Sequence record: OR770614.1
Direction: 5' to 3' (one strand)
DNA length: 64,000 nucleotides
Shown: piece by piece, positions 1-64,000 of the stretch
Numbering within the stretch: position 1 is the stretch's first letter
How the letters are laid out: each line of letters starts with the position of its first letter
Made by a program: the position numbers and the translations under genes
The notes under the pieces: generated by a model
Seen by the model: the letters and a program-made list of their open reading frames with translations, nothing else
What the model was told of the DNA's origin: nothing
Database searches by the model: none

Positions 1-25
1 TTTTTTTTTTTTGCTGGGTCAACTT

Positions 26-253
26 TTAACTCATATTTTTTCTAACTAAATAATCCTTAATTTCTTTAACATCATATTTTTTAGCTACTTCGAAAATAAG
101 CTCTCTAAGTTCTTTTACTTCTTTTTCTAGAGAATATTCTTCTTGATCTTTCAATATATCTTTTTCTACTTGTTTAGCAGCTCTAAGTTGCATTCTTGAA
201 TATAGTTCATCCATAGATGAACCATAATCATTAAAATCAATATCTGGATTCAT
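26..253 (-). CDS. small hypothetical coiled-coil protein (early-gene cluster)
   Basis: 75-aa ORF in a tightly packed minus-strand run; C-terminal EKEVKELRELIF motif shared with the ORFs at 838 and 1567. Confidence 0.75.
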   Translation of the reverse strand: MNPDIDFNDYGSSMDELYSRMQLRAAKQVEKDILKDQEEYSLEKEVKELRELIFEVAKKYDVKEIKDYLVRKNMS

Positions 254-255
254 AA

Positions 256-537
256 TTATTTTCCTCCATTTTTATATAATAATCTATTATATCGAGATTT
301 TATGGTTCTGTTAATAGTTTTTTCGTTAGATAAAGCTTCTTTTAGTTCTTTAATTTTTCTTTCTTTTTCTTTATTATCTTCAACAACTTTACTAGCTAAA
401 GATACAGCTTTATCAACTCTATTATTTAAATCATAAAATTTCTCTTCTGCTTTCTTAGTTCTAGCTATAGTTCTCTTTACTGTATTAATAAATTCATCTG
501 AACCGATTATTCTTTTAATGGCATTCATACTCTTCAT
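256..537 (-). CDS. small hypothetical coiled-coil protein
   Basis: 93-aa ORF in the co-oriented cluster, abutting its neighbours. Confidence 0.75.
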   Translation of the reverse strand: MKSMNAIKRIIGSDEFINTVKRTIARTKKAEEKFYDLNNRVDKAVSLASKVVEDNKEKERKIKELKEALSNEKTINRTIKSRYNRLLYKNGGK

Positions 538-541
538 TCCT

Positions 542-817
542 TTATTTAAGATTATCTTTGATAAAATTCTTTAGATACTTTTTAGTTACTTCAGAATGTG
601 AATTTAATTCGTTAGAAAGACGAACTAATTCTAATCTCACCTCATCCAATTTCTTTTCATTAGTTTGATTAGAATTATCTATTCTATTAATTAATGTACC
701 TATAATATCGTTTAAATAATGATAGCTATCTTTCATATTATTTAATTTAATTTCATTCATTCTAGTACGTTCTTCTATTTCATCTATACGTTTGATTAAA
801 CTTTTTTCATTATCCAA
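542..817 (-). CDS. small hypothetical coiled-coil protein
   Basis: 91-aa ORF with an SD-like AGAGATGTG upstream and a TTG start. Confidence 0.7.
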   Translation of the reverse strand: MDNEKSLIKRIDEIEERTRMNEIKLNNMKDSYHYLNDIIGTLINRIDNSNQTNEKKLDEVRLELVRLSNELNSHSEVTKKYLKNFIKDNLK

Positions 818-837
818 AATAAAATCACATCTCTTTA

Positions 838-1086
838 TTATTTAAAATTTTCTTTAACAATTTCGTTAGATAGTTTATTTATATAATCATTTTTAAATCC
901 TGTATGCTTAGAAATAGATACGATAGCTTCTTTGAGAAGTTTATTTTCTTTTTTTATATTTTCATTATATTCATAAAGAGTGCTTACAGCTTTATTTAAT
1001 TTTTCAATTTCAAAATTAAAATGACCTGAATTAGCTATGCTCTTAAATTCAATAGTTTTCAATTGTTCTTTAATTTCTTCATCCAT
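838..1086 (-). CDS. small hypothetical protein (paralogue family)
   Basis: 82-aa ORF with a strong AAGGAGGA RBS. Confidence 0.8.
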   Translation of the reverse strand: MDEEIKEQLKTIEFKSIANSGHFNFEIEKLNKAVSTLYEYNENIKKENKLLKEAIVSISKHTGFKNDYINKLSNEIVKENFK

Positions 1087-1099
1087 TTTTAAATCCTCC

Positions 1100-1555
1100 T
1101 TATTTAATTAATTTAAATAGATTACGTCCAAATTCTTTATATTTTTTATTTTCAATTAAACTGAAATCAACCAGACTACTATCCACTTGTAACAAGTAAA
1201 TTGGATCATCTTTTTTGTTTTTATTATTTAAAAGAAAACTTCCAAAGTAAATATTTTCTTCTCTAGGTTTTTCTTTTTTAACTTTTAAATCTTGTTCGTT
1301 GAATTCAAACTTGTATATGAAACCCATTAACTGTATAGGACCATTTTTAAATATATGATAGTCAAAGCTATTTTCGAATTTATGATTTTCTTTATTAATT
1401 TGATCCATTAATTCATCTTTAATAACTTCATTATAAAAAGACTCATCAACTTGACTCAATGGTCTTAAATAAGATTCTTCTTGTATTTTAGGTTCTAATA
1501 ATTTAATTTTCTGATCTAAAGTTAATTCTGATGCAATTTTCTTTTCACTTGTCAT
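1100..1555 (-). CDS. hypothetical protein
   Basis: 151-aa ORF with an AAGGAGA RBS. Confidence 0.8.
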   Translation of the reverse strand: MTSEKKIASELTLDQKIKLLEPKIQEESYLRPLSQVDESFYNEVIKDELMDQINKENHKFENSFDYHIFKNGPIQLMGFIYKFEFNEQDLKVKKEKPREENIYFGSFLLNNKNKKDDPIYLLQVDSSLVDFSLIENKKYKEFGRNLFKLIK

Positions 1556-1566
1556 TGTAATTCTCC

Positions 1567-1794
1567 TTATATAAATTTACTATTAATATCTTTAAAAAGT
1601 ATCTTCTTTAATTCTTTTCTATCAACTTCATTATTCTGGTAAATTTTAAAAAGAAATTCATGAAGTTCTTTATTCTCTTGTTCCAGCTCTTCAATTTTAT
1701 CAAGTTTATCCTGACCTCTTATTGCTCTAGAAAGATTATTTAATGCAGTATTTAATTGATTTGAAACTTGAGTAATTTGATTGTTATTAGTCAT
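1567..1794 (-). CDS. small hypothetical protein (paralogue family)
   Basis: 75-aa ORF with an AAGGAGA RBS. Confidence 0.8.
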   Translation of the reverse strand: MTNNNQITQVSNQLNTALNNLSRAIRGQDKLDKIEELEQENKELHEFLFKIYQNNEVDRKELKKILFKDINSKFI

Positions 1795-1807
1795 TGAAAG
1801 ATCTCCT

Positions 1808-3031
1808 TTACTTAACTATAATTAAATTCTTTTTAGCACGAGTAATTGCAGTATATAATGATTTGTATCTATCTTTAGAATAATTTTCATCGAATACAAT
1901 AACGTTATCAAATTCAGATCCTTGAGATTTATGAACAGTTATTCCATAAGCATAATTAAAAGGATTAACTTTCATACTAAAATTACTCATAGTAGTTACA
2001 TAACGTTTTTTAAAGATCTTATTAATTTCATTATCTGTCTTTCTTAATTCAAATAACTCCTGTTGATCTCTAATAGTTCCATTGAAAATTAAATCATCAT
2101 AATATATTCTACTAAATCTTTCATTATCAAAACCTACTGGCTTAAAATCTAATTGTGTTGAAGCAGTAAAACTATTTTTCTTACCAGATCTTGTTATTTC
2201 TCCAATTAAACCATTTGTAAGATATTGATTTATATTTCCTTCAGTAATAACTTTATTCCAGTTATTTTTCAAGCAAATAATTTTTTCTCCTGCTTTAGGA
2301 AAAGGATTTGATTCAATGTCAATTCCTTCAACTTGATTTCTATAGAAGCTATTAAATTGATTAACTGTTTTATTATAACTCATAAGAACTTGATCTGCAT
2401 TTTTATACATATCTATTGTTAATTCATTTGAATTTATTACTTGTAAATTATCTCCATAAGAACCATATTCAATATCTTCTCCTTTACGAACTTCATTAGC
2501 CATTTTAAGAATAGGGTTATCTAATGCCTGTCTAACAGGTTCATCTAAGAATATGTCTGGATTTTCTATTAATGAATTAGTACCAAAAACTGGTGTCAAT
2601 TGAGATTTGTCTCCACAAACTAATATAGGTATTTCAAATTGTTTAATCTCTTCAATCATTTTATCAGGAACCATAGATATTTCATCAATGATTATTAATT
2701 TAATTTCAGGATCAAATTCTTCTTTAGTTTTTAAAACAAATCTAACTTCACCTGTTTTTTCATCTACGAAAGGATTATAAATAGTTCTATGAATGGTAGT
2801 AGCATTTATACCTCTCTTAACTAATACTCCTGCTGCCATTCCTGTATATGCTATAAACGATACTTGAGATTCATGTAATCCTAAAGTATCTATTATTTTA
2901 GTCATCAAATAACTTTTACCACTTCCAGCAATTCCTGCTAAAACAAAAGGTCTTGATGTATCATTATTCCACCAGTGCTTAGCCTTCATTAATCCTTCTT
3001 CTTGTTTTTTATTTAATCCCATGAAATTCAT
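1808..3031 (-). CDS. SF1B DNA helicase, Dda/RecD-like
   Basis: Walker A GIAGSGKS, Walker B IIIDEISM, GDKSQL, motif V TVHKSQGSEF, motif VI YTAITRAK. Confidence 0.9.
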   Translation of the reverse strand: MNFMGLNKKQEEGLMKAKHWWNNDTSRPFVLAGIAGSGKSYLMTKIIDTLGLHESQVSFIAYTGMAAGVLVKRGINATTIHRTIYNPFVDEKTGEVRFVLKTKEEFDPEIKLIIIDEISMVPDKMIEEIKQFEIPILVCGDKSQLTPVFGTNSLIENPDIFLDEPVRQALDNPILKMANEVRKGEDIEYGSYGDNLQVINSNELTIDMYKNADQVLMSYNKTVNQFNSFYRNQVEGIDIESNPFPKAGEKIICLKNNWNKVITEGNINQYLTNGLIGEITRSGKKNSFTASTQLDFKPVGFDNERFSRIYYDDLIFNGTIRDQQELFELRKTDNEINKIFKKRYVTTMSNFSMKVNPFNYAYGITVHKSQGSEFDNVIVFDENYSKDRYKSLYTAITRAKKNLIIVK

Positions 3032-3395
3032 ACACCTCGATTATTTTTGTAAATCATTTACTTTGTAATTTAATAATTATTGGTTAATTCAGTTTAATAA
3101 TTTTTTCTTTATAAAAAATTTGAAATCCACCACAATATATTATTTATATATTTGTAAATAATAGATTTTTTATTAATTAATAAATATATTATAAAAAATA
3201 ATATTAATTAAAAATGTTATTAAAAATTAAGTAATTAAAATTAAAGAAAAATACTTATAAATAAACTTAATTTGGATCATAGAAAAAATTAAAAATTACA
3301 ACTAATATTTTAAATATATATTATTTTAATGAGATTAGTATAAATACTAATTTCAAATATATAAAAATATGTAAAATATAAGGAGAGAATATGGT

Positions 3396-4295
3396 ATGGC
3401 AATTACAAGAAGAAAAGTAACTAATGAAACTAAGGATTTAAGTGTATTAGAATCAGCAGAATTAAAAGTAAGTGAAGAACAAGGTTATAAAGGTGACGTA
3501 TTAACTTTTGAAATTGAAACAATTCCAGAAAAATATGATAGAAAGAATTTAGTATTAATTCCAGAAGATGATAATGTAATCAAAATTAATTACAATAAGA
3601 ATGAAATTAATATTGCTTCTGATGAATTAAAAGATGTAATTATTAAATTAAAGGATATTCCAACAGATACAGAATATGATAATGTAACTATTACAGCTTC
3701 AGGAATTAATCCTGATAAAGAAAAAGAAATTAAAGAAGAAAAAGTAGAAGAAGTTAAGAATCCAGTTAAAAAGAAATCTAGTACAAAAACTAAAACAAGT
3801 AAAAAGGATGATAATAAAGTGGAAAAAATTAAAGTTAATCGAGTTAAAAAAGACGTTAAGAAAACTACTAAAAAGAAATACAGTGATAAATCATACACTA
3901 AAGATGAATTATTAAATGATTTATTAATGAATCTTGTAGATGAATCAGGAAATGAAGCATACAGTAAAAAAGAATTAAAAGATATTGTAACATTAGCAGA
4001 TTCATTACGTACATCAGCTTTAAAAGAGGGTAAAACAATTTCAATTAATAACATCAACTTTACACGTAAATTACAAAAAGCTCGTATTCATGCACCTAAA
4101 TTAGATACAGTTAAATCACCTTCATATGTAACTCCACATATAGTTATGCAAGCTAAAGTTGAATCTGATGATAAAGAAGTATTAAAAGGTGAGAAATTAT
4201 CTGCTGATAAATTTAGAACAAAAGATGGTGAAGAAATCGATTTAAATAAAGTTAATGAAGAGTATGAAAAAGAGTTTAAAAATAAATTTCAATAA
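3396..4295 (+). CDS. DNA-binding protein with a C-terminal HU/IHF-like (TF1-like) domain and a Lys-rich linker
   Basis: The segment YTKDELLNDL...SKKELKDIV...ALKEGKTISINNINFTRKLQKARIHAP follows the HU helix-helix/beta-arm pattern; AAGGAG RBS. Confidence 0.6.
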   Translation: MAITRRKVTNETKDLSVLESAELKVSEEQGYKGDVLTFEIETIPEKYDRKNLVLIPEDDNVIKINYNKNEINIASDELKDVIIKLKDIPTDTEYDNVTITASGINPDKEKEIKEEKVEEVKNPVKKKSSTKTKTSKKDDNKVEKIKVNRVKKDVKKTTKKKYSDKSYTKDELLNDLLMNLVDESGNEAYSKKELKDIVTLADSLRTSALKEGKTISINNINFTRKLQKARIHAPKLDTVKSPSYVTPHIVMQAKVESDDKEVLKGEKLSADKFRTKDGEEIDLNKVNEEYEKEFKNKFQ

Positions 4296-4307
4296 TAAAT
4301 AGATTGG

Positions 4308-4970
4308 ATGATATTAATGAAGCATTTTTACAATAAGAAAAGAAGTATTAATATTAATATAGAGAATCTATATTTAAATCATATTGATGTAATTAAACGT
4401 TATGATTTTGGTGACGAAGAATTACATCAAATGATTGATAGATTTTTACCTCAAATAATTGAAGAATCTTATGAGTTTAATATTGAAATGTATAATTTAT
4501 TAAAGACTGATAATATTAAGGAACGCTATGAATTAACTTCATTAGCTTCTCTTGAATTATTAGATATAATTCTTTATTTTGTTTCTATAAATTCTACTTT
4601 GATTGAGAAGTATAATTTAGAATACAAATATGTAATAGAATTGAATGATTTAAATTTCAGTAAAGATTTTGTATTAAATACAGGTGAAAAAGTTAGTGAT
4701 GATAAATTCTATCAAACAATAATTGATTCTGTAAGTAAAACAGTGGTTAATAATGGTGGTCATATAAGAAGATTAACACCTAATAGAAAATATCATCAAG
4801 AAAATAAAAAAGTCAGTAAAAAAGAAATGAATCATATTATTGGTTCTATTTTCTTTATTAACCATAAAACAATAGATTTCTTATTAACTATGCTATTTGA
4901 AAAATTATCTTTAGAAAAAGATGTAGATTTAGTATTAGATAAAATTCAAGAAGTAGTTAAAAATAAATAA
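4308..4970 (+). CDS. hypothetical protein
   Basis: 220-aa ORF directly downstream of the HU-like gene and followed by a terminator. Confidence 0.8.
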   Translation: MILMKHFYNKKRSININIENLYLNHIDVIKRYDFGDEELHQMIDRFLPQIIEESYEFNIEMYNLLKTDNIKERYELTSLASLELLDIILYFVSINSTLIEKYNLEYKYVIELNDLNFSKDFVLNTGEKVSDDKFYQTIIDSVSKTVVNNGGHIRRLTPNRKYHQENKKVSKKEMNHIIGSIFFINHKTIDFLLTMLFEKLSLEKDVDLVLDKIQEVVKNK

Positions 4971-4974
4971 TTAT

Positions 4975-5022
4975 TTTCCCTAACACTTATATTCCTTAAA
5001 TGGAGTATTTGTGTTAGGGAAA
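4975..5022 (+). terminator. intrinsic terminator hairpin
   Basis: TTTCCCTAACAC / GTGTTAGGGAAA inverted repeat followed by a T-tract. Confidence 0.8.
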
Positions 5023-5069
5023 TTTTTGTTTTTTTTTGTAAATTATTATCAAATCATATAACTTGATGG

Positions 5070-5081
5070 AACATATTTGTA
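5070..5081 (+). promoter_or_regulatory. putative late promoter (AACA-N6-TA)
   Basis: AACATATTTGTA just upstream of the 5099 ORF; matches my recollection of the AR9 non-virion RNAP late consensus. Confidence 0.55.
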
Positions 5082-5098
5082 TTAAGAAAATATGAGCG

Positions 5099-8000
5099 GT
5101 GGTGAAATTAAAAGTAATGGATAATAATAAAAAGAATATAAAGAGGCTAGAAAAAAATAATAAATCAGAGATAATTAAAAATGCTTCTAAAAATACTAGT
5201 CGTATTCTTTTCAATGCATTTATTAAATCAAATCCAGCATTAGATAGTGTTATTGGTTCTGATGGATTAAATTTAATGAATAAAGAAGAAAGAAGAATTA
5301 AAAACGTTTCTGAAATTAAATCTTCCACTAAGAATTTAATAAAAAGTATTAAATCTAGTTCAGAAGAAAATGATATATTTTCAGAAGAAAGTGAAGAAAT
5401 ATCAAATTCTAAACCTGAGTATGAAACAGTTACTGAAATAATTGATAATGATGATGGTACAAAATCTGAAATAATAAATGTTTCAGATAAAAAGAAATCT
5501 AGTCTAGTAAATTCCCCTTTAATTGCTTTTAATAATCTCGCTACGATTAACCAAAAAGGTTTTACAGGAACTAATATAGCTTTAAGAAATTTAGCGATAT
5601 CAAATGAGGCTACAAGTACTTTAATGAATTCAGCTGTATCGAATTTAGCATCAATACAGAGTTCTATATATCAAAATACTTTACTTGAAGAAAATACTAA
5701 AAGAGGAAAACAGAGTAAACTATTTGAAATAATTAATGGTAATATAAGTTTATTAAAATATTTAGACGATAAGACAAATATTGAAAATAATTCAATGATA
5801 AGTATGTTAGGTGGTTCTGAAGGACTTAAGAATATATTAATGGGATTTGCAAAAAATCCTATTGAATTAGCATTAACTACAGGTGCTCAAATGGGCATGA
5901 AGAAATTGATGTATGGAAGTACTTCAGGATACGATCCAGATGATGTTGAAAATAAAGGTATATTTAGTAGACTTAATAGAAAATTTGATCCTAATAATTT
6001 AGGTTCTTTATTAGTAAGTGAACTGACTGATGATGAAGGAAGGTTATCAAATACCTTAGATAAACTTAAAGGTAATGATAATAAATATATTTCTAATTTA
6101 GGTGAAGCACTTAATAAAAGAATCGGAAATTTAAAAGATAACGTTTTAAGTGATGGAACAATATCAACTAAGAATAAAAGAGATAAAAATACTCCAGTTC
6201 AATTTGATAGACAAAGTCATACTTCTATTAATAAAGCTATACCAGATCTTTTATCTAGATTACAAGGTAATCTAATTGCTAGAAGAGAAGGAAAATCTAA
6301 TGGTTTAGTCAATAATAGTGAATTAGGTAGTATATATAATTATTCTGAAGGAACTTGGGATAGTAGAGAGAATACTAGAAAAAATATAAATGATAAATTA
6401 AAAGAAAAATCATTATTTAATTTTAAAGATACTAAATTAGGAAAAGATTTATCTGATAATGGTATTGAAGATGAAGAAATTAAGGATATCTTACTCTCTT
6501 TAAGTAAAATTAATAAACCAGTAAAAAATAAAGATGAATTATCTAAGCATACTAAAGATATAAATTATTCAGATATTATTGAAAATATTTTCAATAATGA
6601 TATATCTAAATTTAATATTGATCTTTTTAATATTAAGAAATCAATAGGCTCTGAGTATAACAAGATTGGTAAAGATGATTCAACATTAATGTCATTTACA
6701 GATATTAAAGGATTAAAAAGAAGAAATAATGAAACTCAATCAAGTTCTGCTAGAGTAAATAAAATTAATGAAGTTAAAGATTATTCTGATATCGAATGGA
6801 AGAATGATGATCTTGATGAACTTAAAAAATTATTCTTAGAAATAGAAAGTAAATTAGACGATATTAATCCAGAAAATATAAGCAATAATAAAGATTATGT
6901 AAATGATAAAATAGGAAAAATTAATAGTATTATAGATTCGTCTAGTAAGTTTAATTTACCTAGTTATTTATCTAATGAAAAAACAAAATCAGTTCAAGAC
7001 AAATTAGGTAAACTATCAAGTTCTGTTAATAAATTTAATGATATGCGTAAAGATCCTTCATCTATTTTAAGAGAAAACACTAATAATAATGGTAATAATG
7101 AAGATCATAATTCTGGTATCATAGATAATAACTATACAGATAATCATCCTTTAATGAATTTAATAAAGAATATTAAAGGACCTCAGAGTAATAATAAAGT
7201 TGATTTAAATAAAGAACCAACTAAAAGTATTGATGATTTATCTAGAGAAGAAAAGCAATCTAAAGCTAGAAAATATCTTGAAAATTTAATTAGCACTGCT
7301 TATCCTAAGCAAAGTAAAACTATGATAAACGACATGAATCAATCTGATGATAATAAAAAATTAGATGAAATGAAAAAAGGTTTATCAACTGCAAATGCTG
7401 CTGAGACTGGTGAAGACGTTATATCAAAATTATCAGGATCTAGTAAAACAAAGGTTGCTGAAGATTTAAGAGGAACTCTTAAATTTGGCTCTGGTGGAGC
7501 AGCTGAAAAAGAAACAGGTACTAAGAAATTAATGAACTCAATGTTAGATTTTAGTAAACCAGGAACAATTGCTTTTGCAGGACTATCTGCTACTGTTTTG
7601 GCTAAATTAATGAACGGTAAAAAGAAAAAAGATCAAGAAAAAGGTCTAATGGGTAGTGTTGGAACAGGATTGGGATTCTTAGGTAAAGCTGGATTAATGT
7701 TAGGTGGAGGTGCTATAGCAGCAAAATTCTTACCTAAGATACTAAAGAAATTCTTACCTAAAGGTGCAATGAAAATGCTTGATGTAGTTAGAGGACTACC
7801 TGGTAAAGTTAAAGGTGCTATTGGTAAAGTTGTAGATATAGGAAAAAACTTTTATGGGAAAACTAAAAATTTAATAAAAGGTATTGGAAATTTAGGTAAA
7901 AATATATTTGGAAAAACTGTTAAATTTGGTAAAGGTGCATTCAATAAAACTGTTAAATTTGGTAAAGGTGTATTCAATACAGGTGCATCTGTAGTAAAAT

Positions 8001-11000
8001 GGGGTGCTAAAAAGTTACCTAAAGTAAAATCATTTGCAGTTAAGGGATTAACTAAAACTGGTAAATTTTTAGGTAAAGGTTTTAAAAAAGCTAGTTCTAT
8101 AGGTAAAGGTATATTTAGCTCTATAAAAAATGGGGGTAAAAAAACTTTTGGATTCTTAGGTAAAGCTAAAAATAAACTATTTAGCAAAGGTGGTATGAAA
8201 GCTGCTGGAAAATTTGCTTTAAAAGCTGGTCTAAAAACAGCATTACCTTTTATACCTATTGTTGGTCCTATTATAGGTGCGGCAATGTGGGCACCAGATA
8301 TTATCAAAACTATAAAACATCCTATTGAATCTCTTAAACATCCAATTAAAACTTTAGGAAGCTTTTTCGGATTGTCTAAACACCCAGGAGATAATCTTGA
8401 GGCTAGAGAAAAAGAAGAAAAAGAAAATGAAGATGAAACAGGTTTAGGAAGATTAATATTATCTACTTCTAAAATGATGTTTAGATCATCTCCTTTATTC
8501 CCAATTTCAAAAGTTGGTGGAGATATGTTTAAAACAATAACTGATAATAAAATGAAGTCAGGTCCTAAAGCTGAAGAAGAAATACAAGAAAATATGTTCT
8601 ATGATACTCCTTTAGGTAGTTTATATCAAATTGCAAAAGGTGGAATAGATTTCTCTACTAAAGGTGGAGGAGAAATTGGTGATTGGTTTGCACGTTTCTT
8701 AGTTAAAATGGAAGAAATGGTAGTTGCCATGTCTAAAATGAAAAACTCTAGTTCAGGTGGAGATTCATCATCTTCATCAGGTAGCAGTAGTGGACAATTA
8801 CAAGGTGATGAAATTGAAATAGATAAAAATGCACCTTCTATTACATCACAATCTGTATTGAATAAAATACCTGATAATGCTGCAGGTGCTTGGATTAAGA
8901 AACACCAATTCTGGCAACCATTTGGTAATTATCAAGGACTATCATTTAACGGAAGTTCAAAACACTGGGGTATAGATATTGGTATGCCTACAGGAACAGA
9001 TATATTAGCTATTGTACCTGGTACAGTAAGTAATATAATTAAAGACGTTGGTGGAGGTAATATCGTTGAGGTCAAAAACGGTAGTATCTACACTTGGTAT
9101 ATGCATAATAGTAAAATAACTGCTAAAAAAGGTGATAAAGTAGGAGTAGGTCAAAAAATTGCCGTCTCTGGTAATACAGGGGCTCAAACTACTGCACCAC
9201 ATATGCACTTCCAGGTCATGAAAGGAAGACCTTCAAATGAAACTGCAATTGATCCAGCACCTTATGTATTTGCTAAAGTAAAAGGTAAAGGTTCAGATGA
9301 TGATGACGATAAGAGTAGTTCTAAAGGTGGAAGTAGTAAAAAAGGTGAAAAAGATAAAGGTGGAGGTCATTCACTAGTAGGTGATATGAATTCTGTATCT
9401 ATGCAAAGACAACTTAAGAAGAAAAGCATCCAAGATATGCAGAACCGAAGAAAAGAAATTGCTCAACAAAAGAGAGAGCAAGATAAAATTAATACACAAA
9501 TAAATAGAATCAATAAGCAAGATGATTATAAAGTTAAAGAAAAAGCTAAAAAAGTAAATAAAGTATTTAATGCAATTAAAGAAAGTAAAGAGAAAAAACA
9601 AACTGGAATATTAAGATCATCAAATCAATTTAATAAAATTTTGATTATAGGTGATGAAATAACTAAAGATGCTTCAAATGATCTTAGAATTAAAATTAAA
9701 GGTGCTAAAATAGAAGCTTCTGTAGGGAAACAATATTCTGGTGGATCTGAATCTGGTAGAAGAATATTACAGAATAATATTGATGAGTATAACAGAACAG
9801 GTGTAGCAATAGTCATCCAATTAGGTTTAAACGGAGGATTATCTACAGGAGAAATATCAGAAATACAGAATATGTATGATAAAGCTAATGTATATTTCGT
9901 TAATACTTATTTCAATAGTAATAAAAACGGTACTAGTTTAGATTTAACTGATTTGATGAATGCAGTCAATGAATCAATTAATGCTAGTGCAGCTAATATA
10001 ATTGACTGGTTTAGTAAAGCTAATTCTGTTTTAGTTAAAGAAGATGGTTATATGCCAACTAATAAAGGTAGAATGATATTAGTAGATTTAATAAAAATGT
10101 ATGTAAATCCTTATATTGGTGGTGGAGGTTCTTCTGATGATAAAAAAGCAGAAGAAAAAATTGATAAAGAAGTAGAAAAAGAAAAATCTAAAGCTGATAA
10201 AAAAGATAATAAAGATGAAGATGAAAAAGGATCTGAATCTAAAGTTTCTAAAGATGAAGATGGAGAATCTTCTGATAGTGATAGTTCTGATTCTTCTTCA
10301 GGTTCCGGAGCCGGAGAATACAGTTTCAAAAATGGTACTTGGTATGGTTCTATTACCGGTAGAGATGATAGAAGAATGGATGAAGAAGAACAAGAAGAGC
10401 TTAATGATCGTTTAATGAAACGTTATGCTAAAATCTATGGAATTGACTATGAAGAAGCTAAGAAAATAGATAAAGAACAACAAGAAGAGCTTAAAGCTAA
10501 AGCAGGTAAAGAAGCTACTGAGTCTGGATCTTCAAGTGGATCAAGTTCATCTAAAGATGGAGACGATAAAGATTCTGGATCTTCTGCAAGTTCTTCTAAG
10601 GATAAAGCTAAAGAAAATATTGAAAAAGCAGGTAGTCAAATTTCTAAATTAGGTAATGGTTTCCAATTACCAACATTAGAGAATAGTGGTTTTTCTAATA
10701 GTAATAAATCAACACAAAATAATCAAGGTAATACAAGTAATAATACAACAAATAATAATTATAATCAAGGTCAAGGAAGTACTGTTAATAATACCGATGT
10801 AAAACAAGAATTTGTAAAAGGTAAAAATAAAACTACAAATCATTATAATAAAATTGTAAATAATTATAAAAATTCAACTGTAACTAATGGTAATACAGAT
10901 TATATATATGATTATGAGCAATATTGGTATTCAGATGACCTCGTTAAAATGTTGTCAAATATAGATAGAAATACATTAGCTTCTACTAAAGAATTAGATA

Positions 11001-11023
11001 GACTTTTAGAAGAATTAAAATAA
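5099..11023 (+). CDS. tail-associated (tape-measure-like) cell-wall hydrolase with an M23 peptidase and a degenerate OatA-like SGNH domain
   Basis: M23 motifs HWGID, YMH and HMHF (~8963-9260); SGNH-like IIGDE / QLGLNG / DGYM (~9635-10100); 11-residue G/K-rich amphipathic repeats (GKNIFGKTVKF GKGAFNKTVKF). Confidence 0.8.
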   Translation: MVKLKVMDNNKKNIKRLEKNNKSEIIKNASKNTSRILFNAFIKSNPALDSVIGSDGLNLMNKEERRIKNVSEIKSSTKNLIKSIKSSSEENDIFSEESEEISNSKPEYETVTEIIDNDDGTKSEIINVSDKKKSSLVNSPLIAFNNLATINQKGFTGTNIALRNLAISNEATSTLMNSAVSNLASIQSSIYQNTLLEENTKRGKQSKLFEIINGNISLLKYLDDKTNIENNSMISMLGGSEGLKNILMGFAKNPIELALTTGAQMGMKKLMYGSTSGYDPDDVENKGIFSRLNRKFDPNNLGSLLVSELTDDEGRLSNTLDKLKGNDNKYISNLGEALNKRIGNLKDNVLSDGTISTKNKRDKNTPVQFDRQSHTSINKAIPDLLSRLQGNLIARREGKSNGLVNNSELGSIYNYSEGTWDSRENTRKNINDKLKEKSLFNFKDTKLGKDLSDNGIEDEEIKDILLSLSKINKPVKNKDELSKHTKDINYSDIIENIFNNDISKFNIDLFNIKKSIGSEYNKIGKDDSTLMSFTDIKGLKRRNNETQSSSARVNKINEVKDYSDIEWKNDDLDELKKLFLEIESKLDDINPENISNNKDYVNDKIGKINSIIDSSSKFNLPSYLSNEKTKSVQDKLGKLSSSVNKFNDMRKDPSSILRENTNNNGNNEDHNSGIIDNNYTDNHPLMNLIKNIKGPQSNNKVDLNKEPTKSIDDLSREEKQSKARKYLENLISTAYPKQSKTMINDMNQSDDNKKLDEMKKGLSTANAAETGEDVISKLSGSSKTKVAEDLRGTLKFGSGGAAEKETGTKKLMNSMLDFSKPGTIAFAGLSATVLAKLMNGKKKKDQEKGLMGSVGTGLGFLGKAGLMLGGGAIAAKFLPKILKKFLPKGAMKMLDVVRGLPGKVKGAIGKVVDIGKNFYGKTKNLIKGIGNLGKNIFGKTVKFGKGAFNKTVKFGKGVFNTGASVVKWGAKKLPKVKSFAVKGLTKTGKFLGKGFKKASSIGKGIFSSIKNGGKKTFGFLGKAKNKLFSKGGMKAAGKFALKAGLKTALPFIPIVGPIIGAAMWAPDIIKTIKHPIESLKHPIKTLGSFFGLSKHPGDNLEAREKEEKENEDETGLGRLILSTSKMMFRSSPLFPISKVGGDMFKTITDNKMKSGPKAEEEIQENMFYDTPLGSLYQIAKGGIDFSTKGGGEIGDWFARFLVKMEEMVVAMSKMKNSSSGGDSSSSSGSSSGQLQGDEIEIDKNAPSITSQSVLNKIPDNAAGAWIKKHQFWQPFGNYQGLSFNGSSKHWGIDIGMPTGTDILAIVPGTVSNIIKDVGGGNIVEVKNGSIYTWYMHNSKITAKKGDKVGVGQKIAVSGNTGAQTTAPHMHFQVMKGRPSNETAIDPAPYVFAKVKGKGSDDDDDKSSSKGGSSKKGEKDKGGGHSLVGDMNSVSMQRQLKKKSIQDMQNRRKEIAQQKREQDKINTQINRINKQDDYKVKEKAKKVNKVFNAIKESKEKKQTGILRSSNQFNKILIIGDEITKDASNDLRIKIKGAKIEASVGKQYSGGSESGRRILQNNIDEYNRTGVAIVIQLGLNGGLSTGEISEIQNMYDKANVYFVNTYFNSNKNGTSLDLTDLMNAVNESINASAANIIDWFSKANSVLVKEDGYMPTNKGRMILVDLIKMYVNPYIGGGGSSDDKKAEEKIDKEVEKEKSKADKKDNKDEDEKGSESKVSKDEDGESSDSDSSDSSSGSGAGEYSFKNGTWYGSITGRDDRRMDEEEQEELNDRLMKRYAKIYGIDYEEAKKIDKEQQEELKAKAGKEATESGSSSGSSSSKDGDDKDSGSSASSSKDKAKENIEKAGSQISKLGNGFQLPTLENSGFSNSNKSTQNNQGNTSNNTTNNNYNQGQGSTVNNTDVKQEFVKGKNKTTNHYNKIVNNYKNSTVTNGNTDYIYDYEQYWYSDDLVKMLSNIDRNTLASTKELDRLLEELK

Positions 11024-11044
11024 AAAGAGTGGTGAGAATAAAAA

Positions 11045-14000
11045 TTGGCTAAAGATAAATTTAATAATAAGAAATTAGAAAGAGAGTTCAATAGGAACTC
11101 CTCTTCTAATTCTTCTAGAAAATACATTGATAATGAATTCAAAAAGAATTTGAATAACATGAAATCAAACAATATGAAAAAACTTATTGATAACAATAAT
11201 CCTTTAAAAGCTATCAAAGAAGTTAAAGATAATAGAAAAGAACAATTTAAGAAGTTAACTGAAACTGGGAAAGATTTATCTAAAGAAGCTCTTAAAAGTA
11301 CTAAAAGAACTTTAAAAACTGGTGAAACGATCATAGATAAAGGAGCTTTAAATAAATCATCCAATTTAGATGGCGGAACAATGGATATGGGCGATGATTT
11401 TGATTTCAGTAGCTTTGATGATTTTGATATGAGTGATGAAAATTCAGATAATGATGAAATAGGAGATTTTTCTTTCGATGATTTTGATGAAGAAGAAAGT
11501 AATAAATCTGAAGTCATTTCATCAACAACAGTAATTAATGATAATTCATCTTCAGCTAAATCTTCTGCTCTTTTAACTTCTTCTATATCTAATTTATCTC
11601 AAATTAATGCCACAGGTTTTAATAATTTAATGGAAACTCTTCATTACATGAGAGAAACTAATGATAATGTTAGAGAGAATTTATTTGAAGGATTAACAGG
11701 TTTAATCAAAACTAGTAATGATATTAGAAATAATACATCTGTAAAAAATATAAGTGAAATTAAAAATAGTAATTCTTTAGAAGATTTGTTCTTATCTAAT
11801 ATAACTCTTTCTAATATACTAAGTGGTAGTAAAGAAGATAGTTTTAAAGATAAAGCTAAAGACTTTGCTAAAAAACAAGGTATTGAATTAGTTAAAGATA
11901 TTATTGAGAGTAGGACCAAAGGCATACAAGGTGGACTTTTAGACAGTGCTAAAGGTAAAGCTTTTGATATAATAAACAGTGATAAAATTAGTGAAAAGCT
12001 AACAAATATGTCAACGGTATTTACTAAAGATGAAAATAAAGAAGATAAGAAGAAAACTAATCGTGATTTCATAGATAAACAGAAAAGCAAACTTATAGAT
12101 AAATTATTTAATAATATCGATGGTGGAATTTCAACAGCAAATAAAAAGAATAAAAATGAAAGAGTAGCTTTTGATGTTGAAACACATAGTACTATTAATA
12201 CAGTTATTCCTGGTTATTTATCTAAAATAGTTGGTTTAACTTCTGAAGATGGTCAAGAAATTCATTATGACTATGATTCAGGATCTTTTAAAACATCTAA
12301 AACTATTAATGATGAAATTAAAAAATCTATAGATAAAACTATTGAAAATTCTGAATTCTTCAAAAGAGTTGAAAGTAAAGCTAAAGATAAAAATATAGAC
12401 TCTAAAGATTATAAATCATTAGTAAAAAATATTATTAGTGAAAATGTTAATAGTTCTAAAGATAGTGATAAAGTTAAAACTAAGTCATCTAATGTAAATA
12501 GTCTTTTAGAAGAGCTATTTGAAGATAAAGAAGTAAAAACTAGTTTAACTAAAGCTAGAATGCAATTGAATCAAAAATCTAAATCAATTAGAAAAAATCT
12601 TGGTGGAAGTACTATAAATGCAGTTAATGATAAAGGTCAAAAACCTAAGTCATATGCTTCTAAAGGTAACAATGAATTTTCTGACATTAATTTTAATATT
12701 ATCAATAGCGATATAAGTGAAATTAAAAATATTGTATCTAGAATAAATGATAAACTAGATGTAAGAAAAAATAATCAACAATCTTCACAAAATAATAATA
12801 TTGTATCTGGAGATAGTCAAAAACAAGATAGTAAATTTAATGAAATTAAAGAAAAATTGGATGACATTAAAGATACTAAGTCTTCTAATTCTTCTAATAA
12901 TGGAAATAATTTAAATAATAGAGATGAACAAAAATCTACTTTGATTCCAGATAATAATGAAGCTCATGCTTCTGAAGTAAATAAACAACAAGAAGAAAAA
13001 GAAGATAATCCATTAAAAGATGAAATTAAAGATAAAATAGAAGAAAAAGCTAAAGATAAAATTAAAGATATTGATAAAGATAAACTTAAAAGAAAAGTAT
13101 TAGATAGTAAAATAGCTAATACTAAAATTGGTAAAAAAGCTATAGGTGCTGGTGGATCAGTTGCCGGTAAAGTTGCTGCTAGTGGAGCTTTGTTTTCTGG
13201 TGCTGGAAGAGAATTACGTTCTAAACTAAGAAATAAAGCTAAAGGTAAATTTGGTGCAAGTAAAGCTGGAAGTAAATTAATGAGATCTAAAGCCGGTAAA
13301 GGTATAGTTAAAGCTGGTTTGAAAGTAGGTTCAAGAGTAGGATTGGCTGCAACTGGTGTAGGGTTACCTTTATCTATATTATTGTCTGCTCCTGAAATAA
13401 TGAGTACTATAGCACATCCGATTGAATCTCTTAAACATCCAATTAAAACTTTAGGAAGTTTTATAGGTTTTAATGATCACCCTGCAAAACAGAAAAAAGA
13501 ACAAGAAAAATTAGATTCCGAACAACCTAATGGCGAAAATGCTAAATTTGGTGTTGATCCTTTAGTTGATTCTAAATTAACTGGTGATAAAGATAGTTCT
13601 TCATTAATTGGAGGTTTTATCAAAGATAATCCTCTATTAGCTCAAGTTCCGTTAATGGGATTAGCTGGAGTTGGGCTTTATAAAGGAATTGTAAAACCTG
13701 CTTTTGGTCTAGGTATGAATATGGTACAGAAAACTACTGGAATGGCTAAAGGATTTGGTGATTCTGCTGATAGCATGATGGAAGAAAAATCTAACGGTTT
13801 TGGTGGTTTAATTAAAAAAGCTGTAGGTGGAGCTTCAATGTTATTAATGGCACCTTTAGCTATGGCTGGAAAAGGAATTAGTACTATGGTTGGAGCTACT
13901 TCTAATCTTATTCAAGTTGGATTAAGTTTAACTAAAAATTTAACAGGATTCATTTATGACAAATTCCTTTCTCATGAAGAAGAAATGTCTGAGCAAAGTC

Positions 14001-16759
14001 GTGAAATGGTGGAAGCTAGTAAAGAAGAATTAGGTTCTTATCAAGAAGGTATTGAAGATCATGCATCTGAAAGAGCTAAGAAAGAAATGGCTGAAATGCA
14101 AGGAATGTCTGATAAAGCTAGTAAGGATGCTAAAAAACAAGTAGAAGATTCAACTAATAAAACTAAAGATAATATCGAGAAAGATGTTAATGGAGTAATG
14201 AAAAATTCTCCTTTATCTATCATGGGTAAAATTAGTGAAAAAATGCATAAAATGATGCCTAATAATTTAATGAGTAAACTTAAAAAAGCTCCTAAAAAAT
14301 TGGCTGAAACTATGTTAAGATTGTCTCCTTTCTATTCTTTATTAAGTAAGAAGAAAAAGAAAAAATCTAAAAAAGATATAACTGATCCTGATGGTGAAGT
14401 AGTAAACAAAATTGGTGATTGGTTTGATAAACTTGGCGGAATGATGAATGATATTATGGCAGGATTCATGGCCGGTTCATCAGGAAGTTCTTCTTCAGAA
14501 GGATCATCTGAAGGAGGAGCAGAAAGTGTTGACGGTAAAGATGTTGCATCTAAAGTATGGAATTTCTTTGCTGAAAAAGGGTTAGAAGATCATCAGATAG
14601 CAGGTATATTAGGTAACTTTGAACGTGAATCTAAAATGGATCCTGGTGCTGAACAAAACTCTGGTTGGGTCGGAGGTAAAGGACTAGCTCAATGGGATGA
14701 CCGTAAAGATAAACTTAAAGCATTTGCTGAAAAGAAAGGTAAGAAATGGTCTGACCTTGATGCTCAATTAGACTTCATGTGGTATGAACTTCAAGGATCT
14801 GAATCTGCTGCTTGGTCTGCTATTAAGAAAGCTAAGAATGTTGATGAAGCAACAGTTGTATGGGAGAATTTGTATGAACGTGCAGGAGTTAAAGTTATTC
14901 CTGAAAGACAATCAAACGCTAAAAAATGGTTAGATAAACTAGGGGGTTCATCTAAGAAATCCACTAAAGCTAAAGGTGGAGGATCTAGCACTGTTTATAG
15001 TGATACGAACGTTAATCAATTTGCAAATATGGTATCATCTACATCTAATAAAAATAAAAAAGTTGGAAAAACTGGTTTAGTTTTAGAAAAACCTACTATT
15101 ACTGGTGGAGTTTATGGTAAAGGTGGAGGATCCGGTGGATCTGAAAAAGATAAAATTAAACAAGCAGTACAATGGGCAATAGCTCAAGATGGTGCAAAAT
15201 ACTCTCAGTCAAATAGACAAGGTAAAAATTCATTTGACTGTTCTAGTTTAATTGCTCGTTCATTCAAAAAAGCTGGTTTAGAAATGGATATCAACGCTAC
15301 CACTTTTACTTTTAGAGATGGTGGTACTAAATTTAGAAAAATAAGTAAAGGTACTAAGAAAAAAATTGGTGATATTACTTTATGTGATAACGATAACCAT
15401 GTTACTATGTATATAGGTGGAGGAAAACAAGTTGAATCATATTATGGTCATGGTGTTGCTGTAACTCCTGCAAATAAATACCAAAAAATGGGATTACAAA
15501 TTGGTATTACAATGAGATATGGCGGCGGTGGTCCTGATGATACAGGTAAACCTCTAGATGGTAGTGATAAAATAGATGGAAGCGATAATGAAGGAGGAGA
15601 CTCTAACGGTTCTTCTGCTGGAGCTTCTGAATATAGTTTCAAAAATGGTACTTGGTACGGTTCTATTACTGGTAGAGATGATAACCGTATGGATGAAGAA
15701 GAACAAGAAGCTTTAAATGATAGATTAATGAAACGTTATGCTAGAATTTATGGAATTGACTATGAAGAAGCTAAGAAAATAGATGAAGAACAACAGGCTG
15801 AACTTAAAGCTAAAGCAGGTAAGGAAGCTACTGAATCTGGAGCTTCAAGTGGATCAAGTTCATCATCTGACGGTTCAGAAGGATCATCTGGTAAAGATGG
15901 TTCTGATGGAAAAGATGGTAAAGACGGTTCATCATCTTCATATAGTTCTGGAGCTGATGGTGACAATCAATCATCTTCAGGAAGTCAAGGAAATGTTAAT
16001 AATAACCAAAATAATTCTAGTATAATTAATAATGGAGGAAACAATAGCTCTACAGTTATTAATAATAATTATAATAATGGTAGACCTACAACTAATAATA
16101 ATTCCATTACAAATCAAACTATACAAGGCAACAATAATACAGTAAGAAATATCTATAATATTACTAATAATTATAATAATTCTAAAGTAAATTATGAAAA
16201 TAAAGGACCTATGAAAGTAGATCCACAAAAACGTATGGATTTAGATAATATAATTAAACATACAAGTAATATTGATAAAAATACTGCCAAAATGTTAGAA
16301 CAACTTAAAGATATGTCCTTTAAAGGTAAAAATATTAATAAAGATGGAAATACAACAAATATTTCTAATACTATTATTAATAATAAAGGCGATTTAGTAG
16401 ATTCTAAAGGTAATGTAATTATTAAAGATATTCAAAAAGAGCTTGAAAAAATTATTAAAGAAAATCCTAATATTATTAATAATGGTCAAAATGGTTCTAA
16501 TGGATCTAATGGTTCTAATGGAAATAGTAACAATAATAATGGAAATGATAATCAATCAAATCATAATAATCCTAATGATCCAAACAATTCTAATAATCCA
16601 AATAATCCTAATGATCCAAATAATCCTTATACTCCTGATGGTTCAAGTCAAGATCCATCTACAGGTAATCAGGATTTACAAGAAGCAATTAGAGATTCTT
16701 ATGGAGATAGATTTGTTATTGATGTTAGACCAGCTATACCTGTTTTCTCAGGAAAATAA
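11045..16759 (+). CDS. tail-associated (tape-measure-like) cell-wall hydrolase with phage tail lysozyme and NlpC/P60 domains; paralogue of the 5099 ORF
   Basis: Lysozyme-like IAGILGNFERES...GLAQW (~14551-14945); NlpC/P60 FDCSSL...GD...HVTMYIG (~15150-15520); shared motifs with the upstream gene; TTG start. Confidence 0.8.
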   Translation: MAKDKFNNKKLEREFNRNSSSNSSRKYIDNEFKKNLNNMKSNNMKKLIDNNNPLKAIKEVKDNRKEQFKKLTETGKDLSKEALKSTKRTLKTGETIIDKGALNKSSNLDGGTMDMGDDFDFSSFDDFDMSDENSDNDEIGDFSFDDFDEEESNKSEVISSTTVINDNSSSAKSSALLTSSISNLSQINATGFNNLMETLHYMRETNDNVRENLFEGLTGLIKTSNDIRNNTSVKNISEIKNSNSLEDLFLSNITLSNILSGSKEDSFKDKAKDFAKKQGIELVKDIIESRTKGIQGGLLDSAKGKAFDIINSDKISEKLTNMSTVFTKDENKEDKKKTNRDFIDKQKSKLIDKLFNNIDGGISTANKKNKNERVAFDVETHSTINTVIPGYLSKIVGLTSEDGQEIHYDYDSGSFKTSKTINDEIKKSIDKTIENSEFFKRVESKAKDKNIDSKDYKSLVKNIISENVNSSKDSDKVKTKSSNVNSLLEELFEDKEVKTSLTKARMQLNQKSKSIRKNLGGSTINAVNDKGQKPKSYASKGNNEFSDINFNIINSDISEIKNIVSRINDKLDVRKNNQQSSQNNNIVSGDSQKQDSKFNEIKEKLDDIKDTKSSNSSNNGNNLNNRDEQKSTLIPDNNEAHASEVNKQQEEKEDNPLKDEIKDKIEEKAKDKIKDIDKDKLKRKVLDSKIANTKIGKKAIGAGGSVAGKVAASGALFSGAGRELRSKLRNKAKGKFGASKAGSKLMRSKAGKGIVKAGLKVGSRVGLAATGVGLPLSILLSAPEIMSTIAHPIESLKHPIKTLGSFIGFNDHPAKQKKEQEKLDSEQPNGENAKFGVDPLVDSKLTGDKDSSSLIGGFIKDNPLLAQVPLMGLAGVGLYKGIVKPAFGLGMNMVQKTTGMAKGFGDSADSMMEEKSNGFGGLIKKAVGGASMLLMAPLAMAGKGISTMVGATSNLIQVGLSLTKNLTGFIYDKFLSHEEEMSEQSREMVEASKEELGSYQEGIEDHASERAKKEMAEMQGMSDKASKDAKKQVEDSTNKTKDNIEKDVNGVMKNSPLSIMGKISEKMHKMMPNNLMSKLKKAPKKLAETMLRLSPFYSLLSKKKKKKSKKDITDPDGEVVNKIGDWFDKLGGMMNDIMAGFMAGSSGSSSSEGSSEGGAESVDGKDVASKVWNFFAEKGLEDHQIAGILGNFERESKMDPGAEQNSGWVGGKGLAQWDDRKDKLKAFAEKKGKKWSDLDAQLDFMWYELQGSESAAWSAIKKAKNVDEATVVWENLYERAGVKVIPERQSNAKKWLDKLGGSSKKSTKAKGGGSSTVYSDTNVNQFANMVSSTSNKNKKVGKTGLVLEKPTITGGVYGKGGGSGGSEKDKIKQAVQWAIAQDGAKYSQSNRQGKNSFDCSSLIARSFKKAGLEMDINATTFTFRDGGTKFRKISKGTKKKIGDITLCDNDNHVTMYIGGGKQVESYYGHGVAVTPANKYQKMGLQIGITMRYGGGGPDDTGKPLDGSDKIDGSDNEGGDSNGSSAGASEYSFKNGTWYGSITGRDDNRMDEEEQEALNDRLMKRYARIYGIDYEEAKKIDEEQQAELKAKAGKEATESGASSGSSSSSDGSEGSSGKDGSDGKDGKDGSSSSYSSGADGDNQSSSGSQGNVNNNQNNSSIINNGGNNSSTVINNNYNNGRPTTNNNSITNQTIQGNNNTVRNIYNITNNYNNSKVNYENKGPMKVDPQKRMDLDNIIKHTSNIDKNTAKMLEQLKDMSFKGKNINKDGNTTNISNTIINNKGDLVDSKGNVIIKDIQKELEKIIKENPNIINNGQNGSNGSNGSNGNSNNNNGNDNQSNHNNPNDPNNSNNPNNPNDPNNPYTPDGSSQDPSTGNQDLQEAIRDSYGDRFVIDVRPAIPVFSGK

Positions 16760-16861
16760 TATTTTGATGCAACATAAATTTATAGTAAATAAATTAAATT
16801 GGGGATATGACATTTATTATGTGTCATATCCTCTTTATTATTTAAAAGGAAGTGAAATAAA

Positions 16862-18337
16862 TTGGCTGAAGAAAAAGATAAAAAAGAGTCTAAAGAACAA
16901 GAACCTTTAAAAGTTGCTGACAATGATATGGCTTTAATACCTCAAGCTGATGAGAAAAAAGGTGATTATGACTATCATGAATATGATCCTACTCAAAAAG
17001 ATACTGGTGCTTTTATGGATGCTTTAGGTAATCAAAGACAAGCAACTGAATATTTAACAGATAAAAATGCTAAAGATAAAAAACAATTAAGAAATGTTAA
17101 AGGTGAACTAGATGTATTTGGAATGCCTATGTACTATTCTAGTTTAGATGATCCTAATAGAAGAATATATAAAAGAACATTTGAATTAGATTTACCTTTA
17201 GTATTTATAATGCCAGGTATGCCTAAATTAAATGGTAAATTATTTGGTAAACCAGGAGAAGGTAAATTATGGAGTTTTGGTGAAGGAATGGATAGATTAG
17301 TAAACTCTGGTTTATCTTTAGTTGGTATCGGTAATACTAAAGATGGTCGTATGATAAGCTTTGAACCTAAAATGGCCGAATATTATAAATATGTACAGAC
17401 TATGGCTTCTCAAGTTCATGCATCAATGGGATTAAAAGGGTCATTTGATCTAGGTGGATCTTTACAAGATGATAAAAACTATGGACTAGCTTACTATGCA
17501 GATAAATCAACTAGTATATCAGAATCTGCAATGCATGAATATAATCAATCTGATATTGCTTCTCAAGTTAATAATAAAAACCAAGAAATACGAGAACAAA
17601 AAGAAATGGCTCGTATTGGAGGAGCTTCTATCTTAGGTAAAATTACTAGAACTATTAAAGATAGTATTAATGATATGGTAGCAAATATGCCAGTTATTGG
17701 TGGTATTGTAGGTAACTTTATGGAACATCTAGATGGTGCATCAATGTATTATCCCGATGTTTGGATGAACTCTACATTCGATAGAACTTATAATTTAGAA
17801 TTTAAATTCTATAGTGCTTATGGAGATCCACAATCTATATTTGACAATGTATATTTACCATTTCTTTCATTATTAGTATTAGCTTTACCTTTACAAGATT
17901 CAATATTCTCTTATAAGCAACCGTTTATTATCAGAGCTAATTGTCCTGGTAGATTTGAATGTAATACAGGTATAATAACTTCAATGAATATAGTTCGTGG
18001 AGAAGAGGGTACATGGACTGCAGATGGTTTCCCAAGAGAAATTACTGTATCTATTAATATTAGAGATATGTATCCAAACTTAATGGCTTCTAAATCATTC
18101 CAAAGAATGAAATTTAATACAGGATTATTATCTTATATTGATTGCTTAGCCGGAATTAGAAGGGATCAACTATCTATTATTGATAAAGCTCAAATTAATA
18201 TGAAAACTCAATACTCTAGAAGTATGCAAGTGATTAAAGGAAGAGTATTTCAACAACAAATTGATGATGCAATCTATGGATATAAATCCCAATATAATCC
18301 TCATCCAGGTAATCCGGGATTGAATATGTTTACTTAA
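16862..18337 (+). CDS. baseplate / tail-tube-initiator-like structural protein (T4 gp48/gp54-like C-terminus)
   Basis: C-terminal FDRTYNLEFKF...P...GIITSMNI...GFPREITVSINIRD tube-fold pattern; position after the tape-measure-like genes; AACA-N6-TA at 16771. Confidence 0.5.
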   Translation: MAEEKDKKESKEQEPLKVADNDMALIPQADEKKGDYDYHEYDPTQKDTGAFMDALGNQRQATEYLTDKNAKDKKQLRNVKGELDVFGMPMYYSSLDDPNRRIYKRTFELDLPLVFIMPGMPKLNGKLFGKPGEGKLWSFGEGMDRLVNSGLSLVGIGNTKDGRMISFEPKMAEYYKYVQTMASQVHASMGLKGSFDLGGSLQDDKNYGLAYYADKSTSISESAMHEYNQSDIASQVNNKNQEIREQKEMARIGGASILGKITRTIKDSINDMVANMPVIGGIVGNFMEHLDGASMYYPDVWMNSTFDRTYNLEFKFYSAYGDPQSIFDNVYLPFLSLLVLALPLQDSIFSYKQPFIIRANCPGRFECNTGIITSMNIVRGEEGTWTADGFPREITVSINIRDMYPNLMASKSFQRMKFNTGLLSYIDCLAGIRRDQLSIIDKAQINMKTQYSRSMQVIKGRVFQQQIDDAIYGYKSQYNPHPGNPGLNMFT

Positions 18338-18371
18338 TTTAAAATTAACATAACTGAAAGGAATTAAAATT

Positions 18372-20534
18372 ATGAAATTATATAGAATAGAAGAATTAAT
18401 TGATAAACACAATTCTGGAGATATTGTAATAACTAAAATTAAAGATAATGAAAATAAAACTTTAATCGAAACTAAAACAAAGAAAAGTGATAAATTAATA
18501 TTAAGAATTGAATCTAATTCTGAAGAATATAAAAAATTTACATTTAATGAAGATAATACACTTGATATTTCAAAATCAGAAGATTATATCAAAAGTGAAT
18601 ATGGTTTAGAGAATCCAACTTTTAGATTAGAGGATATTTCTTCAGATATTTTAGTATATGAAGAAAGACCTTATGAAATTATTGGTGAATTAAAATATGA
18701 CTTATTTACTATATTCTATAATTATTTAGGTAAAACAGAGAGAATTTATGACACAAACTTCATAGGGAATATAGAATATGAAGATTTGTCTTTTAATAGT
18801 ATAGAAAGAAAGGAAGTGAAAATCGAACCTTACCCACCAATATACCAAGATAATAGAAAGTATCCTAAAGATTATGCTTATAATCGTAAAGTATTAAAAG
18901 AATCTGAAATTATAGATGGTTTAATACATGAAGGGTTATTAGATGATGGTAGGATATTTTATGATGCATATCTAGGTGATATATATAAAACAAGGGAAAG
19001 TAACTTTGATGGAGCTTATAAAAGAAAATCAGGATATGATAGATTTCTTGGAGAAGGTTATGTAACTATTGAGGATGGAATATTGGAAATGAACATTTAT
19101 ATTCCTAATTCTTCTTATTATGAAATTAGATGTAAAAATGGAAACCATTTTAGTAATGGTACAGTGAACAAAGTATTTGTAGATAATGTAGGGTACTATT
19201 TTAGATCTCCGACAGATAGGGAATTTATATGGAATAGATCTATATTAGAATTTTATAGAGATTCAGAAAATGAATTTTATGAAGAAGTACCATTGTATTT
19301 GGAAAAAGGAAAACATACGTTTAAATTTGAATACGATAAAAAATTCTCTACTAAAAATAATGATATAGATATTCTTATACTTCAAGAGACTGAAGTTCCT
19401 GAATCCAAAAATCCTTTTTATATTAAAACTTATAATAACTTTAAGATTGGTACTCGTACTATAATTCCAATGAGTGATTTTTATGTAGATAATGATTCAT
19501 TAAATATGGGTACTGGAAATATTTTAGAAACTGTAAAGATAGATGGTAAATTAACTTCTATTGATGAAGTTAATAGAATGAACAATAAATTTACAATTTT
19601 AACAGGTACACTTAAAAATGAAATCAAATTAACTGAATCCGGAATGTACACATTCAATTTACTGTTTAGAAGAAAAAATAGGAATGAAGTTAATAATAAA
19701 AAAGAAGAAGCAATAATTAGTATAAATGGTAAAAATTACTTAGCTAAAGTATATGGAGATCATAATGATTTATGTACATTATCTTTATATAAGAGAAATA
19801 CTGATATAGGTATAGATGATCGTATTAAAGAAGTATATCTGAAAAAAGAAAATGAAATTAAAATAACAGTGTCTGATGAAAATAATTTTTTATTTGACTC
19901 ATTGATAATAAATTCAAATACCATTGAAAAACATTCAGATGTCAATCCAAAAGCATTATTATACCCTAATCTTAAAGATCACTATTTCATATTTAAGGAT
20001 TATGTAGAAACAAATAATGATGATGAATTAAATAATATTGATGGTGAAAAATCAAGATCATTTAGAAGTATTAGTGAATATATAGATACTGAAGATAATA
20101 TTGAGTTTTATATAGAAAAACCTCCTATATATTATGCTATTAATGAATTTGATTATAACACTAGAAAATTAGAATTCGATATTAGATATAAAAATCCAAT
20201 ACAGAATTTAGATATTTCTTTCCCAATAAAGTCTCATTATTTACCTAAAATTTTAATGATACATGATGATATGCAATTTGATAGATATATGATATTTAAA
20301 CCTTATGTATTTGAATCCATTAAATATCTGAGTCAGGATTATTCTTATGAGGGTTATATTAGCAAATTTAATAAGTATGACGCTAAATTAGTTCCACTAC
20401 AGAATTTTACTGAAAGTGAAATTGGTGAAACAATATACGATCTTGGAGAAAATTGGAAAGATAGATTATTGAATGAAACTGAGAATTTAGATATTATAAC
20501 ATTATGTCACATATATTCTAGAATAAATTATTAA
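18372..20534 (+). CDS. hypothetical protein, possibly with carbohydrate-binding-like beta-sandwich domains
   Basis: 720-aa ORF; the segments PLYLEKGKHTFKFEY...DIDILIL and VYLKKENEIKITV...FLFDSLII resemble CBM6/35 C-termini. Confidence 0.6.
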   Translation: MKLYRIEELIDKHNSGDIVITKIKDNENKTLIETKTKKSDKLILRIESNSEEYKKFTFNEDNTLDISKSEDYIKSEYGLENPTFRLEDISSDILVYEERPYEIIGELKYDLFTIFYNYLGKTERIYDTNFIGNIEYEDLSFNSIERKEVKIEPYPPIYQDNRKYPKDYAYNRKVLKESEIIDGLIHEGLLDDGRIFYDAYLGDIYKTRESNFDGAYKRKSGYDRFLGEGYVTIEDGILEMNIYIPNSSYYEIRCKNGNHFSNGTVNKVFVDNVGYYFRSPTDREFIWNRSILEFYRDSENEFYEEVPLYLEKGKHTFKFEYDKKFSTKNNDIDILILQETEVPESKNPFYIKTYNNFKIGTRTIIPMSDFYVDNDSLNMGTGNILETVKIDGKLTSIDEVNRMNNKFTILTGTLKNEIKLTESGMYTFNLLFRRKNRNEVNNKKEEAIISINGKNYLAKVYGDHNDLCTLSLYKRNTDIGIDDRIKEVYLKKENEIKITVSDENNFLFDSLIINSNTIEKHSDVNPKALLYPNLKDHYFIFKDYVETNNDDELNNIDGEKSRSFRSISEYIDTEDNIEFYIEKPPIYYAINEFDYNTRKLEFDIRYKNPIQNLDISFPIKSHYLPKILMIHDDMQFDRYMIFKPYVFESIKYLSQDYSYEGYISKFNKYDAKLVPLQNFTESEIGETIYDLGENWKDRLLNETENLDIITLCHIYSRINY

Positions 20535-20540
20535 AATATA

Positions 20541-20570
20541 TCCCCTAACACATTTATTTGTGTTAGGGGA
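20541..20570. terminator. bidirectional terminator between convergent genes
   Basis: TCCCCTAACACA / TGTGTTAGGGGA inverted repeat flanked by A- and T-rich runs. Confidence 0.8.
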
Positions 20571-20585
20571 TTTTTATTGCTAAAA

Positions 20586-21392
20586 TTATTTAATATCTCC
20601 GTTACCTGAACCTGTAATTCCACCTTTGTTATAATCAAAGTCAGAAAGCTGAGCTCCTGCTTCTTTAGGTGAATTAGGATCAAACATACCTTGTTCAACG
20701 AAGCTGTATACTTCTTTAAGTTTAGACTTAGCGAAGTCATTTACACGAGCAGAGATTTCCATATTACCTGCGAAATCTTGTTCAATTTGAACTTCTTCGT
20801 GAGTTTCCATAGTATAGTTATGATGATCAATGCTAATACGAGTAGGCATAACAGCTGTATAGTAAGCAGCAAATTCAATGTTATTTTTACCAGTGTTATT
20901 AGCATCAGGACGAGTTTGGATGTATAGTAATTCTCCTGTATGGTTCTTAGCAGCATATTCTAAGTTATGAATCTTAGGATAAGTTGCAATACCAGTACGA
21001 GGATCACGAATACCAGATACCCAATATTGATACATATTTTTAATTGGACTACCAGAGAATTCTTGGTGAGTCATTTGGAAACCAGTGTTTCCTTTAGTGA
21101 TAGATGCAGCAGTACGATAGTTATTACCGTTAAACGTATGCATATAATCATTTGTAGTTAATTCAATATTTTCTAAACCTTGGAATGATTTAAAGTTCTT
21201 TTGAGTCATAGCTTTAAACCCAGGGAATTGTTTTTCAACCCATGAAGGAACTTTAGTCCATACGATAAAGCTGTAACCAGTTACGAACGGATCAAACTCA
21301 AGAGTTTGTAAGTTCATATGGCCATTGTAGAACCATTTATTTTTAGCGATGTTATTATCAAACACACGCTGATTCTTACTTGGTAAAATCAT
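20586..21392 (-). CDS. tail tube protein
   Basis: 268 aa, immediately downstream of the sheath; YQYWVSGIRDP and P...E..F tube-like motifs; highly biased codon usage. Confidence 0.7.
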   Translation of the reverse strand: MILPSKNQRVFDNNIAKNKWFYNGHMNLQTLEFDPFVTGYSFIVWTKVPSWVEKQFPGFKAMTQKNFKSFQGLENIELTTNDYMHTFNGNNYRTAASITKGNTGFQMTHQEFSGSPIKNMYQYWVSGIRDPRTGIATYPKIHNLEYAAKNHTGELLYIQTRPDANNTGKNNIEFAAYYTAVMPTRISIDHHNYTMETHEEVQIEQDFAGNMEISARVNDFAKSKLKEVYSFVEQGMFDPNSPKEAGAQLSDFDYNKGGITGSGNGDIK

Positions 21393-21522
21393 AGATTATT
21401 TTCTCCTTTTCATAAATATTTATCCATAATGATATATAATAAAGAGTTTATATTAACTTCATATTAGTATAAATAATTATAAGATAATATCTTTTATATT
21501 TTAAAATTTATAAATAAAAAAT

Positions 21523-21551
21523 AGGATACGACTTACATTGTCGTATCCTAT
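21523..21551 (-). terminator. hairpin between sheath and tube genes
   Basis: ATAGGATACGAC / GTCGTATCCTAT inverted repeat with a minus-strand T-run. Confidence 0.6.
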
Positions 21552-21571
21552 AATGGGTTTATATTAAACTA

Positions 21572-24500
21572 TTATTTTTCAACATTGATATCAATGAAGA
21601 TACGTTCAATAACATTGTTGAATTTAACAGAAATACGTACACGTACGATACGTTGAGCTTTATCATATTCATCAGCACTAACTTCAGCTTGAATAGTTTC
21701 ACAACTACGGTTAGATACATAACGAGTTAAATAAGAATTCAATTCTGTATTCATGATAGAACGAGTTTCATCATCATTTAATTCAAATTGGTAATCAGAA
21801 ACTAATGTTTCAGCATCACGTTTAATTTGATTTAATGTGAAGATATTATTAAGGTTAGATAATGGACCATCTGATTTAATAGATGTCATTTGAGAACCAA
21901 ATTTAGTTCTATCAATATCTTTTTCAATGTAGTTAATCTTAGAAGTATAAAGTTTTTCTTTATAAGGTTCATTAGGAGCCCATGATAAAGCTTTATGTCC
22001 TTCTACTAGTCCACGTCTAGGTCCTGCAATAGGGAAGTGTAAACCAGAATTAACTGCTTGATAAGGAATCATTGAAGCTAAACGATAAGTTGGTGTGAAA
22101 CGAATGTCTCTACCAGTATACTCATCATAGTAAGTTAAGTCTTGAGAGTAAATAGCTGTGTACTCAGAAGATACTGCAAATTCTTCTTTTCTCCATTTAA
22201 TTGCATCTTCAGGACTAACTGGGTAACGATCAGTAATAGTATCAGCTAAGAATACAAAGTCCTTACGGTTGTTTTTAGCTAATTCGGAAATAGCGAACTT
22301 AACTTCGTTAGAATAACGAGCATCAAGAACAACATCAAACGGAACAGCTTTTGTATTTGTTAAATCTTCATCAATTAAACCTTTATAAGCTTTAATTAAT
22401 TCACGATTAACTGCATTCTTACGTTCACTATATGATAAATCATTTTCATAAGAGAAATCACCATCTGAACCGAATAAGAATTTAACCGGACTAGCTACAT
22501 CAATAAGGTTAGTATTGAAGTATTTAGAGTTAGCTTTATTCAAGTTAGCAACAGCCAATTCAATATTTTGATGAGCATTTGAAGTGATATCACGTTCAGT
22601 ATAGTTAGAACGAGTTTGGATCATTTCATCAATGTTCTTACGGAAAATAGCAATATCATAATAGATAGTGTTAGCTGCAATACGTACAGCACGAGCAACT
22701 TTATAAGTTGAAGATACTGAAACAGCTCTATTAATTAAGTCAACTAATTGATTAGCAATTTCATTACATATAGTATAAACTTCTTCACGATTAGTTGCGT
22801 TATCTTCCATTAAACCTACACGAACATCATCAATCAATAATTGACAATCTGCAATACGGTTTAACATAGATTCAGGAGAAACTATTTCACGTTCACCGTC
22901 TCCATCTTCATCAGGAACAGTGTTAATGAATTTAATAGCATCTTCTGGTAATCCTTCTTTAACAGCAGGAATTAAATTATCAGTAACATATTTAAGTTCA
23001 GTTTCAGTATCGTTTAATACTTTACTCATACCTTCAATATTAGTTACAGATTTCATTCCAATACGTAATTCAGCAATATCATTTGTAATATCTAAGATAT
23101 TAGATTTATGTTGAATACCAAAGATACGGATTTGGTCTTTTTGAGAAAGAACATCACGTAATTCTTTAACATCTGCTTGATATTTAGGATTTGAAGAAAT
23201 ACCTGAATTAGATTTATAAACTAATTCATAAGCTGCATTAAGTTTATTACCATTATCTAAGAATTCATTTAATAGTAAAGAACCAATTTCTTCAGAAGAA
23301 GCTAATACAGCTGATAAGTTTTCTTCATTAGAATCTTCGAAATAAGTTTTATAGTTTTCAACCAATTCAGAAACAACGCCTGAAGGTTTACCACCAAAGT
23401 TAATTTCAGAAGGTTTGAATTTTTCAGCTAATTCTTTTTCTACTGCTTCTTCATCTTCAATATTAGATGTAACATCTTCTTGAGTTAATTTATCAGAAAC
23501 TAAATTCTCTTTAATTGTCTTAGGAAGATCCCCTGCATCATCAACAAATAATCCACCATTAGGTACGATAATTTTGTTTAAGATTGACTTGAATTCAGAG
23601 AATTTATCAGAACGTAGAGTCTTATATTGATCTCTCATGTAAGATAAACGGTCAGAATCTGTTACAAATGATTTCTCACGAATACCATTATCTAATGAAA
23701 TTAAAGCATTTTCAACTGGATCGTTAAAATCAGGTTTATTTAATACTGGTTGTCCATTAATAGTTACTGGAATACCTTTATTATTGTAGCGTTGTAAAGA
23801 AATATGAACATCTTCTGAATCTTTAGTAACTTCAGAATAGAATGTTTCAGGAGCTCCGTCTAAACCTACTTTAGAACGTCCAGAAATAACATCAATACTA
23901 GCTGGATGAACATATGGATTAATTTGTTCAGCTAATCTTTGGAAATTTTCAAGATTAAATTTAATATTGATATATTTAGAATAACGATTAACTACTTCTT
24001 CGATAAACATTGATTCACCAGTATCAGAAATTGAATCTGTATCAAATGTTACTAAGAAAGGTCCATCTATTACATTAACGTTACCAAATTCATCGAAATC
24101 TAATACTTCTAGATTATAAACACGTTCTGTACGACCACTAGTGTCATAAGAAGTATTTAATGTTAAACGAATTCCTAAATCGTTATAAGATTCACCACGA
24201 CCATTTGGATAAGCTAATAATAAGAAATTATTATTATATCCATCTACAGTTTGTTCTGCAGTACGATCTAATGAAATTTCATTTACTAATTCTTCAATAT
24301 TTCTATTATTTTTCTTAACAAATGCAATAGTTGGACGAATTTTAACGTCATCAATTTCTACTAATTCATTTGCTTCTGTTAAAACTTTTTTGCCTTTACG
24401 TTGAACTCTACTTTGAACATTTAAAATGGCATGAGAGTAAGTTGCGTTATTAGGTAGTACACGTAATACGTAAGCTTGACCACCAGAACGTAACCAGTTT

Positions 24501-24721
24501 ACCATGTTGTAAGCAGTTTGTCCGTATTTTGCGTAATTTGGTTCACCATATTTAAAGATAAATTCTTCTTCAGTACCAACAAAGTCAATAACTCCATCTT
24601 TACCTTTTTCAAATGTGTCAGCTGCAAATAAAGTCACTGGACCTTCAGCTGTTTGGAAGTTATTTTGATAAGAGTTAACTTGAGTTTGTACAGAAGGATG
24701 GAGATACATAAAGTCTGCCAT
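21572..24721 (-). CDS. tail sheath protein
   Basis: N-terminal HPSV...EEEFIFKYGEPN...WLRSGGQAYVLRV; C-terminal AGPRRG...LYTSKINYI...VRVRISVKF; AACA-N6-TA at 24803-24814. Confidence 0.85.
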   Translation of the reverse strand: MADFMYLHPSVQTQVNSYQNNFQTAEGPVTLFAADTFEKGKDGVIDFVGTEEEFIFKYGEPNYAKYGQTAYNMVNWLRSGGQAYVLRVLPNNATYSHAILNVQSRVQRKGKKVLTEANELVEIDDVKIRPTIAFVKKNNRNIEELVNEISLDRTAEQTVDGYNNNFLLLAYPNGRGESYNDLGIRLTLNTSYDTSGRTERVYNLEVLDFDEFGNVNVIDGPFLVTFDTDSISDTGESMFIEEVVNRYSKYINIKFNLENFQRLAEQINPYVHPASIDVISGRSKVGLDGAPETFYSEVTKDSEDVHISLQRYNNKGIPVTINGQPVLNKPDFNDPVENALISLDNGIREKSFVTDSDRLSYMRDQYKTLRSDKFSEFKSILNKIIVPNGGLFVDDAGDLPKTIKENLVSDKLTQEDVTSNIEDEEAVEKELAEKFKPSEINFGGKPSGVVSELVENYKTYFEDSNEENLSAVLASSEEIGSLLLNEFLDNGNKLNAAYELVYKSNSGISSNPKYQADVKELRDVLSQKDQIRIFGIQHKSNILDITNDIAELRIGMKSVTNIEGMSKVLNDTETELKYVTDNLIPAVKEGLPEDAIKFINTVPDEDGDGEREIVSPESMLNRIADCQLLIDDVRVGLMEDNATNREEVYTICNEIANQLVDLINRAVSVSSTYKVARAVRIAANTIYYDIAIFRKNIDEMIQTRSNYTERDITSNAHQNIELAVANLNKANSKYFNTNLIDVASPVKFLFGSDGDFSYENDLSYSERKNAVNRELIKAYKGLIDEDLTNTKAVPFDVVLDARYSNEVKFAISELAKNNRKDFVFLADTITDRYPVSPEDAIKWRKEEFAVSSEYTAIYSQDLTYYDEYTGRDIRFTPTYRLASMIPYQAVNSGLHFPIAGPRRGLVEGHKALSWAPNEPYKEKLYTSKINYIEKDIDRTKFGSQMTSIKSDGPLSNLNNIFTLNQIKRDAETLVSDYQFELNDDETRSIMNTELNSYLTRYVSNRSCETIQAEVSADEYDKAQRIVRVRISVKFNNVIERIFIDINVEK

Positions 24722-24848
24722 ATTTTTTGTAACCTTCCTTTCGATATTTACATCTATGTGATTTTATTTTTTCAATAGACATTTTTAATATAATAAATTT
24801 TATAATAGTATGTTTAAAGTACAGAAGTATATATGAAACACAATGCAA

Positions 24849-25043
24849 CTATTCCATAGAACTTTTAACTAATTTTTCTACATCAGCTTTATATTCTTCA
24901 GGTATTTGATCTATACTTATTTCATTTTGAAAAACTAAAAATGCTAAATAAGGTTTAAAATATTTTTTATTAGAATTAAATTTAGCAAATAACAGTAAAG
25001 ATTTTACCAAAGGTAATAAATTCTTTGATATTTTCCATATCAT
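24849..25043 (-). CDS. small protein, CD1375/XkdX-like C-terminus
   Basis: YLAFLVFQNEISIDQIPEEYKADVEKLV resembles the CD1375-type pattern. Confidence 0.45.
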   Translation of the reverse strand: MIWKISKNLLPLVKSLLLFAKFNSNKKYFKPYLAFLVFQNEISIDQIPEEYKADVEKLVKSSME

Positions 25044-25063
25044 ATTATTAACACTTCTTTCTA

Positions 25064-25837
25064 TTAATATTTCATAACATCTTCTAAAGGTGTACGTTTT
25101 TCTTCTCCACCCTTAGCAGTTCTACCTATAGAACTTACAATTGTATCATCCATTCCTTCAAATGTAAATGAAGCAAATGTTGAATTAAGATTAGGTAATT
25201 TCTTAAGATTATAATTAATATAGTCTAATGATCCTACATTATCTTTTTTATTCAAAGCTATTCTATAAGGCATTTCTACATTACCTTTATATCTACATAT
25301 TTCAGCAATAATTAATTCATAAGTTAATGAATTTGATTTAAGATTTACTTTATTACTATTTAATACATCATAATGAAGTTTAATAATATCATTATAATCT
25401 ACAAATGAAGGTAATTTTCCTGCATGGAATAAGAATAAGAAATTCTTAACAGTTTCAGCTGATTGTTCAATATGTACATTAGCCATAAACTGACAACCAT
25501 TAGTTAATCTAAATACATCATATTGAATTGAATCTAAACCTTCTGATAATTTCCCATCAAATTTAAACTGTTCTGTATAGTTGAAATCCATTCTATTAGG
25601 ATATTTAATCTTTCTAACTTCCCCAGATTTACCTTCTTCAGCTTGTTTTTCAGTTTTAATTTCAAATTGGAACATACCATAAGCATTAATATATTCTCCA
25701 CGATGTTCAGCTAAACCATTTTTAAACTGTTCTCTTGGTATATAAATATCTAATACTTCACCAGTAAAAATTATTGAATTTCCATCTCTTCTAAATTCTT
25801 TAATATTCAATTTTAAATATATCTCCCTTCTATTCAA
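25064..25837 (-). CDS. multisubunit RNA polymerase beta' C-terminal fragment (probably virion RNAP)
   Basis: YELIIAEICR aligns by eye with RpoC HIEVIVRQMLR; NSTFASFTFE...TPLEDVM aligns with SFISAASFQE...LKENVI; late motif at 25849-25860. Confidence 0.65.
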   Translation of the reverse strand: MNRREIYLKLNIKEFRRDGNSIIFTGEVLDIYIPREQFKNGLAEHRGEYINAYGMFQFEIKTEKQAEEGKSGEVRKIKYPNRMDFNYTEQFKFDGKLSEGLDSIQYDVFRLTNGCQFMANVHIEQSAETVKNFLFLFHAGKLPSFVDYNDIIKLHYDVLNSNKVNLKSNSLTYELIIAEICRYKGNVEMPYRIALNKKDNVGSLDYINYNLKKLPNLNSTFASFTFEGMDDTIVSSIGRTAKGGEEKRTPLEDVMKY

Positions 25838-25887
25838 TATTTCATAAATATAAGAATGTTAGAGCTCAATTTTCGTGCGTAAAAAAT

Positions 25888-25918
25888 ACCCTAACATCTC
25901 AATTAGAAATGTTAGGGT
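25888..25918 (-). terminator. terminator after nrdF
   Basis: ACCCTAACAT / ATGTTAGGGT hairpin with a minus-strand T-run. Confidence 0.7.
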
Positions 25919-25945
25919 TGCAAATTAATCATATACACTTGTTTA

Positions 25946-27016
25946 TTAATCTATATAATAACTATGATTGAATCTATCATCTGCTTTATCTTTATATGAA
26001 TTAATAATATTTTTATTAAGTTCATTAACATCAATTACATCGTAATCTTCTTCTTTAGTATTTTCAGCTTTACCTAATAAATAACCATTACCTTCTTGAG
26101 AGAAGAAGTCATGATTTCCTGTAGAAGTTTTTAATCCTGCCATTACAATAGGATTTACATCTTCTTCAGTAGTTTCGAAAATAGGATCTAACTTAAGATT
26201 TGATAAAGCTTTATTAGCATTGTATTGAGCAAATAATTTAACATCTTCAGCCCAACCAATTTCAGTATAAACTTCTTCAATGAATTCACATTCAACTTGA
26301 TATAGTTCAAATAGCAAATTAGTTACCCACATTTTAGTTTCATTTTGTTCTTCTTCACTTAATTTTTCAAATCTCTTACTGAATTTATATCCAATATATG
26401 AACCATGAACTGATTCATCTCTTAAAATTAATTTTATGATTTCAAGAACTGATTTAAGACTATCTTTTAATCGTAATGGAGTATAGAAACCTGAATAGAA
26501 TAAGAATGATTCTAAAAATACTGAAGCTGCTTGAACCTTAAGGATATCTCCTGATTGATAAGCTTCATTAATTAATTTAATTTTCTTTTGTACATATTTA
26601 TTATTTTCTGCCCATTCAAAGTTTTCATCAACTTCTTTTGAAGTGCATAATGTAGTAAAAATAGTACTATAACTACGAGCATGAATTGATTCCATAAAAC
26701 CGATATTTCTTAATACATCTTCTTCTAATGTAGTTAATGCACTATGCATTAAAGCATCAGAACCTTCACGTGATTGAAGTGTATCTAAAATAGTCAATTC
26801 TGCAAATACTTTATTAACTACACTTTTAGTCAAATCATCAGTATTACTCCAAGCTTTAATATCATTAGAAACTGGAATACGTGTTGATGTCCAGAATTGA
26901 GATACTAAAGTATCATATGTCATAATATCTACATAATCATCCACTCTATTCCAATTGACAGGTGTATAATAACCTTTATCTTTTGTATAACTTGTTAAGA
27001 AATCTCCTCTATCCAT
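25946..27016 (-). CDS. nrdF: ribonucleotide reductase class Ib beta subunit
   Basis: LTILDTLQ, MESIHARSY, FLESFLFYSGF, RDESVHG, NHDFFSQEGNGY; all metal ligands and the radical Tyr are present. Confidence 0.95.
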   Translation of the reverse strand: MDRGDFLTSYTKDKGYYTPVNWNRVDDYVDIMTYDTLVSQFWTSTRIPVSNDIKAWSNTDDLTKSVVNKVFAELTILDTLQSREGSDALMHSALTTLEEDVLRNIGFMESIHARSYSTIFTTLCTSKEVDENFEWAENNKYVQKKIKLINEAYQSGDILKVQAASVFLESFLFYSGFYTPLRLKDSLKSVLEIIKLILRDESVHGSYIGYKFSKRFEKLSEEEQNETKMWVTNLLFELYQVECEFIEEVYTEIGWAEDVKLFAQYNANKALSNLKLDPIFETTEEDVNPIVMAGLKTSTGNHDFFSQEGNGYLLGKAENTKEEDYDVIDVNELNKNIINSYKDKADDRFNHSYYID

Positions 27017-27042
27017 ATTAACTTAATCTCCTTCTTTTAATT

Positions 27043-27261
27043 TTAAACTAATATAAAATCAATTATCTGTACATTGCTATCTCTAACATGTCTAAATTGA
27101 TCATCATAATTTTCTAAGTAATAATGAACTTTATTATCCAAGTCAGAGCTATTAGAGATAACCTCTTTAGCTCCACTTGGTAAATCTATTACTACTATTA
27201 ATATTTCTGGTTCTTTATTTAAATTTCTATATTTACTTTCAAATTTTTCTTTTAATGTCAT
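27043..27261 (-). CDS. small hypothetical protein between nrdE and nrdF
   Basis: Start corrected to MTLKEKF (ATG at 27261) behind a GGAGG RBS; 72 aa. Confidence 0.75.
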   Translation of the reverse strand: MTLKEKFESKYRNLNKEPEILIVVIDLPSGAKEVISNSSDLDNKVHYYLENYDDQFRHVRDSNVQIIDFILV

Positions 27262-27277
27262 ATTAAATACCTCCTGA

Positions 27278-30193
27278 TTAAATTGAACAAGATTCACATT
27301 CAACAATACCTTGAGAGTTTTCATCATGGTCTGGTGAATAAATACGAGTATAATACATAGATTTAATACCTTTACTATAAGCATAGTTACGTAATCTACT
27401 AATATCTCGTGTAGTTGTTTCTTTATCTAAAGAATCTTTTTTCCATTCATAAAGATCTGGATCAAGTTCATTCATTAAATAAATATTCATTGAAATACCT
27501 TGGTCTACATGATATTGAGCTTCTGAATATAAATCAATCATATCTCTCATATCTAATTGATAAGCATTTTTCTTAAAGTATTCAAAGTTTTCAGGATTAA
27601 TACCTGGTGCTGGATAGAAAGTAGTACCTGTTTTACCTTCAACACGTTCTTCAATTAATTCTACAATAGGATGAATAGAAGGTGACACTTCTCTAACATA
27701 ACCAATAGAACCATTAGGTGCTACAGCTAATCTATTTTGATTGTATAAACCATCCATTACAATATTATTCTTCAATTGTTCCCAATCAGAATCAGATGGA
27801 ATAAAGATATCTTCAAATAATTCTTTAACTTTTTCCGTACGTGGTTGAATATTTTTACCAATATAACGTTTATCAAAGTAAGAACCATCAGCATATTCAG
27901 TTTTTTCAAATAAATAGAATGATTCATCTTTTTCTTTAGCAATTTTATTTGATTCAAATAATGTCCAATAGTTTAATAACATGAAATAAATATTAGTGAA
28001 ATCTTTAGATTCTTCTGATCCATATTGAATATGATTTTCAGCTAAATAAGTGTGTAATCCCATTGCACCTAAACCAACTGTATGGAATAAATCATTAGCT
28101 TTTTTAACTGTAGGTACAGCTTCAATATTAGATTTTTCTGCTACTGAATTTAAACTTCTTAACATAGTCCCAACTGATTTACCAAAGTCTTCTGATTTCA
28201 TTAAACCAGGTACAATAGTTGAAGCTAAGTTACATGAAACATCTGTTCCTGTTTTAACGTATTGTTGATTATCGTCAACTAATGAAGGGTATTGTACTTG
28301 TAAAATTTCACTACATAAGTTACTCATTTTAATTGTACCATGACTAATTGGATTAGCTCTATTAGCAGTATCAATATTAATGATATAAGGATAACCAGAC
28401 TCTTGTTGTAATTTACTAATAGTAGTTTCTAAATCACGAGCATACATTTTTTCTTTACCAATACGTTTATCATCTACAAAGATATCATAGTAAGTATTAA
28501 AGTCAATACTATCGAAATCTAAATCATAATATTTTTTAATATCATATGGACTAAATGTATATAATGATTTATTTTCTTTAACTAGTTGATAATATTTATC
28601 TGGAACTGTTAAACCTAATGAAATAGTTTTTAATCTTACTTTTTCATCAGCATTTTCTTTCTTAGTATCTAAGAATTTTATTATATCTTTATGGAAAATG
28701 TTTAAGTAAAGTGCACCTGCACCATTTCTCTGCATTTATGTTAACTGTATTAATGTAATACAGATCAGACTATGTCTTATTATTCTTCTCTAATTCATAA
28801 TGGCATTTTTTACAAACTGTAATAACATTTTCATCATAATGTGCTTCATTAGGATCATTAAATTTTATTATAGGTATAATATGATGTATTTCTAAGTTTT
28901 CTTTAGAATTACAGTTAGTACACATATAATTATCTCTTTTCATGATCTCTTTTCTACGTCTTCTATAAGTTCCACCGTATCTTGTTGGATTTTCTTTAGA
29001 ATAAGTATAATTGGCACATCTATCAGAACAAAAGTATCTCTCTTTATTATTAGCAAAAGTTAAAGAAGGTCTAGAGAATGTTTTATTACAAGTAAAACAT
29101 TTTTCTTTTCTTAATTTTCTTTTAGCTATAACAGAAGCACATTTTTTTGAACAACTGTCAGATTCTTTATGAGATGTTCTAAATTCATTATTACAAATAG
29201 TACAAATTTTTAAATAACGTCTATTTTTACAATTTTGAGAACAATATACTTTAGATTTATATTTTGTTTCAAAATTCTTACTACAAACAGGACATTTTTT
29301 ATTTTCCATTATTATCACCTCAAATCATTATTTGAGAAGAATAATTAATATATTTAGTCGTTGAACAACTTTTTTAAGTTGATGCTAATTGGTTTAATAG
29401 AAACGTCTTAGCAATTAATATTATTTTTATTGAGCCATTAAAATTAACCCAATTGATTTACATATGATAAAGTATCTTCAAATACTTTCATAACTGGAAC
29501 TACTCCTGAAGCAGCACCTTCAACGCCTTTAATTGGATCATTGTCAGCACGTAAATTACTTAAAGATACTCCAATTCCTCCACCACGTTTACTTAATTGA
29601 GCAACGTTAGAAATATTTCTATAGATAGATGATAAAGAATCTTCCATAGTTAATAAGAAACAACTTACCAATTCTCCAGAACGTACTCTACCTGCATTAA
29701 GGAATGTAGGTGTAGCAGGTTGAAAAGTGCCTGTAATAATTTCATTAGCAATATTTCTAGCTAATTCTTCATCCCCATCAGCTAAATATAGAGCAACAAA
29801 TAAAATTCTATCTTCATATAATTCTAATAAAATTTCTCCTGCATCATCTTTCATTGCATACTGTTCATAGAATTTTTTAGCACCTAATAAACGAGTGAAT
29901 CTATGTTTATAAGCCATTAATTCTTTCATTAATCCTTTAATAAATTCAAAATCATAATTTTTGATCATATCTACATCAATATAATCATTATCGACTAAAT
30001 AGTTAATTTTTTCTTTATATGTTTTAAAGTATCTTACATTTTTATTTACATTATCTAAAAAGTATTTTTTAACTGAAGCTAATTCAAATTCTAAATCTAA
30101 ATTGCCATCTTTTAATTGTGAACCTCTTGAATTCAATTCATTGTATGAATAATCTTTAAACTTTTCTGAAGTTAAATCTATTTCTTTTGGCAT
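27278..30193 (-). CDS. nrdE: ribonucleotide reductase class Ib alpha subunit, split by a group I intron (exons 30193-29447 and 28732-27278; 733 aa spliced)
   Basis: PATPTFLNAGR, SCFL, NLCSEI, APNGS and C-terminal CESCSI; splicing restores the conserved NQLG|QR. Confidence 0.95.
28733..29446 (-). mobile_element. group I intron in nrdE (714 nt) with an HNH gene in L8
   Basis: P1 UUGGGU/GCUCAA with U.G; P AAUUGCU, Q AAUUAGCAUC, R GUUCAACGACUA, S AAGACAUAGUCU; ends in AAAUG; an 11-bp P8 (28780-28790 / 29334-29344) flanks the ORF. Confidence 0.92.
28770..29309 (-). CDS. intron-encoded HNH homing endonuclease with three N-terminal Cys4 zinc-finger repeats
   Basis: CxxC...CSxxC x3, then CTNC...LEIHH...N...CKKCH; GAGGTG RBS before MENKK. 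Confidence 0.9.
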   Translation of the reverse strand: MENKKCPVCSKNFETKYKSKVYCSQNCKNRRYLKICTICNNEFRTSHKESDSCSKKCASVIAKRKLRKEKCFTCNKTFSRPSLTFANNKERYFCSDRCANYTYSKENPTRYGGTYRRRRKEIMKRDNYMCTNCNSKENLEIHHIIPIIKFNDPNEAHYDENVITVCKKCHYELEKNNKT

Positions 30194-30213
30194 TTTATCC
30201 TATCTCCTTATAT

Positions 30214-30636
30214 CTATACTAATTCTAAATCTTTATTTATAATACTAGAGTTATTTAATTCTTTTAATTTTTTATTTAATTCAATATGTTCATTTTTGAT
30301 TCCGAATAATTCTATACCCATTAATAGTTCTAAATTAAAATCATTACATAATTTCTTAGGTGTAGTTAAGAATTCATAATTAAGATTTCTATTACCTGAA
30401 CCTACAATACCAATGCATCTACTTAGATTCATTCCATTACTAAAAAATTTTTTAACATGATTATAAATTGCATGTGGAGTATTATAAGATCCACATATAA
30501 GTATATAATCTTCATCCATTTCTATTTCTTCACAGTTATTTCTATTAAGTTCAATAGGTTCTCCAACTATTGTTCTGTCTAATTTATCTGCAAATTTTTT
30601 ACTATTACCTGTTAAAGTAAAATAAACTAATTTCAT
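30214..30636 (-). CDS. nrdI: flavodoxin-like RNR activator NrdI
   Basis: LVYFTLTGNSKKF, GIVGSGNRN, IELFG; directly upstream of nrdE. Confidence 0.9.
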   Translation of the reverse strand: MKLVYFTLTGNSKKFADKLDRTIVGEPIELNRNNCEEIEMDEDYILICGSYNTPHAIYNHVKKFFSNGMNLSRCIGIVGSGNRNLNYEFLTTPKKLCNDFNLELLMGIELFGIKNEHIELNKKLKELNNSSIINKDLELV

Positions 30637-30731
30637 GAAAATCTCTCCATTTAATTATATTTTCTAAATTCGAGGTTTAAAATAGATCCATCATAAGTTA
30701 TCCTTATGATAGATCATTTTAATTCATATAT

Positions 30732-30935
30732 TTAATATCCTACTTGACGATATTCCCATTTCCAAAAACTACCATCAGATTCAAAAGTATAATTCCAACC
30801 TTCAATACTGAAATTTTCTTTATAAGGTCCTTCGTATAAAGGTTTATCATTTAATTCTTCAACTTGACCATTTTGAATCATTTCAGAGAGTTTTTTATAA
30901 TCTACTGATTCTTTATTTTCAAAGATAGTATTCAT
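30732..30935 (-). CDS. hypothetical protein
   Basis: 67-aa ORF with a GAAAGGA RBS inside the nrd cluster. Confidence 0.7.
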   Translation of the reverse strand: MNTIFENKESVDYKKLSEMIQNGQVEELNDKPLYEGPYKENFSIEGWNYTFESDGSFWKWEYRQVGY

Positions 30936-30953
30936 AATGATAAATCATCCTTT

Positions 30954-31187
30954 CTATAATGTAGATAATACTTGATTTAATTTAGCTGGATCGTTTCCAA
31001 CTACAACGTCAGTACCGAAATCAATTACCGGTAAAGATTGATATCCTTTAGATAAAAGCTCTTCTTTAGCTTTTTCATCTTCATCAATATTAATTTCTGT
31101 ATATTCAATTCCTTGATTACCTAAAACCATTTTACTAAACATGCATTTACTACAATTATTCTTTGTATAAAATTTAATTTCTGGCAT
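30954..31187 (-). CDS. nrdH: glutaredoxin-like NrdH redoxin
   Basis: FYTKNNCSKC...GYQSLPVI. Confidence 0.9.
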   Translation of the reverse strand: MPEIKFYTKNNCSKCMFSKMVLGNQGIEYTEINIDEDEKAKEELLSKGYQSLPVIDFGTDVVVGNDPAKLNQVLSTL

Positions 31188-31225
31188 AACTAACTCTAAC
31201 CTCTTTCTATTTTAATTTTTATAAT

Positions 31226-31978
31226 TTATTTTTGGTATCTAATTAAGATACTATTTATTACTTTGATAAAATTTTCGTTCTGATCTAATTTATTGCCGAA
31301 TTTTCCAATATAATCAACATTTTCAGAAAGAGATTTTATATAATAAGGAGATTTTTCATAATTTTGCAACATGTATGAACCTAATGAACACATAAATTTA
31401 TACAATGAATTTGTTTCTTTGAAACTATCACTATCTAATGCATTTTTTAGATTTTCATAGATCTCTTCTAGATCAATATAATTGTATTCATTATTTTCAT
31501 TTCCATGAATTTTATTATGATTATAAATTTTCATATTTAATTTTTCATTTACTTTTTTAAGTTTATTTTCTTTAACAGGTAATTTACTAATAGTAATATT
31601 ATCTACCATATGTTTAGCTTCTTTACTATCTTTAATTTGTTCAATGATATTTTCAATTTGTTTAGTATCATTAATCTTTAAATCTTTTAAAGGTTTTAAT
31701 CTTTCAGGAATATCTTCATCTTTTTCAAAAGTTAAATCCCCATTAATGAAATCTAATTTCTCTTGATATCTTTGAACTTTAGAATCTACAGATAGTACAT
31801 CATTGATATCAATATTATCTTTACCATAATAAGTTGATAATTCTTTATTAATATCTTTCTTTTTTTCTTCGATTTCTTTTTCTAATTCTTCATTTTCTTT
31901 ATCAAATTCTTCCATCGCATTTTGTAAATCTTTTTCTAATTCTTCAACATATTTATTCTCTTCTACCATTTTTGACAA
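31226..31978 (-). CDS. hypothetical protein with an N-terminal coiled coil
   Basis: 250-aa ORF with an AAGGAG RBS. Confidence 0.8.
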   Translation of the reverse strand: MSKMVEENKYVEELEKDLQNAMEEFDKENEELEKEIEEKKKDINKELSTYYGKDNIDINDVLSVDSKVQRYQEKLDFINGDLTFEKDEDIPERLKPLKDLKINDTKQIENIIEQIKDSKEAKHMVDNITISKLPVKENKLKKVNEKLNMKIYNHNKIHGNENNEYNYIDLEEIYENLKNALDSDSFKETNSLYKFMCSLGSYMLQNYEKSPYYIKSLSENVDYIGKFGNKLDQNENFIKVINSILIRYQK

Positions 31979-31984
31979 ATCTCC

Positions 31985-32785
31985 TTATTTATATTTATTA
32001 ATGAAATAGTACTGTATTTCTCTAAATAATACATTATTATCTTCAAATGTTTCTCTTAATACATTAATAAGATTATTATCAAATCTAACATCAGTAATTG
32101 ATTGTTCTACTAACATTTTATCAATTTGATAATTATTCAATTCAGATTCTTCATCTAAAATTATAGTTTCAATAATATCTTCATTATCTCCAATATAAAT
32201 TCCTTCAATAATATCTGGAATAGAATAAATCATAGCTGTGTATTCGTTATCAATAGTTTTCTTTAAATTGTTATACGATAATGAAGTATTAATATCATCA
32301 TTTAAATTATCTTCATAAGTTTTAGATAAATGCACAATATTTCTTTCAATATAATTAATAAATAGATTATTAATCATTTCTTTTTTATTTAATACAAAGA
32401 AATAGTATAATGATTTAATATACTGAGCTTTATCTTCAACTAAAATATCTTCTGAGAACTCAATAGATAATTGATAAGTATCTTGAATTGATTCTAATAT
32501 TTCATTTAAAATATCATTATAAACTTCTTTAGTTCTATTTAAAATATCATTATCTTCTTTATATCTTTCTAATACAAAATTAAATCGGATTTCAAAGTAT
32601 TCAAAGAAATTCTTATGATGTTGATCAGTATAAAATTGCTTTGTATTAGATTCATGAATTTGATCTTTAATATTATCCACCATAATATCTTCAGAAATAT
32701 TCATAATAATTTCATCGTATTCTTCTTTAACCATTTCTAAATCATCTTTGTCATCAATTAAGTATGTCTTAGTCAAAATTTTCAC
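31985..32785 (-). CDS. hypothetical protein
   Basis: 266-aa ORF; ATATATTAT motif upstream on the minus strand (32811-32819). Confidence 0.8.
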   Translation of the reverse strand: MKILTKTYLIDDKDDLEMVKEEYDEIIMNISEDIMVDNIKDQIHESNTKQFYTDQHHKNFFEYFEIRFNFVLERYKEDNDILNRTKEVYNDILNEILESIQDTYQLSIEFSEDILVEDKAQYIKSLYYFFVLNKKEMINNLFINYIERNIVHLSKTYEDNLNDDINTSLSYNNLKKTIDNEYTAMIYSIPDIIEGIYIGDNEDIIETIILDEESELNNYQIDKMLVEQSITDVRFDNNLINVLRETFEDNNVLFREIQYYFINKYK

Positions 32786-32920
32786 TTCCCATTTATCTTT
32801 TTATTTTTATATAATATATTATTCTGACGAATAACTAAAATTTTCTTTTATCTTTTCTAAAATCAACTCTACTATACAACTTAGTTAATAACATTTTATA
32901 AAAATTTCCAATAAAATAGA

Positions 32921-32950
32921 GTAATGACGAAGTTAATCATCATTACTCTT
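32921..32950 (-). terminator. hairpin downstream of terL
   Basis: AGAGTAATGA / TCATTACTCT inverted repeat. Confidence 0.6.
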
Positions 32951-32957
32951 ATATATT

Positions 32958-35900
32958 TTATTTGAATAAATCCATAATACGTTTATTATTGTTATCTATT
33001 GGTTTTTGTTGTTGACCAAATATAGAATTACTCATATCATTTCCTTCAATAACACTATTGATACGTTTAATTGAAGCAATATCTTTTCTTCTAGCTTCCT
33101 GTTCTTTTTTCATTCCTTCTGCATTTTCACTGTTAGGTGAGAGTTTAGAACCATATTTAACTTTTACAAATTTATTAATATCCTTTTCATAATAATATGC
33201 ATATAAACAGAATAAATAAGACATCATTAAGTCGTCATGGCCACCTGGTGGATGGTCAATACGTCCTTTAATCATTTGTAACGATTTAATTTCTTGGAAA
33301 AGTGGTTTATTATTAATTAAATGTGGTTTTTCTTCAACAAGCATAGATAATATTTCATTTAACATTATATCACGAGATTTTTTAGTTGTATCAATACCAT
33401 ATCTACGAGTTTCTTTTTTAACTTTTTCAGTTTTACTATATCTAGACATTTCATTAAATAAACTTTTATTTTCTACTTGCTTTTCAGCTACACGAGTTTT
33501 AAGCGTATAGAATAAATTAGATTCTAAACCATCATAAGTTATCATATGATCAATTACTGTTAAACCTGCATAGTTACGTTCAGGTATTAATATAGCGTTA
33601 GGTATATAGAAACCAACCAATTCTTTAATTAATTTTCTGAATGTAGGTCCATTAATTACATTATTTTTAAAAGTCATTACTGGTTCCAAAGTAGCTGGAT
33701 CCACTACAGTAAACGCTGTATTATCTCGTCCTAAACCACCAGACATATCAATACCAATAAGCCAATTTTTCTCTGTAATATTATCCATATATTTAATCAT
33801 ATTTACATAATAAGTTCTACCATCAATATTAAATTCAAGAGTATTATATATTTCTTTATTAGCATACATAGATATTTCAGTCATTTGTTCTTCAGAGAAT
33901 AATGAATCATCAGAACTATAAGCCCATTCCAATAATATCTCACGTTTAACTGCTTCTAAAGAACCAATTTGTCTTTTTTGTTTTTCTAACCAATCTTCAT
34001 CTTTACCTAATTCTTTATATGAATATTCTATATACATGAATTCATTATTTGAATTATCTTCCATGTATTTTTCTAATTTAGAATTTCCTTCTTCTTCACT
34101 ATCAATAAAATAATCATATATTTTTTCATTCCATTGAGCTGCTTCATTCATTTGTTGAAAGAAAAATTGCCCTTGAGATGTGTCGAGAGTTGAAGGGGTT
34201 GTGGTGATAAGGAGTCCATAGGGAGAACCGTTTTCTTTTGCAATTCTAGAAGCTGTACTTATTGCTGGTCATTTATGTTAGCTGCATGGATTATCATGCA
34301 GATCAGACTATATCATAATCTTTTTAAGATTTAATAAATTTAGTCGTTGAACATTATTTAATGATGCTGATTGGTTTTTAAACTTTTCAGCAGTTAATAT
34401 TATTCATCATCTATATTTCTATAAAGATGGAGCCTTTTTACTCATTGCTTCAAACATTACTTGATTATGTGGTATAAACGCCCACTCATCAAGCCAAACC
34501 ATAGGTCATTTACGTTAAACTGCATGGATTATCATGCAGATCAGACTATATCATAATTTTAATAATTTTTTCATAGGGATAATTAATTCTTCATTTATTC
34601 TATTCTGATAAGGGAGACGTATCATATTTATTCCTTTACTTCTTATAAATTTATCTTTTTCATTATCTAATTTTTTTATATCTTCAAGAGTTCTTGTGCG
34701 TTTATTTCTTTTATCATTAATAAAAGTTCCATAACCTTTTATATGTCCTTTTCCATCTACTTCAACTACAGTATTTATTTTTTTAAAATAAAAATCAAAT
34801 CTAAAACTAGATCCTTCAAAAGTAACTTCATTCTCATATTCTATATTATTCTCTTGAAGAAATTCAATAATGGCAATTTCTCCTATACTTTTAGAGCATA
34901 CACTACATCTTTTTCTTTTAAGTATATCATCTGGTCTTGTTTTAAATTTGTGTCCACAATCATTACTCTTCAAATAGATATAATCTTTGCTTCTAGTATA
35001 TTCAGTTAACACATTAAATTTATTATATCCAAATATCATATCTAATTCACCTTGAAACTCTTCTGTTGTCTTTTTAGATAATTCTTGACTATCTAATATG
35101 ATATAATTTTCATCATTTATACATCTATTACAGTTTACTGAATTATACTTCTTTCTTTTATCCATTAGAGTAGAAGGCTTTGCAAAATATCTTATATTTC
35201 CACATTTTCCACAACGGAATCTACACTTTTTATTCATTCCATTGAATCCTTCAATATAAGTATAATTAAATCCGAACTTATCTTTTAATTCTATTAAAAA
35301 AGTTTCTTTACCTTTAGAATTCTTGGGTTTTTCTGAATATCTACAATCTTTTCTATTACAGAATTTTCTCTTTAATCTTAATTTTTCAGTAGGTAAGAAA
35401 AAATCTCTATCACATATATTACAATGACATTTAATTGGTTCTTTAGAATTTTTATACTCTCCCAGTATTTCAAATTTATCTCCATTAATATCTTTTATTT
35501 CTTTAAAAGTTTTATTTCTCTGTTCTATGAATTTTTCTTTACTTTTAACACCTTTAGGCATTTTATCCCTCCGTTATCGTACTGATAAAAGAATGTTAAC
35601 AGTAAAAATTATTAAAATTGATTTTATTTAGTCGTTGAACACTAATTAAAGTGATGCTGATTAACTTCATTATTAGTCTTCCAGCAATTAAAAATCTTTA
35701 TGCACTGCATCTACATACGGTGCTACCTCTTCCTGCTTTGTTTGCCGTAATACATTGTATGATATTCATACACACTAGACTATATCTTATAATATTAATT
35801 ATCTCTATATTTAGTCGTTGAACAATCAATTTGATTGATGCTGATTGGTTTAGTATCTTTTTCAGCAGTTAATAGAGTTTAATGAGAGCACGTATTTTAC

Positions 35901-36531
35901 TCTCAGCATTTGTTGGAGGTGATACTGTTTTTATTGTGTTGTTATTACTTGCTAAAGAAAATTCATTAATTTTGTCTCTATCATTTTTATCACCAAAGTT
36001 AGCTAATACATAATCCGGTAAACATTTCTCTTTGAATAGATTTTTTAATCGTTTAAGGTTTTCAGTAGTGTCCGAGTACGATTTATGTGTAAATAACATT
36101 GTATAGTTATTACCTACCAATAACATAATCCATGAATAATAACATACTGCAGAATATGTTTTATAGTGCTGACGAGGTAACATTATTGCAGTATCTAAAT
36201 TATGCAACATACAAAAAGTCATAGCTAAATTACCTCTATGAAGTTCATACATTACTTTTCCACCCGGAACCGGAACTCTGATAACTTCTCTTAAATAAAA
36301 CCATATATTAAGTTTAGCTTCCCTAATAACACGTGTTTTCATTTCATTATCTAGATCTTCATCCCAAGGATCAACACCAATTAATTTCTTATCATATAGA
36401 GTTAATGGCAATCCATAATTTTGTATATTATTATCTTTAAGTTCTTTAGCAACTTTTAAAAAGCTTACATTATTAGTTTTATAATCGTAATAAATTTTTT
36501 TCTTTAATTTTGTTATAGCCATAGTCTTCAT
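32958..36531 (-). CDS. terL: terminase large subunit in four exons (36531-35899; 35745-35717; 34506-~34441; ~34269-32958; ~679 aa)
   Basis: Walker A-like LPRQHYKT, GRG motif in exon 2, Walker B VWLDE in exon 3, coupling motif ITTTP, nuclease IGIDMSGG and HDDLMM. Confidence 0.9.
34270..34439 (-). mobile_element. ORF-less group I mini-intron 3 of terL (~170 nt)
   Basis: P AACUGCUGAAA, Q AAUCAGCAUC, R GUUCAACGACUA, S AUGAUAUAGUCU, td-like P9 CUGCAUG...CAUGCAG, ends in AAAUG; the exact junction is ambiguous by 1 nt. Confidence 0.88.
34507..35716 (-). mobile_element. group I intron 2 of terL (1210 nt) with an endonuclease gene in L8
   Basis: P/Q/R elements at 35625-35685, S/P9 at 34507-34557; a perfect 16-bp P8 (35604-35619 / 34555-34570) flanks the ORF. 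Confidence 0.92.
34551..35561 (-). CDS. intron-encoded homing endonuclease: repeated zinc ribbons plus a C-terminal PD-(D/E)xK / Vsr-like domain
   Basis: Three CxxC zinc-ribbon units; SIGE...FRFDFY...VEVDGKGH; GGAGG RBS; the stop codon overlaps the intron S element. Confidence 0.85.
   Translation of the reverse strand: MPKGVKSKEKFIEQRNKTFKEIKDINGDKFEILGEYKNSKEPIKCHCNICDRDFFLPTEKLRLKRKFCNRKDCRYSEKPKNSKGKETFLIELKDKFGFNYTYIEGFNGMNKKCRFRCGKCGNIRYFAKPSTLMDKRKKYNSVNCNRCINDENYIILDSQELSKKTTEEFQGELDMIFGYNKFNVLTEYTRSKDYIYLKSNDCGHKFKTRPDDILKRKRCSVCSKSIGEIAIIEFLQENNIEYENEVTFEGSSFRFDFYFKKINTVVEVDGKGHIKGYGTFINDKRNKRTRTLEDIKKLDNEKDKFIRSKGINMIRLPYQNRINEELIIPMKKLLKL
35746..35898 (-). mobile_element. ORF-less group I mini-intron 1 of terL (153 nt)
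   Basis: P1 UGAGAGU/GCUCUCA; P, Q, R and S (AAGAUAUAGUCU) elements; terminal G; removal joins NAES to ANKAGRG in frame. Confidence 0.92.
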
Positions 36532-36545
36532 TCACTTCTTTCTTA

Positions 36546-37715
36546 CTATCTTGTCTTAGTATTAAGCCTATTAGAATATTTTATTATTCTTTGAATTTCA
36601 TCTAATTGTTTCTTGAGTTCTTTTTTAACTTCATTAGAATTATTATTGTTACTAATTTCAAATTTTAATGTCTTAATAACTGCATCAATTGAATCTGTTG
36701 GATAATCTTTATAACTTTTAATAAAACCACTCATAGGATATAAAAGTCCTCTCATAGCTTTAGCTATTAAGTTATTAGGTCTTTTTTCAGATTTCATTCT
36801 AAATGCTTTATACACTAAATCATAAAATTTAACCATTTCTACAGAATATCCATAAAGAGCAGGTAATTGGTTGGCAGATCTTTCTGAAAGATTATAATCC
36901 ATAGTAGTTTTTCTATTGAAACTTGCACTTGTTAGTAACATTCCTGTTCCCATAAATGAACCCATTGATATGCTAGCACCTATAAATACAGCAGTTAAAC
37001 ACATTACTAATGTTGACATTGCAAGAATCATAGGAGCCGCTAATACTCTATTTCTTCTAGTGTCAGCTTCTATTTCTTTAGTGTACTTAAACTGTACTGG
37101 TTTATTATCTTTATATTTGAGTTCGAATGTAGGAGTTTTACCACCAGAGAGTACATTAATTTCTACAGGGAAAAATAAATTATGACCTATTTCATGTAAT
37201 AATAAAAAAGTATACATTCTACCATTAAGAGTAGTAAATTCTTTTTGACCTGATTCTTTCTTTTCTATAAAATATCTCAATGAAGATAATTCAATATTCA
37301 CTTCAATTTCTCTAGGTTTAGAATAGTAAATACCATTCTTTTCTTCAATAACAATTTTAGTGATTCCATCTGTAATATTTCTAATTTCTTCAGGTTTAAT
37401 TAATGTGTGTGCTACTGAACCTACCCTAAATTTATCTCTTCCACGCTTATCCGCTTCAATAAATTTTAATTTCATATTAGTGTTAAATAATTTCTTAGCA
37501 ATATCTGATATTCTTTTTGCAATATCATTGTATTCATTCTTATTAATTACATCAAAATCAGATTTTTCAAAATTATACTTACTAATTAATGAATCAAATT
37601 CATCATCTATCTCTCTTAGTAATGAAGTATTTTTACCAAAGTTAAATGCATCTTCATTGATGTTCATTATTTTATTTATTTTATTTAATTGTATTTCTTC
37701 TTTTAAAGATACCAT
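36546..37715 (-). CDS. HEXXH zinc-metalloprotease-like protein with a hydrophobic segment (probable virion head protein)
   Basis: LLLHEIGHN, a long hydrophobic stretch, then SERSANQ. Confidence 0.7.
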   Translation of the reverse strand: MVSLKEEIQLNKINKIMNINEDAFNFGKNTSLLREIDDEFDSLISKYNFEKSDFDVINKNEYNDIAKRISDIAKKLFNTNMKLKFIEADKRGRDKFRVGSVAHTLIKPEEIRNITDGITKIVIEEKNGIYYSKPREIEVNIELSSLRYFIEKKESGQKEFTTLNGRMYTFLLLHEIGHNLFFPVEINVLSGGKTPTFELKYKDNKPVQFKYTKEIEADTRRNRVLAAPMILAMSTLVMCLTAVFIGASISMGSFMGTGMLLTSASFNRKTTMDYNLSERSANQLPALYGYSVEMVKFYDLVYKAFRMKSEKRPNNLIAKAMRGLLYPMSGFIKSYKDYPTDSIDAVIKTLKFEISNNNNSNEVKKELKKQLDEIQRIIKYSNRLNTKTR

Positions 37716-37730
37716 ATAATTTTCCTTTCT

Positions 37731-38846
37731 TTATATATCAGGATTGAAATTATCGGACAATTTCACTAATAATTTTATGTCATTTATAGTTTTTTTAATT
37801 TCTTTTTTGGTTTCGTTATCATTATTGTTATTACTTAATTCTTTTTCTAATATTCTTATATCACTTTCAACTATATCAGTTTCCCAATCTTTATAATCTC
37901 TTATAAAAAGCTTAATAGGATATAATATTTTATTTTTAATAGCATTAAACTTATTGTTCTTATAAGTAGGAGGTTTAAAACCATGAATTTTATCTATTTC
38001 TCTTACAATTATGGTTGTTTTAACTAATTCTCTAGAATATCCATAGAGTGTAGGTAAATAATCTGCAGTTCTCTCAACTAAATTATAATCTTTCTTGTCT
38101 TTATTATTTTTTACACTTCTATTTAAAAAGACAGAAGAAACTAATCCGGTTCCAATACCTATTGGAGCATTTACAATACTTAAAGATAAAAAGAAAATTG
38201 TCATCGCAGATACCATAGGAATTGCATACTTTTTATTTCTTCTTTCATCATCCTCAATATCTTTAGAATAAGAAAATATTTGAGGTGGGTTATTTTTATA
38301 TTTTAATTCAAATTTAGGAGTTTCTCCTTTATTTAATACATTCAATTCTAAAGGTAAGATTAAATTATGACCTATTTCATGTAATAAGACAGATGTTAAT
38401 AAACTACCATCAAATAAATTTTCAATTTTATTATTACTTTTTCTCAATAAAATACAGTATCTTATAAAATTCAATTCCATTTCAACTTTTATTTCAGTAG
38501 GTTTAGCATAATATATTCCATTTTTTTCTTCTGAAACTATTTTCAATAGACCTAAAGCTATATCTTTAGCTTGCTTTTCATTCCATTTAGTTTGTCCTAT
38601 AAAATTAGATGAATAAAACATTACATCATCTAAATCTAAGAAACTAAATTTTAATTTAGTGTTAAATAACTTATTACATAAATTCTCAATTTCTTTTTCT
38701 TTTTTGGTAAAATTAAAATTGACAAATTCTTCTTTATCTAAATCATATGAATCTATTAATTCATTAAATATTTTGTCAACATCTTTTAATGTATTTTTGT
38801 TTCTGCTATTTATAAACATGTCTTCTTTTAATAATATTTTAGTCAC
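37731..38846 (-). CDS. HEXXH zinc-metalloprotease-like protein, tandem paralogue
   Basis: VLLHEIGHN, a hydrophobic stretch, VERTADY; clear similarity to the 36546 ORF. Confidence 0.7.
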   Translation of the reverse strand: MTKILLKEDMFINSRNKNTLKDVDKIFNELIDSYDLDKEEFVNFNFTKKEKEIENLCNKLFNTKLKFSFLDLDDVMFYSSNFIGQTKWNEKQAKDIALGLLKIVSEEKNGIYYAKPTEIKVEMELNFIRYCILLRKSNNKIENLFDGSLLTSVLLHEIGHNLILPLELNVLNKGETPKFELKYKNNPPQIFSYSKDIEDDERRNKKYAIPMVSAMTIFFLSLSIVNAPIGIGTGLVSSVFLNRSVKNNKDKKDYNLVERTADYLPTLYGYSRELVKTTIIVREIDKIHGFKPPTYKNNKFNAIKNKILYPIKLFIRDYKDWETDIVESDIRILEKELSNNNNDNETKKEIKKTINDIKLLVKLSDNFNPDI

Positions 38847-38864
38847 CTACTTTTTATAAAATAA

Positions 38865-38893
38865 ACCCATACACCTCAGAGAGATGTATGGGT
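38865..38893 (-). terminator. terminator after the major capsid gene
   Basis: ACCCATACA / TGTATGGGT hairpin with a minus-strand T-run. Confidence 0.7.
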
Positions 38894-38920
38894 ATATAAA
38901 TAACAAAAGTAAAGTTACTC

Positions 38921-40516
38921 TTAACGAGCGTATACTGAACCGTTGTTGTTTTTGATTGTAATACGACCAATGATCGGAACAAATGATTCAACTGTATATC
39001 TACGAGTCATCATCATGTTAGGAACATTAGGGTTACGAGTATTCAAGTATCCTCCACCATTTACAACGTTGAATGTGTAAGGGTAGAACATGAATGTTTT
39101 ATAGTTGTCTTGTTGAGGAATTGCAATAATAGTCAATTCACCTTGACGAACTAAGTCAGAACCGATAATACGGTAGTTAGCAGTACCTGAAGCAGCACCT
39201 AATGAATAGTTAATTTTGATTCCGTTAGAGTAAGAATCTTCAGTACCACCATTAAATGTCCAAGAAACGTTAGGGATTAAACGAACGTCAACTGGGTTAC
39301 CTACGATAACAAATTGTACATCGTAAAGTTTGTAATCATTTTTCATTGATTGTGTAGTATGGTCAATTACTTCACGTAGACCTTCTAACCAATCTTTAGG
39401 GTGAGCACTGTAATCACTATGTGGATAAACATCGAAGCTGAAGTGATATTTAGCATCAGTTTCTTCGTATTCGTGATCTAAGAATTCAATGATATCTAAG
39501 TCAACTTTTTGACTAGATAATTGAGACATTGTTTCAGATAAACGAGCAACTCCATCGATATCATAAGTAGCTTTCATATCTTGAATTACTTCAAGAGGTA
39601 CTGTAGCCTCGATGTGTTGAGCTGTATCGATAGTGATATCTTTACGATCTAATCCAAGCTCAATGTTAGTAGCTGAAGTATGTTGTTCAGAAGCTACATA
39701 ACCTTTAATTTTAATTGCTTCTAATTTACCAGAAGTTGAAGCTAAAGCTAAAGTACCGTTAGAAACATCAACTTTACCTAATACTGTATCAACAGCAACT
39801 TCACCGTCACCATTTGTAGGGTATTTAACTTCTGCCATTAGAGAGTCATTTTCCATTTTAATAACTTGAGAACCTAATTCAACAAATCCTTTTTCGTTTG
39901 TACGTACATCAAAAGAATCGCTCCATTTAGCTTCTACAACTTTGAATTTACGGTCAACACGATCAATGCCTTTACGAACTTCTTTACCTTCTTTTAAGCC
40001 ATCGAATAAATCGTAAGCTTCAACTTTACCACCAGAAATTGTAACTTCTTCTTTAAGAGGAACTAATCCTACTAAAGTTTCAGGTGTGTTATTAATTGAT
40101 TCAGGTAATGCATGTTTGTTTCCATCAGCATCTACAACGTAAGGTGTTAAGATTGGCACTGTGAATTGTGGTTTATTAGCAACTTGAGTTGGTAAAGCTT
40201 CAGTTAAAGCTAAACGAGCCCAAAGTTTAACTAAGATAGGCATAGATAATGAAGCATAAGGTTGGATAGGTCCCATTGAAGACTCTAATAAGATTTCTTC
40301 ACGAGTATTATCTAACATACTTTCTAAAGAAAGCTGCTCCTCTTCATCAAAACCTTCTAATAATTGATCTTTATAACTTTCAAATACTACGTCATCAGTA
40401 GCAATTGAAGCGAAGTCATTACCAACTGTACTTAATTTGTACTGTTCGTTGATATTTTGTTCGATATCCTCTAAGAGTTTAGAGAATTCATCTTTAATTC
40501 TATTTGCACTCAACAT
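38921..40516 (-). CDS. major capsid protein precursor
   Basis: 531 aa with strong codon bias; acidic N-terminal propeptide ending in LLE-SS; between protease/scaffold genes and terL; late motif at 40577-40588. Confidence 0.75.
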   Translation of the reverse strand: MLSANRIKDEFSKLLEDIEQNINEQYKLSTVGNDFASIATDDVVFESYKDQLLEGFDEEEQLSLESMLDNTREEILLESSMGPIQPYASLSMPILVKLWARLALTEALPTQVANKPQFTVPILTPYVVDADGNKHALPESINNTPETLVGLVPLKEEVTISGGKVEAYDLFDGLKEGKEVRKGIDRVDRKFKVVEAKWSDSFDVRTNEKGFVELGSQVIKMENDSLMAEVKYPTNGDGEVAVDTVLGKVDVSNGTLALASTSGKLEAIKIKGYVASEQHTSATNIELGLDRKDITIDTAQHIEATVPLEVIQDMKATYDIDGVARLSETMSQLSSQKVDLDIIEFLDHEYEETDAKYHFSFDVYPHSDYSAHPKDWLEGLREVIDHTTQSMKNDYKLYDVQFVIVGNPVDVRLIPNVSWTFNGGTEDSYSNGIKINYSLGAASGTANYRIIGSDLVRQGELTIIAIPQQDNYKTFMFYPYTFNVVNGGGYLNTRNPNVPNMMMTRRYTVESFVPIIGRITIKNNNGSVYAR

Positions 40517-40700
40517 AATTTTTTCTGCTCCTTTTCAAATATATTAGCGTGTAGTTTTATATTATTAATTTTATTATATAAATTTGTTAAGAAATAAAAT
40601 AACCATTATATTCAAGGGTATTTTTACTTTCATATGTTATTGTTATTAAATTTAAAAAGAATAATAAAACTATTATTAAAAGTAATTAAATTCATTTATT

Positions 40701-41390
40701 TTACTTTTTACTACGCTTTTTTGTACTTTCTAACTTATTGTATTCTTTTAAATAATTGTCAAATATTTCTTTGTAAGTATTTTCAAATTTTTTATATAAC
40801 TTCTCAGATTTATCTACATCGACAATATTTATAAATTTATTGTTAAATAAATTTATATTATCTTTAAGTTGATCAAGAGATTTTGTAGTTAATTCAGTTA
40901 TATCAAACATATCTTTTCTCTCTGAATCTGAAAAATTATCCATATTTCTATCATTGATAATGTAATTAAATTTGTCCATTACATCTTTTAATTCAATTAA
41001 TTTATTAAATATTTGTAATTTTAAAAACTTATCTGAATTACTTTCTTTGGGTTCTTCAGGTGTTTCTTCTGGAGTTTCTTCAGGTGTTTCTTCTGGATTA
41101 TCTGTGTCAGTTTCTTCAGCTTCAGGTTGTTCAGGATCACTATCTAATTCATCTTCATTTTCTTCTTGATCTTCTGTAGAATCATCACTAGAATCATCAT
41201 TAGAATTATCTTCTTCAGTTTCTTCGTTATTCTCTTCTTCTGATGAAGTTGATTCAGTATCATCTAATGAATTCTGATCTTGATTATCTTCATCACCTTC
41301 AGCTTCATTAAGAATATTTTGTTTCATTAGTTTATTTATTGATTCAGTTAGTAAATCTCTATTAATATCCATAGTCATTACCACTGTCAT
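40701..41390 (-). CDS. acidic head / scaffold-like protein
   Basis: Highly acidic N-half with (PEET)3 repeats; LxE sites (LLTE, LNE); lies next to the capsid gene. Confidence 0.6.
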   Translation of the reverse strand: MTVVMTMDINRDLLTESINKLMKQNILNEAEGDEDNQDQNSLDDTESTSSEEENNEETEEDNSNDDSSDDSTEDQEENEDELDSDPEQPEAEETDTDNPEETPEETPEETPEEPKESNSDKFLKLQIFNKLIELKDVMDKFNYIINDRNMDNFSDSERKDMFDITELTTKSLDQLKDNINLFNNKFINIVDVDKSEKLYKKFENTYKEIFDNYLKEYNKLESTKKRSKK

Positions 41391-42399
41391 TTACATCTCC
41401 ACGAGAGATAGCATTTTTAGTTTTATCTATAGCTTTCTTTTGGAAATTTGCTTTTTTCAATTGACCTTCTAAGTCTGATTTTAATATTCTTAATTCTTTT
41501 CTCTTTTGTTCATTATCAGTTGAATCGATTTTATTTTCTAATGATTGAATTCTTTCTTCTAGTACAATAATTAATCTATTAAGTTCACTATTTTTAGTAC
41601 TATTATACACAATAGCAACCAATAATCCTAATAAAGCAGTTTTAGCTTTACCAATAACACCAGCACTTACTTCTAATCCAATACAGAAGATTATTGCTGT
41701 TAAAATAGCTCTTACAAAACGAATTCTATTTGCTTTAGCTAATTGTTTGTCATCCATATTTTTAGATGAAGCAGTAGCTTTCTTAACAGAACCAATTAAT
41801 TTATTTAAATTCTTTTCAGCAACTTTAGGTTCTTTAGAGGTTTCAAAGCTACTATCAAGACCATCAAGATAATCTTCATCATCGTCATCATCATAAGCTT
41901 CATTAAGATAATTCATACTACCTTCCATTAAGAAGTTAATAACAGCTTTTCTTTCTAATTTAGAACCAGCAGGACTTTCAGCTAAAGCTACAGTTAATTG
42001 TTTAAAATTAAATTCTACACTTTTATTTGAACTAAAATCTTCTTTATATAAACTATCAATATAACCATTATTAGGAATACGATTATTAATATAAAGTGTA
42101 TTATATCTATCTTTAAGAGTTTCTATTTTATGAAGAACCATATTTATTGCCATTTCAGATTGTTCATTTTCAATTTCGTATCTTTCTAATGAATCTTTAA
42201 TACCTACTAGATATTTTACAATTTTTCTAATTTGATCATTCGTAAAACTATCAATATTAGCATACTTCTCAATATCAACTAAATAATCATAAGCTTCATT
42301 AGGAAAAGAATTTTCATCCGTTTGTTCTTTAATATTAAGTAATATATCTTTTACTTCTTCAAAACTTTTCAAAGATTTTCCTCCTATCATATATTTCAT
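41362..42399 (-). CDS. probable internal head protein with hydrophobic helices and a coiled coil
   Basis: YLNEAY processing-like site; hydrophobic FVRAILTAIIFCIGL...LLGLLVAIVY. Confidence 0.6.
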   Translation of the reverse strand: MKYMIGGKSLKSFEEVKDILLNIKEQTDENSFPNEAYDYLVDIEKYANIDSFTNDQIRKIVKYLVGIKDSLERYEIENEQSEMAINMVLHKIETLKDRYNTLYINNRIPNNGYIDSLYKEDFSSNKSVEFNFKQLTVALAESPAGSKLERKAVINFLMEGSMNYLNEAYDDDDDEDYLDGLDSSFETSKEPKVAEKNLNKLIGSVKKATASSKNMDDKQLAKANRIRFVRAILTAIIFCIGLEVSAGVIGKAKTALLGLLVAIVYNSTKNSELNRLIIVLEERIQSLENKIDSTDNEQKRKELRILKSDLEGQLKKANFQKKAIDKTKNAISRGDVNDSGNDYGY

Positions 42400-42486
42400 T
42401 AATCTAATAAAAGATTGTTAAATTCAGAAGAATAACATAGAAATATTCTTAATTTACAATCAAAATTTGAAAGGAAGTATAAATAG

Positions 42487-43673
42487 ATGTCTAAAGATAT
42501 TAAAGCTTACATTATTAATGAATCTAATACAACTTCTCAACCAGAAGTAGTTCAAGATAATAACAAATCAGTTAGATTCATTGCTGAATTACAAGAAGCT
42601 GATAGACAAAACCGTAATGGTCGTGTTTATCGTAAAGATGTTATACAAAGTGGATTAGATAGTCCAGTAGTACAAGAAAAATTAGCAAGAAGAACTTTTT
42701 ATGGTGAGTTTTAGGTTAAAATGGCTCACGTTAAATTATATTAATTGCTGAAATCTTATTTAAAGTAATCAGCATCAACTTAATACAAGTTGTTCAACGA
42801 CTAAATATATAACTTAATTTAATTAAGAAGATATAGTCTAATCTATATAAAATATAAATATAGATAATATAAGCAGGTCATCCTTTAAGTGATGAACCTA
42901 AACGTCAAATGTATATTGATCAACGTAATATTTCTCATATTATCACTAGAACTTGGTGGAATGGTAATAAATTAATGGGAGAAGTAGAAACAGCTCAAAC
43001 AGCAGCTGGTAAAGATATGAAAGGTTTAATTGGACAAAAGTCTGATGTATCCTTCTCAATGCGTGGTTTTAGTAAAATAGAAAGAAAACCTAATGGTGAA
43101 GTAGAAGTTACTAAACCTTTAAGATTAATCTGTTACGATAAATAACTCTGTCGCTTCTTAAAGCAATTTAAGTCGAATAATATTATTAATTGCTGAAAAG
43201 AATTCATTAAATTAATCAGCATCCTCAAAAAGAGGTTCAACGACTAAATATAATATACTTAATTTATTAAGTAATGATATAGTCTAGTCTATATGAAATT
43301 CATATAGTTAATATAAACGTGGGTAGTAATTCCATCACATCAAGATTCTTATATCCAAAATATAATTTCAGAGAATCATAATAATTACAATACTAGTGAT
43401 TTACAAATGGTTAATGAATCAATTGATATGTTTTCTAACGGTAAAGTTACAGAATTTTCTCCTAGAGAAGTTTTAACTTATATTAAAGAAAATTCAGACA
43501 ATATCAAATATATCGCTGAAGATATGGGATTTGATAAAGCTGATGAATCTAATATCATTTACGATAAAGGATCTCAATTAGCTTCAATTAAAGAAAGTAA
43601 TAAAACTATTAAAGTTTTCTTAGAAGAATCTGTTCTTAATGGACTTGATGATTTCTATAGAAACTTTAAATAA
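42487..43673 (+). CDS. prohead core protease (T4 gp21-like) in three exons (42487-42709; 42874-43139; 43320-43673; 280 aa)
   Basis: LQEAD..NRNGRVY, spliced GE-SGHP, FSMRG and YD-WVVIPSH; the exon lengths sum to a multiple of 3. Confidence 0.9.
42710..42873 (+). mobile_element. ORF-less group I mini-intron 1 of the prohead protease (164 nt)
   Basis: P1 GUGAGU/GCUCAC; AAUUGCUGAAA, AAUCAGCAUC, GUUCAACGACUA, AAGAUAUAGUCU; terminal G. Confidence 0.92.
43140..43319 (+). mobile_element. ORF-less group I mini-intron 2 of the prohead protease (180 nt)
   Basis: P1 CGAU/GUCG; the same P/Q/R/S elements; terminal G before the conserved Trp codon. Confidence 0.92.
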
Positions 43674-43696
43674 TATGTATGGAAGTGATATAGTTT

Positions 43697-44410
43697 ATGA
43701 TAACTAATACAGAAGTACTTAATTATATAGAACGTGATACAGGATTTCTGTTTAATGAGTTAGAACTAAATCCTGATGAGATTATTAAAACAGTAGAAAG
43801 ATTTACAATTCCTACTTTTAGTAAATTTCATCCTAAACAAGAAAGAATAATAGTAAAGCCTGAAGATAAAGTAGAAGGAACTCAGAATGTTTATTATATT
43901 GATTCACCAAATCCAATAGTTAATATTAATAGAGTGATTGGTGCTAATAACAATATTTCTAATTTAACTGGGTATGCTGGTAGTATGAGTCCTTATGCAG
44001 GTTTTATGATGGGCTCACCTATTGACTCTCAAATGATGGCAGATTTAATGGCTATTAATTTAAATCCATCTACATTTAGATATCTTCATCCTAATAAAAT
44101 AGAGATAATGAATGGATCTGTTATGAGTACAACTAATCTATTAATAATTGCAAATACTTATCATGATAAACATTTTGGTTCAATACCAAATAATATGCAT
44201 GATTACTTTTTAGAATTAGCTTCATATGATGTTCAAATGTCATTATACTCTATGAGAGGTAGATTTCAAAATTTACAAACTACTTTTGGTGAATTAAATC
44301 TAAATATGGATGATTTAAGAGATGCTAGAGAAAAAAGAAGAGAATTAGTTGAAAAAATGGAAAATAACTCTATTTATAATTCTAATAGAAAAAAATTATT
44401 TTTCGGATAA
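43697..44410 (+). CDS. head completion / neck protein (T4 gp13-like)
   Basis: C-terminal FGELNLNMDDLRDAREKRRELVEKM pattern and position in the head module. Confidence 0.5.
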   Translation: MITNTEVLNYIERDTGFLFNELELNPDEIIKTVERFTIPTFSKFHPKQERIIVKPEDKVEGTQNVYYIDSPNPIVNINRVIGANNNISNLTGYAGSMSPYAGFMMGSPIDSQMMADLMAINLNPSTFRYLHPNKIEIMNGSVMSTTNLLIIANTYHDKHFGSIPNNMHDYFLELASYDVQMSLYSMRGRFQNLQTTFGELNLNMDDLRDAREKRRELVEKMENNSIYNSNRKKLFFG

Positions 44411-44414
44411 TAAA

Positions 44415-44446
44415 ATCCCAATACCTATTAATTTAGGTATTGGGAT
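44415..44446 (+). terminator. terminator hairpin
   Basis: ATCCCAATACCTA / TAGGTATTGGGAT inverted repeat. Confidence 0.75.
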
Positions 44447-44608
44447 ATATTTTTAGGATAAGGGAGTAATGGATATGGATAAAATTAAAGAACTTTGTAT
44501 AAGTAATTTCATTATAACTATACGCTAATTTATTACTTAAAAAGGAATAAATTATAGAAAAATAAATTTCTATAAAAATTTGTTACAATACTAATTTATA
44601 TCATAAAT

Positions 44609-45193
44609 TTATTTCATTACATTATACATATTAAATTGATTTTTTAATCTTTGCTTATCAAATTTAATCATTGATTTAGTTTCAAAACGGTTTGTATTAA
44701 GTTTATCAATATAATCATCTGAATATATTTCATCTATTAATTTTATTTCATGAAAACTAAGTCTATGTCTTTTAGCTAAAGGAATTAATAATTTATCAGA
44801 TAAATGTTTAAACATTCTAGTTTCAGGATTATATAAACTAAAATCATCAGATATAGCTATTAGAATACTATTTCTATATTTTTGAGGTATGATACCTTTA
44901 TCTGCTAATTCTTGTAAATAATAACTAGGTTTATAATCTGATAGTGCTTCTATAACTACATAATCCTTGTCTATCAATTCAACGAAATAATGCATAGGTA
45001 AAGCTCTTATATTAGCATGTCTGATTAAATAATTCTGAACTTTACCCCAAGAATATTTGTAAGATCCCTTTAATATATTTCTGTCATCAAATTTATTTTC
45101 TTTAAGTATTAAATTATTCATATGTGTAATAACTACATGGGTTTGAAATGTATTACTTCTTCTACGTCTATCTTGTTTTATATCATAATACAA
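44609..45193 (-). CDS. Amidase_2 (T7 lysozyme/PGRP)-fold protein with degenerate zinc ligands
   Basis: VVITHM, MHYFV, NSILIAI..DF....P, I.LIDE parallel the amidase IVIHHT, YHY.I, SIGI and GHxD motifs. Confidence 0.5.
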   Translation of the reverse strand: MYYDIKQDRRRRSNTFQTHVVITHMNNLILKENKFDDRNILKGSYKYSWGKVQNYLIRHANIRALPMHYFVELIDKDYVVIEALSDYKPSYYLQELADKGIIPQKYRNSILIAISDDFSLYNPETRMFKHLSDKLLIPLAKRHRLSFHEIKLIDEIYSDDYIDKLNTNRFETKSMIKFDKQRLKNQFNMYNVMK

Positions 45194-45217
45194 TCTTTAT
45201 TTCACTTCTTTCTAAAA

Positions 45218-45886
45218 TTAGCAATAACTAATTGAATTATATTTCTCTATCAATTTATTAAATGTAATAGGACCAACGTCTCCATCTTGTTTAAGATTAT
45301 TATCACTCTGAAACTGTAATAAAGAACTTAACATAGTTCTATCAAATACATAGTTTTCACTATCGTATTTATTAGCAGAATACCCCAAACCTGTCAGTGC
45401 GATACCTACTGTATTAACATCATTACCTTTCATGTTATCTTCTCTATACATTAATAATCTGTAATAACTTCCTTTAAGATTTCTATTATTTGAAATAATT
45501 GGTTCTTCAGGTTTATATTTTCTAGGTAAATGCATATCATAGTAATAAGGAAATTTAGGATTACCATTATGGAATTTAAGTATAACTTTATCATAAAGGT
45601 TAGGTTTTCTTAAAGGTTTATCTAAATCATTATCCATTAATGGTTGACAAATTAAATAATTACCTATGTCTACTTGACTTCTTATATCTAAATCTTCTAC
45701 GTTTATTATATTATTAATATTTAGGTTTCTTTTGATATTTCTTGGGGAATCCTGCAATTCAGTCATAATAAGTTCATACACAAATAGCTTTACTTCATAC
45801 TTTTTATCAAAATCTGCATTATCTATAACTACAGCTTCGAAGTCTCGACCAAAATCGAATTCTTTAAACGATTCTTTATATTGCAT
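45218..45886 (-). CDS. baseplate spike-type OB-fold protein fused to a peptidoglycan-binding domain
   Basis: N-terminal AVVIDNAD...P..YDKVILKFHNGNPKFPYY; C-terminal GNDV...LTGLGY...FQSDNNLKQDGDVGPIT (PG_binding_1 pattern). Confidence 0.65.
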   Translation of the reverse strand: MQYKESFKEFDFGRDFEAVVIDNADFDKKYEVKLFVYELIMTELQDSPRNIKRNLNINNIINVEDLDIRSQVDIGNYLICQPLMDNDLDKPLRKPNLYDKVILKFHNGNPKFPYYYDMHLPRKYKPEEPIISNNRNLKGSYYRLLMYREDNMKGNDVNTVGIALTGLGYSANKYDSENYVFDRTMLSSLLQFQSDNNLKQDGDVGPITFNKLIEKYNSISYC

Positions 45887-45935
45887 GTGCTTTATGAGCT
45901 CCTTTCTATTTATAATGCATCGAGGGGGAAATGTC

Positions 45936-46160
45936 TTGTTACAGTTAGTCTTACTATGCCTCTTTATTTATTTTTTGATTTTTAGTTTTCCACTGATTTT
46001 AGGTTATTTTAGAATTACTAAACAGTTGAATTCTTTAAGAGAAAAATTAACAAAAATAGAAAAGGAAACAAATAATCAAAGAAATTTAATTTTCAGATTA
46101 TCTAAGTTTAATGAAGCTCTTTTAGAAGAAATAAAAGAACAAGAAAAAGATAGGCAATAA
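45936..46160 (+). CDS. small membrane protein (N-terminal TM plus coiled coil)
   Basis: Start corrected to the TTG at 45936 behind GAGGGGG; 74 aa. Confidence 0.65.
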   Translation: MLQLVLLCLFIYFLIFSFPLILGYFRITKQLNSLREKLTKIEKETNNQRNLIFRLSKFNEALLEEIKEQEKDRQ

Positions 46161-46162
46161 AA

Positions 46163-46194
46163 ATCCACAACGATAATAAAATATCGTTGTGGGA
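46163..46194. terminator. bidirectional terminator
   Basis: CCACAACGATA / TATCGTTGTGG between convergent genes. Confidence 0.75.
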
Positions 46195-46203
46195 ATTATT
46201 GCA

Positions 46204-47040
46204 CTAAATATAAATAATATATTCTATATCTAAACCATCAGATAGATTCTTTAATGAACGACTATCAAATGTTAAACGTGTAGCTAATTCAGTTCCATCA
46301 AATTTATTAGTATCTTCATTATATTTAGCTAACCAAAGACCTAACTCATTAATAATACTTCCTCTACATTCATCTGGTTCTACAGACATTTTTAATGAAA
46401 ATGCAACTGAACCATCTTCATTATCAATAATAAATCCTTTTGATTCACCTAAAGGTTTATCTTTTGTAGCATTAGTAAATCTTTTACCGTAAAAACTAGT
46501 AGTGCCATCTTGTTTATCTTCTGATAAATAATATTTTTTCTTTTGTTGTTCTGATAATTCTTCTACCATACTAGGATTATTTGCAGTTAAATCCGAATTC
46601 TCTTTATCGGGATTTTCTACTACAAAAGGAACAGGACGGTTTAATTTTTGATCTGAGAATTTTACAGTGTATGGAGTAAATGCAGAGTTATTTACATCAG
46701 CTCCACCTGAACCTACTGAAAATAAGCATATTGTTCTTCCTTCAGTTTCATCACCATTATAATTAGACGGTATACCTTGACCGAATAGTTTTTCTAAAAT
46801 CCAAACTCTAGTTCTCATTAAAACTAAATTTTCTTCTTGATGAATTAACTCACCTGTTTTAGGATTTGTAAATTTAACAATACCCTTAATATAATTATTT
46901 AAATTTTCTTTAAAACCAGATTTTACATTTATAGAATTTGAATCTCTTGTTTCAACTCTAGAACTTATATCATCTATTTGATCTTGTTCCATAGCTCCAT
47001 TTTCAACTAATTTACGTGAAAAACGTTCAAAATTGAACAT
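46204..47040 (-). CDS. baseplate / tail-fibre attachment structural protein
   Basis: ENLVL...SVGSGG...INELGLW...RLTF...IEYII collar-like pattern; coupled to the upstream gene by overlapping stop/start. Confidence 0.5.
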   Translation of the reverse strand: MFNFERFSRKLVENGAMEQDQIDDISSRVETRDSNSINVKSGFKENLNNYIKGIVKFTNPKTGELIHQEENLVLMRTRVWILEKLFGQGIPSNYNGDETEGRTICLFSVGSGGADVNNSAFTPYTVKFSDQKLNRPVPFVVENPDKENSDLTANNPSMVEELSEQQKKKYYLSEDKQDGTTSFYGKRFTNATKDKPLGESKGFIIDNEDGSVAFSLKMSVEPDECRGSIINELGLWLAKYNEDTNKFDGTELATRLTFDSRSLKNLSDGLDIEYIIYI

Positions 47041-49604
47041 TAATTTTCCTCCCTTTTGATTATTGAAATGTTAACATTGTCTTTCATTTCAATATTTTCT
47101 TTTCTGATGATCTTATCAGTTATATTTCTATTATCTAATGTATTAATCTTATCTACATATTTTGTAGTTCCAGTATATTTAATATTTCCTTCATCAATTA
47201 AATGAATACTATTTTCAAATTTATCATCCAATTTAAATAATAGACTTGTATAAATTAAATCAGTTGTATATGATTTGAATAGAGTTATCAATATAGTAAT
47301 ATAATCTCTAATAAAATTAACAACACCTACAAAATTACTATTTGTGAAGTATTGTTCTTTAAGATTAAGATGATTATCAATACTACTTACTAATTCAAAT
47401 ATTCTTTCTCTAAAAATATTTTCTCTATCAAAAACATCTTCATCATAAATTTCACTTTCAACAACTGTATAATAATACAAATCAGGTTCTTTAAATTTAA
47501 GATAATCTGAATAAGTTTTAAAACCTTTAAAAATATCATTACTAGAATTAGTTATAAATAGCTGTTTATGGAGATTAGTAAATTTTTTTCGTAAATGAGG
47601 ATCATTTGAATTATATATTAACTCTTCTAATTCTTTACGAAATTCTTCATTATATTTATACATTTCAATAATATCATAAATGTTAATAAGATCTTTATCA
47701 GAATCACTGTAAGCTAATATATCACTGATGTAAGAATTTAAAGCTGGATATCTAGTTATTTTCTTTTTAGGAGTGTATAATTTATTCTTAATTGAATAAT
47801 CTATTGATCTTCTTATAGATGTTACTAAATTATCTATATTTTCTTCATTTTTATTTTGTTTATAATCTTGATAAGATTTATCTAAAAACTTAACATTCAT
47901 AACTTTAACAAATTCATCAATATCTTTATCAATAGAATTATCTTCTATCATAATTAAATATACATCTTCTTTATTTATACGACCATCACGAATCATTACA
48001 TTTAAAAATTTTTTGTATATTTCCATAAAGTTCTTATAGTAAGATATATTTTTAAAATCAAATTCTCTTTCAGGTTTAGATATCTGTGTCCACAAATATC
48101 TCATACCATCTATAATTAAATCATTTTCAATATAGTATTCTAATTGCGTAGAACCATTTATACCGGTCATTATTTCTGAAATAAATTTAAATTGTCTTTG
48201 AGCTAAATCAGACATTTCATATTCTTTAACAATATCTTCATAGCTTAGCGTATTTCTATTTTTAAATTTCTTAATATTAAGGAAATTTAGTTCTCTAGCA
48301 AAATCAGTGTAATCTGATTTATCAAATTGTCTGGAATAAATATAACTACGAATATCATCTACGGTATCTTTAATATCTGCATTAAAATTATAACCATAAA
48401 TATTCATATTCTTATCATTCTTGATTCTATCATTCCATTTAATATAATTTATGACAAGTGTATTAAGTGTAACAATTCCATCAAAAACATTAAACTTTCT
48501 AGAACTGATTCTTGAGTTAGTCATATTAAAGCTATCATCTTCAATAATATCTTTATCTTCTTTCATTAAGTTAATTAAACTGTATAAGAATGATAAAGAT
48601 TTACTATTATTAATTATATCTATAACAGCATCGGTAGAAAGATATTTAGTTTGTATTACATTAAATGCTTTATTCATAACTTCTTCTTTAGTATTTCTCC
48701 AGTATGGATCAAGATCAATGATTTCATTATAACCGTATTGATTATCATTGTATACATCAAGATTATCATTTACATTTGTTTTATAAAACTTTAGATCATC
48801 TTCATGTTTAGCCAAATAATATTTATTAATGTCTATGGAGTTAATGGAGAATATATCTTCTATAATTGGAAATATCTCATTTGTACCTTTATTACGAATT
48901 AAATCATTTATGCGTTTGTATGTTCTTCTTTGATATTCTAAAGGGAAATCATCAAAGTAATCAAGTCCATTAGAAATGAAAGCATTCTTTAAATCTCTTT
49001 TAGTATATCTATCAACATCAAATACTCTATACATTGTTTTGTTTATATATCTATGTATAGTTGCATTAATTAAATACATATAATACATTTCTCTATAATA
49101 AACTTGATTATTAAAAGCTCTAGTATGTGTTACTTTTTTAAAATAATTAAGAGCTTCAGAATAACTTTCTAATAATAATGATTCTTCTTTTTTATCCAAT
49201 GTATGGTTACTTATTTTAATGATATCAAAATCATTTGCTGTACGTGATACATATGGATCAATATCATATATATTTTGTAATTTTCCATAGTATGGATTAC
49301 GTTCTTTATAGTTTCTTAAAATACTATCTTTATCAAATACTGAATAGTAATCATCTAAAGTGTTTTCTTTAGCTCTAATATATAAATCTGACTTCATCAT
49401 AGAATCATTTGATTCTAATCTATCTGCAAATTCTTGATCTTTTATTATTAAACCTTGACAGAATTTAACTATATCATCTAAATTTTCTATATCTTCTTCA
49501 GTAAAGGCTTTATAAAAATAAAGAGGATTGTATTTTCTTAAATCATCTTTACTGAAGTTCTTATAATCAGTGTATTCTATGGCCATTGAAATCCTCTCTT
49601 TCAT
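47040..49604 (-). CDS. baseplate wedge-like protein
   Basis: 854 aa; LIRNKGT motif typical of wedge proteins; late motif at 49618-49629. Confidence 0.5.
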   Translation of the reverse strand: MKERISMAIEYTDYKNFSKDDLRKYNPLYFYKAFTEEDIENLDDIVKFCQGLIIKDQEFADRLESNDSMMKSDLYIRAKENTLDDYYSVFDKDSILRNYKERNPYYGKLQNIYDIDPYVSRTANDFDIIKISNHTLDKKEESLLLESYSEALNYFKKVTHTRAFNNQVYYREMYYMYLINATIHRYINKTMYRVFDVDRYTKRDLKNAFISNGLDYFDDFPLEYQRRTYKRINDLIRNKGTNEIFPIIEDIFSINSIDINKYYLAKHEDDLKFYKTNVNDNLDVYNDNQYGYNEIIDLDPYWRNTKEEVMNKAFNVIQTKYLSTDAVIDIINNSKSLSFLYSLINLMKEDKDIIEDDSFNMTNSRISSRKFNVFDGIVTLNTLVINYIKWNDRIKNDKNMNIYGYNFNADIKDTVDDIRSYIYSRQFDKSDYTDFARELNFLNIKKFKNRNTLSYEDIVKEYEMSDLAQRQFKFISEIMTGINGSTQLEYYIENDLIIDGMRYLWTQISKPEREFDFKNISYYKNFMEIYKKFLNVMIRDGRINKEDVYLIMIEDNSIDKDIDEFVKVMNVKFLDKSYQDYKQNKNEENIDNLVTSIRRSIDYSIKNKLYTPKKKITRYPALNSYISDILAYSDSDKDLINIYDIIEMYKYNEEFRKELEELIYNSNDPHLRKKFTNLHKQLFITNSSNDIFKGFKTYSDYLKFKEPDLYYYTVVESEIYDEDVFDRENIFRERIFELVSSIDNHLNLKEQYFTNSNFVGVVNFIRDYITILITLFKSYTTDLIYTSLLFKLDDKFENSIHLIDEGNIKYTGTTKYVDKINTLDNRNITDKIIRKENIEMKDNVNISIIKREEN

Positions 49605-49619
49605 TTATTTTTCTTAATA

Positions 49620-50090
49620 TTTAGTTGTTACTTGAGAATTTATATTTTTATCAAATAAAAAATAATATATTATTATATTTCTATCAAAATATAATAATAT
49701 ATTTATTATGATTTTTAATTTTTTATATTAAAATTGGTATTAATAAATATATTAAATTAAAAATTATAATGAAATTCATACAAATAAAATTAACTTAATA
49801 ATATATTAATGAAGATTATTAAAATTAAAGAAATGAAATATTTATACAAATTTTTTTAGAAAATCTCCAGAATATATTATTATATTTTTAATATAAAATT
49901 ATATAAATAATAAATAAATATTTTTTAGGGGAATAATTTTTAAAATTTTCTTTAATTTTAATTAATATTATAAAAAATAATAGTAATTAAAAATATTATT
50001 AAAAATAAATTAATATATTAAATTTAATAAAAGAAAATTTCAAAGAAAAAGTAATAATGAATTTGATATTAATTAATAAAAAGGAATTGA
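49620..50090. promoter_or_regulatory. extremely AT-rich divergent intergenic region with several ATATATTAT motifs
   Basis: About 470 nt with almost no G/C; shares a 42-nt element with 3186-3227. Confidence 0.6.
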
Positions 50091-50096
50091 ATAAAA

Positions 50097-50732
50097 ATGG
50101 ATAATAAAAATATTGATATAAAATTCAATAACTTAAATAATAAAAAAGTAAAGTTAAATAAAAATAATAAGATCAATAATGTATTAATAAAAAAAGATTC
50201 TAATAATAATACAATATTAGTAAATAAACAAAGTAAGTTTCAAATATCAAGTTTATACTTTGAAATAGAATCAGAAAATAGTTTAAAGAAATTCATCAAG
50301 AATGTAGAAGGATTAGTAAGAAGATCAAATGAATATAAGAAATATTTATCAATATTAAAAGAAGGATACAATTTGAAAAATGATATAATAATGTCAAATA
50401 TTACAGAAGATATGGCAACTACAGAATATCATCACTTTCCTTTTACTCTTTATGAAATTGTTGAAATTGTTACAAATAAAGCTATCATGGAAGATGAACA
50501 GTTTACATCAATAGATATAGCTGAAAGAGTTTTAAAATTACATTTTGAGAATAAAGTAGGATTAGTATTATTAACAAAAACAAATCATCAATTAGCTCAT
50601 GCAGGTAAGATTATAATACCATTATCATCAATATTTGGTAAAGTAAATGAATTTGTAAGTTATTATAAAGACTATATACTTGATCATCAAATAGAACAGT
50701 ATAATGAACTTATAGAAGCTTCAGATATATAA
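50097..50732 (+). CDS. hypothetical protein with an HNH-like (His-Me finger) motif
   Basis: TEYHHFPFTL...VGLVLLTKTNHQLAHAG. Confidence 0.55.
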   Translation: MDNKNIDIKFNNLNNKKVKLNKNNKINNVLIKKDSNNNTILVNKQSKFQISSLYFEIESENSLKKFIKNVEGLVRRSNEYKKYLSILKEGYNLKNDIIMSNITEDMATTEYHHFPFTLYEIVEIVTNKAIMEDEQFTSIDIAERVLKLHFENKVGLVLLTKTNHQLAHAGKIIIPLSSIFGKVNEFVSYYKDYILDHQIEQYNELIEASDI

Positions 50733-50815
50733 ATTTTTAATATTTATTTTAAATATATATTATATAAATGTAAATCATTAAAGATTTATATATTATATAA
50801 AAATTAGGAGATGAA

Positions 50816-51607
50816 ATGGATATGACAGAAGAAGCTTTAATCAAGGCTATATATTTATTTAAGGAAGATAAGAAAGATATTGAAATTGATATAGCTAAAA
50901 ATATTATGGATGAACTTAAAGAAGAGGATAATCGAAAAGAATTTGATGATTTAGAAAGAAGATTAATCAATATTGAAGATACAAAAACATTTAGAGATTT
51001 TTATAGTTTTAAAATGATTAGAAGAAAATCAGATTTTATTAAAGGAATTGCTTTTGATAATTTTAATGATTTCTTTTTAGATAGTTTAGAACTTAATAAA
51101 GATTATAACTTTGCTAAAAATATATTTGAATTTTTAACAATCTTAAGAAAACAAGATAAATCAGAAATGTTTCCAGATGGAAAAGAAAATATTGAAGATA
51201 GATTAATTGCATTAATGTCTAGTTATATTACAGAAGAATATAATAAGAAATATAATTTAAATTATTATAATATATACAATATTATGGTAGCTACTTATAT
51301 TGATATGTATATTTTCTTCTATAAAGAAGAATTAATGAACGGTAATAATATTTTAGAATTAAAAGAAGAATCTAATGAAATTAAATTATTCTCTGAAAGT
51401 TATATTAATGATTTCTTAAATGAATCTATAAAAGCTACAGAAATATTTGATGAAATTAATAGTAGTATATTAAAGAATTTTCCACCACAAGTTAAACCTG
51501 ATATTAATAGTTTACTACATGAAATTAAGAAACAAGCAAGTAAAATTGCTAATGAAAATAATGTAGACATGTCACTAGTAAATACTCTAATTGAATATAA
51601 AAAATAA
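50816..51607 (+). CDS. hypothetical protein
   Basis: 263 aa; AGGAG RBS with ATATATTAT at 50790-50798. Confidence 0.8.
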   Translation: MDMTEEALIKAIYLFKEDKKDIEIDIAKNIMDELKEEDNRKEFDDLERRLINIEDTKTFRDFYSFKMIRRKSDFIKGIAFDNFNDFFLDSLELNKDYNFAKNIFEFLTILRKQDKSEMFPDGKENIEDRLIALMSSYITEEYNKKYNLNYYNIYNIMVATYIDMYIFFYKEELMNGNNILELKEESNEIKLFSESYINDFLNESIKATEIFDEINSSILKNFPPQVKPDINSLLHEIKKQASKIANENNVDMSLVNTLIEYKK

Positions 51608-51617
51608 TTAATAAAAT

Positions 51618-51650
51618 TGAGGTAATGATCATTAATTTGATCATTACCTC
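51618..51650. terminator. bidirectional terminator
   Basis: GAGGTAATGATCA / TGATCATTACCTC with a long T-run. Confidence 0.8.
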
Positions 51651-51665
51651 TAATATTTTTTTTTT

Positions 51666-52928
51666 CTAAAAAATATCCATTTTGTGAATATCTTTTTTTC
51701 TTCCTTGATTAATTAATTCGTTAATCATATTAATCTTTCTCATATCTGCATATAATACAAGTGTATGAACTACATTAGACTGTGGTTCTTTAACAATCAA
51801 TTCGAAATTATCATAGTCAATATAAAATTCACTTTTATCCATAGGTTTATTATTTCTGAATAATTTGAATTCAATAATTTTTTCTATATTTCCACCAATT
51901 TTATTAATTTCTTTAATAGATTTTATTATGTCTTTATCCATTATAGACTCTATTGGAGTACTATCAAATTTAACATTCATTTCAGTATTGAAATTTCTTT
52001 CAAGTAATAATTTCATTCCTCTATCATTTTCTTTAGGAATCATATCTTGTAAAATAGCAATATCAAATTGTAATATATCTTCACCAGGATTTTCTATCTC
52101 TCTTTGAATATTAAAGTCTTCTTCAATTTCTAATATATAACTACCAGGTACCCATAATTCAGCAGATATTGCATATTTAACTGCACTCTGTTTATTTATT
52201 AAGTTACTTATTTCATTTTCATAATTAACTAAATCTGGATAATTTAAAAGTATATTAGTTGTAAAATCGTAAGTATATTTCTCTTTACCATTGGCTAAAT
52301 TTTTTTTGTTAGTTATTGGACCTAATCCATTAGACATCATATAATCATTTAACTTAAGTCTATCTTCATTGTTATTAATATCTAAATTTAATTTCTTACA
52401 TATATTTACAATAAATATTTCTGGTAATTGTGTTGGTATTCTTATTTCATTTGCAAAATTATATCCACCAGATTCAAAAGTTTGATTAATATGATTAAGA
52501 GTATTCCAAGCACCCATTTGTGTTTGCAATAATATACCATAATTAAATACTATTTTATATCTTTGAGGTACCATGAATATTCTTATACCTCTTGTATCAT
52601 CTTCAAATATCATTCTATAATTTCTTTTTAAATTCTTCATTACAAATCTATCTGTTTTATGCCACATCGGTAAACTAGACATAAAACCATCGCCTAATTC
52701 AAATTGTGTAGTCATAGCTAAATGAGGATATCCCTTTTTTAAATTCTTCATATCTTTTAAAGAATTTGAATTCAAAGCTGTACTTACATAAGTTGAAGCA
52801 AAAAAATTGCTAGGGAACATTGATTTAAAATAATTCCACATAAATGACTGTACACCACTTATGACACTTGATAATGAAGGCGATGCAGTACACATTGAAT
52901 AATTACTATTTTCTCCTAATTGAGGCAT
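51666..52928 (-). CDS. probable virion structural protein (tail completion-like)
   Basis: 420-aa ORF; beta-rich structural-type sequence; function inferred only from context. Confidence 0.5.
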   Translation of the reverse strand: MPQLGENSNYSMCTASPSLSSVISGVQSFMWNYFKSMFPSNFFASTYVSTALNSNSLKDMKNLKKGYPHLAMTTQFELGDGFMSSLPMWHKTDRFVMKNLKRNYRMIFEDDTRGIRIFMVPQRYKIVFNYGILLQTQMGAWNTLNHINQTFESGGYNFANEIRIPTQLPEIFIVNICKKLNLDINNNEDRLKLNDYMMSNGLGPITNKKNLANGKEKYTYDFTTNILLNYPDLVNYENEISNLINKQSAVKYAISAELWVPGSYILEIEEDFNIQREIENPGEDILQFDIAILQDMIPKENDRGMKLLLERNFNTEMNVKFDSTPIESIMDKDIIKSIKEINKIGGNIEKIIEFKLFRNNKPMDKSEFYIDYDNFELIVKEPQSNVVHTLVLYADMRKINMINELINQGRKKDIHKMDIF

Positions 52929-53039
52929 ATATTTACCTACTTTCTATTATCATTATAATAATAAAAATGTTGAGTAATTTTTTAAAGTGCATTATTAACT
53001 TTTATTATATATTATTAAAAATGAAGGAGAAATTTAAAA

Positions 53040-53459
53040 ATGACTGAAACAATTGAAAGAGTAAAAATTAAAAATAAAGATCTTAATAAAGTACATGAAA
53101 TTCTTTTCAATATCCCATTAAATGGTAATAAATCTAGACATCGTACTAAATTTATTAATAATATTAAAGAAGCTCATGAAGAGTTTGCTAAAGATAGAGA
53201 AGAAATGATAAATGAATTTTCTAAAAAAGATAGTGAAGGAAATTCAATTCAAGATCCTAATGATCCTAATAGTATTATTCTTAATATTCAAGAATTTCCA
53301 AACGCTAAAGAAGATATACTTGCTATTGATGTTGAATATGCGTATATTCCTGTAAAAGATAGAGAAATATTATTAAATATTATCGATGGAATGGAAACTC
53401 AATTATCAGGAGAAACTGCAATTATTATTGATAGTGTAGCAGAGCAGTTAGAAGATTAA
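53040..53459 (+). CDS. DUF1617-like phage protein
   Basis: L.GNKSRHRTKF...EEFAKDREEMINEF.KKDSEGN resembles the Firmicute siphophage tail-region family. Confidence 0.5.
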   Translation: MTETIERVKIKNKDLNKVHEILFNIPLNGNKSRHRTKFINNIKEAHEEFAKDREEMINEFSKKDSEGNSIQDPNDPNSIILNIQEFPNAKEDILAIDVEYAYIPVKDREILLNIIDGMETQLSGETAIIIDSVAEQLED

Positions 53460-53503
53460 TAAAACACATTAATATCAATAAGACGGAAGGATGGTGAAAA
53501 AAT

Positions 53504-56500
53504 TTGATTAGTATTCTAGATAAAGAACGTAAAAGAATTGAAGGTAAATTAGTTGCAGAAACTTTTGAAAATGTAATCTCTAGTGAGAAATTAGTATATG
53601 ATTTTAGTAAGAAAACTGAAATTATTGATATTGAATTCAAAAGTAAAAACTACATTTCAGAAAATACACATATAATTATTAAAGATGAAAGTAAGAATGA
53701 TTCTGAATTTGTTTGTATCGAAGAAAATGGTTTAAAATCTTCGTTAATTCCTGCTTATGTAAAAGATTTAAATAATGTCTTTATGAATTCTAATGAAGAA
53801 TTAAATGGACAATTAAAATCAGTATTAAGCACTTTATTATTGAATACAGGATATAATATTGAGTATAATGATTTAGTCGTTGATGAAGAAATTACTTTAT
53901 CTAAAAATAATAAATCTGTATTTGAAAAATTATTGGATATTGTATTTGAAAAAGATCTGTCTATTAGACATAAGTATGATATTAATACAAATGAAAGAAC
54001 TTTAATAATTAATAAAGGTAAAGATTTAAGAAAATCTAATCCTAAAGAAGTTTCTGGTAGAATTCCTGGTTTTGAATTTAATGTAGATAAATCAAATATT
54101 AAAACTGGTTTAATCATGTATAATGATAATAATGAATCTATTACTGTTAAAGACTCATTAAACCAAGCTAGATTTATTAAAGATGAAAATTATATATTTG
54201 ACACTATGGAAGTTAAAGGGAAAACTAGAGATGAAATGGAAGAGATTGCTTCTAAATACCTTAATGACAGTTCTTTGAATGCTATAGATTTAAAAATGAC
54301 TGGTTTAGTATTAAGAAATTGGACTAACTGTCATTATAATAAATTTATATCAAGTCAAATATTCATCAATTATAAAAATATAAAACCTGAGCTAACAGCA
54401 GGTTTCCAAATATATAAATTAGAGAGAAGTTTATTCGATTATAATATAGAGAAATTTAACTTCTTTGCTAAGCATAAAGATTCTAATGAAGTTTATAAAC
54501 CTGAAATGTTAGAGAATTATACTAAATACGCTAATGATAACATCTTTATTAAAGACAATACATCTTCTAAAAGTAATGATGTTAAATTAGTTGAATCTTT
54601 AGTTAATAAACAATTAGAGTCATTTAAAAATTATATTAATGATATTAGCAATAATAAAAATAGTGGTACAGATGGATCAAGTGTATTACAATCAAATAAA
54701 GAACTTAACTTTGATGCTATTATTTCTGATTTTAATTTAATTAAATCTCAAAAAGATCAAGTTGTTAACCAATTAAAATCTATATTTGATTCAGCTTATC
54801 TTAAAGAAGATGCAATTAAAATTCAGGTTAGAGATAAAATTAAAGAAATTAATAATGACTTTGATAAAATAAAATCTGAAGTCAATAAACTTAATAGAGC
54901 TGATCAGAATGAATCATTAATGAAAGATATTAATAAATCATTTGTAGGATTTTATTCTGTAGTTAATAGCACTAAAAGTATTATTGAATTATCTAATGAA
55001 GCTATTAACTTAGAAATGAATAAACTTCAAAATGAATATTCTCATGGTATTAAAGATACTGTATTTTCTGAAATTGGAAGAGTTTTAGGATTATCATATG
55101 ATAGTAAAACTCAAAAATTAACAGGAAATATCAATGTAACTGAGGATATCAATGAAGTAAAAACTTCTTTAGAATTAATGAGAGTAAAAGTTAATAGAAT
55201 TGAAAATGATCTTAATGACTCTGATAGAGGATTGAAAGAAAATTTAATTCGATTAACAGAAAATCTATCAAATGTACTAGGCTTACCTATTAACTCTGAA
55301 TCTGGTTTAATAGATGGAGCTATAGATAATCAAGATACGTTTGATCTTATCCAAAAACAGATTCAAAAAACTAAAGATGAAATTGCTGAATCTAAAGTTA
55401 ACTTAGAAAATACTAAAACAGAATTAGAAAAACAACAAGAAGAATTAGACCAAAAATCTAAAGATATAGATAAAGCTATGGCTGAAGCTAATAGGGTTAG
55501 AGAAGATTTAGGTCAAGAATTAGAAGTTTCTCAAAAAGAGTTTAATTACTATATGGATTCTCGTGGAGATAACTTAATTTTTAATGGTAATGCAGATCAA
55601 GGAGATGAATCAAATTTCCCTGGAATGTATTACGATAATTCAGATGCCTTTCAATCAGCAGCTTCATTTAGAATAGAAGGATTTAACTCTATTGTTTCTT
55701 CTGAAAGATTAATACCGATTAATCCAGAGAAGACATACAAACTTTCTATGTTTATGAAGAATAACAATTCTCTTCCTTCTTCTATAGGTCATTTAAGTTA
55801 TGATAAAGATGGACAATTAATAGAATCTCAACATGTAATGGGTAGTGAAAAACCTGTAATTGAATTAGCTCAAGAATTAAGACAAGGAGATAAAGTTATT
55901 TATTTCAATAGTCTTGATGGTCTTGATGATACTTATAGATTCCAGTCTGCTCCGTTAGATGAAGAAGATGACACTCCTGTTTATGATTATGATAGAGATG
56001 GATCAGTTGTATTACCTAGTGATGCAGATGATATTCTTTCTATAGATGATCCTAATGCCATTCCTGATGAAGAAGAAGACACTATAATATATGCAGAGGA
56101 CACGCCTGAAGAAGATAAAACTACAGAACCTGATGTTCCTATGCCTGATTCTGATGAGCCGGTTGAAACTAATTCAACTCCAGTAGATGAAGAAGAAGCT
56201 ATTAAGAATATGACTAATAATTATAATGTGTCTAATGCTGGAATTGTTAATAGAAATATTAATCCTAATTTAACGGATTATAACGATAATCATTCATTAG
56301 TTATTTGGAATTTCAAGAGTAATGATGGATATAATTATGGTGAATCTACTTATTCTAGAAATGTATTCATGAATGGTTGGGATTATGGTGCTATTGATAG
56401 AGAAAATAATTGTATTTATCTTAATAGACCTTTTGATTTAATTAATTATGATTCTGAAGATGGAGGTTTCCCTGCTGGAACTAAAGTTTCAGGAACATTC

Positions 56501-59500
56501 ACTGATAGTAATGTTGAATGGTCTTTAATTAAAGATGAAGATATCCCTAATGAAGATCAAGATGATGATCCTGAAGAATTTAATGGATGGTATCACCGTC
56601 AATCCTTAATAACTAAAGAAAATATTAGAGGTACTAATGGCTTCTTATATGGTGCTTTCTATATGACATTATACTTTAAAGTAAACCAAATAGAAGATTC
56701 GGATGTTATTGAATTTGAAGATGGATCTAGTGAGCCTAAATTTTGGTTAACTAATATGGAAATGTATGATGTTACAGGTTTAGAATCTGTTAAGAAAACT
56801 GTTATAGATACTAATGAATTAGTAGCTACTATGATGACTAAAAAAGAAATGGATGATTATCGTAAACAGGTAGTCGAAGGTTTCTCTGAAGTTAGTCAAA
56901 CTGTAGATATGATTCGTCAAGAAGTTTCTAAGAAAATAGAAGATTTAGATGATAAAGTAATGACAGATATTACATCCAGAATAGAAACTATAGCAGGACA
57001 GATAGATTTAGTTTCTGAATCACAAAAAGTTGATAAAGAAGAATTAGAAAAACAGATTGGTCAAATAAAAATTGAAACTGACAAAATTACATCATTGGTG
57101 CAAAGAATAGACACAGCTGAAGATAATTACAGTGATTTATCAACTAAAGTAGAACAGCTTGATAGCAGCTATACGATTACAGCAGAAAAGGTTGAAAAAC
57201 AGGGAACTGACATAACAGATCTTTCTGGAAAATTAACAGTTGCGAATAATGCTATAACTCAAGAAGTTAAAGATAGAAAATCTGCAGTTGATGATGCCAT
57301 TGAATCTTCTAAAGCATTAGTTAAAGTTGAAGCTGATAGAATTACTAATTTAGTATCCAAACAAGAATCTACGGATGATACAATATCTAATTTAGAAACT
57401 AGTATTACTGCTGAAATAGGTAAAATAGAAAATAAAGTCACTAATGAAACTAGTGTAGAAGCACTGTCTAATAAGATTAAAATTGGTGGAAATAATTTAT
57501 TAGTAGGTACTGAAAAATTTGATTTGCCTTTTAATAAGACAAGCTTCAGTAGATATGGTGGAATAATCAAAGATGGAATTGGATATTCACTAGATTATAA
57601 TACTGAATCTAACCGATTAGCATGGAGTATATTCCAGAACGTAGATGTAATTCCTAATACAGATTATGTATTAAGTTATAATGCACATAATAAAGAAGGA
57701 ATTACTCAAGGAATTGCATATACTCCTATAATGAGATTAACTGATGATGGTAAAATTTTCGATTCTTTAGAGTATATTATAACTAGTGATACTTATCGAG
57801 AAACTAAAGAAGATATTGACAATCGATATGTAGTTAAATTTAATACAGGTAAAAGTAGAAAAATAAGAATTTACTTTACCTCTAAAGATGTAGATAGTTT
57901 AGCTTACATTTCTAAACCTCAATTAGAATTAGGTAATATTGCTACCGATTGGGGTTTATCTAAGGGAGATCTTGAAGACAGATTTAACAAAGCTGAAACT
58001 AGAATTACTCAGACTGAAGAAGATATTACTCTAAACGCTACTAAATTAACCGAAACTGGTAATCTAATTGAAAAAAATTATTCTGAACTTAAAGTGGAAA
58101 CAGATAAAATTAGTAGTATTGTAAGTGAACAGAAAATATTAGATGATAAAATTTCCGCTAATACTTCTAGCATTAAACAGTTACCTAATCAAATTACTAG
58201 TCAAGTTTCTGCTGTAGAAAAAAGAGTTAATGAGAATATTAATAATATTCAAATTGGTGGAAGAAACTTATTATTGGATAGTTTGAATAAAACAATCTTT
58301 AAACCTAATAATAAAGGATTAGGAATTCCAACAAAAAATAGTGATAATTCTTGGAATTTAACTCCAGACTCAGATAAATCTATTAGTTCTTATTATTTTA
58401 TAAGAGATTCCAATTCAAATGACATAACTTCTGTTGAAATGAAAACTAATGTATGGTATACTTTTTCAATTGATTTAATATTACCTAAAGATTTAAAAGT
58501 TGAAATTGGAATTAATAGTGATGGTATATCCAGACCAGAAGGTATATCTTCTAAATACGATTATCATAATATTAAAGCCAATGAAAGAACAAGAATAGGT
58601 TTTACGTTTAAATGGATTGATAAAAATATAATTGAAAATATTCCAATTATAATACGTCTTAATGAAAGTAACTCTATTGGTATACCTATAATTTATGATA
58701 AAGCTAAATTAGAATATGGTAATAAAGCCACTGATTGGTCTCCAGCACCTGAAGATATTGAAACTAGATTAGTTGCAAGTGAAACTCGTATAACTCAAAC
58801 TGAGAAGGATATAAGTTTAAATGCTTCTTCTATTACGACATTAGATAATAAAACTACTAATCAATACAGTACACTTAAAGTTGAAACTGATAAAATTAGT
58901 GGTATTGTTAGTAAACAAGAAGAAATGGATGATAAAATTGCCACTAATACTTCTAGCATTAAACAGTTACCTAATCAAATAACATCACAAGTTTCTGCAG
59001 TAGAAAAAAGAGTTAATGAGAATATCAATAATATTCAAGTAGGTGGAAGAAACTTATTAGAAAACAGTTTATCTTGGAATAAAGGTTTTGAAGATAATTC
59101 AAATGGTTCCTATAAATATTTATGGAGAATTTATATTGATGAATTATTGAATAAAGTGGATATCGGAGATGAAATTTCTATATCATTTGATTTACAAATG
59201 GAACGTGGAGATGTTTTCAGAATATATGATAGTGTAGTAGATCCAGGAATGTCTATTGGTAGTGATACAATAACTAATGTTGGTAATAAAAAATTTAAAT
59301 ATAAATATACTTCTAAAATAACTAAGACTTCTGGAGATAACACTAGATGGGCTATATATGCTTATAATAATAATAATGGAGATAAATTCTCCATTGAAAA
59401 TATTAAAATAGAAAAAGGTAATAAAGCTACTGACTGGACACCTGCTCCTGAAGATATTGAGACTTCAATATCAACTGTATCTTCTAAAATAGATCAGAAA

Positions 59501-61849
59501 GCAGATTCTATTGAACTATCTGTTAATAAAATAAATAATTATCTTAATGCAGATAATACACTTATTAACTCTGATCTTAGAAATGGATGGGAAGGATGGA
59601 CAACAGTTGATGATGAAACGTCTAAAAATTTAAACTATGCTGAAGAAATAAATAGTGGTTATTGGATATTTACTAATTCAGGAGATGAAGTTGCGATAAC
59701 TGATAAAAATCTAACAGATAAAGATTATTTAACTTTAAGTGCAAATAATGAAGGATGGAAGCAGTGGCAACTTTCTGATGTTGATTATTCTGATGGTAAT
59801 GGAAGTCCTAAAATGTCTAAGATTAGTGCTGGAACATATACAATTAGCATGCAAATAAGAAAAGACGAAGGTAGTACAGGAAATTTCAACCCTTATATAA
59901 GAATAAATGGAGATTCTACTGTAGACCCAATAAAACTAGATATTGATGTCGATTCTGAAATTGATACTGATTGGAAGGAATTTACTGTAACAGGAAATAT
60001 AAGTTCTAGTGATCTAAAAAATAAGTATCGTATAAGACTTATTTTAGTATATACAACTGGTTCGGTAGGTAAAGTTTATGTAAGAAATGTAAGATTAGAT
60101 AAATCAAATTACCCTCAAAATCCTAGATTCTCAATAGCTCCCGAAGAAGATATGACATTTAATATCGATAACAACTTAGCTCTGGGGTCAGTTTATCGTT
60201 TAAACAATGTATCCAGAGGAACTTATAAAAGAATGACTCTTTTATTAAATGGATATTTAAAAAAGAATACTAAATATAAAGTTGCATTTGATTATAATAT
60301 ACAATCTGGAAAGAATAGTGAAGGTTTAATTTCATTATATCCATATAGATATCCTTATAAAGGTTCAGGGTACTCAACTGATGTGGATACATTACCTGAA
60401 ATTAGTTCAGTTAATAGATTAGATTATCCTGTTAGTGCGAATAAAAGAAACGTAATAGAGATTACTACTCCTAATGAAGATAAAATTAATCAGCTATTAT
60501 TTTATGGTGCAAAAGCAGGAACTACAGATAATTCTGAGATTGTGACTTCCTTTGAAAATATAGTTGTTAAAGAATCTAAAGATGTTTCTAATGATAGTGA
60601 TATGTCATATAATGCAAATGAAGTGAAAAATGTATTTAAGTATAAACAGAATACATTCGGCTCTAGGTGGCCTGCAATTACTTCTAGTTATATGCCGGTA
60701 GGACAAGATGGACAGTTTAACATTGGTGACTATGTAACAGGTTCTGTTTATATATACATTCCTGCAACTGCTAGAAAATATCTTAGTTATAAAATATATT
60801 TTGAAGTCGCTACTTACGAAAATACATCACAGACAGGAAATCCTAAATTTGGAGTTGTTGAAATACCTGCCAGTGAATTTGTTTTTGGCGAGTGGAAACG
60901 TTATAGTTTTACCGCCAAAATACCTAGAACTTCTGATAACGGACAAACTAATTATTTAAGATTCTTATTGCGTTATAATAATTATGACAAAGCTGATGTA
61001 TATAATGATGGAACTGTATTCTATTATGCAATTCCAAAATTAGAAAAAGGGGATCAATTAAAACCTTGGACACCATCACCTTTAGATAAATATAGTACTC
61101 AATCAATGTCTAGTAAAATTGCAATGAATTCTGAAGCTATTAAAATGATATCTAGGAATATAGATTTAAATACGGATAAAGTTAGAATATATAATGATAA
61201 AGGTAATATGGTGTTTACTAATGATGTATTAAGAATATCAAAGACTGCTTTAGATACTGATAATTTTGTAGAGATCAATTCAAAAGGATTAAATATTAGA
61301 AAAAATGGCGTTGACCAAGCTGTAGATGGAAAGTTTAAAGGTGAGTCTAACGTTCAGCAAACTATACCTATGGGTAGAAGTTTTAATCCACCTGGTCCCA
61401 ATAAATTGGACGGTCTTTATCATGTACAAGAAATAGCAGGAGCATACTATCTTGATGCAGAAATGTATAGTTATGCTGCTAAGAAAAAGCATTTAACTGA
61501 AGGTGGAGGTGCTTATAATGCATTACTAGGTTCATTTTCATTTTATCATGATAAAAGATACTTAGTAATGAGTTTTACCTACGATACATCTAAAAATGCA
61601 AATTTATATGTTACAGTGGCTGCAGGAGTTGGATGGAAAACTGATTCAAAAACAGCTTTGTATTTTGATAAAAAATATACTTCAGAATCTAAAGGAATAA
61701 TCTCTGAATATATAGATTTAGGTACTCCTAATAACTATAATAAAACATTAGTAATACAATTAGGTATAACAGGAACCTCTAAAGAAGGCGAAGGTGGATC
61801 AATAACTATTAAACGTCTATCATTAAGTAACTTTAACTCCCCTTCATAA
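53504..61849 (+). CDS. giant tail fibre / receptor-binding protein with coiled coils and tandem carbohydrate-binding-type modules
   Basis: 2781 aa; repeated I(K/Q)(I/V)GG(N/R)NLL ... KLExGNxATDWxPAPED units typical of siphophage host-specificity proteins; TTG start; late motif at 53463. Confidence 0.8.
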   Translation: MISILDKERKRIEGKLVAETFENVISSEKLVYDFSKKTEIIDIEFKSKNYISENTHIIIKDESKNDSEFVCIEENGLKSSLIPAYVKDLNNVFMNSNEELNGQLKSVLSTLLLNTGYNIEYNDLVVDEEITLSKNNKSVFEKLLDIVFEKDLSIRHKYDINTNERTLIINKGKDLRKSNPKEVSGRIPGFEFNVDKSNIKTGLIMYNDNNESITVKDSLNQARFIKDENYIFDTMEVKGKTRDEMEEIASKYLNDSSLNAIDLKMTGLVLRNWTNCHYNKFISSQIFINYKNIKPELTAGFQIYKLERSLFDYNIEKFNFFAKHKDSNEVYKPEMLENYTKYANDNIFIKDNTSSKSNDVKLVESLVNKQLESFKNYINDISNNKNSGTDGSSVLQSNKELNFDAIISDFNLIKSQKDQVVNQLKSIFDSAYLKEDAIKIQVRDKIKEINNDFDKIKSEVNKLNRADQNESLMKDINKSFVGFYSVVNSTKSIIELSNEAINLEMNKLQNEYSHGIKDTVFSEIGRVLGLSYDSKTQKLTGNINVTEDINEVKTSLELMRVKVNRIENDLNDSDRGLKENLIRLTENLSNVLGLPINSESGLIDGAIDNQDTFDLIQKQIQKTKDEIAESKVNLENTKTELEKQQEELDQKSKDIDKAMAEANRVREDLGQELEVSQKEFNYYMDSRGDNLIFNGNADQGDESNFPGMYYDNSDAFQSAASFRIEGFNSIVSSERLIPINPEKTYKLSMFMKNNNSLPSSIGHLSYDKDGQLIESQHVMGSEKPVIELAQELRQGDKVIYFNSLDGLDDTYRFQSAPLDEEDDTPVYDYDRDGSVVLPSDADDILSIDDPNAIPDEEEDTIIYAEDTPEEDKTTEPDVPMPDSDEPVETNSTPVDEEEAIKNMTNNYNVSNAGIVNRNINPNLTDYNDNHSLVIWNFKSNDGYNYGESTYSRNVFMNGWDYGAIDRENNCIYLNRPFDLINYDSEDGGFPAGTKVSGTFTDSNVEWSLIKDEDIPNEDQDDDPEEFNGWYHRQSLITKENIRGTNGFLYGAFYMTLYFKVNQIEDSDVIEFEDGSSEPKFWLTNMEMYDVTGLESVKKTVIDTNELVATMMTKKEMDDYRKQVVEGFSEVSQTVDMIRQEVSKKIEDLDDKVMTDITSRIETIAGQIDLVSESQKVDKEELEKQIGQIKIETDKITSLVQRIDTAEDNYSDLSTKVEQLDSSYTITAEKVEKQGTDITDLSGKLTVANNAITQEVKDRKSAVDDAIESSKALVKVEADRITNLVSKQESTDDTISNLETSITAEIGKIENKVTNETSVEALSNKIKIGGNNLLVGTEKFDLPFNKTSFSRYGGIIKDGIGYSLDYNTESNRLAWSIFQNVDVIPNTDYVLSYNAHNKEGITQGIAYTPIMRLTDDGKIFDSLEYIITSDTYRETKEDIDNRYVVKFNTGKSRKIRIYFTSKDVDSLAYISKPQLELGNIATDWGLSKGDLEDRFNKAETRITQTEEDITLNATKLTETGNLIEKNYSELKVETDKISSIVSEQKILDDKISANTSSIKQLPNQITSQVSAVEKRVNENINNIQIGGRNLLLDSLNKTIFKPNNKGLGIPTKNSDNSWNLTPDSDKSISSYYFIRDSNSNDITSVEMKTNVWYTFSIDLILPKDLKVEIGINSDGISRPEGISSKYDYHNIKANERTRIGFTFKWIDKNIIENIPIIIRLNESNSIGIPIIYDKAKLEYGNKATDWSPAPEDIETRLVASETRITQTEKDISLNASSITTLDNKTTNQYSTLKVETDKISGIVSKQEEMDDKIATNTSSIKQLPNQITSQVSAVEKRVNENINNIQVGGRNLLENSLSWNKGFEDNSNGSYKYLWRIYIDELLNKVDIGDEISISFDLQMERGDVFRIYDSVVDPGMSIGSDTITNVGNKKFKYKYTSKITKTSGDNTRWAIYAYNNNNGDKFSIENIKIEKGNKATDWTPAPEDIETSISTVSSKIDQKADSIELSVNKINNYLNADNTLINSDLRNGWEGWTTVDDETSKNLNYAEEINSGYWIFTNSGDEVAITDKNLTDKDYLTLSANNEGWKQWQLSDVDYSDGNGSPKMSKISAGTYTISMQIRKDEGSTGNFNPYIRINGDSTVDPIKLDIDVDSEIDTDWKEFTVTGNISSSDLKNKYRIRLILVYTTGSVGKVYVRNVRLDKSNYPQNPRFSIAPEEDMTFNIDNNLALGSVYRLNNVSRGTYKRMTLLLNGYLKKNTKYKVAFDYNIQSGKNSEGLISLYPYRYPYKGSGYSTDVDTLPEISSVNRLDYPVSANKRNVIEITTPNEDKINQLLFYGAKAGTTDNSEIVTSFENIVVKESKDVSNDSDMSYNANEVKNVFKYKQNTFGSRWPAITSSYMPVGQDGQFNIGDYVTGSVYIYIPATARKYLSYKIYFEVATYENTSQTGNPKFGVVEIPASEFVFGEWKRYSFTAKIPRTSDNGQTNYLRFLLRYNNYDKADVYNDGTVFYYAIPKLEKGDQLKPWTPSPLDKYSTQSMSSKIAMNSEAIKMISRNIDLNTDKVRIYNDKGNMVFTNDVLRISKTALDTDNFVEINSKGLNIRKNGVDQAVDGKFKGESNVQQTIPMGRSFNPPGPNKLDGLYHVQEIAGAYYLDAEMYSYAAKKKHLTEGGGAYNALLGSFSFYHDKRYLVMSFTYDTSKNANLYVTVAAGVGWKTDSKTALYFDKKYTSESKGIISEYIDLGTPNNYNKTLVIQLGITGTSKEGEGGSITIKRLSLSNFNSPS
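57470..59470 (+). repeat. three tandem ~262-aa modules with near-identical linkers
   Basis: The linker NTSSIKQLPNQITSQVSAVEKRVNENINNIQ recurs at 58160 and 58946 (786-nt period). Confidence 0.85.
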
Positions 61850-61895
61850 AACATATTTATATAATTTATATAAATACGAAGGGAAGTTTTATTTT

Positions 61896-62255
61896 ATGAT
61901 AAAATCAAATGGTATTGTTCCTGTTTTTGATACAAAATATGATACGACTGGAAATTTAATTTCAGGGAGAATGTCTCTTGTTATTGATACGGATCAAATA
62001 GAGACAAATGGTGAATTTAATGAATATAAGGCAGGTCAAGTATTTTCTTCTGGTCCTTCTATAGTATTTATTATAGATAAGAATACTTATAATCAAATTG
62101 AAAAATTAAAAATTGCTTTTATAGATGGATTACCTAATCTAGTTGTAAAAGACGAAGAAGAATTTGAAGAAATTGAAGATCAAGAAACTCCTGAAGAAAA
62201 AGAAATTCGTGAATTACAAGAAAAATTAGCTGCTTTAATGGCTGGTAGAAAATAA
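61896..62255 (+). CDS. probable tail-fibre assembly chaperone
   Basis: 119 aa directly after the fibre gene; C-terminal EKEIRELQEKLAAL coiled coil. Confidence 0.5.
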   Translation: MIKSNGIVPVFDTKYDTTGNLISGRMSLVIDTDQIETNGEFNEYKAGQVFSSGPSIVFIIDKNTYNQIEKLKIAFIDGLPNLVVKDEEEFEEIEDQETPEEKEIRELQEKLAALMAGRK

Positions 62256-62274
62256 TTTAGGAGGAATTTTAATT

Positions 62275-62748
62275 ATGAATTTAACTAAAAAATCTTTTAT
62301 TGTAACATTCCATGCTACTTTAGTAGCTAAAGGTGTGTTAGAATTAGAAGAAGTATCTGAAGGTAATGAATTAAAATCATTAGTTGAAGAAGTTTTAAAT
62401 GAAGTTGGTTTTGGAGAAGTAACAGAATCATCTGAATCTTATGATCCTTATGATAGCAGTGGTCCTGTTAAAATGTATGGACCGGGAAGTAATGGAGTTT
62501 GGGTAACTTCATCTACTGAACAACCTTTAGAAAAACCTAATTATGAATACTCTGATGCTGAACCGGTTCCTTCAAAACCTGAAAATACACCTGTTGAAGC
62601 TGAGATCGATCCGATTGACGAAGAACATCGTGTAGAAGGTTTTAATGAAGATTCAGAAGTTCAAGGTATTGGTAGAGCTACTGAAGTTGAACCTCAAGAA
62701 GATTCTGAAAATGCAGATTCTGCTCGTGGAGGAATTTTACCTCAATAA
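62275..62748 (+). CDS. CD1375/XkdX-like N-terminus with an acidic extension
   Basis: ATLVAKGVLELEEV...LKSLVEEVL; AGGAGG RBS. Confidence 0.55.
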   Translation: MNLTKKSFIVTFHATLVAKGVLELEEVSEGNELKSLVEEVLNEVGFGEVTESSESYDPYDSSGPVKMYGPGSNGVWVTSSTEQPLEKPNYEYSDAEPVPSKPENTPVEAEIDPIDEEHRVEGFNEDSEVQGIGRATEVEPQEDSENADSARGGILPQ

Positions 62749-63039
62749 TAGAGTTCATTAAGTTAATAAAAATAGAACAAATATATATGAAAGTTATTTA
62801 CATAGTATTTAGCTTTCATACTAACTTTTTCTTTGTTCTTTTCTGAGTTGACTCTATAAAGCTTTATTCTTTTTCTATTAATTTTTGGCAAAGTCTTCAA
62901 AATGTCCTAACAATCTCAATGGTTGTTAGGACTATTTATTTGCAAGTAGATCAAATCTATCATAACTCTTGTTCATTCTATTGGAACAATGATTTATAAA
63001 TAAATTAATTAAATAGAAGAAAGGAAGGTAATTTATAAA

Positions 63040-63546
63040 ATGGAAAATAGTAAAAATAAAAATATTGTAGAAGATAAAAATGAAATTGACATTAATAATG
63101 ATACTAATGAAAATCTAATTGTAAAAATATACTACTATATTAAGCAATTTAAATTTTATTTAACGCCAATTTTCCTTTCTATTTACGCAATAATTTACGG
63201 TATCCAATTTGTTTTTAGAACTAGAGAAGCGTATAGGACATCTGAAATATATATTGCGTTATCAAAATTTATGGATTTGCAAATATACGGTGTATTTTTA
63301 TTAGTTTCGGGTTTTTGTATAGGTATTTCATTATTTTTAAATAAATATATAGGAAGACCTTTTTTAATTGTTGGTTCATTTATATCTTTTGTATTATTCT
63401 TCATATACGCATTTATATCTTTAGATACTGCAGGAATGCAATCTACTATGATTATTCGAATTGTATTTTCTTTTGTTAACTTATTCTTAGCAATATTTAC
63501 ATTTTTAGAAATGAAAGTTGAGAATATTATAGATGACCGAAAATAA
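63040..63546 (+). CDS. four-TM membrane protein, putative holin
   Basis: Four hydrophobic segments; follows the tail-fibre module; late motif at 62985. Confidence 0.55.
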   Translation: MENSKNKNIVEDKNEIDINNDTNENLIVKIYYYIKQFKFYLTPIFLSIYAIIYGIQFVFRTREAYRTSEIYIALSKFMDLQIYGVFLLVSGFCIGISLFLNKYIGRPFLIVGSFISFVLFFIYAFISLDTAGMQSTMIIRIVFSFVNLFLAIFTFLEMKVENIIDDRK

Positions 63547-64000
63547 ACATTTCCAAAATAACAAAAATATAACAGAATTAGACTTATATAAAGTTAATAA
63601 TTCTTTAAAAGAGGAAATAGAAGAAAAATTCGATAAAAAAATTGAAGATATAAAAACAGACAATGTTAAAACTAATAGTACTTTAGTGAGAGTTGAAGTA
63701 TTATTAGAAAATATGGGAAAAAATACAGAAGAGATTAGAAAAGAAATGAAAGAAGATCGTGCAGTCAGAAAATTAGAAGAAGAAGATAGAATTAGAAGGC
63801 ACAATGATTTAGAAAAACAAATAATGTCTGTCAAAGATGAATTGAATGATAATGTAGAGACTGTAGAGAGAAAACTTAGTGATGAAATCAAAGAAGTTAA
63901 ATTAGGATTAGATACAAAACTTAATATTGATGATTTCGAGACTAAATTTGATGATATAGAAAAAGCTGAAAATGATAGTGACAAAGAGACCAAAGCTTTT
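63533..64000 (+). CDS. coiled-coil protein, partial (runs off the window)
   Basis: Open frame from the ATG at 63533 (MTENKHFQNN...) to the window end; overlaps the upstream stop; not in the ORF track. Confidence 0.7.
   Translation, partial: MTENKHFQNNKNITELDLYKVNNSLKEEIEEKFDKKIEDIKTDNVKTNSTLVRVEVLLENMGKNTEEIRKEMKEDRAVRKLEEEDRIRRHNDLEKQIMSVKDELNDNVETVERKLSDEIKEVKLGLDTKLNIDDFETKFDDIEKAENDSDKETKAF

Follow-up and report, generated by a model that had tools for sequence, protein, structure and literature searches.

A predicted SGNH pseudoenzyme of the OatA type in a giant tail protein of a staphylococcal jumbo phage

What is a domain resembling a staphylococcal peptidoglycan O-acetyltransferase doing inside a phage tail protein, and can it still act as an enzyme? 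The question arises from a giant tail protein gene in record OR770614.1, which is the Staphylococcus jumbo phage vB_StaM_PB50 (hereafter PB50; the window, meaning the whole 64,000-nucleotide stretch analysed here, matches it at 100% identity with the same coordinates). A preliminary description of this DNA had proposed, by eye, that the protein contains a degenerate version of the SGNH domain found at the C terminus of OatA (OatA-C), in which the catalytic Ser is Glu, the His is Met and the Block III Asn is kept, and that a sister protein carries a lysozyme. The peptide segments it quoted are all present in frame +2 of the window (9599–10132), within the open reading frame 5099/5102..11023, which is open over all 1973 codons. 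Its account of the setting, a wall-degrading tail protein adjoining a lysozyme-bearing paralogue, also proved correct (Table 1). The 1973-aa protein has M23 as its sole Pfam match, and this domain, in whose translation the HxxxD and HxH motifs were both found, is apparently active. The catalytic motifs of the M23, lysozyme and NlpC/P60 domains are all intact in PB50, and decay is confined to the SGNH domain. The gene lies near genes for the tail sheath and virion proteins, and Korn et al. regarded both giant proteins as potential tape measure proteins (TMPs); PHROG TMP matches of the 1973-aa protein arise via its enzymatic domains only. An orthologue is absent from the DC4 virion proteome list, a shallow list of 15 proteins. 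From gene context and architecture, we infer that the protein is virion-associated.

Table 1. Features of the PB50 giant tail protein, its SGNH domain and the neighbouring paralogue (window coordinates; residue numbering follows CDS 5102..11023).
Feature	Coordinates	Strand	Basis or remark
Giant tail protein gene, 1973 aa, WPH64084.1	5102..11023	+	annotated 'tape measure protein'
Peptidase M23 domain	8960..9256	+	Pfam PF01551, E=1.4e-22
SGNH domain of OatA-C type, aa 1512-1665	9635..10096	+	phmmer, family profile, AF2 and Foldseek
Block I nucleophile position, Glu1519 (GAA)	9656..9658	+	44/44 counted relatives have Ser (codon TCC in S6); LY01 has Asp
Ser+4 position, Asp1523	9668..9670	+	Gly in 20/24 hydrolase-fused relatives and S6; Asp in most OatA-type domains
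Block III Leu1576-Asn1577	9827..9832	+	oxyanion Asn (9830-9832) retained
Block V Asp1648-Gly-Tyr-Met1651	10043..10054	+	Asp (10043-10045) retained; His (95% of family) replaced by Met (ATG, 10052-10054)
C-terminal module common to the 1973-aa protein and the neighbouring giant, 50% identity	10265..11020	+	
Paralogous 1904-aa 'tail lysin'	11045..16759	+	
Phage_lysozyme2 in the 1904-aa paralogue	~14543-14941	+	PF18013, E=2.8e-40
NlpC/P60 in the 1904-aa paralogue	~15224-15475	+	

The PB50 segment is a true homologue of the S. aureus OatA SGNH domain. A phmmer search against all PDB sequences returned S. aureus OatA-C (SaOatA-C; 6WN9/6VJP) at E=2e-9 over segment residues 15–165, far above chance, and a family profile matched 6WN9 (E=1e-50) as well as the S. 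pneumoniae OatA-C structure 5UG1 (E=4e-23). An HMM built from the relatives without PB50 matched the 5102..11023 reading frame at E=1e-33; applied to the 273-kb PB50 genome, it found no second domain of this SGNH type. The structure prediction agreed with the sequence matches: the AF2 model of the domain (mean pLDDT 90.4, pTM 0.87) has an SGNH fold, and among PDB entries Foldseek ranked the four SaOatA-C chains first (E=1e-10, TM 0.70/0.79), with further SGNH esterases after them. HMMER, MAFFT and Foldseek gave one and the same alignment register. Pfam and PHROGs returned no SGNH match on the segment, and a homologue search restricted to the SGNH region returned the self cluster alone; the family was found only through phmmer against the PDB, library-wide phmmer and the profile derived from these.

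OatA-C (S. aureus 6VJP/6WN9; S. pneumoniae 5UFY/5UG1) is the closest known system in both sequence and structure. The PB50 domain shares its five-strand alpha/beta/alpha fold and its Block I/II/III/V layout, along with the oxyanion Asn, the Block V Asp, the Block II Gly and, as in S. aureus OatA (SaOatA), an Asp at Ser+4. Unlike OatA, it has no AT3 (PF01757) membrane domain, nucleophile Ser or base His, and its place is downstream of an M23 peptidase within a phage tail protein.

Ser, His and Asn are essential in OatA-C (PMC5697884; PMC9487903), and its Ser and His mutants (S438A/H571A type) are inactive (PMC5697884). In PB50 the codons at 9656–9658, 10052–10054 and 9830–9832 read as the preliminary description had it: Glu for Ser, Met for His, and Asn retained. 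Block I is GDEITKD (GDExxxD), as against GDSxxxG in 20 of the 24 hydrolase-fused relatives introduced below, and Block V is DGYM as against their DGVH; at the Block V His position LY01 has Thr. The residue before the Block III Asn, Thr in 91% of the family, is Leu, Met or Ile in the phages that share the loss (the dead clade), and Asn1577 itself is invariant across all jumbo phages. Gly1542 of the Block II oxyanion hole (VGKQ) aligns with VGRQ of SaOatA; this position is Lys in SA1 and Ser in S6. Only the active centre has been remodelled: Ser is now Glu, His is now Met, Leu stands in place of the Thr that precedes the oxyanion Asn, and Asp has replaced Gly at Ser+4. The rest of the scaffold is untouched, with GD, LG-N-G, W and DG all unaltered. 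Because His and Cys are both absent throughout the 178-aa segment, Ser-His-Asp acyl-enzyme chemistry is ruled out. Judged by its residues, the PB50 domain is a catalytically dead pseudoenzyme, homologous to active enzymes and lacking the residues that their chemistry needs.

The state of GDS and DxxH in relatives, a point raised in the preliminary description, separates the jumbo phages into two groups. Scans of IMG/VR and JGI metagenomes with the jumbo-phage alignment, and of GTDB genomes with the domain of a conjugative-element giant (P0002), gave no further relatives, and the census is therefore confined to ten jumbo staphylococcal phages in GenBank. Both Ser and His are retained in the five phages of the S6 group (S6, DC4, PALS_2, Madawaska and MarsHill). 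PB50, Machias and AH12, which were isolated independently and share one residue state, together with LY01 and SA1, have Glu or Asp for Ser and Met or Thr for His. Elsewhere the Ser is kept in all library relatives (45; 44/44 counted), including every non-jumbo relative sampled, and the His in nearly all. It follows that the PB50 state is derived and arose by loss. In the S6 group, Block V carries a two-residue insertion between Asp and His (DGLGVH), by which even this 'live' domain may be impaired.

In our tree, the jumbo-phage domains are nested in a clade of domains fused to wall hydrolases (96/94), apart from the AT3-fused OatA clade. The jumbo-phage clade (98/85) has live domains of conjugative-element giants as its sister group (99/91), and within it the dead clade of PB50/Machias/AH12, LY01 and SA1 has support 100/100 and a stem of 0.69. 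This topology places a single loss on the stem of the dead clade. The SGNH status does not track the lysozyme of the paralogue, which in neither group has lost its catalytic motifs; LY01 has a dead SGNH domain yet an S6-like lysozyme.

The sequence evidence thus makes the PB50 domain a member of a hydrolase-fused, OatA-C-like SGNH clade. Phage_lysozyme2 is the fusion partner in 11 of the 45 relatives (P0011, P0016 and P0045 among them), and SLT, 3D, transglycosylase, M23 or NlpC domains are the partners in others; P0007 and P0009 have M23 together with NlpC/P60. The M23-then-SGNH order of PB50 recurs in four clusters (P0007, P0009, P0029 and P0039), and the muramidase-type partners are likewise shared. 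The closest live relatives, on conjugative elements (P0002 and P0003 are conjugative-element giants), have a GC content of 30–37%. We have identified here a previously unannotated domain family, an OatA-C-like SGNH domain on the enzymes with which phages and conjugative elements breach the wall; to our knowledge no member of the clade has been characterised, and we found none in the literature searched. A copy of the host OatA was considered as the source and rejected, given ~26% identity and a branch outside the AT3-fused clade.

The live members of this clade are presumably esterases. The ancestor of the PB50 domain would have been an extracellular O-acetyl-peptidoglycan esterase aiding glycan-cleaving enzymes, one that took off the 6-O-acetyl group that blocks muramidases. 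We favour this ancestry because the clade is fused to Phage_lysozyme2, SLT, 3D, M23 or NlpC/P60 domains in phages and conjugative elements, because it carries the esterase-type GDSxxxG, and because outside the cell there is no AT3 partner or acetyl donor. The function proposed for the ancestor is that of Ape1 of Neisseria and Campylobacter, also of the SGNH superfamily, whose established task is to remove the MurNAc 6-O-acetyl group, a prerequisite for glycan cleavage (10.1101/2021.09.23.461501; PMC6174289). Ape1 differs in belonging to another SGNH subfamily with a CBM35 insert, and in being an active, Gram-negative periplasmic housekeeping enzyme.

The dead domain is under purifying selection after the loss. 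Between PB50 and AH12, the 154 domain codons show nine synonymous and no nonsynonymous changes (p=6e-7 against neutrality; p=0.006 against the remaining protein). The PB50–LY01 comparison of the domain gave pN 0.27 and pS 0.54, and pN was below pS in every deep pair. By NG86, dN/dS is 0.36–0.46 for the domain, 0.34 for the protein on average and 0.10 for the adjacent M23; over the long term the domain is thus constrained no more tightly than the protein average and about four times more loosely than M23, which also fits a merely structural role. An omega of ~0.02 from IQ-TREE (GY+F3X4) was set aside because branches of 5–9 substitutions per codon amount to synonymous saturation, and NG86 and the unsaturated PB50–AH12 pair were used instead.

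The explanation that we consider probable is that the PB50 domain descends from an O-acetyl-peptidoglycan esterase, is itself dead and persists as a module that would bind the wall or regulate its neighbours. Less certainly than for its ancestry, we suggest that it would now act without catalysis, within an M23-SGNH cassette that the tail tip would release during penetration. Most likely it would bind the glycan strand or wall, holding or orienting the M23 domain and the lysozyme and NlpC/P60 domains of the paralogue; alternatively, it may regulate these enzymes. Degenerate LytM domains, in PrgK, EnvC and NlpD, are binding or regulatory modules for neighbouring hydrolases. These dLytM domains (PrgK-LytM of the pCF10 type IV secretion system, EnvC, NlpD, DipM) resemble the PB50 domain in that a wall-enzyme fold, stripped of its catalytic residues, stands beside active hydrolases. 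PrgK LytM is a dead wall-enzyme domain that binds peptidoglycan and modulates a phage-type muramidase, and it adjoins this phage-tail-lysozyme-like muramidase within a machine that crosses the envelope (PMC11323569). The dLytM fold is the unrelated M23 fold with its metal site lost, whereas in PB50 the M23 domain is intact and the SGNH domain is dead. By analogy with these modules, we infer a wall-binding or regulatory function for the PB50 domain.

A second parallel is Tal (gp59) of the S. aureus phage 80alpha, which has an SGNH/GDSL domain at its C terminus, of putative activity, in a wall-penetrating tail tip (PMC7048315). The Tal domain differs in matching SGNH structures of the generic lipase/esterase kind, not OatA-C, and in lying on a baseplate hub and not a tape-measure-like giant; unlike the PB50 domain, there is no report that it is degenerate. 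O-acetyl groups do matter to staphylococcal phages (PMC4876445; PMC7845607), and binding of the PB50 domain to O-acetylated peptidoglycan is plausible.

A simpler possibility is that the domain is a structural remnant with no ligand, kept solely for the folding, assembly or dimensions of the giant protein. The long-term dN/dS, equal to the protein average and above that of M23, speaks for such a remnant, as does the Block II loop, which varies within the dead clade. S. aureus is infected by S6-type and PB50-type phages alike, so esterase activity is evidently dispensable. Against it, just four family-conserved columns changed in all three dead lineages, all at the active centre, while the other three of the four active-site loops are strongly conserved and NGGL(S/T)TG does not vary among the jumbo phages, live or dead. 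In all three lineages the nucleophile position remains acidic (E, D, E) and Asp was gained at +4, which looks like remodelling, not drift, and none of the nine recent changes is nonsynonymous. We regard a purely structural remnant as unlikely, though with a real chance of being right.

What the remodelled centre would do within a binding module allows a bolder proposal, in which the change may have brought a gain besides the loss. Glu and O-acetyl-serine are nearly isosteric, and it is the acetyl-enzyme state of OatA that binds the MurNAc acceptor. With Glu at the nucleophile position, the oxyanion Asn kept and a new Asp at Ser+4, the domain might mimic that state permanently. It might then serve as a lectin for the glycan strand, or its acidic cluster might bind cationic wall groups; it would thereby hold or guide the tail protein, once ejected, in the staphylococcal wall. 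Asp at Ser+4, present in 13 of the 21 members of the OatA clade, limits hydrolysis in OatA-type domains (PMC9487903) and in SaOatA shields the acetyl-enzyme from water. We hold this version to be speculative and rather doubtful.

The domain might instead be an enzyme with another chemistry that acts on another wall substituent, for instance one in which a carboxylate of the Glu1519/Asp1523/Asp1648 cluster takes the part of nucleophile, general base or metal site. The conserved acidic residue at the nucleophile position, with Asp1518, Asp1523 and Asp1648 close by, would suit this, and the SaOatA-C active site can bind Zn (title of PDB entry 6WN9). However, the domain has no His or Cys, and LY01, with the shorter Asp and with Thr for Met, indicates that the geometry is not fixed. 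A Glu nucleophile in an SGNH fold has no precedent of which we are aware, nor did the SGNH review that we searched contain one, and we consider another chemistry improbable.

The preliminary description had also suggested, as a new infection strategy, that the domain decoys host OatA. It would then compete with OatA or poison it such that new peptidoglycan stays lysozyme-sensitive. The fold common with OatA-C and the OatA-like Asp at Ser+4 speak for such a decoy. Nevertheless, the domain has only the distant identity to host OatA given above and belongs to a separate clade, and since a covalent link joins OatA-C to its own AT3 domain, a free partner that could be titrated is lacking. The few copies inside the tail would act locally, at one point of the wall and for seconds, on a wall that is already acetylated, and a decoy could not remove existing O-acetyl groups. 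The suggestion thus went unsupported, and we judge it very improbable. Finally, an artefact, whether a decaying gene or a sequencing or alignment error, has a negligible chance, since the reading frame is unbroken, identical residues occur in three independently sequenced phages with equivalents in LY01 and SA1, each replaced codon lies three nucleotide changes from its S6 counterpart (TCC, CAT), which speaks against a sequencing slip, three methods agree on the register, and purifying selection is evident.

The S6 and PB50 groups thus form a natural live/dead pair within closely related jumbo phages of the same host species. With this pair, ordinary assays can test whether phages de-O-acetylate the wall for their muramidases, and the retention of a dead esterase itself becomes testable. 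If the live relatives are true O-acetyl-peptidoglycan esterases, they would gain practical interest, as adjuncts making staphylococcal walls more sensitive to lysozyme-type lysins. Should the PB50 domain indeed mimic the acetyl-enzyme, no lectin derived from SGNH would precede it, and the phage would have a new means of reading the acetylation state of peptidoglycan.

The window matches the opening 64 kb of Staphylococcus jumbo phage vB_StaM_PB50 (OR770614.1) with 100% identity and unchanged coordinates. PB50 is one of the AR9/PBS1-like jumbo phages of S. aureus, together with S6, PALS_2, DC4, MarsHill, Madawaska, Machias, AH12, LY01 and SA1. Its SGNH domain lies in the first of two adjacent, paralogous giant proteins, which have two blocks in common, one central (aa 998-1111 vs 718-824, 42%) and one C-terminal (aa 1722-1973 vs 1511-1755, 50%). 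Between these blocks each protein carries an enzyme cassette: M23 and a dead SGNH domain (catalytic Ser and His both replaced) in the first, Phage_lysozyme2 and NlpC/P60 in the second. Both M23 motifs, HxxxD and HxH, are intact, as are the lysozyme and NlpC/P60 motifs of the paralogue, so decay is confined to the SGNH domain. Low-complexity linkers on both sides suggest that this domain is a tethered, independent module. The Phage_lysozyme2 domain of PB50 and AH12 lacks a ~10-residue stretch found in LY01, SA1, S6 and Madawaska, and is only ~50% identical to the lysozyme domains of those four phages.

Features of the PB50 window discussed in the text
Feature	Window position	Strand	Remarks
Giant protein with SGNH domain, 1973 aa	5102..11023	+	Record annotation 'tape measure protein'
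SGNH upstream linker	9260-9600		Low-complexity, Lys/Gln/Glu-rich, ~120 aa, probably helical
Block I GDS to GDE, Glu1519 (GAA)	9656-9658		All alignments
Block V DG(V/I)H to DGYM, Met1651 (ATG)	10052-10054		All alignments
SGNH downstream linker	10100-10270		Gly4 hinge, then Asp/Glu/Lys/Ser-rich and Ser/Asp repeats
Paralogue, 1904 aa, next gene	11045..16759		Annotation 'tail lysin'
Site of stretch missing from Phage_lysozyme2	~14640-14700		Right after GNFExES, tail lysin aa ~1200-1215
Split ribonucleotide reductase alpha and large terminase genes	27278-30193 and 32958-36522	minus	

All peptides quoted for this segment in the preliminary description are present in the translation, and the resemblance to OatA that it noted by eye reflects genuine homology. 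A phmmer search of 1.84 billion cluster representatives returned 45 relatives, whose profile matched S. aureus OatA-C (SaOatA-C; 6WN9, E=1e-50) and S. pneumoniae OatA-C (E=4e-23); an HMM made without PB50 recovered the PB50 ORF at E=1e-33. An AlphaFold2 model built from the alignment of relatives had a pLDDT of 90.4, and Foldseek ranked the four SaOatA-C chains on top (TM 0.70/0.79), ahead of sialate and xylan acetyl-esterases and PAF-AH. The objection that the segment might not be an SGNH fold therefore fails.

The proposed replacement of the catalytic Ser by Glu and His by Met, with Asn retained, was seen in every alignment. PB50 keeps the oxyanion Asn1577, Block II Gly1542 and Block V Asp1648, and neither His nor Cys occurs anywhere in its SGNH segment. 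OatA-C is inactivated by substitution of Ser, His or Asn (PMC5697884; PMC9487903), which excludes canonical catalysis by the PB50 domain. We screened for family-conserved columns that differ in all three dead lineages (PB50/Machias/AH12, LY01 and SA1) and found exactly four, every one in the catalytic centre: Ser to Glu/Asp, the Thr before Asn to Leu/Met/Ile, the Val before His to Tyr/Ile, and His to Met/Thr.

The GDS/DxxH residues are largely intact in relatives, with Ser kept in 44/44 library relatives and His in 42/44. The two exceptions are both lysozyme-fused: P0020 has His to Asn, and P0015, whose branch is very long, retains Ser but shows His to Val and Asn to Asp. These partial degenerations are independent, and loss of catalysis with the domain kept may be recurrent. 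Of the ten jumbo staphylococcal phages in GenBank, S6, DC4, PALS_2, Madawaska and MarsHill (the S6 group) have GDS and His, whereas the dead motifs are GDE...M in PB50, Machias, AH12 and SA1 and GDD...T in LY01. The S6 codons TCC and CAT each differ from the PB50 codons GAA and ATG by three changes. In a maximum-likelihood tree the jumbo-phage domains are monophyletic (support 98/85) and the dead domains form a single clade (100/100) on a long stem (0.69), with live outgroups, indicating one derived loss of the catalytic residues. In the S6 group (DGLGVH) and SA1 (DGSGYM), two inserted residues lie between the Block V Asp and the His or Met. PB50, LY01 and all outgroups lack this insertion, which may already impair the triad of the 'live' S6-group phages.

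Descent from a captured host oatA is rejected: identity to S. aureus OatA is ~26%, and the domain branches outside the clade fused to AT3, the membrane domain of OatA proper. The full-length OatA compared came from OR844999.1 ('Staphylococcus phage SA 1306 Kay', UNVERIFIED), which encodes a complete S. aureus-type oatA (AT3 + SGNH) and so has the look of host chromosomal DNA submitted under a phage name; the Listeria records that also matched are probably of the same kind.

The PB50 clade instead comprises SGNH domains joined to peptidoglycan hydrolases: Phage_lysozyme2 in 11 representatives, and SLT, 3D, transglycosylase, M23, NlpC/P60 or CHAP in others. The M23-then-SGNH order recurs in four clusters, one of them (P0007) on a phage-like contig. 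Block I reads GDSxxxG in 20/24 hydrolase-fused members, and outside the cell there is neither an AT3 partner nor an acetyl donor; with the hydrolase fusions, these features point to esterases, not transferases. The clade would strip the 6-O-acetyl groups that block muramidases, much as Ape1 de-O-acetylates for lytic transglycosylases. In OatA-type domains Ser+4 is mostly Asp, as it is in 3/3 dead lineages; in SaOatA this Asp suppresses hydrolysis, and replacing it raises esterase activity ~3.8-fold (PMC9487903).

Outside phages, the nearest relatives share 40% and 34% identity and are live N-terminal SGNH domains of 1500-1660-aa proteins. Those of 1518-1662 aa on metagenomic contigs L009, L010 and L011 (P0050/P0056) have no other Pfam domain, and outside its SGNH domain P0002 is similar to giant proteins from staphylococcal plasmids. 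Neighbouring genes encode an AAA ATPase, a TraG/VirD4-type coupling protein and a MobL relaxase, the latter two marking a conjugative element; the giants are possibly wall-breaching proteins of such an element in low-GC Gram-positives.

The LY01 orthologue (1417-7362 of its locus) is a mosaic, S6-like over its N-terminal 420 aa (dS 0.25, dN 0.03) and PB50-like over aa ~1200-1440, including M23 (87-88% identity). This implies recombination inside the gene, with the M23-SGNH cassette apparently transferred as one unit.

The record annotates the genes for the ribonucleotide reductase alpha subunit and for the large terminase as two CDSs each, separated by an HNH or homing endonuclease gene. Elsewhere in the genome, many genes for RNA polymerase, gyrase and DNA polymerase show the same kind of split.

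No second OatA-C-like domain was found across the 273-kb PB50 genome, so the inferred ancestral esterase function is lost rather than relocated. The domain keeps its fold and conserves three of its four active-site loops (live and dead jumbo phages share an invariant NGGL(S/T)TG stretch), and an acidic residue is upheld at the nucleophile position of the dead lineages; together these favour a non-catalytic role that has been retained. A purely structural remnant is the main rival reading. Over 154 SGNH codons, PB50 and AH12 differ by nine synonymous and no nonsynonymous changes (p=6e-7 vs neutrality; p=0.006 vs the remainder of the gene). Deeper pairs gave pN 0.27-0.40, pS 0.54-0.61 and NG86 dN/dS 0.36-0.46, close to the average over the protein (0.34), with M23 more tightly constrained (0.10); maximum-likelihood codon estimates were saturated and set aside. 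An enzyme using alternative chemistry is unlikely, and the suggested decoy of host OatA very unlikely. For the non-catalytic role, the domain would most likely bind wall or glycan, or regulate the adjoining hydrolases. The analogy is with PrgK, whose degenerate LytM domain attaches to peptidoglycan and dampens the activity of a phage-type muramidase (PMC11323569).

The publications searched on these phages mention M23, PF18013 and NlpC/P60 but never an SGNH/OatA-like domain, and the literature searched yielded neither an OatA-type domain in a phage tail protein nor an SGNH pseudoenzyme. It did contain phage SGNH esterases that act on capsules and O-antigens, and the SGNH domain of 80alpha Tal. 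The PB50 domain is a degenerate wall-enzyme domain with a fold not previously seen in such a role, and the sister phages with live and dead copies form a natural pair that adds to its interest.

Follow-up and report, generated by a model that had tools for sequence, protein, structure and literature searches.

The window analysed here, bases 1-64000 of the Staphylococcus jumbo phage vB_StaM_PB50 (OR770614.1; 100% identity), very likely contains six genuine group I introns. Their lineage is miniaturised, having kept only the catalytic skeleton, and they belong to a 22-copy family. The six elements share conserved sequences and a covarying fold, are precisely absent from related alleles, and leave restored reading frames when removed; that they catalyse their own excision by group I chemistry is what we infer from these features.

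Intron boundaries and restored genes

Intron boundaries were set by comparison with intron-free alleles. All six elements proposed in a first-pass annotation of this DNA were recovered at the same positions, together with the following features (core lengths exclude the insert in loop L8):

27278..28732, minus strand: nrdE exon 2 (in-silico splicing, annotation, Pfam profile)
28733-29446, minus strand: intron I1, 714 nt, core 171 nt
28770..29309, minus strand: HNH endonuclease ORF in L8 of I1 (Pfam PF01844 HNH, E = 7e-7; GenBank 'HNH protein')
29447..30193, minus strand: nrdE exon 1 (in-silico splicing, annotation, Pfam profile)
32958..34269, minus strand: terL exon 4 (in-silico splicing)
34270-34440, minus strand: intron I2, 171 nt
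34441..34506, minus strand: terL exon 3 (66 nt), which codes for PMVWLDEWAFIPHNQVMFEAM(R) with a Walker-B-like LDE inside
34507-35716, minus strand: intron I3, 1210 nt, core 177 nt
34551..35561, minus strand: 336-aa homing-endonuclease-like ORF in L8 of I3 (annotation; stop codon in J8/7-P7')
35717..35745, minus strand: terL exon 2, a micro-exon of 29 nt that codes for ANKAGRGST(V)
35746-35898, minus strand: intron I4, 153 nt
35899..36522, minus strand: terL exon 1 (annotation, in-silico splicing)
42487..42709, plus strand: prohead protease exon 1 (mislabelled 'terminase large subunit' in the PB50 GenBank record)
42710-42873, plus strand: intron I5, 164 nt
42874..43139, plus strand: prohead protease exon 2 (part mislabelled 'homing endonuclease' in the PB50 GenBank record)
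43140-43319, plus strand: intron I6, 180 nt
43320..43673, plus strand: prohead protease exon 3 (in-silico splicing, annotation)

The lengths first given for the ORF-less introns hold for I4, I5 and I6 (153, 164 and 180 nt) and had to be corrected for I2, from 170 to 171 nt. Intron-free alleles are found in PALS_2 (nrdE, protease and terL) and in Madawaska and AH12 (terL), with colinear exons, and in-silico splicing yielded gap-free matches to the uninterrupted protease, nrdE and TerL pieces of PALS_2. The nrdE gene of PALS_2 is uninterrupted at the I1 site (...YVNQLG|QRNGAGA), and the Pfam RNR barrel profile runs contiguously across the I1 junction, exon 1 covering profile positions 1-74 and exon 2 positions 75-523. 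The spliced protease and its 280-aa PALS_2 counterpart give a gap-free alignment; TerL after splicing comprises 676 aa, and its second exon is colinear with PALS_2 ...ES|ANKAGRGSTV|PMVW.... Names for terL and the protease were taken from GenBank annotation, similarity to PBS1 and our own reading of motifs, the pieces of both genes having no match in Pfam. A model search of the syntenic 15-kb PALS_2 locus returned no family member; Machias has eight model matches. These comparisons support the earlier proposal that the six introns interrupt essential genes and must be removed. A terminal G, likewise predicted, is present in six of six introns, at the 3' junction whose use brings the exons back into frame.

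The same data bear on whether the elements could be decayed, inert remnants, with the gene pieces made as separate polypeptides that assemble. GenBank does list the PB50 pieces as separate CDSs, and these phages are reported to have RNA polymerase subunits that are naturally divided among several genes. However, terL exons 2 and 3 (29 and 66 nt) have neither a start codon nor a ribosome-binding site, one RNA polymerase micro-exon is 18 nt long, the exon frames are exactly colinear with the intron-free alleles, catalytic motifs are split (e.g. NADFDG|D, D|TDS and DAD|DDG) and the elements show strong compensatory covariation (see below). We consider this explanation very improbable.

I2 deviates from the other five introns at its 5' splice site. 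The U.G-capped P1 described in the first-pass annotation was found in I1, I3, I4, I5 and I6, whereas in I2 (P1 GAGU/GCUC, followed by a 9-bp P2) the 5' exon ends one base before the wobble U, at G34441, and U34440 is the first intron base. This junction is anomalous and breaks the U(-1) rule; it was assigned on the basis of the reading frame and of a conserved Arg, both of which demand it. Canonical excision between U(-1) and the terminal G (170 nt) was rejected since it frameshifts terL, and no credible canonical alternative was found for the I2 splice site. The corresponding empty sites read ATGAGACCAGCA in Madawaska, ATGCGTCCA in AH12 and ATGAGACCT in PALS_2, and Machias has a junction identical to that of I2.

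Shared motifs and a covarying core fold

The R motif (GTTCAACGACTA) has exactly six exact matches in the 64 kb, at positions 29355, 34341, 35629 and 35812 on the minus strand and 42792 and 43235 on the plus strand. With two mismatches allowed, eight matches were observed against a shuffle mean of 3.25, and none of 100 shuffles reached eight. Q (AATYAGCATC) is matched exactly six times, always 11-15 nt upstream of R. The P motif is exact in five of six elements (one mismatch in I3) and S is exact in I1, I4 and I5, with one mismatch (AUGAUAUAGUCU) in I2, I3 and I6, so that the set of common motifs originally described was recovered; the P and S patterns with mismatches are not enriched in the window over shuffled sequence. 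The motifs follow in the order P, Q, R, S and form P4 (P:Q) and P7 (R:S).

P1 reads UUGGGU|/GCUCAA in I1 (terminal G at G28733), GCACCGU|/GCAGUGC in I3, GAGAGU|/GCUCUC in I4, GUGAGU|/GCUCAC in I5 and CGAU|/GUCG in I6. Single-sequence folds give P1 and P4-P9; for I4 the minimum-free-energy fold contains P1, P4, P6, P7, P8 and P9, and for I5 it contains P1 and P4-P9 with z = -3.5. RNAalifold recovers P4, P6, P7 and P9 with compensatory changes. Pairing was further evaluated on 26 PB50 model matches, where 97.2% of cells pair as compared to 82.2% in shuffled controls and 22-48% in slid registers, with 64 double-sided changes versus 14.5 after shuffling. For P3, which is absent from the search model, 110 of 114 positions pair; shuffling the partners lowers this number to 73.4 +/- 4.2, and sliding the register to 34-53. 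The P3-P8 domain with its P3/P7 pseudoknot is present, including the P8 stems flanking the ORFs, and the strong compensatory covariation shows selection on the RNA fold.

The P1 and P3-P9 core attributed to the six introns is borne out by these folds, the RNAalifold consensus and the covariation. It consists, beyond P1, of a 6-bp P3, a 6-bp P4, a 3-4-bp P5, a 4-5-bp P6, P7 with the guanosine-binding site, a 4-7-bp P8 which holds both endonuclease ORFs, a 6-7-bp P9 and the terminal G. Segment lengths (16-20 nt from P4 to P4', 12-17 nt from Q to R, 29-47 nt from R to S and 31-36 nt from S to the terminal G) leave no room for P5abc, P7.1/7.2 or P9.1/9.2 in the six introns, as had been proposed. 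The statement that P2 is mostly lacking applies to I1, I3, I4 and I5 and not to I2 and I6, which contain a P2 hairpin.

Only I1 and I3 encode an endonuclease or endonuclease-like protein, and I2, I4, I5 and I6 are ORF-less. The insert of I1 is flanked by a perfect 12-bp P8 stem (ATTATTCTTCTC/GAGAAGAATAAT); the 3' end of its HNH ORF (PF01844) overlaps the P8 3' strand and the stop codon lies within P7' (the S element). In I3 a 16-bp P8 stem flanks the 336-aa ORF, which is annotated as 'homing endonuclease' in PB50 and Machias, resembles a PBS1 homing endonuclease and gives in Pfam a weak treble-clef zinc-finger match (DUF4379, E = 6e-4) below the cut-off. Cutting the inserts between these perfect stems reproduces exactly the core lengths of 171 and 177 nt proposed earlier.

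A different kind of element sharing motifs by chance, such as a dispersed intergenic repeat, a group II intron or a bulge-helix-bulge intron, would fit the lack of any Rfam family match, and the very AT-rich genome inflates chance matches of AT-rich motifs; the mismatched S and P patterns do not exceed shuffled sequence. Against it stand the six exact R 12-mers and their excess over shuffles even at two mismatches, the ordered P-Q-R-S with the covarying P3/P7 pseudoknot, the terminal G, the P1 formed with each 5' exon, and homology to AR9 introns that are themselves positive for Rfam RF00028. We give this possibility almost no credence; covariation and empty sites effectively refute it.

Relation to larger introns and to known small ribozymes

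The Infernal search with Rfam RF00028 (Intron_gpI) that had been suggested as a check missed all six introns, both at the gathering threshold and at E <= 10, whereas full-size AR9 introns, used as positive control, scored 76-102 bits. This miss is a limit of the model and not a biological criterion. Like the AR9/PBS1 introns and the large terL introns of PALS_2 and Machias, the miniature introns have the P/Q/R/S core (UUAAUUGCUGG, AAUCAGCA, GUUCAACGACUA and GAUAUAGUCU), reside in the same kinds of host gene, where they split catalytic motifs, and carry endonuclease ORFs in peripheral loops. Unlike them, they have neither the long P7.1/7.2-type insert between R and S nor the extended P9 region of the AR9 and PALS_2 introns, which measure at least about 250-310 nt without their ORFs as compared to 142-194 nt in total. 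The full-size phage introns of T4 (td, nrdB and sunY) and Twort (orf142) belong, like the AR9 type, to subgroup IA2, whose hallmark is the P7.1/P7.2 insertion between P7 and P3'. In the miniature introns the 29-47 nt between R and S are taken up by P3' and P8, so that they are IA2-like in their core sequence without having this insertion. Judged by their sequences, they probably derive from the full-size phage type seen in AR9 and in the large PALS_2 terL intron.

Among small ribozymes, the Azoarcus intron, which commonly serves as the small model ribozyme, is GC-rich and thermostable and is braced by two tetraloop-receptor contacts and P2. It resides in pre-tRNA-Ile, belongs to IC3 and is, at 205 nt, likewise compact, ORF-less and devoid of most peripheral domains (PMC13168695); as previously noted, all four ORF-less introns of the window are shorter. 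The miniature introns are 25-63 nt shorter than Azoarcus, have a GC content of 20-28% and lie in protein-coding genes; inspection of the alignments by eye revealed no conserved tetraloop-receptor motif. Their predicted folding energies are -28 to -37 kcal/mol at 37 C, and because of this low predicted stability and the lack of an evident tetraloop-receptor motif, autonomous folding is not assured. Doudna and Szostak reportedly trimmed the sunY IA2-type core to ~180 nt in 1989 with retention of catalysis; these were artificial deletions acting in trans at raised Mg2+, whereas the miniature introns are natural, arranged in cis and as short as ~142 nt. GIR1, a group I-like lariat-capping ribozyme of ~180-190 nt, is part of a twin-ribozyme intron in eukaryotic rDNA and performs branching instead of splicing. 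It is similar in size and also has a group I-derived core, but in the miniature introns P1 includes exon sequence and a terminal G marks the exon junction, as expected for splicing.

Intron-rich staphylococcal jumbo phages have indeed been reported before: Korn et al. used protein alignments to predict that these phages have introns, their TerL reconstruction having failed. Jug gut jumbo phages contain ~18.5 small group I introns per genome with a mean of ~206 nt, which split terL, nrdD and DNA polymerase, are supported as spliced by metatranscriptomes in 37 of 76 cases and were read by the authors as 'internal group I-like ribozymes' (PMC12880540, Sci Adv 2026). PB50 resembles them in having many small group I introns in one jumbo-phage genome, with terL and DNA polymerase split, and differs in host (Bacteroides/Phocaeicola for Jug); the ~206-nt mean refers to covariance-model matches given with no structural description. 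In view of both studies the novelty of our findings is partial.

A genome-wide family, its proposed spread and a possible helper

The six introns, initially taken for a complete family, are part of 22 copies of ~142-194 nt in PB50, some of them without any P9, in genes for RNA polymerase subunits, DNA polymerase, gyrB, terL, the protease and nrdE. Compact introns of similar kind are common on uncultivated viral contigs (IMG/VR), many of them 360-400 kb and thus of jumbo-phage size. Identical guide/target pairs recur in different genes: the protease, gyrB, virion RNA polymerase beta-prime and DNA polymerase share CGAU|/GUCG, GAGAGU|/GCUCUC is common to terL and virion RNA polymerase beta-prime, and nrdE has UUGGGU|/GCUCAA in common with virion RNA polymerase beta. 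An endonuclease ORF is located in L8 of three copies of the genome, of which the window contains two; one further copy (L004:26134) adjoins such an ORF.

Based on the known chemistry of the family, the introns would be transcribed within the nrdE, terL and prohead protease pre-mRNAs, and splicing would join the exons in frame. Members of the family appear to have spread to non-homologous genes at sites matching the 4-6-nt internal guide sequence; such sites fit reverse splicing or guide-constrained ectopic insertion, while the L8 endonuclease ORFs may be kept for classical homing. The recurrence of guide/target pairs is no independent proof of reverse splicing, because P1 pairing partly forces it.

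Cores as stripped and AT-rich as these might be incapable of productive folding alone at physiological Mg2+ and depend on a phage or host protein, with a maturase-like endonuclease, an RNA chaperone or the translating ribosome as candidates; we regard such dependence as a substantial possibility, a little short of even. CYT-18 and Mrs1 prop up deficient mitochondrial introns in this way. Most copies have no P2 and all are without P7.1/7.2 and P9 extensions, which the full-size AR9 and PALS_2 introns keep; the low GC content and folding energies, the 3-4-bp P5 and the complete loss of P9 in some members point in the same direction, as does the report that these phages do not plaque at 37 C. A review (PMC3984707) notes that the in-vivo splicing of many group I introns depends on maturases or chaperones. 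On the other side, no more than three or four of the 22 copies contain an ORF or lie beside one, Pfam detected no maturase-type (LAGLIDADG) protein in the introns of the window, and the 22 sites span replication, transcription and packaging genes. The engineered ~180-nt sunY mini-ribozymes are also said to be active without protein, and we know of no characterised phage group I intron that fails to self-splice in vitro. Given the range of genes, any helper would be a general requirement, and the suggestion that packaging and head maturation are under one joint splicing control finds no specific support.

Tentatively, and as a plausible more than a probable account, we propose that these elements may be the smallest group I ribozymes in nature that are competent for catalysis (P2-less forms of 142-165 nt, one form without P9), that an AT-rich bare core may splice in vivo at ~22 sites per genome, that it may have spread by guide-directed reverse splicing and not by endonuclease homing, and that the 5' splice site of at least one member, I2, may be non-canonical, lying one base upstream of the U.G wobble. 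If this holds and splicing is protein-free, the minimal natural group I ribozyme would be redefined; if the miniature introns need a protein, there would be a splicing factor of phage or host, dedicated to this task, still to be discovered.

Intron boundaries and interrupted genes

The window corresponds to bases 1-64000 of Staphylococcus phage vB_StaM_PB50 (OR770614.1, 273.7 kb), a 16.5-kb region of it matching the phage with 100% identity and unchanged coordinates. PB50 (GC content ~25%) was placed in the MarsHill/Machias/S6 group of AR9/PBS1-like jumbo phages. The group I core sequence R, as the 12-mer GTTCAACGACTA, occurs exactly six times in the 64-kb window; Q lies 11-15 nt upstream of R in all six elements (I1-I6), P is exact in five (one mismatch in I3) and S in three (one mismatch each in I2, I3 and I6). 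The six elements sharing P, Q, R and S that the first-pass annotation had described are thus real, and their strands agree with those of the host genes (four minus, two plus). Boundaries were referenced to phage PALS_2, in which nrdE and the prohead protease gene are uninterrupted and terL runs without a break through the I4, I3 and I2 sites: PB50 exons were joined in silico at the U(-1)/terminal-G pair and compared with the PALS_2 genes.

Compact introns (minis) and terL micro-exons in the window
28733-29446, minus, I1 in nrdE, 714 nt
U34440 to G34270, minus, I2 in terL, 171 nt
34441-34506, minus, terL micro-exon, 66 nt
34507-35716, minus, I3 in terL, 1210 nt
35717-35745, minus, terL micro-exon, 29 nt
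35746-35898, minus, I4 in terL, 153 nt
42710-42873, plus, I5 in the prohead protease gene, 164 nt
43140-43319, plus, I6 in the prohead protease gene, 180 nt

The joined protease aligned to the PALS_2 protein without gaps, and joining restored ...YVNQLG|QRNGAGA... in NrdE and ...TNAES|ANKAGRGSTV|PMVWLDEW... in TerL. The ligated RNAs are predicted to read GGGU|CAGAGA (I1), ACCGU|ACCUAU (I3), GAGAGU|GCAAAC (I4), GUGAGU|CAGGUC (I5) and ACGAU|UGGGUA (I6). The Pfam RNR barrel profile was divided between nrdE exon 1 (positions 1-74) and exon 2 (75-523) with no positions missing; a Pfam search of the terL and protease exon pieces gave no match. In I1 and I3, L8 holds an ORF flanked by perfectly complementary P8 strands (12 bp and 16 bp, respectively), encoding an HNH endonuclease in I1 and, in I3, a protein of 336 aa whose annotation is 'homing endonuclease'. 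Cutting out the L8 insert reproduced the earlier core sizes of 171 nt (I1) and 177 nt (I3). Among the ORF-less lengths, 153, 164 and 180 nt held, while the 170 nt proposed for I2 had to be changed to 171 nt, as required by the reading frame and a conserved Arg.

PB50 terL therefore consists of four exons, with a spliced product of 676 aa. TerL of these phages 'could not be confidently reconstructed' (Korn et al.), a problem that the four-exon gene solves for PB50. Skipping of exon 3 (I3 5' site to I2 3' site) would be in frame but was rejected, as the Walker-B segment is lost. In PALS_2 (L002 ~5985-7490) and Machias (L003 ~9130-10640), a large terL intron, absent in PB50, follows ...LLITTTP; it carries a ~366-aa endonuclease ORF between Q and R (in P6) as well as P7.1/7.2-like and long P9 segments.

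The GenBank CDSs 42487-42714 and 42909-43145, labelled 'terminase large subunit' and 'homing endonuclease', are prohead protease exons 1 and 2, each extended into an intron. Only two introns are annotated in the protease gene of Machias (L003), where full-length model matches at 18473-18634 and 18646-18804 are separated by 11 nt; an extra intron and an 11-nt micro-exon may be present. At 44407-44451 of the window, a hairpin of low GC content with a U-run behind it stands between convergent genes and resembles an intrinsic terminator; the Rfam hits to microRNA and snoRNA families that it drew were spurious.

Group I fold, possible helper dependence and detection

For the six cores, RNAalifold predicted P4 (P:Q), P6, P7 (R:S) and P9 with compensatory changes, and the minimum-free-energy folds of I4 and I5 (z-scores -2.2 and -3.5) recovered P1 (with the exon), P4, P5, P6, P7, P8 and P9. 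When the whole PB50 genome was searched with a covariance model of the six introns, 26 matches representing 22 introns were returned, far beyond the family of six seen in the window. On the 26-match alignment, 97.2% of cells were paired versus 82.2% after shuffling, with 64 double-sided changes versus 14.5; slid registers gave 22-48% pairing. The pseudoknot helix P3 was left out of the model and extracted by anchoring, which made it an independent test: 110 of its 114 positions are paired, versus 73.4 +/- 4.2 when partners are shuffled and 34-53 when registers are slid, and 14 different strand sequences are involved. The single folds, the covariation and the P3 test together support the group I core with P3-P9 described in the first-pass annotation. 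P5abc, P7.1/7.2 and P9.1/9.2 are absent as claimed, the segments being too short for them; P2 is lacking in I1, I3, I4 and I5, whereas I2 and I6 do have a P2 hairpin.

As members of this family, the minis would splice by standard group I chemistry. A need for a protein or chaperone in splicing in vivo is a tentative reading, which we place somewhat short of an even chance. It is favored by the lack of peripheral domains, the GC content of 20-28%, modest folding energies (-28 to -37 kcal/mol at 37 °C; -34 to -46 at 30 °C) and plaque formation of these phages reported only below 37 °C; the self-splicing of other phage group I introns in vitro counts against it. A dedicated phage splicing factor is unlikely. 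The single control over packaging and head maturation that had been proposed is unsupported because the family occupies 22 sites in all essential modules.

An Rfam scan yielded nothing relevant at gathering thresholds and, even at E <= 10, no match of Intron_gpI (RF00028), the model that had been suggested, to any of the six minis; the control on full-size introns of Bacillus phage AR9 gave 102, 77 and 76 bits. RF00028 misses every mini copy, an annotation blind spot which explains the statement of 'no introns' for a related phage in one paper, the 'terminase' and 'homing endonuclease' labels on PB50 protease exons, and the failed TerL reconstruction in these phages. The AR9 introns and the large PALS_2/Machias terL intron have the P/Q/R/S core in common with the minis but, unlike them, carry a long R-to-S insert and an extended P9 region, from which we infer that the minis are a stripped derivative of a phage IA-type core.

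The I2 splice junction

By homology with I4 and I5, P1 of I2 is a GAGU/GCUC helix in which U34440 forms the wobble, and the 3' end of I2, AAAUG|, is the same as in I1 and I3. Canonical removal of 170 nt results in a terL frameshift with a stop nine codons on. The Machias junction is identical to that of PB50, so the anomaly is not a sequencing error. Alleles without I2 at its site (Madawaska, ATGAGACCAGCA; PALS_2, ATGAGACCT; LY01 and MarsHill, ATGAGGCCT; AH12, ATGCGTCCA) keep the junctional Arg via three different codons, and PB50 yields this Arg only when 171 nt (U34440 to G34270) are excised, with a predicted junction of AUGAG|ACCAGC; position -1 is then occupied by G, and the intron begins with the wobble U. 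An exhaustive scan for in-frame U/G pairs gave 59 alternatives; the 16 closest in product length were inspected and rejected, having at most four contiguous P1 pairs, and none of these 16 retained the conserved MRPAxSTAS. The I2 ribozyme would accordingly be predicted to cleave one base 5' of its wobble. The U.G-capped P1 of the first-pass annotation stands for I2 as far as the GAGU/GCUC helix is concerned but, going by frame and Arg, not for U as the last exon base.

A second candidate with G at -1, in the non-virion RNA polymerase beta gene (L004:45661; L004, L005 and L007 are PB50 segments outside the window), proved canonical at 168 nt: comparison with the intron-free PALS_2 gene placed its true terminal G 5 nt upstream of the model-aligned G. 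By motif reasoning, the terminal G of L004:47239 likewise appears to be one lying 4 nt upstream, for a junction of ...GFTN|EDGIVVSE.

The 3' parts (P9 and tail) of I2 (34270-34308) and I3 (34507-34545) are nearly identical and are followed in both by exon bases ACC. This likeness suggests recombination between neighbouring introns, which may be connected with the one-base anomaly of I2. In LY01 (L119) and MarsHill (L120), terL contains a different canonical mini-intron (AGGCCU|GAAAUU...AAAAG|GCAGU) 4 nt downstream of the I2 site; two lineages thus invaded almost one spot.

Family range, spread and significance

PB50 minis interrupt both RNA polymerase subunit sets, DNA polymerase, gyrB, terL, protease and nrdE, including the catalytic motifs NADFDG|D, D|TDS and DAD|DDG. 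Boundaries outside the window are provisional; they were set by hand using P1 pairing, frame and conserved motifs.

Sizes of PB50 minis and selected features outside the window
ORF-less members in the window: 153, 164, 171, 180 nt
Members outside the window (provisional boundaries): 142, 147, 149, 149, 150, 165, 168, 173, 177, 179, 180, 183, 183, about 194 nt
L007:24153-24294 (PB50 238153-238294), minus, smallest member, about 142 nt, DNA polymerase exonuclease domain
L007:40789-40937 (PB50 254789-254937), minus, 149-nt member splitting the universal RNA polymerase motif NADFDG|D
L005 ~14250-14288, virion RNA polymerase beta micro-exon of 18 nt, ACUUACAUGUUAAGAGGU, between two adjacent minis
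L004:26134-26285 with ORF 26282-27796 (PB50 90134-91796), non-virion RNA polymerase beta-prime member

The ~142-nt member lacks P2 and P9, with only 13 nt after P7', and P9-less forms of 139-143 nt were also found at two IMG/VR loci (L080 and L057). In the 149-nt member, C at -1 faces the guide A (GAUGGC/ACCAUC), which looks like a natural C.A in place of the U.G wobble. The 504-aa 'homing endonuclease' ORF of the beta-prime member, just upstream of the core, is apparently housed in the 5' (P1/P2) part and not in L8. A weak model match at 7233-7331 of the window (plus strand; 18.8 bits, E = 0.75), comprising a P4-like hairpin only, is probably due to chance. For L005:16229-19783 and 36938-38491, no link with the mini-introns was found.

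With I5 as BLAST query, each of six related phages showed 9-31 matching places in its genome, and PALS_2, S6, DC4 and SA1 showed none. Machias, AH12 and LY01 are, like PB50, rich in minis. The Q...R core occurs on >110 IMG/VR stretches and is also widespread among bacterial genomes. The compact model gave 69 matches (45 distinct, mostly 139-200 nt) in 621 kb of these IMG/VR loci, many on contigs of 200-400 kb, and none in 604 kb of the bacterial Q...R loci; the model, being AT-rich, may disfavour GC-rich hosts.

Guide/target pairs recur among members in unrelated genes: CGAU|/GUCG in five members, and GAGAGU|/GCUCUC, UUGGGU|/GCUCAA and GUGAGU or GUGGGU|/GCUCAC in two each, with near-identical P1-P2 segments among members with a common guide. 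A match of 4-6 nt is what reverse splicing needs (PMC3984707); endonuclease homing would call for a far longer one. The best reading of the recurrence is hence that ORF-less copies would spread by ectopic, guide-directed insertion, with the caveat that survival needs P1 pairing anyway.

Intron-split genes in these phages were known from protein alignment only (Korn et al.), and each Jug-phage genome contains ~18 small group I introns of ~206 nt, supported by metatranscriptomes (PMC12880540); a preprint that names MarsHill and uses the word 'intron' deals with its reverse transcriptase and not with the minis. The intron-rich staphylococcal jumbo phages mentioned in the first-pass annotation are published as regards split genes. 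The searchable literature, whose coverage is partial so that absence is not proof, held no earlier natural group I intron <170 nt; nor did it contain the structural definition of a 142-194-nt lineage without P7.1/7.2, the failure of RF00028 to detect it, the division of TerL into four exons, the recurrence of guide/target pairs or the I2 anomaly.

We consider these findings of moderate to high interest for ribozyme and phage-genome specialists. Very small self-splicing cassettes could be used in RNA circularisation and split-gene designs, and the ~20 paralogues per genome form a ready-made mutational series. With cores well below the 205-nt Azoarcus benchmark, the minis would provide a natural measure of the minimal group I ribozyme (142-165 nt, ~25% GC, no peripheral braces), and their recurring guide/target pairs in unrelated genes make them a good system for the spread of introns by reverse splicing in a DNA virus.

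Follow-up and report, generated by a model that had tools for sequence, protein, structure and literature searches.

A terminase gene of Staphylococcus jumbo phage vB_StaM_PB50 that is very probably interrupted by three miniature group I introns

The closest described precedent for the locus studied here is the large terminase subunit gene (terL) of the Bacillus jumbo phage AR9, whose record already gives a five-exon join, the internal exons measuring 28, 44 and 84 nt (KU878088, AR9_g121; Lavysh et al., 2016). Tandem terL introns separated by micro-exons are therefore not new as a kind, the AR9 annotation having come first. We rebuilt the AR9 exon map from the AR9 record and the intact TerL of phage Goe21. 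AR9 and the Staphylococcus jumbo phage vB_StaM_PB50 (hereafter PB50) have in common the gene, the phage clade (of which AR9 is the reference phage), the presence of tandem group I introns and the stretch that is cut, from Walker B to the TTT motif; two AR9 insertion sites (after the G of ..G/RG, and after TTTP) are shared with Staphylococcus phages. However, the four AR9 introns are full-size (289–320 nt) and pass the Rfam cut-off with 70–93 bits, whereas the ORF-less PB50 introns are 153–171 nt long, sub-threshold and devoid of peripheral elements, and the PB50 sites (A, C and D) are not those of AR9.

In the Bastillevirinae, which belong to another phage family, terL carries two or three group I introns with PHROG 559 / Vsr-like endonucleases, and cDNA revealed a small exon between two introns as well as exon skipping (Weglewska et al., 2025, PMC11878797). 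These introns differ by their length (mean 802 ± 342 nt) and were identified with Rfam-type models (PMC11878797). The initial annotation of the present DNA had invoked phage Twort, in which one late gene, orf142, contains three self-splicing group I introns with short internal exons and undergoes exon skipping, as reported in the article that cites the original work (Landthaler and Shub, 1999, cited in PMC11878797). This precedent is valid, but AR9 terL is a much closer one; orf142 encodes a tail tube protein, Twort belongs to the Herelleviridae, and the orf142 introns are larger. Finally, the Azoarcus pre-tRNA-Ile intron (205 nt; PMC3895272, PMC13168695) is likewise reduced to little more than the group I core, large peripheral domains being absent. 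It is 34–78 nt longer than the introns of the PB50 family, has P2 and P9 tetraloop contacts and lies in a tRNA, and its self-splicing is proven whereas that of the PB50-family introns is predicted.

The window analysed here, a stretch of 64,000 nt, is identical in sequence to record OR770614.1 (PB50). In GenBank, this record has two separate 'terminase large subunit' CDS (35869–36522 and 32958–34151), the second of which starts at an internal ATG (34151), and one 'homing endonuclease'. We propose that PB50 terL is, very probably, one gene interrupted three times by group I introns that belong to a miniaturised family and whose splicing is predicted. The features of the locus are as follows.

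35899..36531, minus strand: terL exon 1, from the ORF and the sequence, ending ...PPTNAES with AGU; the last exon nucleotide is U35899
35746..35898, minus strand: predicted intron 1 (site A), 153 nt, ORF-less, terminal G at 35746
35717..35745, minus strand: terL exon 2, 29 nt, GCA..ACC GU, coding for ANKAGRGST and starting the V codon with GU
34507..35716, minus strand: predicted intron 2 (site C), 1210 nt, with an endonuclease ORF, terminal G at 34507
34551..35561, minus strand: homing endonuclease gene, 336 aa, inside the P8 loop of intron 2
34441..34506, minus strand: terL exon 3, 66 nt, or 67 nt with U34440, A CCU AUG GUU UGG CUU GAU GAG ... GCA AUG AG
34270..34440, minus strand: predicted intron 3 (site D), about 171 nt, ORF-less, terminal G at 34270
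32958..34269, minus strand: terL exon 4, (A) CCA GCA AUA..., coding for PAISTASRIAKENGSPYGLLITTTPSTLD... and then the nuclease domain up to the stop codon

Three tandem introns flanking a 29-nt exon with the GRG motif and a 66- to 67-nt exon with Walker B had been proposed in the initial annotation, and coordinates and peptides were found as described there: ANKAGRGSTV is encoded at 35745–35717 and (P)MVWLDEWAFIPHNQVMFEAM at 34506–34443, both on the minus strand. The micro-exons had been said to be missing from the ORF track; they indeed sit in ORFs of 43 and 27 aa, too short for an ORF track with a 60-aa limit. Deletion of 35746–35898, 34507–35716 and 34270–34440 produced a protein of 676 aa from the GenBank start (ATG at 36522), and the announced product of 679 aa was obtained from the upstream ATG at 36531.

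The joined protein was aligned with the TerL of related jumbo phages devoid of terL introns, as the initial annotation had suggested. It was 80.0% identical to S6 TerL over 675 aligned residues, with a gap at no junction. The intron-less TerL proteins of S6, DC4 and SA1 (677 aa, reading ...NAESANKAGRGSTVPMVWLDEWAFIPHNQTMFEAMRPAVSTAS...) all carry ANKAGRGSTV and PMVWLDEWAF contiguously at the positions of exons 2 and 3, so that the ANKAGRG and PMVWLDE motifs are where they were expected, and they have an R at the residue that is ambiguous in PB50 (see below). Exon by exon, the product of exon 1 matched the PHROG terminase large subunit phrog_32359 (E 4e-55) and that of exon 4 the PHROG terminases phrog_2 and phrog_24361, both being colinear with S6 TerL. 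The exon 2 product aligned with residues 239–249 of T4 gp17. Exon 3 codes for (V)PMVWLDEWAFIPHNQVMFEAM, ends two bases into the following codon and contains Walker B and the catalytic glutamate; it aligned with T4 gp17 residues 251–261, and its residues are contiguous in AH12 as well as in S6, DC4 and SA1. Pfam searches with the separate exon products gave no match, in contrast with PHROGs and PDB. The colinearity of the exons with S6 TerL is far beyond chance.

The whole interrupted stretch aligned with T4 gp17 residues 239–291, including Walker B and the TTT motif (IIITTTP), and PB50 TerL has the organization of a T4 gp17-like terminase, with an ATPase domain carrying these two motifs and a C-terminal nuclease domain. 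All three inserts fall where the ATPase domain is most conserved: one precedes ANKAGRG, one splits the V codon before PMVWLDE, and one lies at the R codon after FEAM. The Machias and MarsHill records, like that of PB50, each have two 'terminase large subunit' CDS, and these annotations would fit a TerL made of two separate polypeptides, the short in-frame pieces being decaying relics. Such a TerL would be deprived of Walker B, of the catalytic Glu and of the TTT motif; in addition, phages with 80% identity conserve the protein sequence encoded by the micro-exons and by the initial 39 codons of exon 4 while these segments drift at synonymous positions, and each gap in terL is filled by a group I core. 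Korn et al. call the gene intron-disrupted, and the authors of the MarsHill group considered that mature TerL 'could not be confidently reconstructed'. We regard the two-polypeptide arrangement as very improbable. Removal of the inserts by inteins, by translational bypassing, or by group II or other ribozymes can practically be dismissed: read in the terL frame, the inserts contain many stop codons and are therefore not inteins, their lengths (153–1210 nt) far exceed known bypass gaps, there was no convincing Rfam match besides RF00028, and no support for any of these processes was found.

A default Rfam scan of the whole window, at the gathering threshold, returned nothing; consequently, we used the E-value mode and a purpose-built covariance model constructed from the related introns (model R1). 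In E-value mode (1.9-kb search), RF00028 matched introns 3, 1 and 2 with 34.8, 25.3 and 21.8 bits (E = 1e-6, 7.5e-4 and 8e-3, respectively; a second match of 14.6 bits covered the other half of intron 2). None of the three reached the RF00028 gathering score of 50 bits, owing to missing peripheral helices; the core blocks do align, and the matches contain the conserved J6/7-P7 (GUUCAACGACUAAAU) and J8/7-P7' (GAUAUAGUC) blocks in all three inserts. The J6/7-P7-J8/7 motifs of the Azoarcus intron are of the same type. With model R1, scores rose to 131.3 bits for intron 3 (on 34270–34422), 119.7 bits for intron 1 and 74.6 + 33.2 bits for the two halves of intron 2, with E-values from 1e-27 to 1e-14. 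Default Rfam scans miss the whole miniature-intron family of these uracil-DNA jumbo phages.

A group I core, with P1, P3–P9 and a terminal G, is present in each of the three inserts and is supported by covariation. Across 20 family members, 97.5% of the cells of P4, P6, P7 and P9 were paired and 9 pairs were doubly changed; these values were reached by none of 500 shuffles, and controls in which the strands were slid were 23–48% paired. P3 strands fell into 9 distinct co-varying types (−3.3 kcal/mol for own versus +0.1 kcal/mol for cross pairings), and P8 hairpins were present in 13 of 14 introns. P1 was tested by duplex energies with cross-site controls, a contiguous-helix scan being too noisy in AT-rich RNA. 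Guide sequences differed between sites. Pairing of a guide with the exon just upstream of its intron, ending in a U·G, gave −7.4 kcal/mol, compared with −3.2 kcal/mol at other sites, and cross pairs equalled the own pairing in 2 cases out of 98.

The terL genes of seven related phages contain 19 introns, with micro-exons down to 14 nt. Their six sites lie within 171 nt, from Walker B to the TTT segment, which makes this stretch an unusually dense intron hot spot, and they show a presence/absence polymorphism among close relatives that is typical of mobile introns. All 19 introns end in G at the boundary given by the intron-less alleles; 17 of them combine a U at −1 and a G at the 3' end with in-frame splicing, and a P1 with U·G at the splice site was found in 17 of the 19, introns 1 and 2 of PB50 having one. 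P2 is missing in most family members, P1 then adjoining P3. This reading corrects the terL annotation of PB50, and the same reasoning applies to Machias, MarsHill, Madawaska, AH12, LY01 and PALS_2.

In intron 1, P1 is formed by GAGAGU (35904–35899) and the internal guide GCUCUC (35889–35884), with the U·G at the splice site. P3 (CUCUA/UAGAG), P7 (GACUA/UAGUC), P4, P6, P8 and P9 are present and P5 is almost absent; folding recovered P1, P3, P4, P6, P7, P8 and P9 (z = −2.5). In intron 2, P1 pairs GCACCGU (35723–35717) with the guide GCAGUGC (35708–35702); the helix includes a U·G and a single C·A mismatch. This intron has its core split into a 5' half (35716–35559) and a 3' part (34563–34507), and P8 is a 9-bp long-range helix, as read from the sequence (35619–35611 with 34563–34555), that encloses the endonuclease ORF. 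The site-C introns of MarsHill, LY01 and Madawaska are ORF-less (156–159 nt) and show compensatory changes in P1. From the double role of the 29-nt exon, as 3' partner of intron 1 and in P1 of intron 2, the initial annotation had deduced an ordered splicing pathway. The sequence does not imply such an order: P1 of intron 2 takes only the last 7 nt of this exon (GCACCGU) and P10 of intron 1 forms at most 2 bp with its first nucleotides, hence the pairings do not compete, although steric constraints might impose an order.

The endonuclease combines treble-clef zinc-finger repeats with a Vsr-like nuclease domain at its C-terminus, and GGAGGG is found 7 nt 5' of its ATG; its final codons overlap the 3' strand of P8 and J8/7. 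It matched PHROG 559 'HNH endonuclease' (E 2e-37), a PHROG also reported from Bastillevirinae terL introns (PMC11878797), as well as phrog_9084 'homing endonuclease' and, weakly, the Pfam DUF4379 treble clef, and the PB50 and Machias records call it 'homing endonuclease'. Five of ten phages carry an intron at site C and five do not, and the adjoining differences are silent (GU/ACCUAUGG versus GUUCCAAUGG). Intron 2 thus has the attributes of a mobile intron, an endonuclease ORF in a peripheral loop and a presence/absence polymorphism at a conserved site. The endonuclease probably drives its spread to intron-less terL alleles in co-infections, and the two ORF-less introns are likely to be passengers or relics of this endonuclease element.

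In the proposed mechanism, each intron would fold into a group I core in which the internal guide pairs with the last 4–7 nt of the upstream exon (P1); attack by a guanosine at the 5' splice site would release the upstream exon, which would in turn attack after the terminal G of the intron. The mRNA made of the four joined exons would encode a TerL of about 676–679 aa. As P5 is nearly absent in intron 1 and P2 is mostly missing in the family, unaided self-splicing is not assured.

The third junction is less simple. Intron 3 has a P1 formed by GAGU (34443–34440) and GCUC (34433–34430), all of P3, P4, P5, P6, P7, P8 and P9, and an additional hairpin that resembles P2 and is closed by a GAAA loop, at about 34428–34404 (folding z = −4.3). 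It is a mosaic, P4–P6 being most like those of intron 1 and the 3' part being 93% identical to intron 2. The U·G (U34440) lies 1 nt from the in-frame junction: used together, U34440 and the terminal G34270 would cause a frameshift, and at least one splice site of intron 3 is therefore non-canonical or differently placed. This is the one boundary of the locus that is ambiguous at the nucleotide level: exon lengths of 66 and 67 nt are both compatible with it, so that the R/S ambiguity raised in the initial annotation is real.

Cleavage after G34441 and after G34270 would give the 66-nt exon, an AGA codon (Arg) and the junction AUGAGACC (peptide ...FEAMR). Removal of 34440–34270 restores AUGAG^ACC, which is the S6 sequence base for base, Arg is found in nine of nine related Staphylococcus phage TerLs, and the intron tail UAACAUAAAUG ends in a terminal G, like those of intron 2 and of the nrdE intron. 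However, this would place a G at −1, 1 nt 5' of the U·G wobble of P1, whereas a U is found at −1 in the other 17 terL introns and in three further introns of the window; we consider this junction quite possible, if short of probable. Cleavage at the canonical U·G, after U34440, and after A34269 would give the 67-nt exon, an AGU codon (Ser) and the junction AUGAGUCC. This position is where the GAGU/GCUC helix sets the wobble, a synonymous exon change in Machias lengthens that helix, and the residue does vary: Bacillus phage Goe21 has Ala there and T4 gp17 has Gln. The intron would nevertheless end in A despite a G one nucleotide upstream, with a P7, the guanosine-binding helix, identical to the P7 of the other introns, and we hold a Ser junction to be unlikely.

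When all U(−1)/G(3') combinations near intron 3 were enumerated, a single one was in frame without a stop. In this arrangement the GAAA hairpin would be the real P1, with cuts after U34423 and G34270, an 84-nt exon 3 and a 153-nt intron; the product would read FEAM-SKKAPSL-PAIS (+6 aa), the 18 extra nt (a AGUAAAAAGGCUCCAUCUUU-type extension) being a piece of a former host exon brought by ectopic transposition. Both splice-site rules would be satisfied with the frame kept, the full-length R1 match is exactly 34270–34422, equal in length to intron 1, and P1 would abut P3 as in most family members, which have no P2. On the other hand, the in-frame register needed is at +0.7 kcal/mol, versus −6.6 kcal/mol with the wobble one nucleotide earlier, out of frame, the insertion is present in no relative, and the donor gene was not found: an exact 24-mer search for the 18-nt leader in IMG/VR gave 0 matches and blastn against phages only PB50 and Machias. 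This relocated P1 appears rather improbable, more so than the Ser junction.

Group I cores in a naturally minimal form occur in this family, together with one junction at odds with textbook splice-site rules. It is conceivable, although doubtful, that these are the smallest working group I introns described: at 127–171 nt they are devoid of P2 and have a vestigial P5, P9 being absent as well from the shortest, the 127-nt site-B intron of MarsHill, and they would operate back to back across exons of 14–29 nt. In that case, splicing of intron 3 in PB50 and Machias would use a non-canonical junction, with a G at −1 or an A as last nucleotide, or would yield mostly frameshifted mRNA with a minor in-frame product. 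If the introns do work in this form, a phage or host factor would make up for the missing RNA domains, and if the intron 3 mRNA is mostly frameshifted, splicing would act as a throttle on TerL production. The candidate peptides at the third junction are ...FEAMR, ...FEAMSPAISTASR and the SKKAPSL form, and the cDNA junction of a frameshifted product would read AUGAGUACC.

The terL region of the window is 100% identical, at the same coordinates, to OR770614.1 (vB_StaM_PB50), and the corresponding region of phage Machias shows 97.7% identity to it; both are AR9/PBS1-like uracil-DNA jumbo phages. GenBank places a homing endonuclease between two separate terminase CDS:

32958-34151, minus strand, 'terminase large subunit' CDS no. 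1
34551-35561, minus strand, 'homing endonuclease' CDS
35869-36522, minus strand, 'terminase large subunit' CDS no. 2

On the minus strand, a 220-aa ORF ends in ...PPTNAES followed by out-of-frame residues, ANKAGRGSTV lies within a 43-aa ORF, MVWLDEWAFIPHNQVMFEAM lies within a 27-aa ORF, and PAISTASR...ITTTP runs in frame into a 397-aa ORF. Three close relatives (S6, DC4 and SA1) carry an uninterrupted 677-aa terL, whose product reads ...SPPTNAESANKAGRGSTVPMVWLDEWAFIPHNQTMFEAMRPAVSTAS...LLITTTPSTLD.... Removal of minus-strand 35746-35898, 34507-35716 and 34270-34440 (introns 1, 2 and 3) from PB50 yields a protein of 676 aa (679 aa counting from the ATG at 36531), 80.0% identical to S6 TerL over 675 residues and gap-free at the junctions. 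The initial annotation, in which terL is cut by three tandem introns leaving exons of 29 and about 66 nt, is thus confirmed, and its main interpretation is supported, by comparison with the intron-less TerL of related phages. Both gene halves match terminase PHROGs (phrog_32359, E 4e-55, and phrog_2). T4 gp17 was the sole significant PDB match, in an alignment that covers exactly the interrupted stretch, through ...IIITTTPNGL; therefore Walker B and the catalytic glutamate lie on exon 3 and, as had been proposed, exon 2 holds the conserved RG block immediately before Walker B.

An Rfam scan at the gathering score gave no match. In E-value mode, RF00028 (group I intron) aligned with the three inserts at 34.8, 25.3 and 21.8 bits, all below its 50-bit cut-off; the alignment includes a J6/7-P7 block (GUUCAACGACUAAAU) and a J8/7-P7' block (GAUAUAGUC), which are direct repeats common to all three inserts, the P9 hairpin and the terminal G. 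The terL interruptions of seven relatives were mapped onto the S6 coding sequence and 13 ORF-less introns were aligned. RNAalifold recovered P4, P6, P7 and P9 from this alignment, and a covariance model built from it scored the PB50 inserts at 131, 120 and 75+33 bits. Among 20 family members, 97.5% of pair cells were standard and both sides had changed in nine pairs; none of 500 shuffles reached any of the measures, and pairing was 23-48% when the partner was slid by 1-3 columns.

P3 and P1, which are not alignable by column, were scored as duplexes. P3 occurs in nine co-varying versions (e.g. CUCUA/UAGAG, GAAUA/UAUUC, UCUUUU/AAAAGA), with a mean energy of -3.3 kcal/mol for own strands against +0.1 for mismatched partners. 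In P1, the guide sequence of each intron pairs with its own upstream exon, with U·G at the end (mean -7.4 kcal/mol, compared with -3.2 at other sites; 2 of 98 cross pairs were equally good). At site C, two fully compensatory pairs are among the differences between GCACCGU/GCAGUGC in PB50 and CUACUGU/GCAGUAG in MarsHill. When only the joining regions were kept unpaired, folding returned P1, P3, P4, P5, P6, P8 and P9; in free folding, the z-scores were -2.5 (intron 1) and -4.3 (intron 3). In conclusion, the three terL inserts are group I introns, stripped of P2 (intron 3 excepted) and of P5 and P9 extensions. The compact Azoarcus intron, at 205 nt (PMC3895272), is considerably longer than the miniature introns, whose size deserves follow-up.

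Intron 2 has the same core, with a 336-aa ORF inside the P8 loop; the two strands of P8 pair over 9 bp (35619-35611 with 34563-34555), and the final codons of the ORF overlap the 3' strand. Matches of the ORF include PHROG 559 and 'homing endonuclease' families, and its product has treble-clef zinc fingers. The exon next to site C, where intron 2 is inserted (34503-34506), differs silently between intron-containing (GU^A CCU AUG, ^ marking the junction) and intron-less sequences (GUU CCA AUG; terL loci L010, L005 and L009), as expected of co-conversion tracts or endonuclease-resistant target variants.

Nineteen terL introns were found in seven phages, at six sites all within nt 627-798 of the S6 coding sequence:

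Site A, after nt 627, after NAES: PB50, Machias
Site B, after nt 642, after ANKAG: AH12, MarsHill, LY01, Madawaska
Site C, after nt 656, inside the V codon: PB50, Machias, MarsHill, LY01, Madawaska
Site D, after nt 721, in the R codon: PB50, Machias
Site D', after nt 726, after RP: MarsHill, LY01
Site E, after nt 798, after TTTP: Machias, AH12, PALS_2, LY01

ORF-less introns measure 127 to 206 nt, the site-B intron of MarsHill and LY01 being 127 nt long and without P9. Sites B and C are separated by an exon of just 14 nt (CGUGGUUCUACUGU or AGAGGUAGUACUGU) in three phages, listed here by terL locus:

L004:4092-4105, MarsHill, 14-nt micro-exon
L007:3939-3952, LY01, 14-nt micro-exon
L008:4935-4948, Madawaska, 14-nt micro-exon

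The initial annotation had deduced an ordered splicing pathway from the double role of exon 2. Intron 2 P1 occupies nt 23-29 of this exon and intron 1 P10 could take nt 1-6, with just 2 bp possible; there is therefore no competition between the two, and base pairing imposes no order. Read directly on the 14-nt MarsHill exon, a 6-bp P10 (CGUGGU with AUCAUG) abuts the 7-bp P1 without overlap. Steric interference between ribozyme cores 14-29 nt apart is plausible.

In 17 of the 19 terL introns, U at -1, G at the 3' end and in-frame splicing go together, as in three other introns of the window read directly. The exception is site D of PB50 and Machias, which are identical there. The P1 of intron 3 (GAGU/GCUC), a helix lengthened in Machias by a synonymous exon change, has its U·G wobble at U34440, and the last nucleotide of the 3' tail (UAACAUAAAUG) is G34270, matching the tails of intron 2 and the nrdE intron; use of both positions gives AGU ACC AGC ... 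UAG, a frameshift. The third junction therefore seems non-canonical and deserves follow-up. A cut after G34441 (AGA, Arg) is in frame and base-for-base colinear with S6, but puts G instead of U at -1; we favour it tentatively. An exon 3 that ends with U34440, together with an intron that ends with A34269 (Ser, in frame), seems unlikely. Still less probable is the use of a GAAA hairpin as P1 with a cut after U34423, which makes a 153-nt intron and adds six residues to TerL in frame, but in a register less stable by 7 kcal/mol than the out-of-frame alternative and with an insertion absent from all relatives. The remaining probability, below that of the G34441 cut and above that of the other two, goes to a mostly frameshifted product or to an option beyond these three. 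Intron 3 is a mosaic, 80% like intron 1 in P4-P6 and 93% like intron 2 in its 3' part, and identity with intron 2 runs on into the first three exon nucleotides, ACC; the one-nucleotide offset may stem from recombination between the tandem copies. The nearly identical 3' ends of introns 2 and 3 make exon skipping a real risk; with the cut after G34441, an mRNA lacking the 66-nt exon 3 would stay in frame and give TerL without Walker B.

The miniature family also interrupts two other genes within the window:

42487-43673, plus strand, three-exon gene with two miniature group I introns (about 42710-42876 and 43140-43319)
27278-30193, minus strand, canonical junction ...NQLG^QRNGAG

Both introns of the former show in-frame junctions, with U at -1 and G as the final nucleotide, and one guide sequence, GGCUCAC, targets GUGAGU, a sequence resembling P1 of terL introns 1 and 3. 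Its position and the list of Korn et al. make prohead protease/scaffold the probable identity of this gene.

Among known systems, AR9 terL comes closest, with Bastillevirinae terL and Twort orf142 next. AR9 is the reference phage of the clade, and the annotation of its terL as a five-piece join means that this architecture had been recorded before. The AR9 exon map, rebuilt with the intact Goe21 TerL, contains internal exons measuring 28, 44 and 84 nt and four introns of 289-320 nt, all above the Rfam cut-off. AR9 and the Staphylococcus phages have two insertion sites in common, after ..G^RG and after TTTP^. In Bastillevirinae, multi-intron terL genes have small exons, exon skipping and the same endonuclease PHROG (PMC11878797). 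Published work on the Staphylococcus phages goes no further than describing TerL as intron-disrupted, with a mature form that 'could not be confidently reconstructed' (10.1101/2020.12.14.422802); Rfam is reported to have found no introns in DC4 (PMC10638138).

Other variations were observed in the relatives. Machias (L002:2295-3818), as a fourth terL intron, and PALS_2 (L006:3634-5144) carry a site-E intron of ~1.5 kb with a 366-aa ORF; its 3' end is like that of full-size AR9 introns, unlike the miniature family, and it was not detected by the miniature-intron model. The 3' half of LY01 terL is interrupted once more (L007:732-1880), beside a 'mobile element protein' CDS, and the TerL reconstructed by removing the four upstream introns stops at 545 aa. 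In the Madawaska site-B intron (L008:4949-6201) an endonuclease ORF lies 5' of a complete core, within the P1 loop; that of AH12 (L003:2607-2812) has an 80-nt insert at this place, possibly a remnant of such an ORF. Finally, the P9 loops of introns 2 and 3 (34526-34538 and 34288-34300) read AUAAUC in PB50 and, inverted, GAUUAU in Machias, with stems unchanged, as if a short segment had inverted by flipping at a perfect inverted repeat in both introns.

Follow-up and report, generated by a model that had tools for sequence, protein, structure and literature searches.

The question raised by this locus is how the third intron of a phage terminase gene can be removed when the splice sites expected for a group I intron leave the joined exons one base out of frame. 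The window, the whole stretch of 64,000 nucleotides that was analysed, matches Staphylococcus phage vB_StaM_PB50 (OR770614) at 100%; PB50 is a jumbo phage of 274 kb that belongs to the AR9/PBS1-like group. Its gene for the large terminase subunit (terL) lies on the minus strand at 36531..32958, and three compact group I introns interrupt it; the annotation of this region in the deposited record is confined to two terminase fragments and one homing endonuclease. The terL gene has been reported among the intron-split genes of phages MarsHill, Madawaska and Machias, in which the mature TerL "could not be confidently reconstructed" (Korn et al.). In phage vB_SauM-UFV_DC4 terL is uninterrupted (678 codons), and the exon map of the PB50 gene was built by aligning this intron-less gene to PB50. 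The map, which is the first full one for the PB50/MarsHill/Madawaska/Machias group of phages, is as follows, with a slash marking splice junctions here and throughout.

35899..36531, minus strand: exon 1, 211 codons, ending ...GCU GAG AGU, collinear with UFV_DC4 terL
35746..35898, minus strand: intron 1, 153 nt, ORF-less, canonical GAGAGU/ ... ACG/GCA
35717..35745, minus strand: exon 2, a 29-nt micro-exon (ANKAGRGST + GU), BLAST match to UFV_DC4 of 93% over 29 nt
34507..35716, minus strand: intron 2, 1210 nt, canonical ACCGU/ ... AAAUG/A CCU
34551..35561, minus strand: homing-endonuclease ORF inside intron 2, PHROG HNH/homing endonuclease phrog_559, E 1.7e-37
34441..34506, minus strand: exon 3 as the reading frame demands, 66 nt, with Walker B WLDEW, ending AUG AG
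34440, minus strand: surplus U, the last exon base by the P1 rule (U.G with G34433), missing in every intron-less allele
34270..34439, minus strand: intron 3 by canonical rules, 170 nt, ORF-less
32958..34269, minus strand: exon 4, A + 436 codons PAISTASRIAKENG...TTTP... + stop

Exon 1 matches the PHROG terminase large subunit family phrog_32359 (E 3.9e-55) and exon 4 the terminase family phrog_2, with 92 homologues, while the arrangement WLDE ... P ... TTTP is gap-free and at fixed spacing in 75 homologues. Exon 3 gives an ungapped 65-nt BLAST match to UFV_DC4, the last base of which is G34441. For intron 1 there is a single canonical in-frame solution, with a P1 formed by GAGAGU and GCUCUC, and the Machias copy of this intron is identical.

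Short exons and further introns are a recurrent feature of this gene. MarsHill has a terL exon of 14 nt (CGUGGUUCUACUGU), beside those of 29 and 66 nt in PB50, and an extra terL intron absent from PB50 is found between TTTP and STLD in Machias (piece L004, 2707-4230) and PALS_2 (piece L006, 1099-2610), with a 1101-bp ORF and the boundaries ACACCU/ ... UUUUG/AGUACU. Across these phages at least six distinct intron sites lie within about 180 nt of terL coding sequence.

At intron 3 the two ends disagree by one base. Read on the minus strand, exon 3 ends GCA AUG AGU, its U being 34440, and the intron starts AAAAAGGCUCC. In the fold, exon GAGU pairs with GCUC as P1, which places the pair U34440.G34433 at the junction. 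The 3' end of the intron is AAAUG, the terminal G of which (G34270) is the first G after P9, as in all relatives for which orthologues define the 3' site, and exon 4 opens with A CCA GCA at 34269. Joining U34440 directly to A34269 gives AGU ACC AGC AAU AAG UAC AGC UUC UAG, which shifts the frame and runs into a stop after nine codons, and the preliminary description, which had reported this outcome, is borne out base for base. The reading frame needs either an exon end at G34441 or a 3' exon start at C34268, so that excision at U/...G/ does not restore the frame at intron 3. For each of the other five introns of the window canonical in-frame splicing is possible, as had also been stated.

The alleles without the intron define what has to be removed. 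The UFV_DC4 orthologue reads ...FEAMRPAVSTAS, that is ATG AGA CCA GCA (MRPAVS), and an intron-less metagenome allele reads ATGAG/ACCTGCTGTTTC (ATGAG/ACCTGC in the contig). At the same site AH12 has ATG CGT CCA, and MarsHill and LY01 have ATG AGG CCT, so that all close intron-less relatives encode Arg at the junction (AGA, AGG or CGU). The insert relative to these alleles is 171 nt and the canonical intron 170 nt; since the orthologues read ATG AGA CCA, it is 171 nt that must leave. The earlier claim that no canonical in-frame splice exists holds for sites supported by P1, but not for all sites, since U34444 joined with G34270 is in frame (EAIPAIS). This pair was rejected as it has no P1 guide partner and one residue is lost from a segment of invariant length.

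Intron 3 has the elements of a group I core, which were assigned as follows.

34439-34434, minus strand: L1, followed by the guide GCUC at 34433-34430 and P2 at 34429-34408
34402-34398 with 34336-34332, minus strand: P3
34392-34387 with 34370-34365, minus strand: P4
34363-34352, minus strand: P6
34345-34341 with 34310-34306, minus strand: P7
34331-34317, minus strand: P8
34301-34282, minus strand: P9
34270, minus strand: terminal G

When intron 3 was folded alone a z-score of -3.87 was obtained, and P1, P2, P4, P5, P7, P8 and P9 were recovered. A family alignment was made of thirteen ORF-less introns (153-183 nt), intron 3 among them, and the strands of P4, P7 and J8/7 were invariant in all thirteen. 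With a hand-drawn core of 23 pairs (P3, P4, P6, P7, P8) 93.6% of the alignment cells were paired, against 26-47% when the core was slid, and compensatory changes were present at five of the seven P3 pairs and at all three P8 pairs. The alignment indicates that the P3-P7 pseudoknot of group I introns is present, and the model is that of a real, compact group I ribozyme with predicted splicing activity. Two features set intron 3 apart from its relatives, namely a P1 loop of only 6 nt, where the others have 9-12 nt, and the lack of the P1-P2 linker. The Rfam model Intron_gpI gave no match to it at the gathering score or at E up to 10; all six introns of the window were missed in this way, and as the whole family is missed this reads as a limit of the sensitivity of the model. 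The core motif GTTCAACGACTAAAT is present in 31, 31 and 33 copies in Machias, AH12 and LY01, respectively, and in 13 copies in the first 164 kb of PB50; the 250 kb of UFV_DC4 that were examined contain none.

Phage Machias, an independent isolate from another laboratory that is 97.7% identical to PB50 over the terL region, carries the same anomaly. Its 5' junction, GCG ATG AGT/AAAAAGGCTCC, and its 3' junction, AAATG/ACCAGCAAT, are both the same as in PB50, and synonymous differences between the two phages lie 5 nt upstream and 24 nt downstream of the junctions. The one-base conflict between the textbook group I boundaries and an essential, selected reading frame is therefore genuine and reproducible. 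As the anomaly is common to both phages, their differences arose afterwards, and these differences carry a record of the frames in which the gene is read. Over the terL exons, in the true frames, there are about 40 synonymous and 7 non-synonymous codon differences: 20 and 2 in exon 1, 2 and 0 in exon 3, and 14 and 5 in the aligned part of exon 4, the last counted in the exon 4 frame only. The opening 79 nt of exon 4 hold another four differences, every one of them synonymous when read in the frame of exon 4, and one of the four makes the 0-frame UAG of PB50 AAG in Machias. Reading in either wrong frame inverts the ratio of synonymous to non-synonymous differences. The first difference after the junction lies eight codons in and is already synonymous in the frame of exon 4. 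This pattern indicates that terL is kept functional by purifying selection on either side of intron 3, despite the anomaly. A second copy of terL was searched for in the PB50 genome and none was found. Given purifying selection in the true frames and a single terL, the comparison implies that in-frame joining of exons 3 and 4 must occur in vivo and that the frame must be correct by eight codons after the junction.

To place intron 3 among its relatives, every copy of the core was located in PB50 (first 164 kb), Machias, AH12 and LY01, the flanking exons were found in UFV_DC4, and for each gap it was asked whether any U/...G/ pair removes the required length. A canonical solution was available for 53 of the 55 single-intron gaps; the two without one are intron 3 of PB50 and intron 3 of Machias. 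Two other gaps that had been flagged as non-canonical proved to be alignment artefacts, one at 64798 of AH12 (a diverged exon) and one at 181835 of LY01 (a repeated AAAAATG together with a codon indel). No further carrier of intron 3 was found among terL relatives in viral contigs or metagenome contigs. Its 5' motif gave no match in viral contigs and six chance matches in metagenome contigs, all lacking an intron core. Public sequence runs containing parts of the window yielded relatives without intron 3 and nothing on splicing; one DNA contig among them is the intron-less allele and one RNA contig derives from an AH12-like phage.

Three of the relatives are of particular value for intron 3, as their guides are the same or nearly so. 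The intron at 42.7 kb and the RNA-polymerase intron g109 have the guide of intron 3 (GGCUC), and the nrdE intron has the near-identical GGCUCAA. In all three the in-frame cut falls after the U that is paired with the second G of the guide, the junctions being ...GAGU/CAGG at 42.7 kb, ...GAGU/CGGU in the RNA-polymerase beta gene and ...GGGU/CA in nrdE, and the 3' exon starts in each case with a C able to pair with the guide's first G.

Two excisions of 171 nt are conceivable at intron 3. The first would join an exon ending at G34441 to exon 4 after an intron ending at G34270 (AG/A, Arg), and the second an exon ending at U34440 after an intron ending at A34269 (AGU/CCA, Ser), with the junction peptides ...FEAMRPAISTASR and ...FEAMSPAISTASR, respectively. 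When the exons of a group I intron are ligated, the nucleoside that occupies the guanosine pocket is the leaving group. The upstream 5' shift retains the terminal G which this pocket requires, and P7 is unchanged across the family. The second excision needs an A in the pocket and the first only a re-registration of P1, for which reason the first is favoured. It is suggested that the productive 5' cut lies one base upstream of the canonical site, after G34441, recreating the Arg codon AGA, and a probability of about 0.4 is given to this reading. The cut would fall between G34441 and U34440, so that the cleavage-site pair would be G-C instead of the near-universal U.G. The normal terminal G34270 would still be used, AUG AG and A CCA would be joined to give AGA, and the P1 helix would only need to be docked one pair out of register. 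A non-canonical 5' cut would resolve the conflict most simply, and among the three explanations offered in the preliminary description (a non-canonical splice site, a programmed frameshift, or a sequencing or assembly error) the first is the one left standing.

The choice between an Arg and a Ser product was also considered at the protein level, as had been proposed in the form of MRP versus MSP among orthologues. The junction column was located in homologues with a 48-residue probe carrying X at the junction. Close relatives do have R here, but in a set of 75 homologues the position immediately before the conserved Pro is occupied by V, M, A, R, I, T, L, G, Y or S. The spacing between the DE of Walker B and this Pro is invariant in the same 75, so that length alone is constrained, and since the junction residue varies the protein comparison cannot choose between the two products.

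Several observations weigh against the upstream cut. The relatives with the same or near-identical guide cut after U, so that the ribozyme would be expected to cut after U34440. The other 53 gaps all conform to U/...G/, and a tolerance for other sites is not general in the family. The first G of the guide would, by analogy with the three relatives, fit the alternative GAGU/CC better. To our knowledge a purine as the last exon base is unreported in nature. The stronger proposal, that intron 3 would be the first natural group I intron to cut efficiently and obligatorily after a G in a G-C pair, one position upstream of an intact U.G, with its 6-nt P1 loop and missing P1-P2 linker re-registering the helix in the active site, is put forward as doubtful.

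The strongest rival holds that canonical splicing (U34440 to A34269) dominates and that TerL derives from a minor, mis-registered fraction, the intron being leaky, mildly harmful or dose-limiting and as yet unpurged. Cleavage after U is what P1 and the three relatives with the same or near-identical guide predict, and the closeness of PB50 and Machias (97.7% here) means that the state may be young. Packaging enzymes are needed in small amounts only. However, a one-base deletion would cure the defect, yet both lineages have kept the anomaly over about 40 synonymous changes in terL, and we regard dominant canonical splicing as unlikely. As it also draws TerL from a mis-registered cut, it overlaps with the upstream-cut reading; the weights of the two are not additive, and jointly they fall somewhat short of even odds.

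Correction could alternatively take place during translation, with canonical splicing being followed by a +1 shift, or by the reading of AGUA as a four-base codon, no later than the eighth codon beyond the junction. A +1 shift anywhere from AGU to that codon would restore the frame, and the junction residue is free to vary. Nevertheless, +1 re-pairing of the P-site tRNA is impossible at AGU ACC AGC AAU AAG UAC AGC UUC, an upstream stimulator resembling a Shine-Dalgarno sequence was not found, and Machias has a sense codon in place of the 0-frame stop of PB50. Frameshifting of the prfB type would absorb one base, but the slippery codon, the stop and the Shine-Dalgarno sequence of that system are here absent or not conserved. 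None of the three tRNA-like genes of the genome shows an 8-nt anticodon loop (one is for Asn, one has an undersized loop and one a 31-nt insert). The programmed frameshift that had been proposed for this site is thus unlikely, and recoding of either kind is considered improbable. Other translational routes were rejected: a +1 shift at the UAG, where Machias has AAG; a Ser-to-Ser ribosome hop from AGU to the AGU 13 nt further on, which loses RPAI including the near-invariant Pro; and reinitiation giving a split TerL, as a UGA immediately upstream closes the frame of exon 4, which offers no ATG, GTG or TTG before motif III.

The second 171-nt excision keeps the canonical 5' site and moves the 3' cut one base late, to follow A34269, giving AGU CCA and Met-Ser-Pro. 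Its attraction is that the guide G-G-C-U-C pairs perfectly with GAGU/C, as in the three relatives with C-initial 3' exons, and Ser is tolerated at the junction in at least one homologue. With P7 unchanged, though, an A in the guanosine pocket is chemically disfavoured, as follows from the established group I mechanism, and there is little likelihood that the late 3' cut is the one used. Among other splices, every canonical pair using G34265 leads to a stop, and skipping of exon 3 by joining 35717 to 34269 (ACC GU/A CCA) is in frame but loses 22 residues with Walker B. The weakest alternative is a one-base error or unrecognised heterogeneity in both deposited genomes, which is very improbable: the uracil DNA of these phages does interfere with sequencing (Korn et al.), but two independent isolates and assemblies agree at the junctions while differing at nearby synonymous sites, and neither exon flank has a homopolymer run.

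The composition of intron 3 suggests how the surplus base could have arisen. Its P1-P2 region agrees with that of g109 at 36 of 45 positions, with the common guide GGCUCC, whereas the stretch from J8/7 through P9 to the tail is identical at 43 of 46 positions to that of intron 2, which lies 240 nt upstream. Intron 3 is, by this comparison, a mosaic that combines two members of the family. The 5' third would have come from a g109-type donor, whose home 5' exon ends GAGU, and the 3' quarter would be intron 2-like, with a home 3' exon starting ACC. Insertion into ...AUGAG/ACC... by way of the short homologies GAG and ACC would then have produced AUGAG-U-[intron]-ACC, and the surplus U34440 would be a donor exon base brought in during assembly of the intron. 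On this inferred history of insertion, the surplus U probably arrived with the exon of the donor.

It should also be noted that, in each phage, introns 2 and 3 have one and the same sequence from J8/7 to P9 inclusive (34282-34316 and 34519-34553 in PB50; 2349-2400 and 2587-2640 of piece L004 in Machias). The P9 loop is inverted (AUAAUC versus GAUUAU) in both Machias introns relative to PB50, which indicates, at the level of sequence, that introns 2 and 3 exchange sequence with each other.

Other introns and tRNA-like genes of these phages showed unusual features of their own. The RNA-polymerase beta-prime gene of Machias has a 6-nt micro-exon, GCCGAU, at 2981-2986 of the record (piece L027, 1589-1594), flanked on either side by a complete group I intron (G M G / A D / Y D G D), and four of its six bases are in the downstream P1. 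A tRNA-like gene at about 205561-205632 of PB50 (piece L015, 1925-1996; minus strand; Rfam tRNA 45.8 bits), conserved in Machias, has an anticodon arm that can be drawn as a 5-bp stem closing 4 nt or as a 4-bp stem closing 6 nt, and ARAGORN assigned it a two-base anticodon. A second tRNA match at 205027-205129 (piece L015, 1391-1493; minus strand; 103 nt; Rfam 52.5 bits) was not called by ARAGORN and has some 31 extra nucleotides in the anticodon loop, too few for a group I intron. In the UFV_DC4 record a 94-nt 'tRNA-Phe' is annotated (piece L011, 2143-2236).

The compact introns of AR9, SPO1/SP82, Twort and the K-like phages share with this family the P3-P7 pseudoknot, P4-P6 and a J8/7 strand of the GAUAUAGUC type. 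As here, some of the introns of Bacillus and Staphylococcus phages carry homing-endonuclease ORFs and an essential gene may hold several introns, and exon skipping occurs in Twort. The difference is that here one intron does not fit the U/...G/ rule. Fungal mitochondrial cox1 introns with a C.G pair where a 5' splice site normally has U.G are reported to exist (Hur and Waring, Nucleic Acids Res, 1995). These are a natural precedent, in that a coding constraint keeps a cleavage-site pair other than U.G, but their last exon base is C and the site lies where P1 predicts it, whereas in intron 3 the base would be G, with a good U.G adjoining. The Tetrahymena ribozyme cleaves one position off when its docking contacts or J1/2 are altered. 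Such mis-registered docking of P1 resembles the upstream cut proposed here, with cleavage one pair away from U.G and the chemistry unchanged; the Tetrahymena cases, however, are laboratory mutants of reduced fidelity, and we know of no natural intron that depends on mis-registered P1 docking.

For annotators, it is of practical importance that Rfam overlooks the entire intron family of these phages. Few features of group I introns are as well conserved as the U.G wobble of their 5' splice site, from which exon boundaries are predicted. If the G-C site beside an intact U.G is used in intron 3, the register of the helix, and not the wobble alone, would set the cut in nature, and intron 3 would provide a natural 170-nt ribozyme in which this idea can be tested. 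For the phage, it is possible that the one-base offset sets the ratio of full-length, truncated and exon-skipped terminase.

Follow-up and report, generated by a model that had tools for sequence, protein, structure and literature searches.

Three ORFs of a staphylococcal jumbo phage appear to form one prohead protease gene split by two group I mini-introns

The DNA analysed here (the window, 64,000 nt in length) corresponds to bases 1-64000 of Staphylococcus phage vB_StaM_PB50, a Staphylococcus jumbo phage with a record of 273.7 kb (OR770614.1), and a 5-kb stretch around the locus of interest is 100% identical to that record with identical coordinates. Three short ORFs at this locus, 2 kb from the major head protein gene (38921-40516), raise the question of whether they are separate genes or the pieces of a single one. 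They are arranged as follows:

42487-42714, + strand, ORF 1
42909-43145, + strand, ORF 2
43407-43673, + strand, ORF 3

A preliminary description of the window had mentioned three unrelated short ORFs, which are indeed present on the + strand at these positions, and had read them as one gene for a 280-aa prohead protease that would typically be mis-annotated as separate hypothetical genes. The existing records agree with this last expectation, as the PB50 pieces are mislabelled ('terminase large subunit', 'homing endonuclease', and 'prohead core scaffold and protease') and the corresponding pieces in the AH12, LY01, and S6 records are called hypothetical; the GenBank records of Machias, Madawaska, and MarsHill annotate the protease gene as a join. 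The nearest relatives of the 5-kb PB50 stretch are the S. aureus jumbo phages Machias (97%) and AH12 (96%), while Madawaska, MarsHill, S6, DC4, PALS_2, SA1, and LY01 follow at 82-85%. Our reading, to which we would assign a probability of about 0.94, is that 42487-43673 constitutes one prohead serine protease gene split by two ORF-less group I introns of one family. Its layout is as follows:

42487..42709, + strand, exon 1, codons 1-74 and the first base of the Ser75 codon, last base U42709
42710..42873, + strand, intron 1, 164 nt, last base G42873
42874..43139, + strand, exon 2, last two bases of the Ser75 codon and codons 76-163, last base U43139
43140..43319, + strand, intron 2, 180 nt, preceded by U43139, last base G43319
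43320..43673, + strand, exon 3, codons 164-280 and the stop, starting with WVVIPSH and running into a C-terminal scaffold-like part

The three exons (223 + 266 + 354 = 843 nt) supply 280 codons plus a stop within a gene stretch of 1187 bp. GC content is 20-31%, and both introns are very AT-rich (20-23% GC). Without splicing, the frame is stopped by TAG at 42712-42714 and by TAA at 43143, and each frame of each intron contains 5-9 stops. The protease gene of SA1 is uninterrupted and consists of a single 843-nt CDS; DC4 has the same 843-nt gene, and mass spectrometry found its product in virions (PMC10638138). A tblastn search of the window with the SA1 protein yielded three abutting matches (residues 1-74, 75-163, and 164-280), so that this 280-aa ortholog covers the three PB50 pieces with nothing lost or duplicated, in keeping with the claim of a single 280-aa gene. 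The exon peptides are 97% (exon 1), 94% (exon 2), and 91% (exon 3) identical to SA1, and a nucleotide alignment of PB50 and SA1 placed both insertions with zero SA1 bases lost. Judged on the SA1 ortholog, excision at 42709/42874 and 43139/43320 restores the reading frame, and the introns close with G42873 and G43319 at the sole limits that both keep the frame and match the uninterrupted ortholog. The insert limits put forward in the preliminary description are thus borne out by the frame, by the SA1 alignment, and by joints in RNA-library contigs described below. The junction motifs it predicted were recovered as well, with the SA1 protein reading GESGHP and CYDWVVIPSH across the two PB50 junctions. 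Over all three pieces, the PB50 exons differ from SA1 by 44 silent and 16 amino-acid-changing codons (23 and 10, respectively, in exon 3), which indicates that all three are under purifying selection.

Profile searches of the individual pieces point to a head maturation protease. The exon 1 peptide matched phrog_31489 'head maturation protease' (E 9.7e-13) together with the identically labelled phrog_3014 and phrog_207, and the exon 2 peptide matched phrog_207 (E 3.6e-10) and phrog_3014; the two peptides match phrog_207/phrog_3014 collinearly, with exon 2 at the next profile positions. Exon 2 alone scored 18.7 bits against Peptidase_S77 (PF03420; E 0.0013, cut-off 27), and the exon 3 peptide alone gave no family match in the Pfam and PHROGs profile searches. 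The SA1 ortholog scored 35.8 bits against PF03420 Peptidase_S77 (cut-off 27, E 7.5e-9), reached E 1e-24 against phrog_207/3014, and matched PDB 5JBL (T4 gp21) with E 0.021. The 5JBL chain has Ala at both positions of the catalytic His and Ser, and the catalytic-residue alignment was made with wild-type T4 gp21 from the T4 record. T4 gp21 His85 aligns with His77 of GHP (GESGHP) in the PB50/SA1 protease, Ser140 with Ser136 of SFSMRG, and Asp168 with Asp163 of CYD. The H85A/S140A protein is a catalytically dead gp21 (PMC12991175), and the gp21 triad has been described as His/Ser/Asp, with the triad residue numbers not given (PMC5694885); by its place in the alignment, T4 Asp168, and hence PB50 Asp163, is probably the triad Asp. 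The proposed kinship with T4 gp21 and Peptidase S77 is therefore upheld, both by the score of the SA1 ortholog above the PF03420 cut-off and by the alignment of the GHP His with the catalytic His85.

Exon 2 accordingly holds His77, Ser136, and, as its final codon, the probable catalytic Asp163. Because gp21 His85 aligns with the GHP His, intron 1 can be said to end 5 nt before the codon for catalytic His77, and because gp21 Asp168 aligns with the CYD Asp, intron 2 would lie directly after the probable catalytic Asp163 codon. The conserved motif that had been noted at the second junction is present, although the position is better read as directly after the probable catalytic Asp. Like T4 gp21 (PF03420, PDB 5JBL), the PB50 protease has a catalytic His and Ser with a conserved Asp in the GVD/CYD position, and both genes lie in a head-gene neighbourhood with an adjoining major head protein gene. 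The two proteins share only ~26% identity, however, and unlike T4 gp21 the PB50 protease has a C-terminal extension of ~100 aa without a family match, while the T4 gp21 gene is without introns.

As to the inserts themselves, Rfam at its gathering threshold returned no match in the whole 64,000-nt window. In a permissive search against RF00028, both introns aligned over the full model length, intron 1 with 30.9 bits (E 7e-6) and intron 2 with 37.3 bits (E 8.5e-8), where the E-values refer to the local stretch and the threshold of 50 bits is one of detection, not a structural criterion. The sub-threshold scores are attributable to missing peripheral parts and long loops. The helices of intron 1 (+ strand) were modelled as follows:

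42704-42710/42723-42729, P1, with U42709·G42724 at the 5' splice site
42736-41/42807-12, P3
42746-51/42769-74, P4
42755-57/42763-65, P5
42776-81/42787-92, P6
42799-803/42834-38, P7
42813-18/42822-27, P8
42841-48/42858-65, P9

Those of intron 2 (+ strand) were modelled as:

43136-40/43149-53, P1, with U43139·G43150 at the 5' splice site
43157-62/43167-72, P2 hairpin with a GCAA tetraloop
43180-86/43250-56, P3
43191-96/43216-21, P4
43201-04/43210-13, P5
43223-26/43232-35, P6
43242-46/43280-84, P7
43257-62/43267-72, P8
43289-96/43300-07, P9

P1 of intron 2 is short, with four exon pairs and one intron pair (C43136-G43153, G43137-C43152, A43138-U43151, U43139·G43150, and A43140-U43149). Both introns have the invariant P7 and J8/7 segments, P3 is pseudoknotted with P7 in each, and the minimum free energy folds contain P1 with its U·G pair and P4-P9, as well as P2 in intron 2; the fold z-scores are modest (-2.6 and -2.0). 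The two introns align with each other, and an 18-nt core motif common to both occurs in six copies in the window versus 0.16 expected by chance. A covariance model of our own (R1), built from 11 mini-introns of the protease gene and terL, gave scores of 136.3 bits for intron 1 and 124.7 bits for intron 2, and in the window it found six introns plus the 3' halves of two introns that bear endonuclease genes. Covariation was assessed on 46 matches, 40 of them distinct, from PB50, Machias, Madawaska, MarsHill, and LY01. Among the 40 distinct members, 96.6% of cells form standard pairs, as opposed to 74.6% when shuffled and 27-46% when the partners were slid; the alignment was fitted to the model and so favours the modelled structure, although the margin is still very large. 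Compensatory changes on both sides were found in 26 of the 40 pairs, with P3, P5, P6, P8, and P9 covarying richly, while P7 is invariant across the 40 distinct members and is therefore uninformative on covariation. With the P1 U·G pair, the terminal G, and a covarying P3-P9 core in both, the two inserts are, on this modelled structure, group I introns of the self-splicing type, as had been claimed for them.

The relatives carry a range of alleles at this gene, which were mapped onto the SA1 CDS:

after nt 219, 1.1-kb intron with a LAGLIDADG gene, in MarsHill and S6
after nt 223, mini-intron 1, in PB50, Machias, AH12, LY01, and Madawaska
after nt 483, mini-intron, in Machias, AH12, and LY01
after nt 489, mini-intron 2, in PB50, Madawaska, and LY01
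after nt 494, mini-intron, in Machias and AH12
no insertion, uninterrupted protease gene, in SA1 and DC4

The five insertion sites form one cluster of 4 nt at the His codon and another of 11 nt at the Asp codon. By lying next to these codons, PB50 introns 1 and 2 show the preference that is usual in mobile introns, namely for sequence encoding a highly conserved active site. The intron guide sequences differ among the relatives, each matching its own insertion site. Madawaska has mini-introns at exactly the two PB50 sites. Machias, which is 97% identical to PB50, shares the intron 1 site, but at the second site PB50 differs from Machias, AH12, and LY01, each of which has a pair of introns there, back to back around the Asp codon (Machias L002:2625-2973, AH12 L007, and LY01 L008:2459-2829) and leaving a micro-exon of 11 nt in Machias and AH12 and of 6 nt in LY01 (L008:2640-2645). 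The GenBank join of Machias lists three exons, whereas the alignment requires four. The 1.1-kb group I intron of MarsHill (L004:1719-2886) and S6 (L005) lies 4 nt upstream of the mini-intron 1 site and differs from the mini-introns, and alignment to the SA1 CDS revealed no intron at the second protease site in either phage. Intron-free, one-, two-, and three-intron alleles thus form a clean natural series among sequenced close relatives, which recommends the locus for work on the spread of ORF-less group I introns and on the lower size limit of a functional group I ribozyme.

Once transcribed, each PB50 intron would be expected to fold into a minimal group I core consisting of P1, the P3/P7 pseudoknot, P4-P6, P8, and P9. 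A free guanosine would presumably attack after U42709 or U43139, and the freed exon end would then attack after the terminal G (42873 or 43319), such that the exons would be joined to the 843-nt reading frame with GE-S-GHP and CYD-WVVIPSH across the joints. We infer that the RNA splices in PB50-infected cells, presumably without a protein helper. For joined forms, a 1301-letter stretch was compared with contigs of three RNA-library runs (X5, X11, and X12) and one DNA run (X1). A 693-nt tick-metatranscriptome contig from X5, 95-99% alike, joins 42709/42874 and 43139/43320, which are exact skips of 164 and 180 nt, and a 1624-nt contig from the transcriptome run X11, 90-95% alike, joins 43139/43320 with an exact 180-nt skip. 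At the first site, the X11 contig has 42708 joined to 42876 with AGT between them, a different Ser codon; as AGT stands in place of 42709-42875, X11 has no intron there. The third RNA run (X12) contained no contig matching the protease stretch, and in the DNA metagenome (X1) contigs cross the exon/intron borders, with no exon-exon joints seen among them. Since intron-less SA1 and DC4 exist, the joined contigs demonstrate a natural joined sequence rather than splicing of the PB50 transcript, and those of X5 and X11 may represent spliced RNA or may derive, as transcripts or as DNA, from relatives that lack the introns (SA1 and DC4 are examples).

Other explanations of the locus have to be set against this reading. 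The three separate small proteins annotated in the PB50 record would suit a dead, fragmented pseudogene broken by non-splicing repeats, with the protease function supplied by another protein. We consider this highly improbable, as the three pieces are in register with the above-mentioned excess of silent over replacement differences from SA1, the group I core of the inserts covaries and their splice-site features are correct, five phages that are propagated (PB50, Machias, AH12, LY01, and Madawaska) retain the same arrangement, and T4-type assembly cannot do without the prohead protease (PMC5694885). It is scarcely conceivable that the interruptions are instead crossed by ribosomal bypassing or removed as inteins, since the stops in every frame of the inserts, taken with an RNA architecture in place of a coding signal, effectively refute it. 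Nothing specific argues for bypassing beyond its existence in phage T4 gene 60, and the gap there is 50 nt, less than a third of the 164-180 nt of the present inserts. For inteins, there is the precedent of a gyrase A intein in the staphylococcal jumbo-phage clade, which is mentioned in the accessible part of Korn et al. (bioRxiv 10.1101/2020.12.14.422802; J Virol 2021).

A more serious alternative, albeit one that we still regard as unlikely, accepts the inserts as genuine group I derivatives and holds that they are too reduced for self-splicing, such that a phage or host maturase, an RNA chaperone, or a trans-acting family member would be needed. Their very small size is consistent with this (164 and 180 nt for the PB50 pair, with a family minimum of about 146 nt), as are the absence of peripheral domains, a P5 of only 3-4 bp, the short P1 of intron 2, the lack of a P8 hairpin in several family members, and the scores of both introns below the Rfam threshold. 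On the other hand, neither PB50 intron lacks a core helix or the invariant P7 and J8/7, P2-bearing members have the GNRA loops typical of self-folding small introns, and a comparably minimal core suffices for self-splicing in the 205-nt Azoarcus pre-tRNA-Ile intron, which is frequently named as the smallest natural group I intron that self-splices. Like the PB50 introns, the Azoarcus intron has a minimal core without peripheral domains and short hairpins capped by GNRA tetraloops. The PB50 introns, whose self-splicing is predicted, are 25-41 nt shorter and, unlike the Azoarcus intron, very AT-rich and located in protein-coding phage genes, and intron 1 is without P2. It is possible, and we advance it only tentatively, that the PB50 mini-introns are among the smallest natural self-splicing group I introns and belong to an ORF-less family that has multiplied to 23-30 copies per jumbo-phage genome and has repeatedly and independently invaded two spots of 4-11 nt at the catalytic His and Asp codons of the head protease, with the micro-exons of the sister phages as a result. 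If splicing without protein were true of them, the known minimal size and core requirements of a group I ribozyme would be lowered, and a spread without an endonuclease of their own would need explaining, for example through trans-acting endonucleases or reverse splicing.

In comparison with the classical phage group I introns (T4 td/nrdB/nrdD, Staphylococcus phage Twort, and Bacillus SPO1/SP82 and AR9), the split protease gene of PB50 is familiar in several respects, as those introns are likewise self-splicing-type, interrupt essential genes at conserved active-site coding sequence, and vary in their presence among close relatives. Some members of the PB50 family, such as the HNH-bearing nrdE intron and terL intron B, also resemble them in harbouring homing endonuclease genes. 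The classical introns differ in being much longer and in residing in DNA-metabolism genes, whereas the PB50 target is a head-morphogenesis protease, and the PB50 protease introns are ORF-less and belong to a family present at 23-30 copies per genome. The preliminary description had called the head protease an unusual target for group I introns. Group I introns in this gene are upheld, but the target is not new: such a split has been published for sister phages, and joins are already annotated in Machias, Madawaska, and MarsHill. According to the accessible part of Korn et al., the intron-disrupted genes of MarsHill, Madawaska, and Machias are those for the prohead scaffold/protease, RNA polymerase subunits, DNA polymerase, large terminase, and gyrase B, with the exons predicted by protein alignment only, to AR9 (YP_009283018 for the protease joins); intron class, structure, and size are not given in that part. 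The split protease gene of PB50 is therefore a re-annotation of a published feature of the clade. Less well documented, and not described in the accessible portions of the literature examined, are the compactness of the introns, the members that lack P8, the clustering of sites at catalytic codons, and the micro-exons. The 23-30 copies per genome (none in SA1) are also less well documented. The corrected annotation is a practical gain, as a gene essential for virion maturation is split up into mislabelled fragments in the PB50, AH12, LY01, and S6 records and mini-introns are missed by standard Rfam screening, both of which affect how genes are counted, how genomes are compared, and how candidate therapeutic phages of staphylococci are annotated for safety.

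The mini-intron family extends well beyond the protease gene. The whole records OR770614.1, MW349128.1, MW248466.1, and MW218148.1 were compared for their intron load, which proved to vary sharply between close relatives: R1 matched PB50 (OR770614.1) 23 times and Machias 30 times, MarsHill had 10 matches, and SA1 had none. The R1 matches are 134-174 nt long, and family introns measured by their boundaries are 146-184 nt, the longest (184 nt) being those at the second site of Madawaska and LY01. In DC4, Rfam was reported to find no introns, and the protease and terL genes are single ORFs (PMC10638138). A retron-like reverse transcriptase (PF00078) was considered as a possible link to intron load through spread by reverse splicing; it is present in all five of the phages checked, intron-free SA1 included, and thus shows no correlation with intron load. 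In the window, the large terminase gene (terL) on the - strand (34271-36522) was observed to have three introns of the same family:

35898-35753, - strand, terL intron A, only 146 nt
35752-35717, - strand, 36-nt exon after intron A
35716 to about 34507, - strand, terL intron B, carrying an annotated 'homing endonuclease' at 35561-34551
about 34430-34271, - strand, terL intron C

For intron C, canonical U|...G| sites in frame could not be placed by eye. According to Korn et al., terL of MarsHill could not be reconstructed. The ribonucleotide reductase alpha-subunit gene (nrdE), also on the - strand, is split at 28734-29449 by a further family member and is annotated as two CDS (27278-28735 and 29444-30193); its intron contains the following gene in its P8 region:

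28770-29309, - strand, HNH gene of the nrdE intron

P8 is normally counted in the group I core, and it is kept in PB50 intron 1. It is absent from the intron 1 copies of Machias, Madawaska, and LY01 (L002:2211-2364, L003:1923-2077, and L008:2045-2198, respectively), and further members without P8 occur at 226139-226286 and 113172-113321 of the MarsHill record and at 254786-254932 of the PB50 record. These members are 147-155 nt long and have just a 5-8-nt stub between P3' and J8/7. As a candidate substitute for P8, the first six intron bases pair with the stub in the intron 1 copies of Machias, Madawaska, and LY01, but the other P8-less members are without such a complement and the pairing is probably coincidental; a conserved substitute pairing was not found among the P8-less members. 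The P8-less introns occupy essential genes of propagated phages. Outside the cultivated phages, a core-motif scan of IMG/VR matched at least 119 loci, and R1, applied to 80 of these (L041-L120), produced 56 full-length matches of 149-206 nt, mostly on contigs of 200-400 kb, from which it appears that compact introns are widespread in huge phages. The uncultivated viral contigs of IMG/VR often have several mini-intron matches per locus, and contigs of giant-virus MAGs carry the core motif as well.
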